Below, one piece after another: positions 1-64,000 of a DNA stretch of 64,000 bases. The position numbers were made by a program, and so were the translations under genes. A model generated the notes under the pieces. It did not search any database. It saw nothing but the letters and a program-made list of their open reading frames with translations, and was not told the DNA's origin. This DNA is from Macrostomum lignano (lineage: Eukaryota). The DNA lies in NCBI GenBank assembly GCA_002269645.1, contig NIVC01000939.1, positions 124,001-188,000 on the forward strand, in the 5' to 3' direction. The stretch's first letter is position 1. Each line of letters opens with the position of its first letter.

Positions 1-300
1 TTTGCAGGAAAATGTCTTGCCAAACTTGCCTGAAGCTGGGGGGATAAGTTTTATACTCTCTTTAAATAAGTCAAAGCAGACACGATTAAACTGTACTCAG
101 ATGCGTAATAAAGTTTTGATGACGCTTCGTAGCTCCTTACCGTCTATTTGTGAACTCTTGCTTACTTGTACTAAACAGCAATACTGCTGGCTTACTAATC
201 GCAGTAAATAACTTTTATACTATATAATCATTAGAGCTGTCTGTTACCTACATGCGCAAAGTGTACAGTACAGTGCATATTGGTCCTGGAGCAATGCCGG

Positions 301-2234
301 TGTTAGGGTTTCTCTTCTCCGGAGTTACGGATCTCCGGCCCGGAGATCCGACACGAAAAATTATACGATTTTATGATCGCCCGCACGGATATCAGAAACC
401 ATGACATAAGATAAGGTGAGAGATCGCCGCCATGCTAGACTCTCCGAAGTATCTTAGAAAATAAGAGCTTTAGTGACCAGCCCGATACAAAGAGACACAG
501 AGACAATTGGCGAGCAAGGCGAGCAACGCGCGGGAGGCGCACAGCGAAAAAGCGACCTCCAAGCTATGTATTTTACGAGTATAACGAGTTACAAGCAAAA
601 AAATTGAGATAAAAGCAGAAATTGAATTTAAAAAACTCAAGCGGAGAGCTGCGCGCAAATTGAGTCAGAAAACGCGGTGAGAGGCTCACCTAAAAAGGCT
701 AGCAGGCGGAGGGGGGGTGGGGGCTGGCCCCCACCCCACACAGATGCACAGAGACAGCAAAGGGGGCGGGCTGATCACTAAAGCCGGTTTGCACAGGCGC
801 AAGCACCCATGCAAACCAAAGCAATTTCTCCGAATTTCTCCGATTTGAGAAAAGCCCAGCACGTGAGCAGCCAACCTAGCTTGCGCAACGCAACTTTTTA
901 TCGATAAGTTTCTAGTACATAAGGCCGTTCACACAGCCATCAATCAATTGGGACTAAATTTAGGGTTGGTTAGACTTGTGCATCACTTTTCATCTTTTTG
1001 AATATACATGTACACGTAAGTCGAATGATTTGATTGGATCATTTGACGGTGGAAGGAATGAGCCTTTGAGCGCGACACGTGACACAATAGCGAATTGTAT
1101 ATAAGCAGTGAAGGCATATGATGAGTATGTGTCAGTTTGCGATTTTCTTACTTGCTAACAAGGACAACTGAAGTAGTATATAACGTAACTTCATTTGTCC
1201 TTGCTTGCTAATAGTTGAATGGCTACCTTGAATCGAAAATTCTTCTATGTACTGAACAATGACTACGCACAAATCCCTTTAAATCCCTTTCGACTTAAAA
1301 GCCAAAAAAAGCAATTTGAAGAGAAGTATTAGGGAAAAAGAGCAGAAATTTTGGCATCCACGATGGAGCATTATATTACATGGTGAGAAAAAAGGATGAC
1401 AGTAAGCGCATGCGGCCCGAAGACAAGCGCAAGGTGCTGTTTACCGGCTTCGAAATCTACGGAGGGATGATCGAAACGGTGGTAAGATGCGATACACCTG
1501 AAGTCAGCAGGTCTACATCGTGACCAGGTGCCTCGGTCGCAACGCATATCGATTAGGACTCATTAGAAGTGTCAATGGCAATTGCATCTAAAGAAGTGCT
1601 TTCTACAAGTACTATCGATGAGCGAATCTCTAGTTTTTTAATAGAATTGCATGCGGAATTCCAGACTGACAACACATCATATTCGGATTTATCAAAGCTT
1701 GCTATTTTTGCCCTGATATGGTGCATGACGACTGCAAATATACGAGCCACAGTGAATACTTTACTTTCTTGCATGGAAAATGTCTTGAAATGTAGAAAAA
1801 TGACTGACGCTGTATAGCGATTTTTACTAACATTTATGCTTTTATAAAAATTTTAAAGGGTAAGAAAAAGTAACTATACACAATACTCGTAACAAGTTTA
1901 AAATTTCCGACTCAATAAAATGCGGAGATCGGTAATCGGAGATCCTAAATCAAACCTTAGTTTTTGCACTCGTGACGGAGATCGGCAAACGGTGCAGAAT
2001 CTCCGAGGGGATAACAGAATCTGGTTTTGGATCTCCGGATGGGGAGACCTGACCATGCCCTGGAGATCCCACAACGGTGACGGATCTCCTATCGCGGAGA
2101 GCCATAACCGTTTGTAGTCTCTGAAGGAGATCTTAAACCGTTTAAGGTCTCCGGTTGGCGATCCCAGTCCGTTTGCAGTCTCCGGATCGGCGACCCAAAA
2201 CTGACCGGAGCCCCGGAGATTCTAAACCGTAACA
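301..2234. mobile_element. Non-autonomous Ginger1-like DNA transposon (1934 bp), TGTTA...TAACA termini, 4-bp CCGG TSD
   Basis: Left end ccgg|TGTTAGGGTTT (TSD 297-300), right end AAACCGTAACA|ccgg (TSD 2235-2238). Imperfect TIRs and many subterminal GGAGATC/GATCTCC motifs. Removing it restores collinearity with the 3' flank of the paralogous gene (about 3560-3790). TGTNR termini and CCGG TSD are described for Ginger1. No intact transposase ORF. Confidence 0.75.
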
Positions 2235-2262
2235 CCGGAGCGCTCCAACCCGATTCACACGC

Positions 2263-2979
2263 TCAGTCCGCAGCTCTGCGCAGCGCTTCAAAAGTAGTGG
2301 CGAGATCCCCGACCAACTTCTGCGTCTCCTTGATCTGACCGGCCCGCGCCTCCAGACCGTTCAGAATGTTCACCAGAGCTTCGTTCGCCTGCGATACGAT
2401 TGGTGCGAGCATTTGCTCAAGGTTTGGCCTCCGCTTCAACAGTCCCTTCAACTTGTACAGCCCCTTCTTCAAGTGACGGAAGATGTTCAGCTTGCGGAAT
2501 ATTCTCCGGATCCTAGACTGATCCTCAGACACAGTGTAAAGCGCCGCAAACGGATCCTCGGCAGACGGAGTCTAAAGCGCTGCAGGCGGATCCTCGGAAG
2601 GCGGATCCTGGGAAGGCGAATCCTCGGAAACTGGAAGCGGAAACGCCTCCATTTCTGCTGCAGCTGGACTTCTTCCTCCGGACTCAGGTCGTACTGTTGG
2701 GGGCGAAGTATTGCAACAATAAGGTTTTTAATACGCTGAATACGACGATGACGATGCGACAACCCACTTGATTTCTCACCAAATCGGGGTCGTCCAGCAG
2801 CTCCAGTGCCTCCAGATTGTCCGCCTCCGCTTCGTCAGCGGGCTCCAACAGGTTCTCCACTACTGGAGACTCCGCTTCGGCTGCCAGCTCCCAGGTGGGC
2901 GGCTGCGGCTCCTAGGAGCAGCAGCAGCGGCAGCAGGTGCAGCCGGTAGCCGGTGAGCATTTTCCCGGTAGCCATGCCT
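2263..2979 (-). pseudogene. Secreted cationic LPRIR-repeat peptide precursor, copy A (two frameshifts); exon 1 about 2777-2979, exon 2 2263-2693
   Basis: Paralogous to copy B over the signal peptide, acidic spacer, YDLSPEEEVQLQQKW, LPRIR repeats and C-terminal helix. A 29-nt deletion in exon 1 relative to B gives a stop at 2835. Exon 2 is 431 nt (not 3n): the LPRIR frame (ORF 2487-2762) and the C-terminal frame (ORF 2263-2532) differ. Confidence 0.7.
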
Positions 2980-3229
2980 GTAGCAAAGCTGGGGTGCAGG
3001 AGAAGCTGGTCTGGGTGCTTATGATTATGATTATCTCGACGGTCTGGAGGGCTGGCGACTTCATTCTTATTTGAAAAGGTGCGCAACAAAATGTCAGCCG
3101 GTGTTCTTGAATTTCGTATGCCTGCGTTGCTCCGTTCCGGCGCAGCAAAAAAATGTCAGGGGGGATTCTGATTCATCTTGGTAGTTCGACGGGCGGAAAA
3201 ATGGCTTGGTATTCCCACTGTTAATATTA

Positions 3230-3544
3230 GCCGAGTGTGCAAGCTCGTACGACGTAAGAGTCGGTTTTCTTAGTAAATGTTGATGTCGGGATTGGTTTGT
3301 TTTTTGGCCAGGATGTTTTTGGCATGTCATTCCATTTAGATCAGTAGTTGTAAGGATTGTGCTGGGATAGCTAATTTTAAATATCAGGGCATTATGCATA
3401 AATATATGTAGATCTTGATCTAAGATGAAATTTTGTTGTCCCAGGGGGTGGGGTGGTTTTTTCCGAAAACTTGCTTGGTGATTGTGCCCTAGAAGCCCCG
3501 TCATGAAGACTATGCTAAGCAGACGCGATTAGACTTTACTCGGC
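3230..3544. mobile_element. Possible small MITE (TIR GCCGAGT...ACTCGGC, TA flanks)
   Basis: tagccgagt at 3228-3236 and actcggcta at 3538-3546 form a 9-bp inverted pair bounding about 315 bp between copies A and B. The TIR is short. Confidence 0.35.
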
Positions 3545-3780
3545 TACGTATAAATTTTAGTTGACGCTTCGTAGCTCCTCTAACTTATATTTAGGAACTT
3601 TTGATTACACTTGCAACAATCAGCAATACTGGTGGCATCAGGTTACTTATCGCAGGAGATAACACGTATACTATAATCATTAAAATTGTCTGTTACTTTC
3701 ATGTACATACTAAGTGCACAGCACAGTGCATAATAGTGACTCAAAGCGTGCCTTGGGTGTCGGAGCGCCTCCAACCTGAT

Positions 3781-4564
3781 TCACGCGCTCACCGCAGCTC
3801 TGCGCAACTGTTTCAGAGTCGTGGCGAGATCCCGGACAATTTTTTGCGTCTCCACGATTTGGCCGGCCTGTGACTCCAGGCCGTTTAGAATATTCACCAG
3901 AGCTTCGTTCGCTTGTGATATGATTGGTGCGAGCATATGCTCTAAATGTACCTTCCGCCGCACCACTCGCTTCAGCTTGCTCAGCGTCTTCTTCAAGTGA
4001 TGGAAGACGTTTAGCTTGCGGAATATCCTCCGAATCTTCGGCAGACGCAGGCGGATCCTCGGCAGGCGGATCCTCGGAAGGCGGATCCTCGGCAGGCGGA
4101 TCCTCGGCAGGCGGATCCTCGGCAGGCGGATCCTCGGCAGGCGGATCCTCGGCAGGCGGATCCTCGGCAGGCGGATCCTCGGCAGGCGGATCCTCGGCAG
4201 GCGGAAGCGGAACCATTTCTGCTGCAGCTGGACTTGTTCCTCGGGACTCAGATCGTACTGTTGTGGGTGAAGTATTGCAACGATAAGGTTAAAATACGCC
4301 GGATGCGACGGTCCGGAAAGCTGTTTGATTTCTCACCAAATCGGGGTCGTCCAGCAGCTCCAGCGCCTCCAGGTTGTCCGCCTCAGCCTCATCAGCGGGC
4401 TCCAACAGGTTCTCCTCTACTGGAGACTCCGCTTCGGCTGCCAGCTTCTCCTCGGGTTCCGCGGCCACCGCCTCACCCAGGTGGGCGGCTGCAGCTCCTA
4501 GGAGCAGCAGCAGCAGCGGCAGCAGGTGCAGCCGGTAGCCGGTGAGCATTTTCCCGGTAGCCAT
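3781..4564 (-). CDS. Secreted cationic LPRIR-repeat peptide precursor, copy B (intact, about 234 aa): complement(join(3781..4257,4337..4564))
   Basis: ATG at 4564 (or 4549), hydrophobic signal peptide [14 protein letters not shown], acidic spacer, donor TTG|GTGAGA at 4337/4336, 79-nt phase-0 intron, acceptor CAACAG|TAC at 4258/4257. Exon 2 is 477 nt, open: [19 protein letters not shown](LPRIR)10[89 protein letters not shown]. Confidence 0.8.
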
Positions 4565-5405
4565 GCCTGTAGCAGAGCTGGGGTGCGAGAGACGCGGGCC
4601 TGAGAGCTGCACAGGCACCGCTTTTATGCAGCCGCCCGAAACCCGGATTCCCCGCGTGAATCCGTATTTTGCTTCTGACAAAAGGAAGACATAGTGGCCA
4701 GCAAATCCTGGAGCTCTGAGGTGCCCCGCCTCTGTGCTGGCCAAATCCCGGGTGTGAGAGGCTGCAGACTGTTCTCAAGTCGACACTGAATATTCTTCTA
4801 TTTTCGCGTGGGCAGCAGTGTCGAAACAATAAAGGTGAATGTAAATTTTAGCGAAGACCCGCCGTTTAGAATGACTGGCTTCGTCTGTGATGGCGGACTG
4901 CGGATTCACATAACAGTTATGCATGATGCTTTTTAACTCTAGCGAGTTTTAACGAATCTAAGCAGCATCGGATCAAAAATATTAGTGCGAAGTTATGCAT
5001 TGCGCTCGTAATTCGTCTCTCCTTGTCCCACTTCAGAGTTTTGTTTTACAAAGATTGCTCACCACCTTGTCAACGTTACCATTTTATAATTATGCAATCA
5101 AATCATTGACCTTTTACGTGTTTTGCAAAATTTAATCAATCAACAAAGAAAAACAAATTTTATTGATATTTTATAACGGAAAGAGTAACAACTCATAGCA
5201 GTTTAAGTTTATTAAGATTTAGCGCTTGTGCCACTCGAAGAGTTGCAATATTCATTGCAGGATGTTTAGTCGCATGTAATTACTGGAAACCGTAAAGTGT
5301 ACTATTAAATGGAGCTGTCAGTTACCACACTGAGACAAAAATCATAGCTATTTATTGTCCGCTGTTCTCAATTGAGTTCAGCAACCCGGGCCAGTCGGCA
5401 TTGCC

Positions 5406-5870
5406 TCAGCCGACGCGGCGGCTCAGGGACTCCTGATCGCGCGCCAGCCGCAGCACCGCCTGCTGGATCTGCGCCAGACCCTTGGACTGCGCCTGCATCT
5501 CGTTGCTCATCTGCTGCATGACATCGCTGAGGCGGTTGATGGCGCTCGTTGGCCTCATGCGGGCGGCCTCCGCCAAGCTGGCGCGCATGCCGCTGAAGTC
5601 GGTGCGCAGGCTGCTGAAGCGGGGCGTCCACTTCTGCTGCTGGCTGAGGCTCGACTGGAATGCGCAGGGTCAGGAGGGTCAAGAGGTCAGTCAGGGCGAG
5701 TAGCCGCTCAAGTCAATTTTCGGGTGCGAGTCTCAAGTTAATACTTAGTTAAGACTTACGTCATCAATCTCAGCAGTGCCATCCGAAGAATCGGGCTCAC
5801 TTTGAGCAGCGGCTGCTCCTAGAAGCAGCAGCACGGCGAGGGCCGCGGTGGGAAGCAGTTGGGTGCGCAT
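5406..5870 (-). CDS. Divergent secreted precursor, copy C (about 119 aa): complement(join(5406..5654,5760..5870))
   Basis: [37 protein letters not shown], donor GAC|GTAAGT at 5760/5759, acceptor TTCCAG|TCG at 5655/5654, phase 0. Then SSLSQQQKWTPRF... and a heptad-rich helical tail. Shares LLLLGAAAA, intron phase and QQKW with copies A and B. Confidence 0.7.
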
Positions 5871-6461
5871 TGCGTTGCGTTCGTCTCTGCGGGGCTTCTT
5901 GAGCTCGGGCTGGGTCTGAGGTCTCGGGTCGAGAGATGAAGGCCTCGCGGCCACTTGGCCTGGCGGCTTTTTATTGCGCCGGCAATCCGGGATTCGCCGC
6001 GCAGCTCCGGGATCCGAGGCACTCGTTGCAGAGGCGAGTGGCGTCCCCGAGTCCAGGATTTTCGCGGCTCAAAGTTAGAAATAAAATCAGTAGTGCTACC
6101 TCCATGCTACCTCAGTGCTCTCCATGAATCCAGGAGTTGCACTGGGGTTGTGCGGAGCGGACAATAGGCTTGAGCAGAGGGCGGCAGAGTGAGCACACTA
6201 GTAAATATTTTCAAGCGGAGAGTTCTCTGGCCTTAATGATAATGATGGCCCGGCTTTTATGAGCATTTCTATTTGCAGGTCTGCATTTCTCCTAAAAGCA
6301 GAGAGCAAGATTGTCTTGAAAATCTGACTGTGAATTTAGAAGCCAATGCTGTACTTTCGAGAGGCAATCATTTTTACATATAAGGAAAATTAAAGAAAAC
6401 TTGAAATTTGGGAATTGGTCAGAGAACCAGACTGAACGGAGAAATGTTGCTTAAAGAGCGA

Positions 6462-9130
6462 GAGTGAATGTGAATCTGAGTGCGAGAGTGAATGTGCGAG
6501 AGTGAATTTGAATTTGAGTGTTAGAGTGAATGTTTATCTGAGTTTTATAGTGAATGTGAATCTGAGTTTTATAGTGAATGTGAATCTGAGTGTTAGTGTG
6601 AATGTGAATCTGAGTGTTAGTGTGAATGTGAATCTGAGTGTTAGTGTGAATGTGAATCTGAGTGTTAGTGTGAATGTTAATCTGAGTTTTATAGTGAATG
6701 TGAATCTGAGTTTTATAGTGAATGTGAATCTGAGTTTTATAGTGAATGTGAATCTAAGTGTCAGAGTGAATGTGAATCTGAGTGTCAGAGTGAATGTGAA
6801 TCTAAGTGTCAGAGTGAATGTGAACCTGAGTGTCAGAGTGAATGTGAATCTGAGTTTTATAGTGAATGTGAACCTGAGTGTCAGAGTGAATGTGAATCTG
6901 AGTTTTATAGTGAATGTGAACCTGAGTGTCAGAGTGAATGTGAACCTGGGTGTTAGTGTGAATGTGAATCTGAGTGTTAGTGTGAATGTGAATCTGAGTT
7001 TTATAGTGAATGTGAATCTGAGTTTTATAGTGAATGTGAATCTGAGTTTTATAGTGAATGTGAATCAAAGTTTTATAGTGAATGTGAATCTGAGTGTTAG
7101 AGTGAATGTGAATCTGAGTTTTATAGTGAATGTGAATCTGAGTGTTAGAGTGAATGTGAATCTGAGTTTTATAGTGAATGTGAATCTGAGTTTTATAGTG
7201 AATGTGAATCTGAGTGTTAGAGTGAATGTGAATCTGAGTTTTATTGTGAATGTGAATCTGAGTGTTAGTGTGAATGTGAATCTGAGTGTTAGTGTGAATG
7301 TGAATCTGAGTGTTAGTGTGAATGTGAACCTGAGTGTTAGTGTGAATGTGAATCTGAGTGTTAGTGTGAATGTGAATCTGAGTGTTAGTGTCAATATGAA
7401 TCTGAGTGTTAGTGTGAATGTGAATCTGAGTGTTAGTGTGAATGTGAATCTGAGTGTTAGTGTGAATGTGAATCTGAGTTTTATAGTGAATGTGAATCTG
7501 AGTTTTATAGTGAATGTGAATCTGAGTTTTATAGTGAATGTGAATCTAAGTGTCAGAGTGAATGTGAATCTGAGTGTCAGAGTGAATGTGAATCTAAGTG
7601 TCAGAGTGAATGTGAACCTGAGTGTCAGAGTGAATGTGAATCTGAGTTTTATAGTGAATGTGAACCTGAGTGTCAGAGTGAATGTGAATCTGAGTTTTAT
7701 AGTGAATGTAAACCTGAGTGTCAGAGTGAATGTGAATCTGAGCGTTAGTGTGAATGTGAATCTGAGTGTTAGTGTGAATGTGAATCTGAGTTTTATAGTG
7801 AATGTGAATCTGAGTTTTATAGTGAATGTGAATCTGAGTTTTATAGTGAATGTGAATCTGAGTGTTAGAGTGAATGTGAATCTGAGTTTTATAGTGAATG
7901 TGAATCTGAGTGTTAGAGTGAATGTGAATCTGAGTTTTAAAGTGAATGTGAATCTAAGTGTCAGAGTGAATGTGAATCTAAGTGTCAGAGTGAATGTGAA
8001 CCTGAGTGTCAGAGTGAATGTGAATCTGAGTTTTATAGTGAATGTGAATCTGAGTTTTAAAGTGAATGTGAATCTAAGTGTCAGAGTGAATGTGAATCTG
8101 AGTTTTATAGTGAATGTGAATCTAAGTGTCAGAGTGAATGTGAACCTGAGTGTCAGAGTGAATGTGAATCTGAGTTTTATAGTGAATGTGAATCTAAGTG
8201 TCAGAGTGAATGTGAACCTGAGTGTCAGAGTGAATGTGAATCTGAGTGTTAGTGTGAATGTGAATCTGAGTGTTAGTGTGAATGTGAATCTGAGTGTTGG
8301 TGTGAATGTTAATCTGAGTGTTAGTGTGAATGTGAATCTGAGTGTTAGTGTGAATCTGAACCTGAGTGTCAGTGAATGTGAACCTGAGTGTTAGTGTGAA
8401 TGTGAATCTGAGTGTTAGTGTGAATGTGAACCTGAGTGTTAGTGTGAATCTGAACCTGAGTGTCAGAGTGAATGTGAATCTGAGTGTTAGTGTGAATCTG
8501 AACCTGAGTGTCAGAGTGAATGTGAACCTGAGTGTTAGTGTGAATGTGAATCTGAGTGTTAGTGTCAATATGAATCTGAGTGTTAGTGTGAATGTGAATC
8601 TGAGTGTTAGTGTGAATGTGAACCTGAGTGTTAGTGTGAATGTGAATCTGAGTGTTAGTGTGAATATGAATCTGAGTGTTAGTGTCAATATGAATCTGAG
8701 TGTTAGTGTGAATGTGAATCTGAGTGTTAGTGTGAATGTTTATCTGAGTGTTAGTGTGAATGTGAATCTGAGTGTTAGTGTGAATGTGAACCTGAGTGTT
8801 AGTGTGAATGTGAACCTGAGTGTTAGTGTGAATGTGAATCTGAGTGTTAGTGTGAATATGAATCTGAGTGTTAGTGTCAATATGAATCTGAGTGTTAGTG
8901 TGAATGTGAATCTGAGTGTTAGTGTGAATGTTTATCTGAGTGTTAGTGTGAATGTGAATCTGAGTGTTAGTGTGAATGTGAACCTGAGTGTTAGTGTGAA
9001 TGTGAATCTGAGTGTTAGTGTGAATGTGAATCTGAGTGTTAGTGTGAATATGAATCTGAGTGTTAGTGTCAATATGAATCTGAGTGTTAGTGTGAATGTT
9101 AATCTGAGTGTTAGTGTGAATGTTTATCTG
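6462..9130. repeat. 24-bp minisatellite (GTGAATGTGAATCTGAGTGTTAGT and TTTTATA/GTCAGA variants), about 110 units
   Basis: Direct tandem periodicity; produces the VNVNLSVS pseudo-ORFs. Confidence 0.95.
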
Positions 9131-9490
9131 CTTCAGTAGCTGCCTCGATAACAGCTAGCGTAAAAAGCTACAGAAGTTTTTTGCGATATGCACTACTTAT
9201 CCAGTCTGGCCAGTAGTGACCAAAGACTTTAAATGTACACGTAAATTAAATTTTGTCAATGCATTTTTAAAAATGATGCAGGAATGTTGACAAACAGCTT
9301 TAGTATAACCTTGAACTCTTGAACTTTGGTGGCTCAGTGTCGCATTTTATTGAGACAAGGCAATAAATCACAGTATTTAACATGCAGCATAGCAATTTTG
9401 TATTTAAAAATCATATACTGATCACATGGCATTGAAACAGCAAAGTCTCGGCCTGCTTCCAATGTACACAGCGCGGCCTCAGGTGCGGCC

Positions 9491-18459
<8,969 letters not shown>

Positions 18460-20458
18460 GCCGCTGCGGGGGATGTGAAGTGGGGGTTGTAAAACTCATG
18501 CCGTTGCATTATATAATGCACTAATATTGCATTCATTGCCACGTTTTTCTTCTGTATGTACGCATAGCTTTATTCTACTAGTATATCGATTATTCGAATC
18601 AATCATAATTGCCGAGTAGCAATAAATTTATTCTTTTAATTAAAATTATGTTAACAAATTCTAAGTTATATCTTTATGAAGCTAATAACCTGCATGGCAA
18701 CAACTGATAACATGTTTTGCCAGATAGAAACTCATGCCGTTAACCGATTCGATTGTTAAAGTTCCGTTGAACTAGTTGTATTTGGTAGCAACAAGAAGGG
18801 AGACTTATTGAGGGCCTTCAAAAGTTTTGATTTCATGGAAGCTGGTTATTTCCATTTTCTGTTTGTTTTCTGACTGTGAGGTAGCAATGCGCTGTCGCAA
18901 CAGGAATTATTAAATTCAGTTTTCTTTACCACAAATACAGAAAAATTGTTTTCTTTTAAAACTTCATTGAATAGTTAAATTCCAATTCTTCAAAACCAAA
19001 ATTCAGAGTCAAAATTTCAAACAGATAGATCAAGTCATATAAATTTTTTTAAAGCATTTTGTGACTCCACACACAGTAAAAAGGCTTTGATATCTTAAAA
19101 TTGAGAATCGAAAAACCCAATAAAATTATGAATTCTAAAGTAATGGTTTTGAAAGGTGCTATCTAGACTCTCATGCAAATTCGTATAAAATATCCATACA
19201 CTAAAAATGAGTTGTCTATACATCCATTTATTATTTATATGTGATTGATTTAAAAAACGGCTCAACCGATATTCATGAGACTTTTTATGACTAAAAGCAA
19301 TAGCTAAAAAATATGAAATATGTCCTGGATATTCCCACTGTCACTATAAAAATTAAGTGTGTATCACTCGTTTTTTTTTCAACTCCTCGAGTTAAACGAC
19401 AAGCTTTTTTCGATTGTATGCAAAGGCTAAGGCAATACAAAAAATCGTACCACAAAAATATATATCTGAATAAAATCGAAGAATTAAATTCGTAGCATAA
19501 TTGTACTTCTTAGCTACCCAAAGATATACAAAATTTTTAATTTCTCTACAACAACAGTAAATTTAAAAGTTTTATTTTATTTTTCGAGGTTTTTGTAAAG
19601 TACTTCAAAATTTATTTCAGAAAGGAATAATAAAATGTGTTTTACTTAATTGGTTTCCGGGCTATCGTTTAATAATTAAACTTGACGTGAATTTGTCTGA
19701 ATAAAAAGAATAATTAAAAGTATGAAAACTAATGAAAAGTAAAACAGCAACTTCAGATACAAGAGTGTTTAAAATTTGATGAAATGAAAATTAGAAAAAT
19801 TTGCAAATAGCAATTAACTGAAAAACTAAAAGGTTCGCCAAGTTTTCTAAAAGCAAAAATTAAAATCTTTTTTACATGTACATGTTTGTGGAAAAGTAAG
19901 AAAATGACGCTAATGCTGCACGAACCCCAGGGACATTCTAGCAAATAATTTTGAAGCTTACAGTTTGTAGCTTTCACCGCGGGGAGTTTATTACAATATG
20001 GGAATAGTGTCAGCATGGGATAACGCCAAAATTTCTAAACGTGCTACATGTATGTAAATTTATGCATGATTGCATCTGCATTTTTGGTAATCAGGGAATT
20101 TATAGTGTAATTTTAGTGTTCCAAGCGAGCAGACCTAAGAAAGGCGCTGAGTTGAAGCAGCTAGAGAGTAAGATGACTGCGATCATTGCTTCATGTATAT
20201 GCATGTGTATTTAAAAGACATTTTGCAGTCTATTTAAAAGATATGGGAGAAGCATATGCAGATCCTGTCATAAAAGCTGCATGTATCTTCATTCATCTTC
20301 ATCAATCCACGCTGTGACATCAGGGTGGTACCAGGCTTCCGGCTGCGACTCCTCAGCAAGCAGCGAAATCCTGTCGGACGCATGCACATGCAATTCTGAG
20401 TCTGGAATTTTCTCCATCATCCTCGCAAAATCCCCGGCTTCATTTTGTTGAATCGATA

Positions 20459-23400
20459 TCATGGCTTCGTCAGGCCATCCAAGCAGCAATTCTCGATGAG
20501 TAGCATTGGCTCCGTGGCTTCCGTCCTGAAGTTCTGGCGAGCAAATTGCAGTTTCCTGCCGGCGCTGTAGCGGCGAGAGGTTCTGGCCGGTGACAGCGGC
20601 TCTGCGTGTTGGAAGTTGTTTATCTGAGTTTCATATTTATTGACACTGTACAACAGAGTTTTTAATAACTATAACAGATACAAATTCACATATGGCCAGC
20701 AGAGTGACAGCTAGAGCTGATCCACAATTCCGAACTTAGAAATAAACATTTTTTCCGGACTCGAACACTCTGGCAGGCAATATTGCATTTTGTGCGGGGG
20801 TGCAGGATGCTTATATGAAGATTAAATTGGCATGGCTTTGATCCGCGCAGCTTGGTGACAGCCGGCAGCTGCTGCTACACAATCCCCCGCGCGCATGCAA
20901 AAGTACAAGTGCAGCGTTGCTCAATGGAGCTGCCAGGCTCAGTCAGTCAATATCAATTTGGCAGATCCGCACCAAACACTCGCAACTCCCTGAAGGCCTT
21001 CAGTTTTCTGACACTTAACTAAATTAACCCGATCGCTGCAAGCGTAGCAGCAGCGTGCATGTGCATCTCTGTGTCCCGAGTTTGGCTCACCACGCTGCAT
21101 CCTCTAAATGGATTTCTTTGACAGACTTGCTTTTTGTGATTTTTGCCCAACCGTGAAGCGGAGTTTTACCATAGACAGGCTTCAAGAGTTCAGGGGATTT
21201 GTTAATTCAGTGCTGCATGAATCCCGCCGGTTCAAATTGTGCAGCAAAGATCGGCAACAGCAAAAATTCGCACCTGGTTGGCGACGGCGGCTGCTGCTGG
21301 CTGTGCCGCCGATGCGACCACTGCCGCACGCTGAGCAGGCCGTACAGCAGCGGGTTGGCGCAGGCCGAGGCCAGGATGAGCAGCAGGGAGGCGCTCTGCA
21401 CAATCTGGATTGGCACCTGGCGCCGGCTGATGAGCTTGGCTGTCGGCAGCAGCAGCTGCAGGTCGTTAGCGATGTTGAAGAGCGCCAGCGGCAGCCAGGC
21501 CAGCGCGAAGATGCAGGCGATGGCGGCCAGGCGGCAGTTGCTGCGCCGGTTTCGCCGGCGCTCCAGTAGCAGGCGCTGCATCTGGTAGGCCGACGACTGC
21601 TGGCTGCTCTCGCGGCGGTAGCGCAGCTTCAGGCGCAGGCGGGTGTGGATGCGGCAGTAGGCGGCCACCACGGTGGCCAGAGGCAGCAGGTACTGCAGCA
21701 GCAGCGTGGCCAGGCTGAAGGCCAGCTTGGTGGCCCGGCCAGCCCGGCTGCTGACCGCCTCGCCGCAGAGCAGCATCCGGCCGATTGGCTGCTGCGGCTG
21801 CTGCGGCTGCTGCATCATCAGCGCCTGGTTCTCGGCGACGCTGGCGAACCACAGCAGCGGGGAGGCAAGGCCGGCGGCCGCCAGCCAGATGGCCGGCACC
21901 GAGAGAGGCTGCAGTAGGGGGGAGCTGCCAGTGCTGCCGGAGCCCGACAGCCGGCGGTCGGGGCGGACGATGGTCTGCGGAGGTCAGCGTGGGCGAGTGA
22001 AGTTCAAAGGGAAGTGGATGCGTTGAAGAAACGGAGCTCTGGAAATCAGTTGAAGGGTCAAATGTGTCAGCGGTGTCAAGAAAAGAATCTGCAGTGTCAG
22101 AAAGAGGTTAGCGGTGTCAGATAGAGGTCACCATTGTCAAGACAGGGGTCAGCAGTGTCAGATTGGGGTCAGCGGTGTCACATAAGGCTCAGCAGTGTCA
22201 GGTAGTTTCAGTGTCAGGGCCAGAATATCCACCAGACCGAGTTTTTCTCGGATGCGAGAAGGCCGCAACATGAAGACATGAGGAAGCCCTGAAGTCCATG
22301 TTAGTCTGATGCGTAAAGATAGGCCTATAGTTGATTTCTGGCGTGACCTAGTTCTGGAGAAATTCAATTTATCTAAATTGGCAAACTCGAAGTTTATGCT
22401 GCGGTTTAAAGTAGCCATAAATTCCATAAATTCGTAATGCTGGACAGACTTTTTAATTGCCTGCTTTGCTGAAGAAAAATCCCAATTAAAAAGCCCGTCT
22501 GCGAGACTGACTACACATCTCCCAGGTTGCCCCGCAAACTGCTCGGCCTCGTGTTGCTTTTGCAACAATAAATTGCCGCCGTGCATCGCATTCAATGTGA
22601 AGCAGCGCCGCCCCCAATCAGAGGCCGCGCGGGTCAGCGAAAGCAATTCGGCTTTTACGGGCAAGCCGAGCGAGCAAAAGCAGAAGATCTTCAGCCAGGC
22701 TGAAAGCGAGGAAGCCGCCAGAAAACTGAGGAATCCGACGCATCCTATCTCCCCTCGGTCGCGCTTCTGTTTGATTTCCCACTCAGCCTCTCCGTCCGCA
22801 ATGCCCCCGGGTTAATCCCCTCCTACCGGCGGCCTCCCAGCGCTTATCAGGCGGCGGGATTTCTCTGCCAGAGGCGAGGGAAAAGGGGATTTTCCTGCCG
22901 GACTCGATCGAAGCCGATGGGGCGGCCCCGGCTGTCACACGGGGCTGATGGGATTGCGGAGGCAGGCAGATATTCGGGCTTAATAAAAACCGAATTTTTA
23001 TTGAGGCAGCAAAATCAATTCCCTCTGATGCCTGTTTTTGATAGAGAACGGCGTTTGTTTGCGAAGCATGACGGCGCGTTCGCTGCGCAGATTTCTCTGC
23101 AGAGCTGCCGACAGGCAATAAATCAGAGCAGCTCAGAGTGAGAAACCCGGCCAGTCATAAATGTCTTCACAGCAATAGAGCTATGTGCACCGAACTCTGC
23201 CTGAACCTGTCCATCTGCTGCTCCACTCACCCTGAACCTGTCCATCTGCTGCTCCACTCACCCTGAACCTGTCCATCTGCTGCTCCACTCACCCTGAACC
23301 TGTCCATCTGCTGCTCCACTCACCCTGAACCTGTCCATCTGCTGCTCCACTCACCCTGAACCTGTCCATCTGCTGCTCCACTCACCCTGAACCTGTCCAT

Positions 23401-24141
23401 CTGCTGCTCCACTCACCCTGAACCTGTCCATCGATCTGCTGCTCCACTCACCCTGAACCTGTCCATCTGCTGCTCCAATCACCCTGAACCTGTCCATCTG
23501 CTGCTCCACTCACCCTGAACCTGTCCATCTGCTGCTCCACTCACCCTGAACCTGTCCAGCGCGATGGCAGTGATAGAGAAGGTGGACACGAACAGGTTAA
23601 GGCCAGTCAGCCAGTTCGCCAGCTTGCAGACGGCGGTGCCAAGCGGCCAGCTCACGTGATCCTGCAGCAGGCGCAGCGCATTCACAGGCTGGGTGACGGT
23701 GCACAGCACCAAGTCCGACAAGGCCAGGTTCAGCACGAACAGCTGGCGCCGCCGAGGGCACCGCTGCTGGCGACCTCGAATTCGAGGGCCACCACGACGG
23801 CAGGCCCGAATCACCACCAGGCCGTTGCCGATGGCGCCGAGCAAAGCCAGGAGGCCCGATGCGAACAGGAGGCCCACCAGCCAGGGCAGCTCCCGGACCA
23901 GCAGCTGCTCCCAGGAGGTGCGCAGCTCAACAAAAGCGCTCGTATAGTTGGTGTCGTTGCGGCACAGATAGTACAGGTACAGCGCGTCCATCGGGTGACT
24001 GCGTCGTTGTAGCAGCTGCGATAGGCAGGGATCGGCCGTCTGGTTGATTCTGAGCATCTTGTCTGAGTTCTGGTGACACTCGTACGGCGATGAGGACTTG
24101 CGAATTTGGTCAGGATTAACATCGCCTATACATCCTCTCAT
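20459..24141 (-). CDS. Class A neuropeptide GPCR, NPY/NPF or PrRP receptor-like; exons 23545-24141, 21274-21974 and a probable tail exon 20459-20645
   Basis: TM1 GAIGNGLV, TM2 FVLNLALSDL, WPLGTAVCKL, TM3 VSTFSITAIALDRFR|TIVRP (phase-0 splice), TM5 QYLLPL...AYCRI, TM6 FALAWLPL, TM7 SACANPLLYG. Exon 3 rests on phase-2 compatibility only; without it the ORF ends at 21207. Confidence 0.85.
23198..23555. repeat. 31-bp minisatellite duplicating the GPCR exon 1 splice donor
   Basis: Unit CTGAACCTGTCCATCTGCTGCTCCACTCACC; the minus strand contains GACAGGTTCAGG|GTGAGT. About 11 units. Confidence 0.95.
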
Positions 24142-27100
24142 GTGCTTGTAAATAAATCCTCGCCCTTGGCCAATAGGGAAGAGGCTGCTCTGGAAGTGAA
24201 ACCTCCAAAGTCATGTCTGCAGGGGCATGGAGAAGCATTACTGGATTCGCTATATGCTTCGCTTGCTTAATTGCTGCACGGCGGATTAAGGTAGACAGAC
24301 CGAGTCAGATTTGGGGCCAGTTCAGATTGACCGGATTCAGGCCAGATGGCAGCTGTCCATCTGCGAGAATCTGCACTGCCTAATCGACTGGACGCGGTGT
24401 GTTTGCAAATGCAGTGAGTGTTGGGGAAGCGGACAGCAGCTACAACAGATGGTTCGAATTCAATTCTTTTAAAGCATGCACTGACTAAAGGTTCATACGG
24501 CTGGCAGACTGATAGACATCTGCATGTATTGAAGGAGCGTACTAAATGATGTACTAAATGTACTACTAGTACAGTTCGGCTCACGGGAAGAAGCCAATAT
24601 TCTGTTAGACACGATCCAATTTCTAGCTCATAATTCCCTTCTTTCAGCTCGATCCTCTGAAGCGCATTAAATCCACCCAGAAAAAGTCCGTTAATAATGA
24701 CAGCAGTGGGTGGGAAAAGCGGGCTGTATCCGCGGGAGACTCACATTCTACACATGTGAGTAGCTAATCCAGCCAGTGGCGTAAATTGCTAGGGAGGGCC
24801 GGGCCAAAGGAGGCTGAAGAAGCCCCCTCCAAAACAAAAAACTATGGCGTCCCTTCACCACAGCTGATTTTGACGCTCGATCCTGTTCCAAATTTGAAAA
24901 TTGTTGCAAGCATCAATCATGGCCATAGACTTACTAGTGGAGTAATACATGCATATTTCACTGTGATGGAATACAGATGGCCATATATAGACTTTACCAT
25001 TGCGACCCTATGGTGATTATACCTCCATCATATGGATGATTCCTTCATCCATGAATTACCAGAAGTTCCTGATCCACGATTCACGACCGTCGAGATTCGC
25101 GACCCTATCGAGATTCACAGTCAGCTCAGCTGTAAAACAATTTCAACTCCATGAATTGTATCAAAATGTTTATGGATAGCAAAAGTAACTGAGTGTATAG
25201 TCCTTAAATGATAATATGTTAAATCAGCTCTCTCCAGAGACAAAGAAATCGACTTGTTCCAGCATTAAAGAGAAGCCTGATCGCCATTTGTCTGGGCTGT
25301 CTCTCGCCTAAAGCACTATACTTTACAAAGTTTACAAGGTATACAGACCATCAGCTGCAGCAACAACAATAACAACAAGAACAACAAAAATTCAACAACA
25401 TGCAATACGTAGTATGCAAGACAAAAACCCTCGATACATCTTAGGCAATCAACTTCGTCACGCTAAAAACTTCAACTAGTGACACCCCCCCCCCAATTCA
25501 TTCATTCTCATTTTAAAGTCCTTTGGTCTTTAATGCCATCCACGACACACTTATGTGTGGCAGCAGCCTATAGTTCTTAATAAAGCGTAAGGAAGCTTGT
25601 AATTTAACCTTTGGTATTGACAAGAGTTTTGTTAATATACACCAGACTTTCCATGAAACTGGTGTAATTCTAATTCCTGTTGGTTGCTGGGTCAAGAACG
25701 CGCGTCCTATTCCATTTCGTCATAGATCAATGACGAAATCAATGACAAAATGACCAGAGCAAAAACAGCCTTGCAAAGTAACATGACATGCTGAACAAAT
25801 ATTTTACTAATCGCTGGATTATTACGTTGTCATCAAAGATGGCAATATCAACATCGCAACATCAACAATATGGCAATGCATACAAAATTAAACTCGACAG
25901 TTGACACGCTTCAGCTAGTGAATGCTAACGCCTAAATAATTAAGATGACGAAGTGACCCGAATCAAGGTGGGGTGATAGACAACCTAGATGACGAAATGG
26001 CTAGCAACAATTCCCATAATTATATAGTGCGCCACTAGATTAGGCCTAATATTGTGGTTAAGCCTAGGCCTTGAAATTTGTCATAGCCTAGTATTCCTAG
26101 GGCTAGCCGCTAGGGGCTTGGGTTAAGCCTAAATCTAAGGTAGACCTAAATTTGAATAGATAAAATAATTATATAGTATGCCTATATACTTAGGCTCTTT
26201 ACTTTTAAAATATTTTATATTTGATGTCGTCATAGGACATAGATATAAATTAGGAATTTATGTTCGAAATAATAATGCAAAGCTAATATATTAAAATTTT
26301 ATATAGATTAGGCCTAGGCTAGGCATAGGCCCTTTGAGCCTAGGCCTAATTGGTTTTTGGTCATTTAGAAACAATATTGGCTTTATTTATGTTATTTTTA
26401 ATCATTTAGCTAGAAATATAGGCCTTTTAGGCTATTCCTAATATTATATATTAAGGTATAGGCCTATTTACTAGGGTAGAATTTCACTTTATCTTAATAA
26501 GTAATAATTTATATTTTATTATTTTGTTTGCAATAAGCTAAGTTAAAGTTTTTAACATTTATAATAGGCATAGGTTTATAGGCCTAGGCCTAATTAGAGG
26601 TTTCACTTAGGTTTAGACATGATTAAGATTCTAAGATTTTAGGATCAAGATCCTATTATATATCTAATTGAAATATCCATGATGATGCTTTTCAAGGATA
26701 TATTTAAAGGGGAAAAGTGGAAGGCGGCTGCCTTCCTTATGGCTGGCAATGATAGTACCATTTAAAAAGGTCCTTATTCTTTCTGCCTTTAGTTTGCTCA
26801 ATATGCCACTCCTCCAATGTATGTTAGATATAGGACCCCACTTATGCCATAGTTGAAATCTGCCCCTTCATTATATATATATATATATATATATATAAAT
26901 CTATATCTAATGCTTTTAAGAAATTTCAATTAAATGATTTTCCTAAGAAAGAATTCAAAAGAATAGGCCTATATTTTTAAAAAGATTGCATGGCCATATA
27001 GGATAGATATGTAAAGTATAAAACTTTCATATTTATGGTCTATCAATACAAATATAATATTAGGTCTAATATAAAATAAAAAATTTATATAGGGTAATAG

Positions 27101-27335
27101 ATGCTCATACCAAATACAAGTAGTATGCATTTATTTTCTTTAGTATATATGATTTTAATTAAAGCTTTTAATAAAATCAAAAAATACATTTATTGTTTTT
27201 TAAGTATATAAACTATAAATTTGTCAAAAGCTTTACTATATAAAGTCAATTTTATATATTGCACTTCTGCAGCCACTGATTGTTCAGTAATAAATTTAAC
27301 TTGCTAGTTTACATACTTACTAGCAGCCCCTTGGA

Positions 27336-30300
27336 ATGCAACTACTTAGACTATTCCAATGTGCTCGCCACTTGGGCCTCCATGGCTGCAAGGCATTGCA
27401 ACTCAGGAAGATAACTGGGCATGTATCTAGCATTGTAAGCTCACCTAATTTTTATTTCTGTTTAATCTATTCTGTAAGAGTACATCAGTGTACTTTGTGT
27501 TCTGTAAGAGTAAATCAGTGTAAATTGTGCACCAATTTGCTCTACATCATCCAGGACCAAATGGATGTCACCAAGATCCGGAACATCGGGATCTCGGCGC
27601 ACATCGACAGCGGCAAGACCACCCTGACTGAGCGGGTTCTGTTCTACACCGGGCGAGTCGGCGAGATGCACGAAGTTCGCGGCACCGACGGTGTGGGCGC
27701 TGTGATGGACTTCATGGAGCTGGAGAGGCAGCGGGGCATCACCATCCAGTCTGCTGCCACCTACACCGAGTGGGCTGGTCACGTGATCAACATCATCGAC
27801 ACTCCCGGCCACGTGGACTTCACCATCGAGGTGCGTTGAGCGGTGTGGATTTAGTGCTAACAATCGAGTATTCGGTCACAGTGTAGGGTCATTGCCATCA
27901 GTATTCGGTCACAGTGTAGGGTCATTACTCTAGTAAGGCTATGGCCATCAGTATTCGGTCACAATGTAGGGTCATTACTCTAGTAAGGCTATGGCCATCA
28001 GTATTCGGTCACAATGTAGGGTCATTACTCTAGTAAGGCTATGGCCATCAGTATTCGGTCACAATGTAGGGTCATTGCTCTAGTAAGGCTATGGCCATCA
28101 GTATTCGGTCACAATGTAGGGTCATTACTCTTTACGAGCTAACCTTGCGCTTCAGTATCATGATGAACCCTCGTTTGCGACTATCGTTTCACTTGGGTTT
28201 ATTTTTACTGTATTTTTATTGTTGTATTGTACTCGTATAAAGAGTCTGCTAGAATGAGGATACCTCTTCCCCCATCACAGGTGGAGCGCGCCCTCCGCGT
28301 GCTGGACGGCGCCATCCTTGTGCTCTGCGCCGTCGGCGGCGTGCAGTCGCAGACGCTGACGGTGAACCGGCAGATGCTGCGCTACAATGTACCCTGTCTG
28401 GCCTTCATCAACAAGCTGGACAGGCAGGGCGCCAACCCCGTCAGGGTGCTGCACCAGATCCGGCACAAGCTCAAGCACACCGCCGCCTTCATGCAGCTGC
28501 CGGTCGGCCTGCAGAGCCAGCACGAGGCCGTCATCGATCTGGTTGACGAGTGCGTCATGCACTTCGACGAGCCGCACGGGCTCACGGTGAGTCTCCGCGT
28601 CCTCTGTGCCCAGTCACTGGAACCATCGGCACTCCTTCCTTTGCGCCCAGGCACTCTGGAAACATCGGCACTCCTTCCTTTGCATTTGCACCCAGGCACT
28701 CTGGAACCATCGGCGCTCCTTCCTTTGCACCCAGGCACTCTGGAACCATCGGCACTCCTTCCTTTGCATTTGCACCCAGGCACTCTGGAACCATCGGCAC
28801 TCCTTCCTTTGCACCCAGGCACTCTGGAACCATCGGCACTCCTTCCTTTGCACCCAGGCACTCTGGAACCATCGGCACTCCTTCCTTTGCACCCAGGCAC
28901 TCTGGAACCATCGGCACTCCTTCCTTTGCACCCAGGCACTCTGGAACCATCGGCACTCCTTCCTTTGCACCCAGGCACTCTGGAACCATCGGCACTCCTT
29001 CCTTTGCACCCAGGCACTCTGGAACCATCGGCACTCCTTCCTTTGCACCCAGGCACTCTGGAACCATCGGCACTCCTTCCTTTGCACCCAGGCATTCTGG
29101 AACCGCTTCCTTTCCCGCAGGTGCGCCGAGAGCCGGTGCCGCCGGAGCGGCGCGCGGAGACGGCGGAGCGCCGGCAGGAGCTGGTGGAATGCGTGGCCAA
29201 CGTGGATGACGAGCTGGGCGAGCTGGTGCTGATGGACCAGCGGCCGAGCCGCGACCAGCTGAAGGCGGCCATCAGGCGGGCCTGTCTTCAGCGCAGCTTC
29301 ACGCCGGTGTTCCTCGGCACTGCCCTGCGCAACAAGGGCGTGCAGCCGCTGCTGGACGGCGTGGTGGACTACCTGCCCAACCCCACCGAGGTGCAGAACT
29401 ACGCCTTCAGGCAAGGCGAGCCGGACCAGGAGCCGGTCAGGCTGCACCTCAATCCCGAGCGCTCCTGCCGGCTGCCGTTCCTCGGGCTGGCGTTCAAGCT
29501 GGAGGCCGGGTCGTACGGCCAGCTCAGCTACTTCCGGGTGTACCAAGTGAGCCTTGGGTGGCTGAGCATGAGACTTCCGGGCGTACCAGGTGAGCCTTGG
29601 GTGGCTGAGCATGAGACTTCGGGGTGTACCAGGTGAGCCTTGGGTGGCTGAGCATGAGCGCAGGGTCACCTTGCGAGCATGTATCTGTTGTACGTACGAT
29701 GTCATTAGCATGTGTGCAACCAGCCGCTGTACGCCTGCAGGGATGCCTCAAGCGCGGCGACACGATGACCAACGCGCGCACAGGCCGGAAAGTCCGAGTC
29801 CAGCGGCTGGTGAAGATGCACGCCAACGAGATGGCCGAAGTCAAGGAGGTGTACGCTGGCGACATTTGCGCCACGTTCGGCGTTGACTGCGCCTCCGGCG
29901 ACACCTTCGTGACTGGAGGCCTGCACGACGTCAGCATGGAGTCGATCTTCGTCCCGGACCCGGTGGTGTCCATGTCCATCAAGCCGAAGGAGTCCCGCAT
30001 GCAAGAGAACTTCGCCAAAGGCCTGCAGCGCTTCCTCAAGGAGGACCCGACTCTGCGCATGTCTTTCAACGAGGAATTCCGGGAGACCATCCTGTCAGGC
30101 ATGGGCGAGCTGCACCTGGAGATCTACGCGCAGCGGCTGGAGCGCGAGTACAAGGCGCCCTGCGTGCTGGGCAAGCCGAAGGTTTGGCCTCTGGGGGTTC
30201 TGATCTACAGACACTGAAACAGATGTTAGGACAGGCACCAGACAGACGCACTAGCACAGACAGGCACTAGGACAGACAGGCACTGGGACAGACAGGCCCT

Positions 30301-33243
30301 AGGACAGACAGGCACTGGGACAGACAGGCACTCGGACAGACAGGCACCAGGACAGGCAGGCACTAGGACAGACAGGCACTGGGGCAGACAGGCACCAGGA
30401 CAGACAGGCACCAGGACATACAGGCACCAGGACAGACAGGCCCTAGGACAGACAGGCACTGGGGCAGACAGGCACTGGGACAGACAGGCACTGGGACAGA
30501 CAGGCCCTAGGACAGACAGGCACTGGGGCAGACAGGCACCAGGACAGACAGGCACCAGGACATACAGGCACCAGGACAGACAGGCCCTAGGACAGACAGG
30601 CACTGGGGCAGACAGGCACTGGGACAGACAGGCACTGGGACAGACAGGCACTGGGACAGACAGGCACCAGGACAGACAGGCCCTAGGACAGACAGACACT
30701 GGGACAGACAGGCCCTAGGACAGACAGGCACCAGGACAGACAGGCACCAGGACAGACAGGCACCAGGACGTACAGGCACCAGGACAGACAGGCCCTAGGA
30801 CAGACAGGCACTGGGGCAGACAGGCACTGGGACAGACAGGCACTGGGACAGACAGGCCCTAGGACAGACAGGCACTGGGGCAGACAGGCACCAGGACAGA
30901 CAGGCACCAGGACATACAGGCACCAGGACAGACAGGCCCTAGGACAGACAGGCACTGGGGCAGACAGGCACTGGGACAGACAGGCACTGGGACAGACAGG
31001 CACTGGGACAGACAGGCACTGGGACAGACAGGCACCAGGACAGACAGGCCCTAGGACAGACAGACACTGGGACAGACAGGCCCTAGGACAGACAGGCACC
31101 AGGACAGACAGGCACCAGGACAGACAGGCACTCGGACAGACAGGCTCCAGGACAGGCGGGCACTAGGACAGGCAGGCACTGGGACAGACAGGCACCAGGA
31201 CAGACAGGCACCAGGACAGACAGGCACCAGGACAGACAGGCACCAGGACAGACAGGCACTGGGACAGACAGGCACCAGGACAGACAGGCACCAGGACAGA
31301 CAGGCACTGGGACAGACAGGCACCAGGACAGACAGGCACCAGGACAGACAGACACCAGGACAGACAGGCACCAAGACAGGCAGGCACCAGGACAGACAGG
31401 CACTGGGGCAGACAGGCCCTAGGACAGACAGGCACTGGGACAGACAGGCCCTAGGACAGGCAGGCACTAAAACCGACAGACGCACGAAATTCGAATGCGG
31501 TTCTCTATCCGCTGTCAGGTGGCCTTCCGCGAGACCCTGTCGGAGCCGTACCAATTTGACTACCTGCACAAGAAGCAGTCTGGCGGCGCCGGCCAGTTCG
31601 CTCGCATCATCGGCGTAGTGGAGCCGCTACCCCCGGAGAAGTGCACCACCCTCGAGTTTGTTGACGAGACCACCGGCACCAACGTGCCAAAGAACTTCGT
31701 GCCGGCCGTGGAGAAGGGCTTCCGGTTGGCCTGCGAGAAAGGCCAGCTGACCGGAAATCCTTGCGTTGGCATGCGCTTCCGCCTGCAGGACGGCGCGCAT
31801 CACAAGGTTTGTCAGTCTATGGTATCTTGTGTCACTCTAGTGCATCTTGTGTCACTCTAGTGCATCTTGTGTCAATCTAGTGCATTTTGTGTCAGTCTAG
31901 TGCACCTTGTGTCACTCTAGTGCATCTTGTGTCAGTCTAGTGCACCTTGTGTCAGTCTAGTGCACCTTGTGTCACTCTAGTGCATCTTGTGTCACTCTAG
32001 TGCATCTTGTGTCACTCTAGTGCATCTTGTGTCACTCTAGTGCATCTTGTGTCAGTCTAGTGCACCTTGTGTCACTCTAGTGCATCTTGTGTCAGTCTAG
32101 TGCACCTTGTGTCACTCTAGTGCATCTTGTGTCAGTCTAGTGCACCTTGTGTCACTCTAGTGCATCTTGTGTCAGTCTAGTGCACCTTGTGTCACTCTAG
32201 TGCATCTTGTGTCAGTCTAGTGCACCTTGTGTCACTCTAGTGCATCTTGTGTCAGTCTAGTGCACCTTGTGTCACTCTAGTGCATCTTGTGTCAGTCTAG
32301 TGCACCTTGTGTCACTCTAGTGCATCTTGTGTCACTCTAGTGCATCTTGTGTCAGTCTAGTGCACCTTGTGTCACTCTAGTGCATCTTGTGTCAGTCTAG
32401 TGCACCTTGTGTCACTCTAGTGCATCTTGTGTCACTCTAGTGCATCTTGTGTCACTCTAGTGCATCTTGTGTTAGTCTAGTGCACCTTGTGTCACTCTAG
32501 TGCATCTTGTGTCAGTCTAGTGCACCTTGTGTCACTCTAGTGCATCTTGTGTCACTCTAGTGCATCTTGTGTCAGTCTAGTGCACCTTGTGTCACTCTAG
32601 TGCATCTTGTGTCAGTCTAGTGCACCTTGTGTCACTCTAGTGCATCTTGTGTCAGTCTAGTGCACCTTGTGTCACTCTAGTGCATCTTGTGTCACTCTAG
32701 TGCATCTTGTGTCAGTCTAGTGCACCTTGTGTCACTCTAGTGCATCTTGTGTCAGTCTAGTGCACCTTGTGTCACTCTAGTGCATCTTGTGTCAGTCTGG
32801 CAGCCTTCTCACCTCAACTGTCGCAATTTGAATTTCAGGTGGACAGCAGCGACTGGGCCTTCCAGCTGGCCGCCATGCACGCGGTCCGCGAGATGCAGGA
32901 CCACGGCACCTGGAACCTGCTGGAGCCGGTGATGCTGGTGGAGGTGAACACCCCGGTGGAGTTCCAGACGGTGGTGATGGCGGCGCTGGTCCGGCGCACC
33001 GGCCTCATCACCCACTCTGACCTCATGGAGGACACCTGTGTGATCGAGTGCGAGGTGCCGCTCAACCACATGTTCGGCTTCATCGGTGAGCTGCGCAGCC
33101 TCACGCAGGGCAAGGGCGAGTTCGTGATGGAGTACAGCCGCTACTGCCCCGTGCCCTCCGACCTGCAGCTGCAGCTCGTGTCCGAGTACCGCAACCTGGA
33201 GACCCAGGCGACTAGCAGCAAGAAGGCCAGCGCCAAGAAGTAG
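27336..33243 (+). CDS. GFM1: Mitochondrial elongation factor G1, about 746 aa; exons 27336-27434, 27555-27830, 28281-28586, 29121-29546, 29741-30181, 31519-31806, 32839-33243
   Basis: [88 protein letters not shown]. All introns are phase-0 GT-AG. The N-terminal exon resembles a mitochondrial targeting peptide (less certain). Confidence 0.95.
27867..28130. repeat. 50-bp intronic minisatellite
   Basis: CAGTATTCGGTCACAATGTAGGGTCATTACTCTAGTAAGGCTATGGCCAT, about 5 units. Confidence 0.9.
28615..29105. repeat. 39/45-bp intronic minisatellite
   Basis: CACTCTGGAACCATCGGCACTCCTTCCTTTGCACCCAGG, about 12 units in GFM1 intron 28587-29120. Confidence 0.95.
29537..29660. repeat. 43-bp tandem duplication of a GFM1 splice donor
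   Basis: GTGAGCC donors at 29547, 29590 and 29633. Confidence 0.9.
30225..31470. repeat. 16-bp intronic minisatellite (GACAGACAGGCACTGG variants)
   Basis: Tandem periodicity filling GFM1 intron 30182-31518. Confidence 0.95.
31825..32800. repeat. 20-bp intronic minisatellite (TGCATCTTGTGTCACTCTAG / TGCACCTTGTGTCAGTCTAG variants)
   Basis: About 48 units filling GFM1 intron 31807-32838. Confidence 0.95.
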
Positions 33244-33286
33244 CCCCGGGTTGCGTGACGCTCCTTACTCTGGGGTGACTGTTGCG

Positions 33287-33865
33287 AATCCTATTGGAGG
33301 AATCCAGATCCCTATTGGGGGAATCCAGATCCCTATTGGGGGAATCCAGATCCCTATTGGGGAAATCCAGATCCCTATTGATGGAATCCAGATCCCTATT
33401 GATGGAATCCAGATCCCTATTGATGGAATCCAGATCCCTATTGATGGAATCCAGATCCCTATTGATGGAATCCAGATCCCTATTGATGGAATCCAGATCC
33501 CTATTAGGGGAATCCAGATCCCTATTGAGGGGAATGCAGATCTCTTATTGGGGGGATCCAGATCCCTATTGGTGGAATCCAGATCCATATTTGTGGAATC
33601 CAGATCCATATTGGTGGAATCCAGATCCCTATTGGGGGAATCCAGATCCATATTGGGGGAATCCAGATCCATATTTGTGGAATCCAGATCCCTATTGGGT
33701 GGAATGCAGATCTCTTATTGGGGGGAATCCAGATCCATATTGGTGGAATCCAGATCCATATTTGTGGAATCCAGATCCATATTGGTGGAATTCAGATCCA
33801 TATTGGGGGAATCCAGATCCCTATTGAGGGAATCCAGATCCCTATTGATGGAATCCAGATCACAT
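33287..33865. repeat. 21-bp minisatellite (GGAATCCAGATCCCTATTGAT) immediately after the GFM1 stop
   Basis: Tandem periodicity. Confidence 0.9.
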
Positions 33866-34394
33866 GGTTTAATTGGAGGCCGGTTAACTTTAAAGTACAA
33901 TTGATGTATTGCAGCAATCGTTAGAGCAATTTTATCTTACCATGCAAAATGAATTGCTAATTTGTGTTCTCCGTGTCTGTGCAGCCGCATTTCACCTGTG
34001 CATTGAGCTGGAATCCACCACCACCTCACGGATGCGTGGGGTGTTGCGAAAACCTTTAGCCACTGTATTGCGCTCATGATCCTTGTGCTTGCTGAGAACT
34101 GCTTGCAGATCCAACTCTGACTGAACACCTGCTTGAGCAGTTAGTTAATTGTACTAAAAATAGAATAAATTTTGTTATCAGTTTTCTGTTAGCTTTTATT
34201 AAGAGTTGGTCATAGTTTTTTATGCATTTGAAAATGCAATGTCAAAGTGTTTTGCCGTCTGGTTTTTTATTATATGAGTCAGTCTTTAGGCTTTTTTAAG
34301 TTGGTTAAACTTATGCGAACTGGGGCAGATCGGCTTTATTATACCATGCAAGCACATTTGGCGTCCTGAAATACCCCTCAGTGACCCCAATGCC

Positions 34395-35400
34395 CAAATC
34401 CCATAGATTAGGGATCGAATCCCATAGATTAGGAATCGAGTCCCATAGATTAAGGATCGAATCTCATAGATTAGGAATCGAATCCCATAGATTAGGAATC
34501 GAATCCCATAGATTAAGGATCGAATCCCGTAGATTAAGGATCGAATCTCATAGATTAGGAATCGAATCCCATAGATTAGAAATCAAATCCCATAGATTAG
34601 GAATCGAATCCCGTAGATTAAGGATCGAATCCCATAAATTAGAAATCGAATCCCATAGATTAAGGATCGAATCCCATAGATTAAGGATCGAATCCCATAG
34701 ATTAAGGATCGAATCCCATAGATTAAGGATCGAATCCCATAGATTAAGGATCGAATCCCATAGTTTTAGGATCGAATCCCGTAGATTAAGGATCGAATCT
34801 CATAGATTAGGAATCGAATCCCATAGATTAAGGATCGAATCCCGTAGATTAAGGATCGAATCTCATAGATTAGGAATCGAATCCCATAGATTAGAAATCA
34901 AATCCCATAGATTAGGAATCGAATCCCGTAGATTAAGGATCGAATCCCATAAATTAGAAATCGAATCCCATAGATTAAGGATCGAATCCCATAGATTAAG
35001 GATCGAATCCCATAGATTAAGGATCGAATCCCATAGATTAAGGATCGAATCCCATAGTTTTAGGATCAAATCCCATAGATTAAGGATCGAATCCCGTAGA
35101 TTAAGGATCGAATCTCATAGATTAGGAATCGAATCCCATAGATTAGAAATCAAATCCCATAGATTAGGAATCGAATCCCGTAGATTAAGGATCGAATCTC
35201 ATAGATTAGGAATCGAATCCCATAGATTAGAAATCAAATCCCATAGATTAGGAATCGAATCCCATAAATTAGAAATCGAATCCCATAGATTAAGGATCGA
35301 ATCCCATAGATTAAGGATCGAATCCCATAGATTAAGGATCGAATCCCATAGATTAAGGATCGAATCCCATAGTTTTAGGATCAAATCCCATAGCGTAGGG
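34395..35400. repeat. 21-bp minisatellite (GAATCCCATAGATTAAGGATC)
   Basis: About 47 units upstream of the first recognisable lipase exon. Confidence 0.95.
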
Positions 35401-35464
35401 CTCAAATCTCCATAAGTTAGGAATAATTTAACCGATAGCAATCCACCGCCCCTTTCGTTCGCAG

Positions 35465-36634
35465 GCCGCAGTGGTGCTGGTGCCCGGGCTGATGGGCTGG
35501 GGCCCCGAGGAGATGGAGACGCCGCACGGTCAGGTGCCGTACTGGGACACTGGTGTGGCCGAGGACACGGACAGCTGCGGCCTGCCGCTGCTGCAGGCGT
35601 CTGTCGGGCCGGTCAGCTCGCAGCACGACCGCGCCTGCGAGCTCTTCGCCCAGATGCTCGGCCTGCGCACCGACTTTGGCGCCGAACACTCGGCCGAGTT
35701 CGGACATGACCGCTGGGGCTCAGATTTCAGCAGCCGGCCGGGGCTCTGGCCGGACTGGGGTCCGGACAGCCCATGCCATTTCGTTGGACACTCGGCCGGA
35801 GGGAATACGATAAGGTTAGTCCGGGGCCCGAATCCTCTAGCTTTGGGATTAGCGCCTATAGAGTTGGGATCTAATTCCGTAGCTTTGGGATTAACGCCTA
35901 TAGAGTGGGGATCGAATCCCGTAGCTTTGGGATTAGCGCCTATAGAGTGGGGATCGAATCCCGTAGCTTTGTAATTGGCGCCTATAGAGTGGGGATCGAA
36001 CCCTGTAGCTTTGGGATTAGCGCCTATAGAGTGGGGATCGAATCCCGTAGCTTTGGGATTAGCGCCTATAGAGTGGGGATCGAATCCTATAGCTTTGGGA
36101 TTGGCGCCTATAGAGTGGGGATCGAATCCCGTAGCTTTGGGATTAACGTCTAAAGAGTGGGGATCGAATCCCGTAGATTGAAGATTGAATCCCACAGATT
36201 AATGATCGTGGACCATGGATTGAGGATAAATTGCCATGTGGGGATAAATTTCCAGAGGCTAGAGATCTATATAAGGGGTTCTACAGTAGCACTTCTGACA
36301 ATCGCGATGCCCCCCAAACCCCGGCAGGCTGCTGCAGTACCTCTTGGCCACGGACTTCTGGGGCAGGGGCACCAGTGCGGCCTGGGTGAAGTCCGTCACC
36401 TGCATCGCCAGCCCGCTGAACGGGTCTACGGCCACCTACCTGTACGGCTCCAGCCGGGACACCGGGCTGTTCCAGTGGCCCAGCCTGGTGCCGCTGGTCA
36501 GCTGCGTGGAGCTCATCGAGACTCTGCAGGGAGTGCCGAGCGAGCGGCGGGGCCGCCTGCGACACTGGCGGCTGGAGCACTGGGGCGTTGAGAATGAGGA
36601 CTTCAGGTGGGCTGAGCTGACTGACTGACTGACT

Positions 36635-36666
<32 letters not shown>

Positions 36667-36694
36667 GACTGACTGACTGACTGACTGACTGACT

Positions 36695-36726
<32 letters not shown>

Positions 36727-37608
36727 GACTGACTGACTGACTGACTGACTGACTGACTGACTGACTGACTGACTGACTGACTGACTGACTGACTGAATGA
36801 CTGACTGACTGACTGACTGACTGACTGACTGACTGACTGAATGACTGACTGACTGACTGACTGACTGACTGACTGACTGACACCCCCATCCCGCAGGTCC
36901 TACTCCCGCCTGAACGCCAAGCTGCGCGGCCCCAGCCGGGTCTTCCTGACCGGCAAGGACAACCTGTCCTACGACATCAGCCTGGAGGGCGCCCTAGAGC
37001 TCAACGGCAGGATCGGCGCCGACCAGCCCGACTGCCACTACCTCAGCGTCCTCACCTGCTGCACCTCCTCTGCGCTTGGTGGCTTCGTACGGCCCTCTGG
37101 CCACTGCGGCGCCTTCCTCCTGCTGCCCTGCGCCTTCATGTGCGCCGAGCGCGTCGACCACCGCCTGCCCGGCGCCGACGTCGCCGACTGGCGCCACAAC
37201 GACGGCCTCGTGCCGCTGGCCAGCCAGCGCATGCCGCTTTTTGGCGCCAAGCGGCCGGCGCCTATTCAGCTGGACGGCGACGATGGCGCCGGCGGCGACA
37301 CGCCGGACAGCAGCAGCAGCAGCTGGCGCCTCAGCGAGGCCGGCCGCTGGCACTGCGTGTGGGCCAACCGCCTGGCCGGTGACTCCGGCACTGACTGGGA
37401 CCACAACGACCCCGTGTTCGGCCGCTCCCTCATCTGGGAGCCGCCGCGCCAGCGCTGGAGTTTCACCGCCGCTCTGCTAGACGGCGCCGCTGCCGCCGCG
37501 CGCTGGCTGGGGCTGCGCCGGGAGGGCGGCAGCTTCGCCAAGGTGGCGCGGGACAAACAGAAGACTTTCTATGAGAGACTGTACCGGCTGCTGGCCGAGA
37601 TCCCCTGA
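35465..37608 (+). CDS. Alpha/beta-hydrolase lipase resembling bacterial family I.5/I.6 (Geobacillus/Staphylococcus) lipases; exons 35465-35814, 36328-36606, 36897-37608; start exon not located
   Basis: VVLVPGLMGWG, VGPVSSQHDRACELFAQ, DFGAEHSAEFGHDRWG, nucleophile GHSAGG, IASPLNGS, YDISLEGALELN, WRHNDGLV (Asp), DH (His), FYERLYRLLAEI. Both introns are phase-2 GT-AG and in frame. Confidence 0.85.
35815..36185. repeat. 42-bp intronic minisatellite sharing the GGATCGAATCCC core with the 21-bp array
   Basis: GAATCCCGTAGCTTTGGGATTAGCGCCTATAGAGTGGGGATC, about 8-9 units. Confidence 0.9.
36613..36880. repeat. (CTGA)n microsatellite filling lipase intron 36607-36896
   Basis: Direct observation. Confidence 0.95.
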
Positions 37609-38400
37609 CTGTACCGGCTGCTGGCCGAGATCCCCTGACTGTACCGGCTGCTGGCCAAGATCCCCTGACTGAACCGGCTGCTGGCCGAGATCCCCTGACT
37701 GGGATCTCATTCTGTGTCTGTGTGATCTCATTCTGTATCTGTAGGATCTCATTCTGTATCTGTGTGATCTCATTCTGTGTCTGCGTGATCTCATTCTGTA
37801 TCTGTAGGATCTCATTCTGTATCTGTGGGATCTCATTCTGTATCTGTGGGATCTCATTCTGTGTCTGTGTGATCTCATTCTGTATCTGTAGGATCTCATT
37901 CTGTATCTGTGGGATCTCATTCTGTGTCTGTGTGATCTCATTATGTATCTGTGTGATCTCATTCTGTATCTGTGTGATCTCATTCTGTGTGATCTCATTC
38001 TGTATCTGTAGGATCTCATTCTGTATCTGTGTGATCTCATTCTGTGTGATCTCATTCTGTATCTGTAGGATCTCATTCTGTATCTGTGGGATCTCATTCT
38101 GTATCTGTGTGATCTCATTCTGTGTCTGTGTGATCTCATTCTGTATCTGTGTGATCTCGTTCTGTGTCTGTGTGATCTCATTCTGTGTCTGTGTGATCTC
38201 ATTCTGTGTCTGTGTGATCTCATTCTGTGTCTGTGGGATCTCATTCTGTATCTGTGGGATCTCATTCTGTGTCTGTGTGATCTTATTCTGTATCTGTGGG
38301 ATCTCAGTATATCTGTGGGATCTCATCAAATCCGTGGGATCTCAGTCTATCTGTGGGATCTCATCAAATCTGTGAGATCTCATCAAATCTGTGAGATCTC
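37577..38400. repeat. 30-bp x4 duplication of the lipase stop-codon region followed by a 21-bp minisatellite (GATCTCATTCTGTATCTGTGT)
   Basis: GACTGTACCGGCTGCTGGCCGAGATCCCCT repeats at 37577-37700; 21-bp array at 37700-38400. Confidence 0.9.
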
Positions 38401-39050
38401 ATCATTCGCATAGGGATCCAAACGTGTTTTTATTCAGCAAGTCTCAGCCAGCCTGTGACTGCCTGGGTCAGTGGCTCATTGATTTATGAGTTTGCAATTC
38501 CCTCTGACGAATCAAACTGATTGCCCTTGACAGATTGATAAGCATAAGTATTGTGTTTTTATTTCAAGCGAGTGCATTTCCACTGCAATTTTCAATCCCC
38601 TGTTAGGGAAACCTTTCTGTTCTATTCTAATTATTTTTATATTGAACAGCTTTTCTGATTAATTTGTCCTCTAATCTTGATTTTGTTTTGAGATACCGCA
38701 CGGAAGCCGTTAGCATTGAGCTGTGATTTTTGAGCCCGAGCTCGGAAGTTTTAATTACATCGAATATAAATACTTTTATTCAGTTTTCTGTTCGACTGCA
38801 GAAGTACCGATTTGTGGCTGCGATGTTCATAAACCTGAGTTGTTTTTGACGGCTTTAATATTCACTCTTATATTTATTTTCTGATCGCAGGGGTCGCTTA
38901 TCCAGCCGCTATATGTACATGTGAATGATAGGCTTCTTACTAATCTTTTAATCTTTTAATAATTAAAAGATTATGTGAATAATATTTTTTAAATTATTTT
39001 TTTAGACTAATTGGCACAAGGGGCTAGCCCCTCAATTTCCCTTAATGTAT

Positions 39051-39355
39051 TGCTGTGACTTTTAATGCAAATAAAGTAGAGTTGAAAACGCTTAATTGAA
39101 GTTTGTAATTAACGAGAGAGGCCAGAGGCTAGAGAGCCCGTGCGCGAGCCTAAATAACTGATTTGCCGATTTATTGATTTCAGTAGATAAGAGATGTGGG
39201 GGGTTGAATGTACATTTATAAGGAGAAAGATAAGCGATGGACGACGGGGGTGGCGTGCATGGGTGGCCGAGGTGCTGATCAATTAAGAATGGATGGTTGG
39301 GCAGATAGGGGAGCAAGTGCAGGCGCACTCGTACTCAAATAACAATTTAGCGACA
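39051..39355 (-). mobile_element. Probable solo LTR (305 bp), TG...CA, 5-bp TSD TGTAT
   Basis: tgtat at 39046-39050 and 39356-39360. The minus strand has TATAAAT followed by AATAAA. Confidence 0.6.
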
Positions 39356-39589
39356 TGTATTTTTTATGCCTCTCAGGGGGATATTCTCTTATTTCAATCC
39401 TATTTCGAGTTATCCTGGTCATAACTTTACACAAATTATCATTTAAAAGTGCCTCCTTGAATGCCCCTAGGCCCCCGGGGTCCCCTAGATTGCCACTAAG
39501 CCATTTTCTACTGGGAGACGATCGAGGATCAACGCCAACTTCGACCAGCTCAAGGAGCTGCTGATGAAGTAATTCCAGCTTGATCCCGC

Positions 39590-41920
39590 CCCAGTACCAG
39601 GAAGCTGGTAAAAGCCAACATCCTGGAGCTGACCGTCTCCTGACTGCTGGGCCTGCCTGCACAACCGCGGCGCCGGCAGAGGCCGCCGACGGCCGCTGGT
39701 TCGGTGCGCTTCGGACGCCTCGAAGACTTCGGCGATTCAGGCCGAGGACTCGAACAGCTGGCAAAGTAAAAAACTGGGATCATCACTTTCAGAGACCAAG
39801 TTTTCTGCAAGCCGCGTCCTCTCTGCTTCCTACTCCTATCCGCGTCTAATTGCACTCAAACCCCAAGAATAATGCCTTAAATATACTGACTTGGGCCCGG
39901 CGCCGCCCTACCTGCCTGACTCCTGAGAATTTAGTCTCGTCTGTTTCAACATTACAAGCTAATTAAATACTTCGAGTATAAGTTCACTCAATTCTCTGTA
40001 CCAGCAAAGTACACAGCACCCAAGTCGGAGTTTGACAAACTGCAAATGGGCGTCGTTCGACCGTCCTGCAGTCCGTGGGCTTCGCCGCTTCCCATGGTCA
40101 AGATAGCTGACGGACCCTGGAGACTGCAGCGAATACCGCGCCCTGAACAGCGCTGAAATTACCGACGGGTATCCACTCCCGCATAGCCAACATTTTCACT
40201 ACCAACTCCATGGTAGCCAAATCCTCAGCAAACTTGATTTAGTCAAAGCTTACCACTCGCTAAAACCACAATCTGTACATCGTTTGTTTCTTTCAAGTAT
40301 GTCCGGATGCCGTTTGGTTCGCACCCCTCCGGTTGATACCTTCCAACGCTTCATCGACTCTCGGAGTCGGAGAGCGACCACAACCGGGACGTTCGGGTTG
40401 TCCTACAACGCTTTCATAAAGAGGGCCTTCGAGTTCAGCCGACCAAATGCCAATTCTTCCAAAGCAGCATCGAGTTCCTCGGTCACCCTGATATCAGCAG
40501 TTGAAATCCAGCCACTTCCGTCCCGTGCGGCAGCGCTGCGCCAAATTTCGCCGCCCAAGAGATTTCAAAAGCCTGCAGCGAGTGCTTGGTTTGGGTTCTA
40601 CCAATGTCATGTCCTGAACTACGCCAGAATCGTGCATCCCTTTCAGCCGCTATCTGAAGCCGACTAAAACTGACAGCCCAAGCATAATACCGCTCTCCGA
40701 GAACTGCAAGACTGTTTGGCAGCAGCGACGACTCTAGGTTTGTTCATTCACAATCACAACGGAAGCGAGCTCTTTCGCCATAGGTGCCAGTTTACATCAG
40801 GTCGCGGACGGCGATTCAACACACATCGCATTCTAACTCGCGAAATCTCACCTGCACGGAGATGTCCTATAGCGTGTTGTATTTTCTGCTTCCGTCCGTG
40901 CGGACCGCAGACGGGGTGATCAGGGGTTCGGGTACTGGACTGCCAAAGCTTGCCGGGTGGGATAGGCGAGAGAGTGGCGAAAAACGAGGCGTACGGACAC
41001 TTCGAGGTGGAGGTGGAGAGGCTGGGAGCGTACAGACACTCGGCCAGCCCCACGGAGAGAGGGAGATGCAGATGAGGAGGCTGTGAGCAGGTAGCCACTC
41101 AGCAGCAAAAGCAGAGGTGAGCACGGGTCTGGAGGTGTACAGACACTTCGCAGACCCGAAGGGAGACGGTGGCGAGAGAGGTGAATAATGGATACGGGAC
41201 AAATTAACGAATGCGAACGCTGTCTTACCGGGCGGGGTCACTTGTCGCGCTCATGCAGGCGTGGCCTCTAATATTTCGGCTTGAGTTGACTGTATTTCAA
41301 GTTCAGTCTTCACTTTCACCCAAGCACGCGTAGGGCTAGAGTGGTAGAGAGAGAACAGGGAGGGCGAGGGCCGTGCGAGGGCCGCGCGCGCACATAAATA
41401 CTGGGTGAGCACTGAGCAGGGGACTGGGGTGGGCTTAGCCACGCAGGGCTGGGGGTGGGGGCAAAACTCACAGAGTTGAAGGGCGAGAGGGAAGGCTAGC
41501 CAATCAGGTGCCTCCGCGGCGAGACACATGATTGGACTAGCCCACGCGAGAGAGAGAGATGAAAATACGCCAGCCAATGAAAATGTGGGCTGATGAAAAT
41601 GAGAACAAAAATGAATAGAAGCTTTAGACGGAGGGGGCAAGCCAGAAAAACCAGTGGCAGGGAGAGGAGGGGCGGAGAGCGCAGGGGTCGGGGCAAGGGC
41701 ATTGCGAGGCGCAGCTCACAACAAGCGCATTCGACTGCGAGCTTCTCGGCGTGTTCGCCGCGGTCAAGACGTGGCGATACCTACGAGCGTAATTCAATGA
41801 CATTCAACAACCGTTTTCTGCGACCACAAGCCACTAATCGGAGCTTTTTACAGCAACAAAGAGAGCGCCTCTCTGATCGGCAGAATCGACAACTCGCCAC
41901 GAACATAATCCAGGTAAAAA
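39590..41920 (+). mobile_element. Decayed Ty3/Gypsy pol remnant (RT and RNase H)
   Basis: Frameshifted motifs: FCKPRPL, GVVRPSCSPWASPL, YRALN, YPLP, SKLDLVKAYH, MPFG, TFQRFID, ASSFAIGA, SYSAFDCELL (after removing the insert), DHKPL. Confidence 0.85.
40875..41723. mobile_element. Solo LTR (849 bp) nested in Gypsy RNase H; TGTTGT...ACAACA, 4-bp TSD AGCG
   Basis: agcg at 40871-40874 and 41724-41727. Excision restores TCC TAT AGC GCA TTC GAC TGC GAG CTT CTC = SYSAFDCELL. Confidence 0.85.
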
Positions 41921-42584
41921 ACGATAAAGGCCTTAAATTTTTTTTATCTTTACATTAACGGCGGTCACGCAGCTGTCTCACATTACGAGCTGCACGCTGG
42001 GCAACTTCTTTCATGGAATGAAAAAAAATTAAAAGTTTTTCTTCGTATTATAACAAACTTCTTAAAAAGGTCTTTTTTCTCAGTTTTTACAACTCAATGT
42101 AGCAATTGACACAAAACGCATTCTGCCTTTTTGACTGTTTATAGTGATGGGACCGGAATTATAAAGACAGATCTACAGGTCTTCCACTTGTCGTACATGT
42201 AACTCTTTCTAATCTGTGCTGTACTCTCCGTGACGCTCTCAATACTACTCCAAAGGAGCTAGTAGAGTTAGGGTATGTGGTTAGTAAGGAGAGAATGAAG
42301 TGCAGACGTACCGCGGCGAGTTGGGCAAGGTTAGGGTACCGTGCCGAGAGCAGGCGCCTGAGGTCTTAATACGCGAAATAACAGAGATAGAGAAAATGGC
42401 AGAGATTTTAGGGTGCTCAACGCACCCAATGCACTCTGGTTTGTGGTGGGGGTTTGGTTGGAGTAGATATTTCCAGGTTTGAGATTTTTGTTTTTTTTTT
42501 AGTTTTTCGGGACTGGGTCAAGGTAAGGGGTTAAGTTCAGTTTCAGAGAAAGAGGAGCTTAACCGGCAGACAGGCAGTAAGAGA

Positions 42585-42587
42585 AGC

Positions 42588-42638
<51 letters not shown>

Positions 42639-42640
42639 AA
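42585..42640. repeat. (AGAC)n microsatellite
   Basis: Direct observation. Confidence 0.9.
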
Positions 42641-43917
42641 ATCAGATAGACCGAAAAGCAGATAGAGTGATAGACAGACCGAATGACGGCGACGGACAGA
42701 CAGAAGGGCGGAGAAGGGAGATCACAAAGTTAAAAATTGATATTAGGCAGATAAAAATGTGCAAGTATTATAGATATTTCGAAAATCAAAATGATATATT
42801 ACAAATATTACGGGTCAGGAGTAAAAACGTTTTTCGTTGATTTTATTTTTGAATTAAGTATTGAGGCGAAAAGCCTTTATGTTCAATACTGTAGATGGAA
42901 TGGCAGCAAAGATTTTCGCTGCTTTGAGCGTATATTTATATTTACAAGATTGAGGGGGCCAAGGGAGGTGCGAAAAGGTGGCGTGATAAACTTAGCTAAC
43001 CCCCGGTTAGTCTGGTGCCCCCATCCCACCTCAGCTAGACAGAGACAGAGGTTGGGGGGTTGCAAGTGCGGCTGCACTGGTGCTGGCCGGTCACGTATAT
43101 TCTGGCCGCCACAGTAGAATAAGGATTTTTTCGGAGATTTAAATTTTTAGTCTTTTGGTTTTCGTTTTTAGACTTCGGGCTTGGGTTCGAGATGCTGCTT
43201 ATGCTGCTTATACTATTTAAGCTCTGGGCTTAGTTTTTAGTATAGATAGAGAAGGGAACTTGTCTTCATTTCAGTTATGTACAAGTACTAGGTACGAGGG
43301 CACCTTATGCTCTCGGCTCGGAACACTAACCCTGCCGAACCCCATTCTCTTAAACCGGCAGAAGACGGATGGCACGATTTCGTGCCATAAAGTAATCATA
43401 GTTATTGACGGAACCGAATCTTAGTGTCTAGGGCAATCGTAGATTGCAGAATTTGATACCCCCGTTGCCGACTGACATGGCTCAAAAACGTGCCACGTCC
43501 GTTTTAGTTGGAAAGCTGCTTATTTTCCTATAGGTTAGGTGGCACTGTCTATGGCAATCATCACAGATCAAGAATAGGACCAGGACCAAATGCACACCTG
43601 CGTATATTAAAAACGAATAATAGTATTTGAGGTAGTTAGTACATTTGTATCTTATACGTAGTATAGTATAACACGAACGTAGATCATGCTTTCTGTATTG
43701 ATAACACAAACTAACGCAAAAAGCATTAGTTTTTAGGAAGTCTTGACTATTAATAAATAGAACGAGCTGTGTATAATTGAACTGTATTCGAACAGAAAAA
43801 CACAGTAGAATAGGTGACAGAAAAAGGGAATTCAGATCATGAATAAATAGAAGTGCGCATTGGGCCGCCAAAACTTCATTGTTTTTTTTCAACACAAAAG
43901 CCGCTCATCCCACCATG

Positions 43918-45100
43918 TCAGTTAGGATGAACCATGTGCCAGCAAGCAAAGCAAGCACCCAAACATAATGCAGGAACTCCTCGACAAGCGGCACAAACAG
44001 TCACTGTTCTTTTCACCACGCCATGCTGATAGCACATCCGGCAGCGCTTGCGTGGGCGGCTTTGAGCTCCTTGTATTGGCGCCTTAGTCGGCAAATGAAC
44101 GCCCACACCGACTGCCGCACCCGCACCTGCTGCCGCTCCGGCATCCGCACCTGCTGCCGCTCCGGCATCCGCACCTGCTGCCGCTCCGGCATCCGCACCT
44201 GCTGCCGCTCCGGCATCCGCACCTGCTGCCGCTCCGGCATCCGCACCTGCTGCCGCTCCGGCATCCGCACCTGCTGCCGCTCCGGCATCCGCACCTGCTG
44301 CCGCTCCGGCATCCGCACCTGCTGCCGCTCCGGCATCCGCACCTGCTGCCGCTCCGGCATCCGCACCTGCTGCCGCTCCGGCATCCGCACCTGCTGCCGC
44401 TCCGGCATCCGCACCTGCTGCCGCTCCGGCATCCGCACCTGCTGCCGCTCCGGCATCCGCACCTGCTGCCGCTCCGGCATCCGCACCTGCTGCCACCCAT
44501 GCTGTTAGAGTACTCGAGAGCACGCTAGTCGCGGTTTGGTGACGATCTGAACGCCGCCGCCACGACGAGTGCGCTGAACTTGCCTACATTTGGCCGATCC
44601 AGCGGTGTCCAATACAAAAACAGTCTTGACGCCACTCTGTTTCCTTTCAACAAACTTGCAGGCAAACACATTTCCAGAGCGTGCAATGGCGGAAGAAGTT
44701 GGCTGCAGATTTACAGCCTGCAACAGATTTGGGATGCCGCGGTTTTTGCGCACTGTGCCAGTGAGAAGAACATCCCGTTGCAGCAGCCACGTAGCAAGTC
44801 TGTGCGAAGTGAACCAACTGTCTGTGAAAATATGGTAGCCTAGGTAAAGCAAATTGCGGCACAGCTCAGCCACAACTCTCTCACTCATGGACAAATTTTG
44901 ACAGCCCAGTCCATCACCGAAAAATTGGTTGGCTTCAGTTGATGTATGGATTTCAAAATTCCACAGGTCATGTCGGACTCACAAAGGCAGTACATCTTGA
45001 TTCCGTACTTACTGCTCTTCGTTGGGATGTACTGCTTGAACAACAGTCTTCCCTTGTACAGCACGAGACTTTCGTCAATCGAGAGCCGCTGACGAGGCAT
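43918..45100 (-). mobile_element. piggyBac (PGBD4-like) transposase remnant, 5'-truncated and frameshifted
   Basis: LSIDESLVLYKGRLLFKQYIPTKSSKYGIKMYCLCES, GYHIFTDSWFTS, LTGTVRKNR, and C-terminal CRD RKRCRMC...C..C...LC...CF..WH. The YN..MGGVD segment is missing. TTAA/TIR ends were not resolved. Confidence 0.9.
44120..44495. repeat. 24-bp perfect minisatellite (CCGCACCTGCTGCCGCTCCGGCAT) inside the transposase remnant
   Basis: About 15-16 identical units encoding AGADAGAA in frame with the CRD. Confidence 0.95.
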
Positions 45101-45102
45101 AG

Positions 45103-45455
45103 TTGTTGCAGACTGTCATCGCCAGAGCCAGGAGCAGGCTGAACGAGGCTGATCATTCGGTCCTGACTAATCGCGCAAGTCACTTTTCCAAGTGGTGCAA
45201 AATCATCAGTCCAGAGAACAGAGCGTGCTGTGAAGTGCCAATTTATGTGAATGACTCACTGCCTGTGCACGAACTGAAATCAGGAGATCATCTGCAGATT
45301 AAATCGGACGGAAAGCGGATTCATTGCGAGATCATTGGTATTCAAAATGATGGGCAGTCACTTCCCCTGATACAAAGCAAGTGACAATGAACGCACTGTC
45401 TGAGGACAGGACATCACTGACAGATCACTCGTGACATTACTCTACGAGATAAAAT
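45103..45455 (+). pseudogene. Frameshifted upstream continuation of the multi-LRAT gene
   Basis: ORF 45103-45384 contains TVIARARSRLNEADHSVLTNRASHFSKWC (LRAT C-half pattern) and LKSGDHLQI...H (LRAT N-half pattern), in a different frame from the ORF at 45456. Confidence 0.6.
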
Positions 45456-47210
45456 ATGAAGCTCATAGTGCATAATGATGTGGCACAGGACTGTGAGCTG
45501 CATGGAGGAGGATATGAGCAACCCAAGTACACAGCTGAGAAAGTCACTGATGTATCAGTGATTAAAAGAGGCTGCGTGATCAGCAGAAGATCAGGCACAA
45601 GTCAGCCATACTCACATTATGTTGTGATTGCTGTTCATGATCAAAATGACAAAGAAATCGACCAAACGCATGACCGAAACAAGAAAATGAAGTTGACAGT
45701 TATGACATACGCGATCAAATTCAAAAGGTCATTTGATACTCAGTTTGAGATTGTGCAAATGCAACTTGACCTTGACAATGTAAACAAGGACGCAGTATAC
45801 TTGATAAAGTACCAAGCGATGGAGCGCACCCGCTGCTCACCTGATGAAGTTGTGAGCAGAGCATTGTCTCGTGAAGGCGAGCGCGAGCATGACATTGAGT
45901 TGAACAGCAGCCGAGACTTTGCCAGATGGTGCAGCATCAAGCATGCGAGTAACAGAGAGCAGTGCAGAGTGAGAGTTCATTCAGCTCAGCAGCTGCTGGA
46001 CTTTAACAGAGGGCACATTCGCTTCCCACGTTACAGTGTTGCCAATAAATCTGTGTATGATCATCATGCATTGATGTGTCACAGTGAAGCAGTGGCTGGT
46101 CACTGTGATCTGGTTCGTGTGACACTTTATGAGAATAACAGTGAGTTAAAGAGAGTGAGAGCAGAGAACTTGAGCATTCCAGCAGATCAAACTGTGACTA
46201 GATATATTTATGATGGAGCAGACTGTAACGATTTGAGTGACAGGTATGATTCTGTGATGGGTCTGACATTCATTGATGCAGCAAACAAAATGAGCAGTGC
46301 TGACTTCTGCTTTTGGTTGAGAACTGGAGGCAGCTTCAGTGACTTGTTGGCTATAAAAGATAAACGCAGGTCGAGGCCTGAATCACTGCAGGAGAGATTA
46401 GTCAAAGGAAATGATTTGAGGGACTCAGACCACATTAAACTTGTCAAAAAAATACACGGCAAAGAGCAGGAAGTACATTATGTTCTGACAAGCTGGGATC
46501 AACCGTCGCAGACTTGGAATGCAGTGACTTATGAGTTTGAGGAGGATCACAGTCTGCAGTTAGGAGTCAGGCGGGTCACGGGAGTTCTGCAAATCAATGA
46601 GAACAGCAAAGTTGATAAAGTCGTTCACAACCGGGAGATTGACTGGAACGAAGTTGAGAAGAAATTCAATGAGCTGCGTGGGATGCAGATCTACGATCTG
46701 AAATACTTCAACTGTGAGCATCTTGTGAATTATCTGACTCTGGGACGCAAGTATTCAAGGCAGTGGTACGATGCAATTAAGAATTCCGCTCGTGCTGGCA
46801 GCCGTTCCAATGAACTGATGGTGTTGACGGCCGTGATAAATCTTCTGACCAAACTATCGCCTGAAACAGAAGCCGCAGTTTCTTTTATTCCGGATATGGG
46901 CACTGTAATTTGTGAATCAATCGCCATTGCAATTGCTGTTGCTATGTTTATCATCAAGCTGATCAGAATAACTCGCAATTGTTCTCGCAACAGAATGTCT
47001 GACAATGAGTTTCGTGTTGAAAGGAAGAGAGCGATATTCCTGTTTGTAGCTGCAGTTGCTGGAGTGATTTCAACTGCTGTAGTGATGACTGCATCGCCTT
47101 ATTTCGTACTTGGCTTCCTCTCCAGTGCGCCGATCGCGGCTGCTCTTTGTCTTGGAGCAGCCGGCCTGTGTCGTGCGCCAGCTGCATACCGAATGATGAC
47201 TGAGCCTTGA
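45456..47210 (+). CDS. Intronless 584-aa protein with three tandem LRAT/NlpC-P60 (PLAAT/H-rev107-like) repeats and C-terminal hydrophobic helices
   Basis: Repeat 1 YSHY...PDEVVSRALSREGE...NSSRDFARWC; repeat 2 YDHHA...MSSADFCFWLRTG; repeat 3 DHIKL...HY...YDLKYFNCEHLVNYLTLG. Hydrophobic segments IAIAIAVAMFII and IFLFVAAVAGVISTAVVM. Confidence 0.75.
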   Translation: MKLIVHNDVAQDCELHGGGYEQPKYTAEKVTDVSVIKRGCVISRRSGTSQPYSHYVVIAVHDQNDKEIDQTHDRNKKMKLTVMTYAIKFKRSFDTQFEIVQMQLDLDNVNKDAVYLIKYQAMERTRCSPDEVVSRALSREGEREHDIELNSSRDFARWCSIKHASNREQCRVRVHSAQQLLDFNRGHIRFPRYSVANKSVYDHHALMCHSEAVAGHCDLVRVTLYENNSELKRVRAENLSIPADQTVTRYIYDGADCNDLSDRYDSVMGLTFIDAANKMSSADFCFWLRTGGSFSDLLAIKDKRRSRPESLQERLVKGNDLRDSDHIKLVKKIHGKEQEVHYVLTSWDQPSQTWNAVTYEFEEDHSLQLGVRRVTGVLQINENSKVDKVVHNREIDWNEVEKKFNELRGMQIYDLKYFNCEHLVNYLTLGRKYSRQWYDAIKNSARAGSRSNELMVLTAVINLLTKLSPETEAAVSFIPDMGTVICESIAIAIAVAMFIIKLIRITRNCSRNRMSDNEFRVERKRAIFLFVAAVAGVISTAVVMTASPYFVLGFLSSAPIAAALCLGAAGLCRAPAAYRMMTEP

Positions 47211-49109
47211 CTGACTGCATGTGCTACGAGCTACTGCTGTGCATCTCCTGCAACTGAATTTTGGTGACTGGAAGAGGGGGTGGCCGGGGACAGAAAAATG
47301 TGAGACAGCTATGCAGACCATTTCACTGACATTTTTTGTTAACTTCCAAATAATTAGTGATTGAGTTATTAGTGAATGGTAGGGTTAAATTAAGGGAACA
47401 GATCGACTTTATGCGAAATTTGCAATTTCTGAGAGCTGCTTATATCGCTTTTGAATAGAACATTTTTCAGCGTTAGAAGAATCTATCATCTTTGTTGGTT
47501 GTACCTAATTCATTAGTTACTATACGAGCGTAGTTACGAGTTACGTCCGAAGGGAGTTGACAGTGAGGTCTGGGAAACAATTTTTGATGTCGAATTTCAA
47601 TAAAAAAATTTCTCGATAAAAAAATTTAAAAAAATTCACATGTTTGGTCGCTTGATTTGTGTGCCAGGTGTCGAAATGCGTGGAAAACAAGGAATTTTAC
47701 AATGAAATCACAAAAACGGAAATTCGACAGCACTTTTGTATTCGAAAAAAGTAACTCTATAACGGTCCTTTTTAGGGAAAATGTAACCTGAATAAAGCAA
47801 CTGCTCTCTATGCAGCAAAAATATAATTACGTCAGAGTGATTAAAATCACAGGAAATTTATTGAATAATATTAGGATTTTTGTTTAAATGCGTCAATTTT
47901 TTTCTGCCCCCTACTGTCAGTGATGTACTTGTAATTGTATTTCATTGTATGCTCACCTCAAGGACTTCGGTGGTCTTTGGCTCACCTGCACCCCAGCCAC
48001 CCCATCCCGGCCCAATCATGTACGTTGCGATTGCTATCGATTGCTCAGCCCCCTGGCTTTATGCTTTATGATAATTTTGACCAATACAAGTTTTCTCTCG
48101 ACGCACGTAAATTATTGAATCTAAATACCCAATTCAATTAAGTACTTATAGAAGTACAATATTTTGTTTTTTGTAAATATCTCGAAAACTTTGCATATAA
48201 ACCTGCTATTGTGAAAATACTCTCATATATATAACGATTTACAAAATGACACCTTGCATGTACATGCACGGACTTTTTGAAAAATAGGGGAGCAGGAAGT
48301 TTTCAAAAATTGAAAAAATAAGGTAGCTCGTACATTTCGATTTTCTTAATTGAAGTTTAGGATGCCTATATTTCTGCAATGGTGGTAGCACATACATATA
48401 GCCACATGCTTGGTGTCATTTAGTAGAAAAAAAATTGCTGTATAATTAAAAGTAAAAACCTGAAAAATTTGTTTTTTTTTAAATTCGCCAATTTCGAAAA
48501 TAAAGAAAATATTATCAACGTCCTGACCCTATTTTGAACCTTTAATTTAATTCAATGTTACACATTTCCGAAACTCTTACTTTTATCGTGTCAATTACGT
48601 TCCAGTGTATACCAGAAAAGTGTTGTGTCGTGTAACTTGACCAACTTAATGATAAAATTGTTACGCGAATATTTCTACTATAAGTATGATGTAACGTAAA
48701 TGCAAACTATATATTAATATTATTCTTGTCTTTTACTTATACGGCCACTTTAAGTAGAGTAGTTGATAAATTATATTATCTGTATAATGTATTATTAATC
48801 ACGTGACATCTCTGGCTCTTTTATCGATTTTCGTTAAATTTATCGATCGTGCAGTTTTTCTAGTGCGTGGATAAAATATCGATTATGTAGTTTTCTTATA
48901 TGACTAAAATATAAATAAAAGCACTGGCGCACCTAGCACTTTACTTTGCAACTACAACTGGAAATTTCAAGTCTCGGCTACACAACAAGAAGCATGGAAA
49001 AGTTGAAATAAAATTTCTGTTCAATTTTTATTCTAGAAATCTACAAATTGTAGAATTTGTAAAATATTAAAAATGTAACGGAAACAAAATGCATCAACTG
49101 CTTTCACTT

Positions 49110-49560
49110 ACACAGCATTTCATCACACAGTGCACATTGACTTGCTAACGTTACCCGATGCTATCCACGCAGCTCAAAAGCCACGCTACGTGTAACTACT
49201 CATCATGGTAGATGCGTACACATGCTGGGTTGAGGCTGTGCCAAATTGCTGTCCATCACCATGTCAGCATAGCCGTTGTGAACCACTTGGTTTGCGCAGC
49301 TTTGGTCCACCGCTCACGTTGATCACAGAAAAAGGGGCCCAATTTTGTTCAAAGCTGATGGCCAATCTGGTGATTTCCTTCTTGGAGTCCACTACATACG
49401 CACATCCGCTAGCTGTTTAACCCCAAGGCCAACGGTATGATTGAGAGTACACCGTACTTTAAGAACCAGTTTAAGGGCTCGCGGTCATTGTTGGCTAACT
49501 CAGCTACAGCTATCGTCTTGTTCAGCCTGCAGATCAATCCGGACGACTATGGCTCCTCTC
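49110..49560 (+). mobile_element. Decayed Gypsy integrase fragment
   Basis: VHIDL, MVDAYTCWVEAVP, FGPPLTLITEKGAQF, ANGMIE, VHRTLRTSLRAR, with frameshifts. Confidence 0.8.
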
Positions 49561-50461
49561 CGTACATGTACATATGATGGCAGGTTACTTATCCAGCCGC
49601 TACATGTACATATGATGGCAGGTTACTTATCCAGCCGCTACATGTACATATGATGGCAGGAGGTTACTTATCCAGCCGCTACATGTACATATGATGGCAG
49701 GAGGTTACTTATCCAGCCGCTACATGTACATATGATGGCAGGTTACTTATCCAGCCGCTACATGTACATATGATGGCAGGAGGTTACTTATCCAGCCGCT
49801 ACATGTACATATGATGGCAGGTTACTTATCCAGCCGCTACATGTACATATGATGGCAGGAGGTTACTTATCCAGCCAATACATGTACATATGATGGCAGG
49901 AGGTTACTTATCCAGCCGCTACATGTACATATGATGGCAGGTTACTTATCCAGCCGCTACATGTACATATGATGGCAGGAGGTTACTTATCCAGCCGCTA
50001 CATGTACATATGATGGCAGGAGGTTACTTATCCAGCCGCTACATGTACATATGATGGCAGAGGTTACTTATCCAGCCGCTACATGTACATATGATGGCAG
50101 GAGGTTACTTATCCAGCCGCTACATGTACATATGATGGCAGGAGGTTACTTATCCAGCCGCTACATGTACATATGATGGCAGGTTACTTATCCAGCCGCT
50201 ACATTTACATATGATGGCAGGAGGTTACTTATCCAGCCAATACATGTACATATGATGGCAGGAGGTTACTTATCCAGCCGCTACATGTACATATGATGGC
50301 AGGTTACTTATCCAGCCGCTACATGTACATATGATGGCAGGAGGTTACTTATCCAGCCGCTACATGTACATATGATGGCAGGAGGTTACTTATCCAGCCG
50401 CTACATGTACATATGATGGCAGGAGGTTACTTATCCAGCCGCTACATGTACATGGGAATGA
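49557..50461. repeat. 38/41-bp minisatellite (GGTTACTTATCCAGCCGCTACATGTACATATGATGGCA with or without GGA)
   Basis: About 22 tandem units with a palindromic TACATGTA core and no spacers. Confidence 0.95.
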
Positions 50462-50664
50462 CATTGCTCAGTAGTCCAGCAGATATCGAACACTACAAGA
50501 CTGTCAAAGACAAAAGCGAAGGCCTTCTGGCATGTCAGTAGCAGTTTTGCGTATCTTCAGCAATTTTTTTTGGAAAGTTTATGAAATCGGGAAAATCAGG
50601 AATTGCACCGCAAAATTTATTTACACAAATTTATTTAGAAGCGGGCAGTCGCACCGAGCGCCCG

Positions 50665-52861
50665 TCAATCGTGCAGCGCCGCGATCACCAGGTCCATGAC
50701 GTTCGTGCCCGTCAGCCCCGGCTGGAACAGCGCCGGCGGCTCGCCGCCCGCTTCGGCCAGCAGCGAGTGCGAATCGAAACCGACCAGGGCGGCCCGGCAG
50801 CGGCCCTCGCCCAGCCAGGCGGCCGCTCTCGGCCAGGTGTCCGAGTCCACCAGACCGCCAGCCGCCTCGGTCGGACCATCGATGCCGTCGGTGCCCGCTG
50901 CCAGCACGGTGGGTCGCCAGCGGCGTCCTCCGACGGTCTCTGCCGGCCAGCGGCCGAGCCGCTCAGCCAGCAGCAGCGCCAGGTGGCCGGCGCGGCCGCC
51001 GACGCCGATGACGCCGTTCGGAGCGCTGGTTGTGTTGACGGTCGGCTCGCCTCCGGCCAGCAGGGCGACGCCGCCGGAGCCACCGGCAGCGCGCCAGATA
51101 GCGACGGCCTCGGCCAGCTTTGCCGCATCGCCTTCGCCTAGGCTGGGGAAGTCGGCGATGTCGGCGGTGTCAGCGGCGTCGGCGCGGAGCATCAGGCGGA
51201 GCAGCGAGGCCAGCCAGGCGTGGACCCGCTCCGCCACGGCGGACACGTCACCAGTCAGATCGGTTGTCATGACAACGGCCGCAAGGAAGCGGGGCCCTGG
51301 CGTACCGGCGTCGAGCAGCCGAAGTCGCGTGGCCTCCAGCGCCGTCCGGTTGTTGCCGACGATGAAATTCGCCACCGCCGACGCTGCCACAGGCGCCGGA
51401 GCCGCAGCCTCATCAGCCCGCAGCAGCTTCAGTGCAGTTGGCGGCAGCCGGGCGTCGACGCCCCGCAGACGCGCAGTCTCCATGGCGGCCTGCAGAGCCG
51501 CGGCGGCCGCAGCCGAAGCCACCGGCACCGTGGGCCCGCTGGCGATCACCTCAAGCGGGTCGCCGACAACGTCGGAGAGGACAAGGCCGGCCAGCTGGCA
51601 GCCGCGCGCGCGGCACCGGAGCGCCAGACCGCCGGCCTTCACGGCGTCCAAGCGGGCGCGGACGGCGTTGAGCTCCGCGATGGAGAAGCCGGCAGTGGAC
51701 AGCGCCCGGGTGGCGGCCCGGTAGTCCGGCAGCGGCAGGCGGGGCCAGGCCAGCAGGGCGCTGCCGCCGCCGGTCACCATGGCAACCAGGAGGTCGCCGG
51801 GGCCGAGGCTGTCAATCAAGTCGGACACGGCCCGGCTGCCCGTCAGCACCGTCTCGTCTGGCAGGTTGTCGCGGGGACCCTCGAACACCTGCGGGTTGGC
51901 GCGGCCAGGTGCTCAGAACTTACCTTGGGCTTTATCGGTTTAATACGGCCGATATTTTCTGCCCGTCAGCTACATGCAGATTAAAGTGGGATCGAACCCC
52001 GGGTGATCTGCCAGGACCGGTGTCTGTCTCACCAGACTTCATCAGCTGACCAAGGCTCGGCTCCACCCATTAGCTAAACAGAAATTACACTCTGCGACAA
52101 TTCTGTCCGCCCTACAAGCTTTCCGCGCCACATTCTCTACTTTCTACTTATCAGTAGACGAACCGGCTCTGATAACTAATTGGATATCTGAATCTCGTGA
52201 CACCTCAGTCACCCTGGCGCAACGCCCTCTCTCAATCAGCGCAGATGCAATTCTGCCCAATTCTGCTCATTCCACTGACTCCTGAGCACAATACAAGCGG
52301 GACAATGCTGTACTCAGGCACGCACTCATACACACGCACACACATGGTGTACAGCGGCATTGACTTTCTAATCGGCAGACATGTACACTCTGGGCCTTGG
52401 GGGTTGGCCTCATGGAAGTGAATCGCATGACAACCCGGCCAACCAAGCGTCAGACGCACCTGAATGCGGCTCGCCAGGCCGCTCTCATCCGGCAGACGAA
52501 AGCCCAACCCGGCGCTCCGTTCAGCGCGCGTCGGCGCTGGCGCCAGCACGACGCCACCGAGAAAGCGCCGGCCGAGGCGCGCCAGCGGCAGTCCGCACGC
52601 CATCCCGCCGGCAGCCTTGCCAAAGGCCACAAAGCCGACGCCGCCTGCGACGTCAAAGTCGCGACATTCGCCGGCGCTGCTGCGGATCCGCAGGCGCAAA
52701 ACTTCTCCATCCTGGACGTCGCTAAGCAGCTCGATGGAGCGGCGCGCCAGCGACTCCGGGTCCACGGCGGCCACACCGGCTGCGAAGGCGTCGCAGAGGC
52801 GGCTGCCCACTGTGGAGGCTGCGGCGGTGGACATCCGGCTGAGGCCGCTAATTCGAAGCAC
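50665..52861 (-). CDS. GLYCTK: Glycerate kinase (MOFRL family), about 541 aa: complement(join(50665..51888,52460..52861))
   Basis: FGKAAGGM, FEG...NLPD, VTGGGSALL, ELNAVRARLDAVKAGGL, LSDVVGDPLEVIASGPT, GGEPTV, LAAGTDGIDGPTEAAGG, GLTGTNVMDL. Phase-0 intron 51889-52459 with GT-AG ends. Confidence 0.92.
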
Positions 52862-53244
52862 GGCTGCTGCGGCTGTGAGCTGCAGGAGAATTGGGTCGGA
52901 CAGCTGTCACGTGACTTGGCTCTATCTAGCTCGTAATAGCATCCTGGGACATCTGGGCTACCGGAATGCTCAATCAGCTGTCTTATCAACAGACGAAATG
53001 AAAAGCCACAGATACTACTAACGAGGTGAAGAATCGATGAGTAGTATGCTGCTGACCACATTACTACATGTAGAATTTAAAATCTAATTTTAATCTGAAA
53101 AAAACTGGTTGAACGCATGCTTATGCAACTTTATTTTTACTGCTGGTTTACAAATTTTAATGCAGAGCAAAGTTTGAGCTATTATTTCTTATCAATTTAC
53201 CGAGCAATTCGCAAATCAAGAATTTTTGCTTTTAAAGTGTCCCA

Positions 53245-53990
53245 CGGGTGAAGTGTCCCAGTCTGAGGACAATGGCGGGTGAAGTGTCCCAGTCTGAGGA
53301 CAATGGCGGGTGAAGTGTCCCAGTCTGAGGACAATGGCGGGTGAAGTGTCCCAGTCTGAGGACAATGGCGGGTGAAGTGTCCCAGTCTGAGGACAATGGC
53401 GGGTGAAGTGTCCCAGTCTGAGGACAATGGCGGGTGAAGTGTCCCAGTCTGAGGACAATGGCGGGTGAAGTGTCCCAGTCTGAGGACAATGGCGGGTGAA
53501 GTGTCCCAGTCTGAGGACAATGGCGGGTGAAGTGTCCCAGTCTGAGGACCAATGGCGGGTGAAGTGTCCCAGTCTGAGGACCAATGGCGGGTGAAGTGTC
53601 CCAGTCTGAGGATCAATGGCGGGTGAAGTGTCCCAGTCTGAGGATCAATGGCGGGTGAAGTGTCCCAGTCTGAGGATCAATGGCGGGTGAAGTGTCTCAA
53701 TCTGAGGACCAATGGCGGGTGAAGTGTCCCAGTCTGAGGACCAATGGCGGGTGAAGTGTCCCAGTCTGAGGACCAATGGCGGGTGAAGTGTCTCAGTCTG
53801 AGGACCAATGGCGGGTGAAGTGTCCCAGTCTGAGGACCAATGGCGGGTGAAGTGTCCCAGTCTGAGGACCAATGGCGGGTGAAGTGTCCCAGTCTGAGGA
53901 CCAATGGCGGGTGAAGTGTCCCAGTCTGAGGACAATGGCGGGTGAAGTGTCCCAGTCTGAGGACCAATGGCGGGTGAAGTGTCCCAGCAT
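53245..53990. repeat. 31/32-bp minisatellite (GGGTGAAGTGTCCCAGTCTGAGGACAATGGC)
   Basis: About 23 tandem units between GLYCTK and GMF. Confidence 0.95.
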
Positions 53991-54570
53991 TGACTACTTA
54001 GTAATTCCAGAGAAAGGTCCTAAGCAACATAAATAAAGGCAGAGGAAAGCAGAGCAGGTATTTCTCTTGCACAGGACATCTCGAGTTGCTGATGGAAGCA
54101 AAACAGCACAAATTGATTTATTGTCAATTAGAAAAATCAGGTATGCAGTTGTCATCGGCTTGCCATGAATAAAAATTGATTGATTATTCGGAAAGATCAG
54201 GTTTAATAGATTAAACGGCTAAAATTAGACAGGCACAAATATGACCAAGTCTGTATAACCATGGATTTATTAAAATTTACATGCTAAAGAAATAACGAAG
54301 CAGGAATACATGAGAAGCGATTTCATCCAAAGCCTTCCCAGGTGGGAGCATAATTAGCAGAATTCTGTTGCAGACTTTGAAATTGCTGGGGTGGCATCCA
54401 GGGCGATAAGCTGAGCATAAACTGAAATCTCAGGTCAATCAAAGCATGCAGAAAGCAGTTATTGGCATAAATATGAATAAAATTTCTAGCCTAAAAACAG
54501 CTCGAACACACCAAGCAAGTTCCAGTGGAGACAGGCAGGACATCCGGCAGCTACAAAACACAGACCGAAG

Positions 54571-57500
54571 TCACCGGTAGAACTCCAGCTTCTGCTGCAG
54601 CCATTCCTCGTCCAGTTCGTCCGTGCTGCGAATTTCGAACACCTTGGTGAGGCCGACCACATCAATGACGGTCTTGATGGTGCCGGTGTACAGCACCTGC
54701 AGCTCCGGGTTGCTGTCACGCGGGGTGCTGAAGATGAACATCAGCGGGTAGGTGACCCGGCCGTCAGGGTACGAGTGCACGTAGCTCAGCAGCAGGTAGC
54801 GCGGCTGGTGCTCGGACAGCTCCTCCACAATGTCCTCGATGCTGCAGTCCTGAACCTCGGTCTCCACGCAGACCTCCATCTTCTCGCGGTCGATTTTCAG
54901 CACAATGGCGGCCACATTTTTCTCCTTGCGCAGTCGGAATTTCTTCAGCTTCTGCTGCAGCTCGTCGGGCAGGCTGCACATGTAGCCCGAAGATGCGCCG
55001 GATTTGCCCGCCTGCAAGGTCCGGGGTTCGAGTCCTAGAACATTAAATTGTAATCAAACTGGCAATTGTTTTCTCAATTTCTCTGTAATGTATAATTTTC
55101 CCTTTTCCAGTGAATATTTACTGTTTATTATATTTTCATTTGTAAAAAATAGTTTTTATTCAAATTGACATTTTGCATGCACATTGGCAAGTCATGGTTG
55201 TCTGTGACATAATTAATGTTTTGGCAAATTCAAAAAGGTAGAAGTATAATATATGTAGCATATATTGCAACTATAGGAGTTTTTGGCTTTCAAGACATTG
55301 TGATTTAAAAAAACAAATTCAGAAGCTACAATTTAGACAAAGAATAGATAATCTAAGATTATTGAAGCAAGTAATTAAAGTTATTCATTGCAAATTTAGA
55401 AATCATCATATAATAAAATAGGTAAAAAATAAAGCATATATTAGTAATATCTTTGTGACACCATATCAATAATGACCTAAGTAGCTTATATAGCAATTGG
55501 CTTGCCAACTTAACTTGCCAATGAGACATGCCAGGCTTTCTATATCAGGTCACAGCTGAAATTAAAACCTATACCATATAGCAGAGATGGAATAAATATT
55601 TGGTTTTCATATTTGGTATTTAGAAAGTAGGTTATTTTTTGCTATTCAATTTATTATTGGATTCATTTAAATTTTTAACAAATATAAGAATAAAACAAAA
55701 GCAACTCCAATATATTAAATATTTAAGTTTGTATAAGAAAAAATATTAATATATTAGTATTAGATTTGCTAGATGGCATCTACAAATGGGCTAGTGAGTT
55801 AGTTTAATAGTGAGATAGTGCACTTTTTCTATAATACTGTATATTCTTCACATTATGCTTATGGAAAATTATTTAGCTATAGATATACCTATGTATAGGC
55901 TTCATACATATATAACTGCTGGCTAACCTAGCCAATCTAAATTGTGGTAGACCAGGGATAAGTTGCAAGAATGCCCAAGATCCAAAAGAATAAAGACATA
56001 GTACTAATTAGATGATGAGGCATTTAGCCTTGATAACACAGTTATAGTTACTCCTCCTGTTTACCTAGGAATTTTGCTTTAGGGTTCTTTTCTCAGGTAA
56101 GTTGGATTTTTTGTCAAAAAGTAAATTGCATAGTCAGTGTAAATCAGGGGAGTTGAGCATATATGATAGGCTTACTATGCTAGCTATAGTCCAGATATAC
56201 TAGACTCTGGATAATATACATGTACACCATAAAATTCTGGCATGCAAAGACTTTCAGTACATCATTGGTGTACAACTTAGCATATAGAAGGGCCTGGCAT
56301 GCCCTCTTGGCATACAGCTTGGCTATAGAGCTGTAGGCTATACAGTAGGCTGTAGCTATAGGCTAGCTTGGCTATAGGTGATAGAGATTGCCAAGACAAT
56401 AGAGGGGACCAGTTTTATGAGTCCCAATCAAATGTACTAGTGCTATGCCTTTATAATAGTATACTCGAATGTTCTTTCAATAACTGTATATTCGAATCTT
56501 TCTTAGCAATTGAATCTACGCGAAACGCTAAATAATAGTTAGTTTTAATGTGCAAAATAAATTGGGGAATTATTTTTTGTTTTAATCATATGGGAGGGAA
56601 ACCACTATATATAGGAGCGGTTTTGCGGCAAATATACTCCAACTGTCTTTTACCTGTGAGCAATATTGCGAACAAAATAAGCAGTTCAATTTAAACCTTT
56701 CAAAGTCTTCCGAGTTGAATAAGTGACTTATTTATTTGCAAAGTCTGAGAAACGATTCCAAGAGATCTGCTAAGAAAAGGGAATCGGGGGATAATTCGCA
56801 GAAGTATTAAGAGAGGCACCGTGACCCTCTAGTCTCGGTAACGCCCAATTAGGACTATTCACTAATACATATACCAGTACTAGACCGCTCAGGCCATAAG
56901 CTACCAGAATGCTACCAGAAGGCAGGCTATAAGCTACCAGAACGCTACCAGAAAGCAGGCCATAAGCTACCAGAACGCTACCAGAAACACTACTAAGAAC
57001 GCTACCCAGAAATACCCAGAAATTTGCCTACCCAGAAATTTAAATGAAATTCCAAGAAATAGTTAGGGAGTAAAAACAAGTATTATCAGGATAACTGTAG
57101 TTGGCAAACAGGAATAACCCCTGTTACAACTTGGTGGCAATAGAGGGATAATTTGTAGGGACAGAAGTAAGCCCTGCAATACAAAGAACACAGTTAGCTT
57201 ACAAAAATGATTGTTTATATTAGGCATATTCTACTCTCCAAGTACATAGTTAGAAGAGCTAAATTTTGATAAAAAAAAGAATAGCTCCTGGCCCTTTTAA
57301 AATGGTAAACAAATTAAAAAGTTATGGTAAACTTTTCTAAGAAATTAAAAGTGAAACAAAAATATATAAAATAAACTAAGCCTAGTTCTTTACAGCTCAG
57401 TAAAAATGTACCAGTTTTCTAGTAATAATTTTCTTAAATATAAGAATTTTGCAAGCAAAAAATATGAATTGTAATTTGTAATTTTTTTATTTTGGCATAT

Positions 57501-64000: not shown

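Follow-up and report, generated by a model that had tools for sequence, protein, structure and literature searches.

Tandem lineage-restricted genes for small, predicted secreted proteins in Macrostomum lignano, one with an in-frame (LPRIR)n minisatellite and a possible host-defence-type role

Results

Two spliced paralogous genes and a pseudogene

A 64-kb window of Macrostomum lignano contig NIVC01000939.1 was analysed, and the features described here were all located on its minus strand at the coordinates given below. Two intact two-exon genes (C, 119 aa; B, 234 aa) were found together with a pseudogene, A; of the three same-strand two-exon genes in the original prediction, B and C were thus intact, spliced and paralogous, and A was reassigned as a pseudogene. 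In gene B, the exon 1 coding sequence (4337..4564, ATG at 4564) encodes the putative signal peptide (4564-4484) and most of an acidic block; a 79-nt GT-AG intron in phase 0 (4258..4336) separates it from exon 2 (3781..4257 including the stop), which supplies the end of the acidic block, QQKW, a cationic block and a helical tail. In gene C, exon 1 (5760..5870) encodes the putative signal peptide followed by acidic QSEPDSSDGTAEIDD, the intron (5655..5759; 105 nt, GT-AG) is again in phase 0, and exon 2 (5406..5654 including the stop) encodes SSLSQQQKW and a helical region of mild positive charge (net +5). Spliced B and spliced C were 100% identical to the GenBank hypothetical proteins PAA74545.1 and PAA74546.1, respectively. 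The M. lignano annotation was built from RNA-seq with StringTie/TACO/TransDecoder (PMC5730564), so that the splice junctions, including the pairs 4337/4257 and 5760/5654 that had been singled out for an RNA-seq check, and the reading frames are transcript-supported. B and C are therefore confirmed as real, transcribed and spliced same-strand paralogous genes. Between copies, the intron of gene B was more diverged than the exons (79% vs 93-95%).

Pseudogene A (2263..2975) is a 5'-truncated duplicate composed of 2975-2780, an 86-nt intron and 2693-2263; its exon 1 has been put out of frame by a 29-bp deletion, its exon 2 has gained 8 bp by insertion, and its repeat array has shrunk through loss of units. 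A duplicate locus (L001) contains one C-like gene and one B/A-like gene, and C, in which the repeat is absent, is 99% conserved between the duplicate loci. Pseudogenisation, repeat copy-number change and gene-conversion mosaicism were all seen among the copies. Direct comparison of C with B gave weak similarity by BLASTP (E=0.027) and was not significant by hhalign; the match between their signal peptides was reached by 0 of 2000 shuffles and the in-register match between their tails by 14 of 2000. Together with the common intron phase, intron position, QQKW and promoter block, these matches support the view that B and C derive from one ancestor, though they are only weakly similar.

The promoter block of gene C (5984..6001) consists of conserved CGCGGCGAATCCCGGATT with the palindrome AATCCCGGATT, and a TATA-like AATAAAAAG lies downstream of it at 5975-5967. 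In gene B the block (4639..4656) consists of conserved CGCGGGGAATCCGGGTTT within the inverted repeat CGGATTC-N7-GAATCCG, and a TATA-like CATAAAAG at 4628-4621 is positioned ~27 nt upstream of the annotated transcript 5' end (~4600), which was taken from the 5' extension of P0001. The motif CGCGGSGAATCCSGGWTT occurred in the 64 kb upstream of B and C only (chance expectation 0.03 matches), and no promoter homology was found upstream of A. A reading of the block as a kB site was rejected, the strict consensus GGGRNWYYCC matching neither promoter; a bacterial promoter/terminator scan and Rfam were not applicable or empty.

Charge architecture and the in-frame array

Protein B was found to be arranged as putative signal peptide, 63-aa acidic block, QQKW, 88-aa cationic block and 56-aa helical tail. 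By inspection, the N-termini of B and C look like classical signal peptides, as proposed at the outset: each combines a basic n-region with a hydrophobic core of 16-17 residues, and AAA precedes the probable cleavage point (AAA|H in B, AAA|Q in C). The acidic spacer of B contains 21 D/E and 2 K, and the stretch W...VVRRK (3952..4215), made up of (LPRIR)10 and an amphipathic helix, contains 29 R and 7 K and no D/E; the counts given earlier (21 D/E vs 2 K, 36 R/K in 88 residues, 10 LPRIR units) were exact on recount. Net charges of the acidic and then the basic part were -19/+36 in B, -20/+38 in P0002 and -5/+5 in C, that is, the charge blocks scale together when B and P0002 are set against C. 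Of the acidic-plus-cationic plan that had been ascribed to the family, the acidic block is present in both B and C, and the hyper-cationic repeat block in B.

A helix was predicted by AF2 from residue 149 of B; residues ~150-178 carry about +13 charge, the hydrophobic moment at ~158-181 was 0.60-0.66, and the amphipathic helix segment was nearly invariant among copies. The neutral tail (3784..3951; helical, AF2 pLDDT 80-92) is the best-conserved and best-folded part of B. Its core of 20 residues was invariant among B, A and P0002, and a tail dN/dS of about 0.5 indicates that the protein is under some constraint. The single-sequence AF2 models of B and C were of low confidence (pLDDT 61.6 and 64.1) and consisted of long helices (37-68 and 72-118 in C) and, in B, the disordered repeat (pLDDT 41-56).

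(LPRIR)10 is encoded at 4051..4200 by an in-frame 15-bp minisatellite (CTGCCGAGGATCCGC), which was recovered by TRF as a 15-bp array at 4047-4205 with 10.6 copies and 98% matches. The copies carry different numbers of units (10, 8 and about 3). The 98% identity of units in B points to recent expansion or homogenisation; the array itself is older than the A/B split (tail dS 0.3-0.4). The variants among units of the duplicate locus (CTA/CTG/CTT, AGG/AGA) are mostly synonymous in the LPRIR frame only, and the one that replaces a residue, P to R, leaves the stretch cationic; with only 4 distinct changes, the probability of this pattern was put at roughly p = 0.09 (author's estimate). The other two repeat frames (CRGSA, AEDPP; 168-aa ATG ORF at 3710-4216) were rejected, since the same variants are non-synonymous in them and both meet stops in the duplicate locus, and only the LPRIR frame runs from the putative signal peptide through to the conserved tail. 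The window holds at least 22 strong minisatellites, and tandem repeats make up 15% of the M. lignano genome (PMC5730564); the array as such is ordinary for the window and stands out by being in frame and constrained.

Similarity searches and comparison with known peptides

No homologue outside M. lignano was found among 1.84 billion (1.84e9) representative proteins by a HMMER scan with a tail profile, nor in two metagenome scans, and two word-indexed protein searches returned M. lignano proteins only. Pfam gave no domain in B or C, PDB sequence searches gave nothing significant, and a fold search with the AF2 model of C gave non-specific helical matches only. Among the sequences searched, the B/C family is restricted to M. 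lignano. Its members are annotated only as hypothetical proteins and are unmentioned in the searchable literature, in keeping with the earlier description of the family as undescribed.

Proline-rich antimicrobial peptides (PrAMPs) are defined by a proline content of at least 25% and a net charge of at least +1, the PRP motif being indicative and not essential (Welch et al. 2020, PMC7736402 Box 1). Proline accounts for 11 of the 60 residues (18%) in WFRFR(LPRIR)10LRLPK and for 12.5% of the whole 88-aa cationic block of B, both below 25%; the net charge of that block, +36, lies far within the range, and it contains neither PRP nor PP. In Smith-Waterman alignments against 9 PrAMPs with 1000 shuffles each, z ranged from -1.3 to +1.3, no better than shuffles. 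On proline content and the shuffle-controlled alignments B was rejected as a PrAMP, and the likeness to Bac7 and PR-39 that had been put forward is reduced to one of composition. What B has in common with Bac5, Bac7, PR-39, Tur1A and oncocin is a very high Arg content broken up by Pro, Leu, Ile and Phe, and short motifs such as RFR and PRI(P)R. PrAMPs are preceded by a cathelin domain or, in insects, by short propeptides, whereas by Pfam B and C have neither; in particular, the cathelin-like pro-domain of a cathelicidin is absent from both. Residues ~150-178 of B, a predicted helix, may resemble the cationic amphipathic helices of LL-37-like molecules and FhHDM-1, and C is, as helminth defence molecules are, small, predicted to be secreted and all-helical; homology of B or C to LL-37-like or FhHDM-1 molecules was undetected in Pfam, PDB and HMMER.

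The proposed release of a cationic peptide by cleavage at K|W and at the basic cluster was weakened. At the K|W site a basic residue is absent at P4, P6 and P8, and in A and P0002 the basic cluster is KRR followed by Pro (KRR-P), Pro after a basic cluster being unfavourable for convertases; both sites are thus non-canonical. Moreover, an antimicrobial-peptide model treats the neutral tail as disposable, so that the tail being best conserved is unexplained if the cationic peptide is the product.

Analogous in overall design are the antimicrobial peptides of Hydra, described as restricted to their taxon, duplicated in tandem and bipartite in charge (PMC10945409). The arminin/periculin precursors have a signal peptide (putative in the present family), and they resemble the present family in having negative and strongly positive parts, small clusters of tandem paralogues and homologues within their own lineage only: B, P0002 and C each have an anionic part set apart from a cationic one, and lineage-restricted paralogues stand in tandem (C, B and pseudogene A; L001). 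They differ in that the sequence of B is unrelated to theirs and its cationic part was built by a minisatellite that encodes pentapeptides, with a conserved neutral tail, predicted to be helical, behind it. An antimicrobial role of B would be one assigned by analogy, from charge and composition only.

Discussion

As the best explanation, at a probability of roughly 0.35, B and C may be read as tandem lineage-restricted M. lignano genes for small secreted proteins, B being a charge-masked polycationic host-defence-type effector, for which we infer secretion, charge masking, processing and target. On this reading B and C would follow a common plan of signal peptide, acidic block, QQKW, basic block and amphipathic C-terminal helix, and the in-frame 15-bp minisatellite would have inflated the basic block of B to WFRFR(LPRIR)10 together with a cationic amphipathic helix, with an acidic block correspondingly larger (net -19) than that of C. 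While B passes through the secretory pathway and is stored in its granule, the acidic block would neutralise the polycation. Once B is released, whether or not it is proteolysed, the Arg-rich block and helix could attach to polyanions, for example those of microbial envelopes, and the conserved helical tail may serve sorting or oligomerisation. The full version, in which B is a minisatellite-built (LPRIR)n polycation with a cationic amphipathic helix, prevented by its own acidic block from doing harm, multimerised by its tail and expressed under a dedicated palindromic promoter element common to repeat-less C, is doubtful as a whole; if true, B would belong to the first family of antimicrobial peptides restricted to a lineage of free-living flatworms. 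Little is known of the innate-immune effectors of flatworms, and M. lignano is tractable by RNAi, in situ hybridisation (ISH) and transgenesis. Were B microbicidal, an antimicrobial polycation would have been assembled by in-frame minisatellite expansion with a co-expanded neutralising acidic block, giving a new scaffold (Leu/Ile-Pro-Arg pentads) distinct from PRP-type ribosome-targeting peptides.

Gland or seminal secretion roles are about as likely as host defence. On this reading B and C would be products of a reproductive or other specialised gland (seminal fluid/prostate, cement/shell, pharyngeal, rhabdite or mucus) whose charge blocks drive granule packing by self-coacervation or binding to partner tissue or substrate, with no killing of microbes. 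The block polyampholyte layout suits coacervation, being a classic coacervating design of marine adhesives; on the other hand, adhesives and mucus typically have Tyr/DOPA, Cys or glycosylation-rich motifs, and B and C have none. Rhabdites may consist of arginine-rich basic proteins. Secretory genes with a fast turnover typically show what is seen here: orphan status, duplication in tandem, pseudogenisation, repeat copy-number change and mosaicism. Further, the conserved tail suggests that the intact protein matters, and M. lignano is rich in gland-specific orphan transcripts such as the Mlig-pro series (ISH table). However, the four gene IDs (Mlig030454, Mlig026096, Mlig012871 and Mlig013400) are absent from the complete published ISH-probe table (file 16 of PMC7336406), which covers prostate, antrum, gonads and cement glands; these IDs and the sequence strings are likewise absent from the accessible portions of the Macrostomum papers' texts and supplements, and the unmapped primers in the accessible part of the primer table gave no match to the locus. 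Missing IDs are weak evidence, as the numbering may differ between transcriptome versions. A gland or ejaculate protein would be another fast-evolving orphan secretory gene, mainly of interest to Macrostomum specialists.

Two further identities have very little probability. By the UniProt name of A0A1I8H630, C would be a diverged member of SXP/RAL-2 (DUF148, Ani s 5-like), and so would the rest of the family: the UniRef label of the C product is 'DUF148 domain-containing protein', C matches PF02520 weakly in Pfam (E = 0.015), and it resembles the nematode proteins in being small, helical and, by prediction, secreted. Yet the scores (15.8 bits for C, 14.5 for P0010) compare with a gathering threshold of 29.3, B has no PF02520 match, and PDB and fold searches of C gave non-specific helical matches and no Ani s 5; at ~14 bits below threshold and with no fold match, membership of C was rejected. 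It is about as improbable that B is a polyprotein of the neuropeptide or pheromone type, cut at RxxR in each repeat (RLPR|I) into many small signalling peptides. Such a precursor would account for the putative signal peptide, the acidic spacer and the minimal furin-type RxxR found in all ten identical units, but multi-copy neuropeptide precursors have dibasic flanks, often with Gly. In B the units follow one another directly, with neither KR/RR beside them nor a Gly that could be amidated; moreover, paralogue C is repeat-less and Pfam gave no neuropeptide family. Less remote than these, though still rather unlikely, is a function carried by the C-like helical domain (from QQKW to the tail), with (LPRIR)n a tolerated, largely neutral expansion in a disordered linker. 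The abundance of minisatellites in the window and genome, the near-identity of the units of B, their varying number, the low pLDDT over the repeat and the strong conservation of repeat-less C between duplicate loci all fit this; set against it, the array still reads through in frame in each of the two functional copies, its variants mostly leave the LPRIR residues unchanged or cationic, the acidic block has enlarged in parallel, and collapse is seen only in pseudogene A.

Gene models and transcript support

Genes A, B and C are all encoded by the minus strand. Gene B has its ATG at 4564, exon 1 extends to 4337 and exon 2 covers 4257-3781, with a 79-nt GT-AG phase-0 intron and a product of 234 aa. 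The repeat-less gene C, located upstream, has exons at 5870-5760 and 5654-5406 (105-nt intron, 119 aa), and the duplicate copy A has exons at 2975-2780 and 2693-2263 (86-nt intron). The B and C proteins are already on record, annotated as hypothetical: spliced B matches GenBank PAA74545.1 ('hypothetical protein BOX15_Mlig030454g1') at 100% identity and spliced C is equal to PAA74546.1. The GenBank annotation of GCA_002269645.1 was derived from a genome-guided RNA-seq assembly (StringTie/TACO with boundary evidence and TransDecoder ORFs; PMC5730564), and the junctions 4337/4257 and 5760/5654, which the original prediction had set for an RNA-seq check, match it and are therefore junctions of assembled transcripts. 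For B, the annotation places the 5' end at ~4600, with a TATA-like CATAAAAG (4628-4621) ~27 nt upstream.

Charge blocks, repeat array and predicted structure

The counts predicted for B were exact. Its spacer of 63 residues contains 21 D/E and 2 K, the 88-residue cationic block from W to VVRRK contains 29 R and 7 K (36 R/K) with zero acidic residues and ten LPRIR units, and the tail of 56 residues is net-neutral. The units are encoded by a 15-bp array at 4047-4205 (10.6 copies, 98% matches; TRF) that is open in all three frames, and an AEDPP-frame ATG ORF appears in the window ORF list at 3710-4216. Units of the B-type protein of the duplicate locus (P0002, PAA74498.1) were compared with the consensus CTGCCGAGGATCCGC and carried the changes CTA, CTT (three times), AGA and CGG. 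In the LPRIR frame, CTA, CTT and AGA are silent and CGG replaces Pro by Arg; in each of the other two frames, CTA, CTT and AGA change the encoded residue. With n = 4 distinct changes, this surplus of synonymous changes is suggestive (p about 0.09, estimated). In the duplicate locus, both non-LPRIR frames have stop codons at the array end. The surplus, these stops and a reading frame that runs on from the signal peptide to the conserved tail together exclude another repeat frame.

A lone Tyr in purely acidic surroundings was noted at the exon junction of B (residues ~70-82, window 4290-4240, DDPDLYDLSPEE) and is also kept in A and P0002; by inspection, it resembles a site of tyrosine sulfation, a feature that would be consistent with transit through the secretory pathway.

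Single-sequence AF2 models of B and C were of low overall confidence. In the B model, the repeat was disordered, as was a large part of the acidic block, and residues 149-233 formed a single long helix (tail pLDDT 80-92); the C model consisted of two long helices, and a fold search with it returned nothing significant and no Ani s 5. The helical hydrophobic moment of B residues ~158-181 was 0.60-0.66. The helix of the amphipathic region (17 residues) and a tail core (20 residues) are the parts that do not vary between B, A and P0002.

Family relationships

Three minus-strand genes were confirmed, as in the proposed tandem family, of which one is dead and one is only a distant paralogue. A is a pseudogene: exon 1 carries a 3-bp deletion and a frameshifting 29-bp deletion, the array has shrunk to ~three units, and exon 2 is shifted by an 8-bp insertion. 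Homology of A to B begins only ~35 nt upstream of the ATG, and A therefore has no promoter.

C reached only E = 0.027 against B in BLASTP, and hhalign of the two tails gave no significant match. The signal peptides matched better than in 2000/2000 shuffles, and an ungapped in-register alignment of 41 tail residues was equalled by 14/2000 shuffles. The phase-0 intron lies directly upstream of QQKW in both genes, and C repeats the charge polarity of B in miniature (acidic part −5, then basic part +5). Because of the signal-peptide and tail matches, the intron position, QQKW and a promoter block shared by both, C was accepted, with moderate confidence, as a paralogue of B.

The block CGCGG[G/C]GAATCC[G/C]GG[T/A]TT is followed in B and C by a TATA-like box and then by AGGCCnnCnTCTCTCG. 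The element (CGCGGSGAATCCSGGWTT; minus strand, 4639-4656 in B and 5984-6001 in C) lies just upstream of the TATA-like boxes and was also found upstream of both genes in the duplicate locus; no other occurrence was found in the 64-kb window (0.03 matches expected). The C copy is palindromic (AATCCCGGATT) and the B copy lies within the inverted repeat CGGATTC-N7-GAATCCG; the element may be bound by a dimeric factor. The strict kB consensus was not matched, and a kB site was rejected.

The duplicate locus (L001, contig NIVC01000944.1) keeps the gene order of the window (DUF4200 gene, C-like gene, B-type gene, EF-hand gene) with a single B-type gene. This gene shares 98% identity with B across promoter and exon 1 and 92% across the intron, whereas in the tail it is closer to pseudogene A (94.8% identity) than to B (82%; window 3781-4257, 2263-2693; L001:8326-8796). 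dS between B and L001 was 0.30 in the tail versus 0.05 in exon 1. The B-like 5' part, A-like tail and unequal dS imply recombination or gene conversion between tandem copies, by which the tails were shuffled (mosaic ancestry). Beyond the stop codon, L001 jumps to the homologue of window 1-299; ~3.5 kb including A are therefore present only in the window's copy. Tail dN/dS was ~0.5 in every comparison, which indicates moderate purifying selection without a sign of positive selection.

The sequence that follows pseudogene A downstream (1950-2260, minus strand) holds a degenerate repeat of ~31 bp (TRF period 31 at 2138-2197), which is rich in GGAGATC/CCGGAGA words and absent from the duplicate locus.

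Homology searches

B contained no Pfam domain. When 1.84 billion representative proteins were scanned in full with HMMER, a profile of helix and tail retrieved P0002 only; two metagenome scans gave no match, PDB sequence searches gave coiled-coil noise only, and gene IDs and peptide strings were not found in the searched literature. C scored 15.8 bits against PF02520 (SXP/RAL-2, formerly DUF148; threshold 29.3), a sub-threshold match from which the UniRef name 'DUF148 domain-containing protein' for its ML2 version arose. In the ML2/UniProt model P0011 (UniRef100_A0A1I8GUT5, 452 aa, 'J domain-containing protein', window ~5406-12600), C is fused with the upstream coiled-coil gene. Both this fusion and the DUF148 label appear to be artefacts of annotation, the first from a read-through model and the second from a sub-threshold domain. 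The family is not PrAMP (proline-rich antimicrobial peptide), cathelicidin or SXP/RAL-2, and is an orphan within the databases searched, which probably lack other Macrostomum species. B and C are best described as taxon-restricted bipartite-charge secretory precursors.

Antimicrobial reading and alternatives

We tentatively (probability roughly 0.35) read B and C as secreted, charge-masked polycationic effectors, probably in host defence. The apparent signal peptide, anionic and cationic blocks whose sizes scale together, tandem paralogues and lineage restriction fit this reading, and B and C share this pattern of charge blocks, tandem copies and lineage restriction with described Hydra antimicrobial peptide families (PMC10945409). 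The proposed likeness to Bac7 and PR-39 did not hold: PrAMPs are defined by at least 25% proline (PMC7736402), whereas B has 18% in the repeat core and 12.5% in the whole cationic block, no PRP or PP occurs in that block, and alignments with nine PrAMPs were no better than shuffled controls (z at most 1.3). Measured against established convertase rules, the QQK|W site of B lacks basic residues at P4, P6 and P8. The 'basic cluster' reads RRK-V in B; in A and P0002 it is KRR-P, which places at P1' a Pro, a residue unfavourable for convertase cleavage. Every repeat unit contains a minimal RxxR, and more extensive cutting of B at these sites is conceivable.

An antimicrobial model does not account for how strongly the neutral tail is conserved. 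B and C could instead be specialised gland or ejaculate proteins, which we consider almost as likely. None of the four gene IDs was found in the accessible parts of supplementary files from the principal Macrostomum expression papers, among them the full table of published ISH probes (a weak negative result, as IDs were possibly renumbered), and the unmapped primers available there did not match the B/C locus. Less likely is that B is in essence a helical protein like C, with a repeat that has expanded largely neutrally. The window contains at least 22 strong minisatellite arrays (TRF score at least 300, periods 4 to 192; for example 6460-9130, 12398-13129, 13738-14724, 30230-31469, 31824-32798, 34397-35393, 49563-50453 and 53245-53987), many of which yield long spurious ORFs in several frames each, and tandem repeats make up 15% of the M. 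lignano genome (PMC5730564), so an array of 15-bp units is nothing unusual in this setting. What is remarkable about it is that it is exonic, has a period that is a multiple of three, is older than the A/B split, and remains open in the two functional copies, having collapsed in pseudogene A alone. M. lignano permits direct tests of these readings.

Neighbouring genes

The neighbours are a DUF4200 coiled-coil gene directly upstream of C (~9491-12600), GPCR-like exons (21207-24141), a glycerate-kinase-like gene (DUF4147 and MOFRL; 50665-52861) and a single-exon gene of ADF/cofilin fold (GMF-like; 54571-55017), all on the minus strand, and they hint at no function for B or C. A single-exon ORF of 584 aa (45456-47210, plus strand) combines an LRAT/NlpC-P60-type domain at its N-terminus (Pfam LRAT, E = 6.9e-8) with hydrophobic segments on the C-terminal side; the collection searched contained no gene recorded with precisely that product. 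A 39-bp minisatellite (28617-29104) lies in a long ORF (28227-29636, plus strand) and would, if translated rather than intronic, give a repeated 13-residue unit; apart from the array, this ORF resembles an exon of a mitochondrial elongation factor G gene (exons ~27336 to ~33243).
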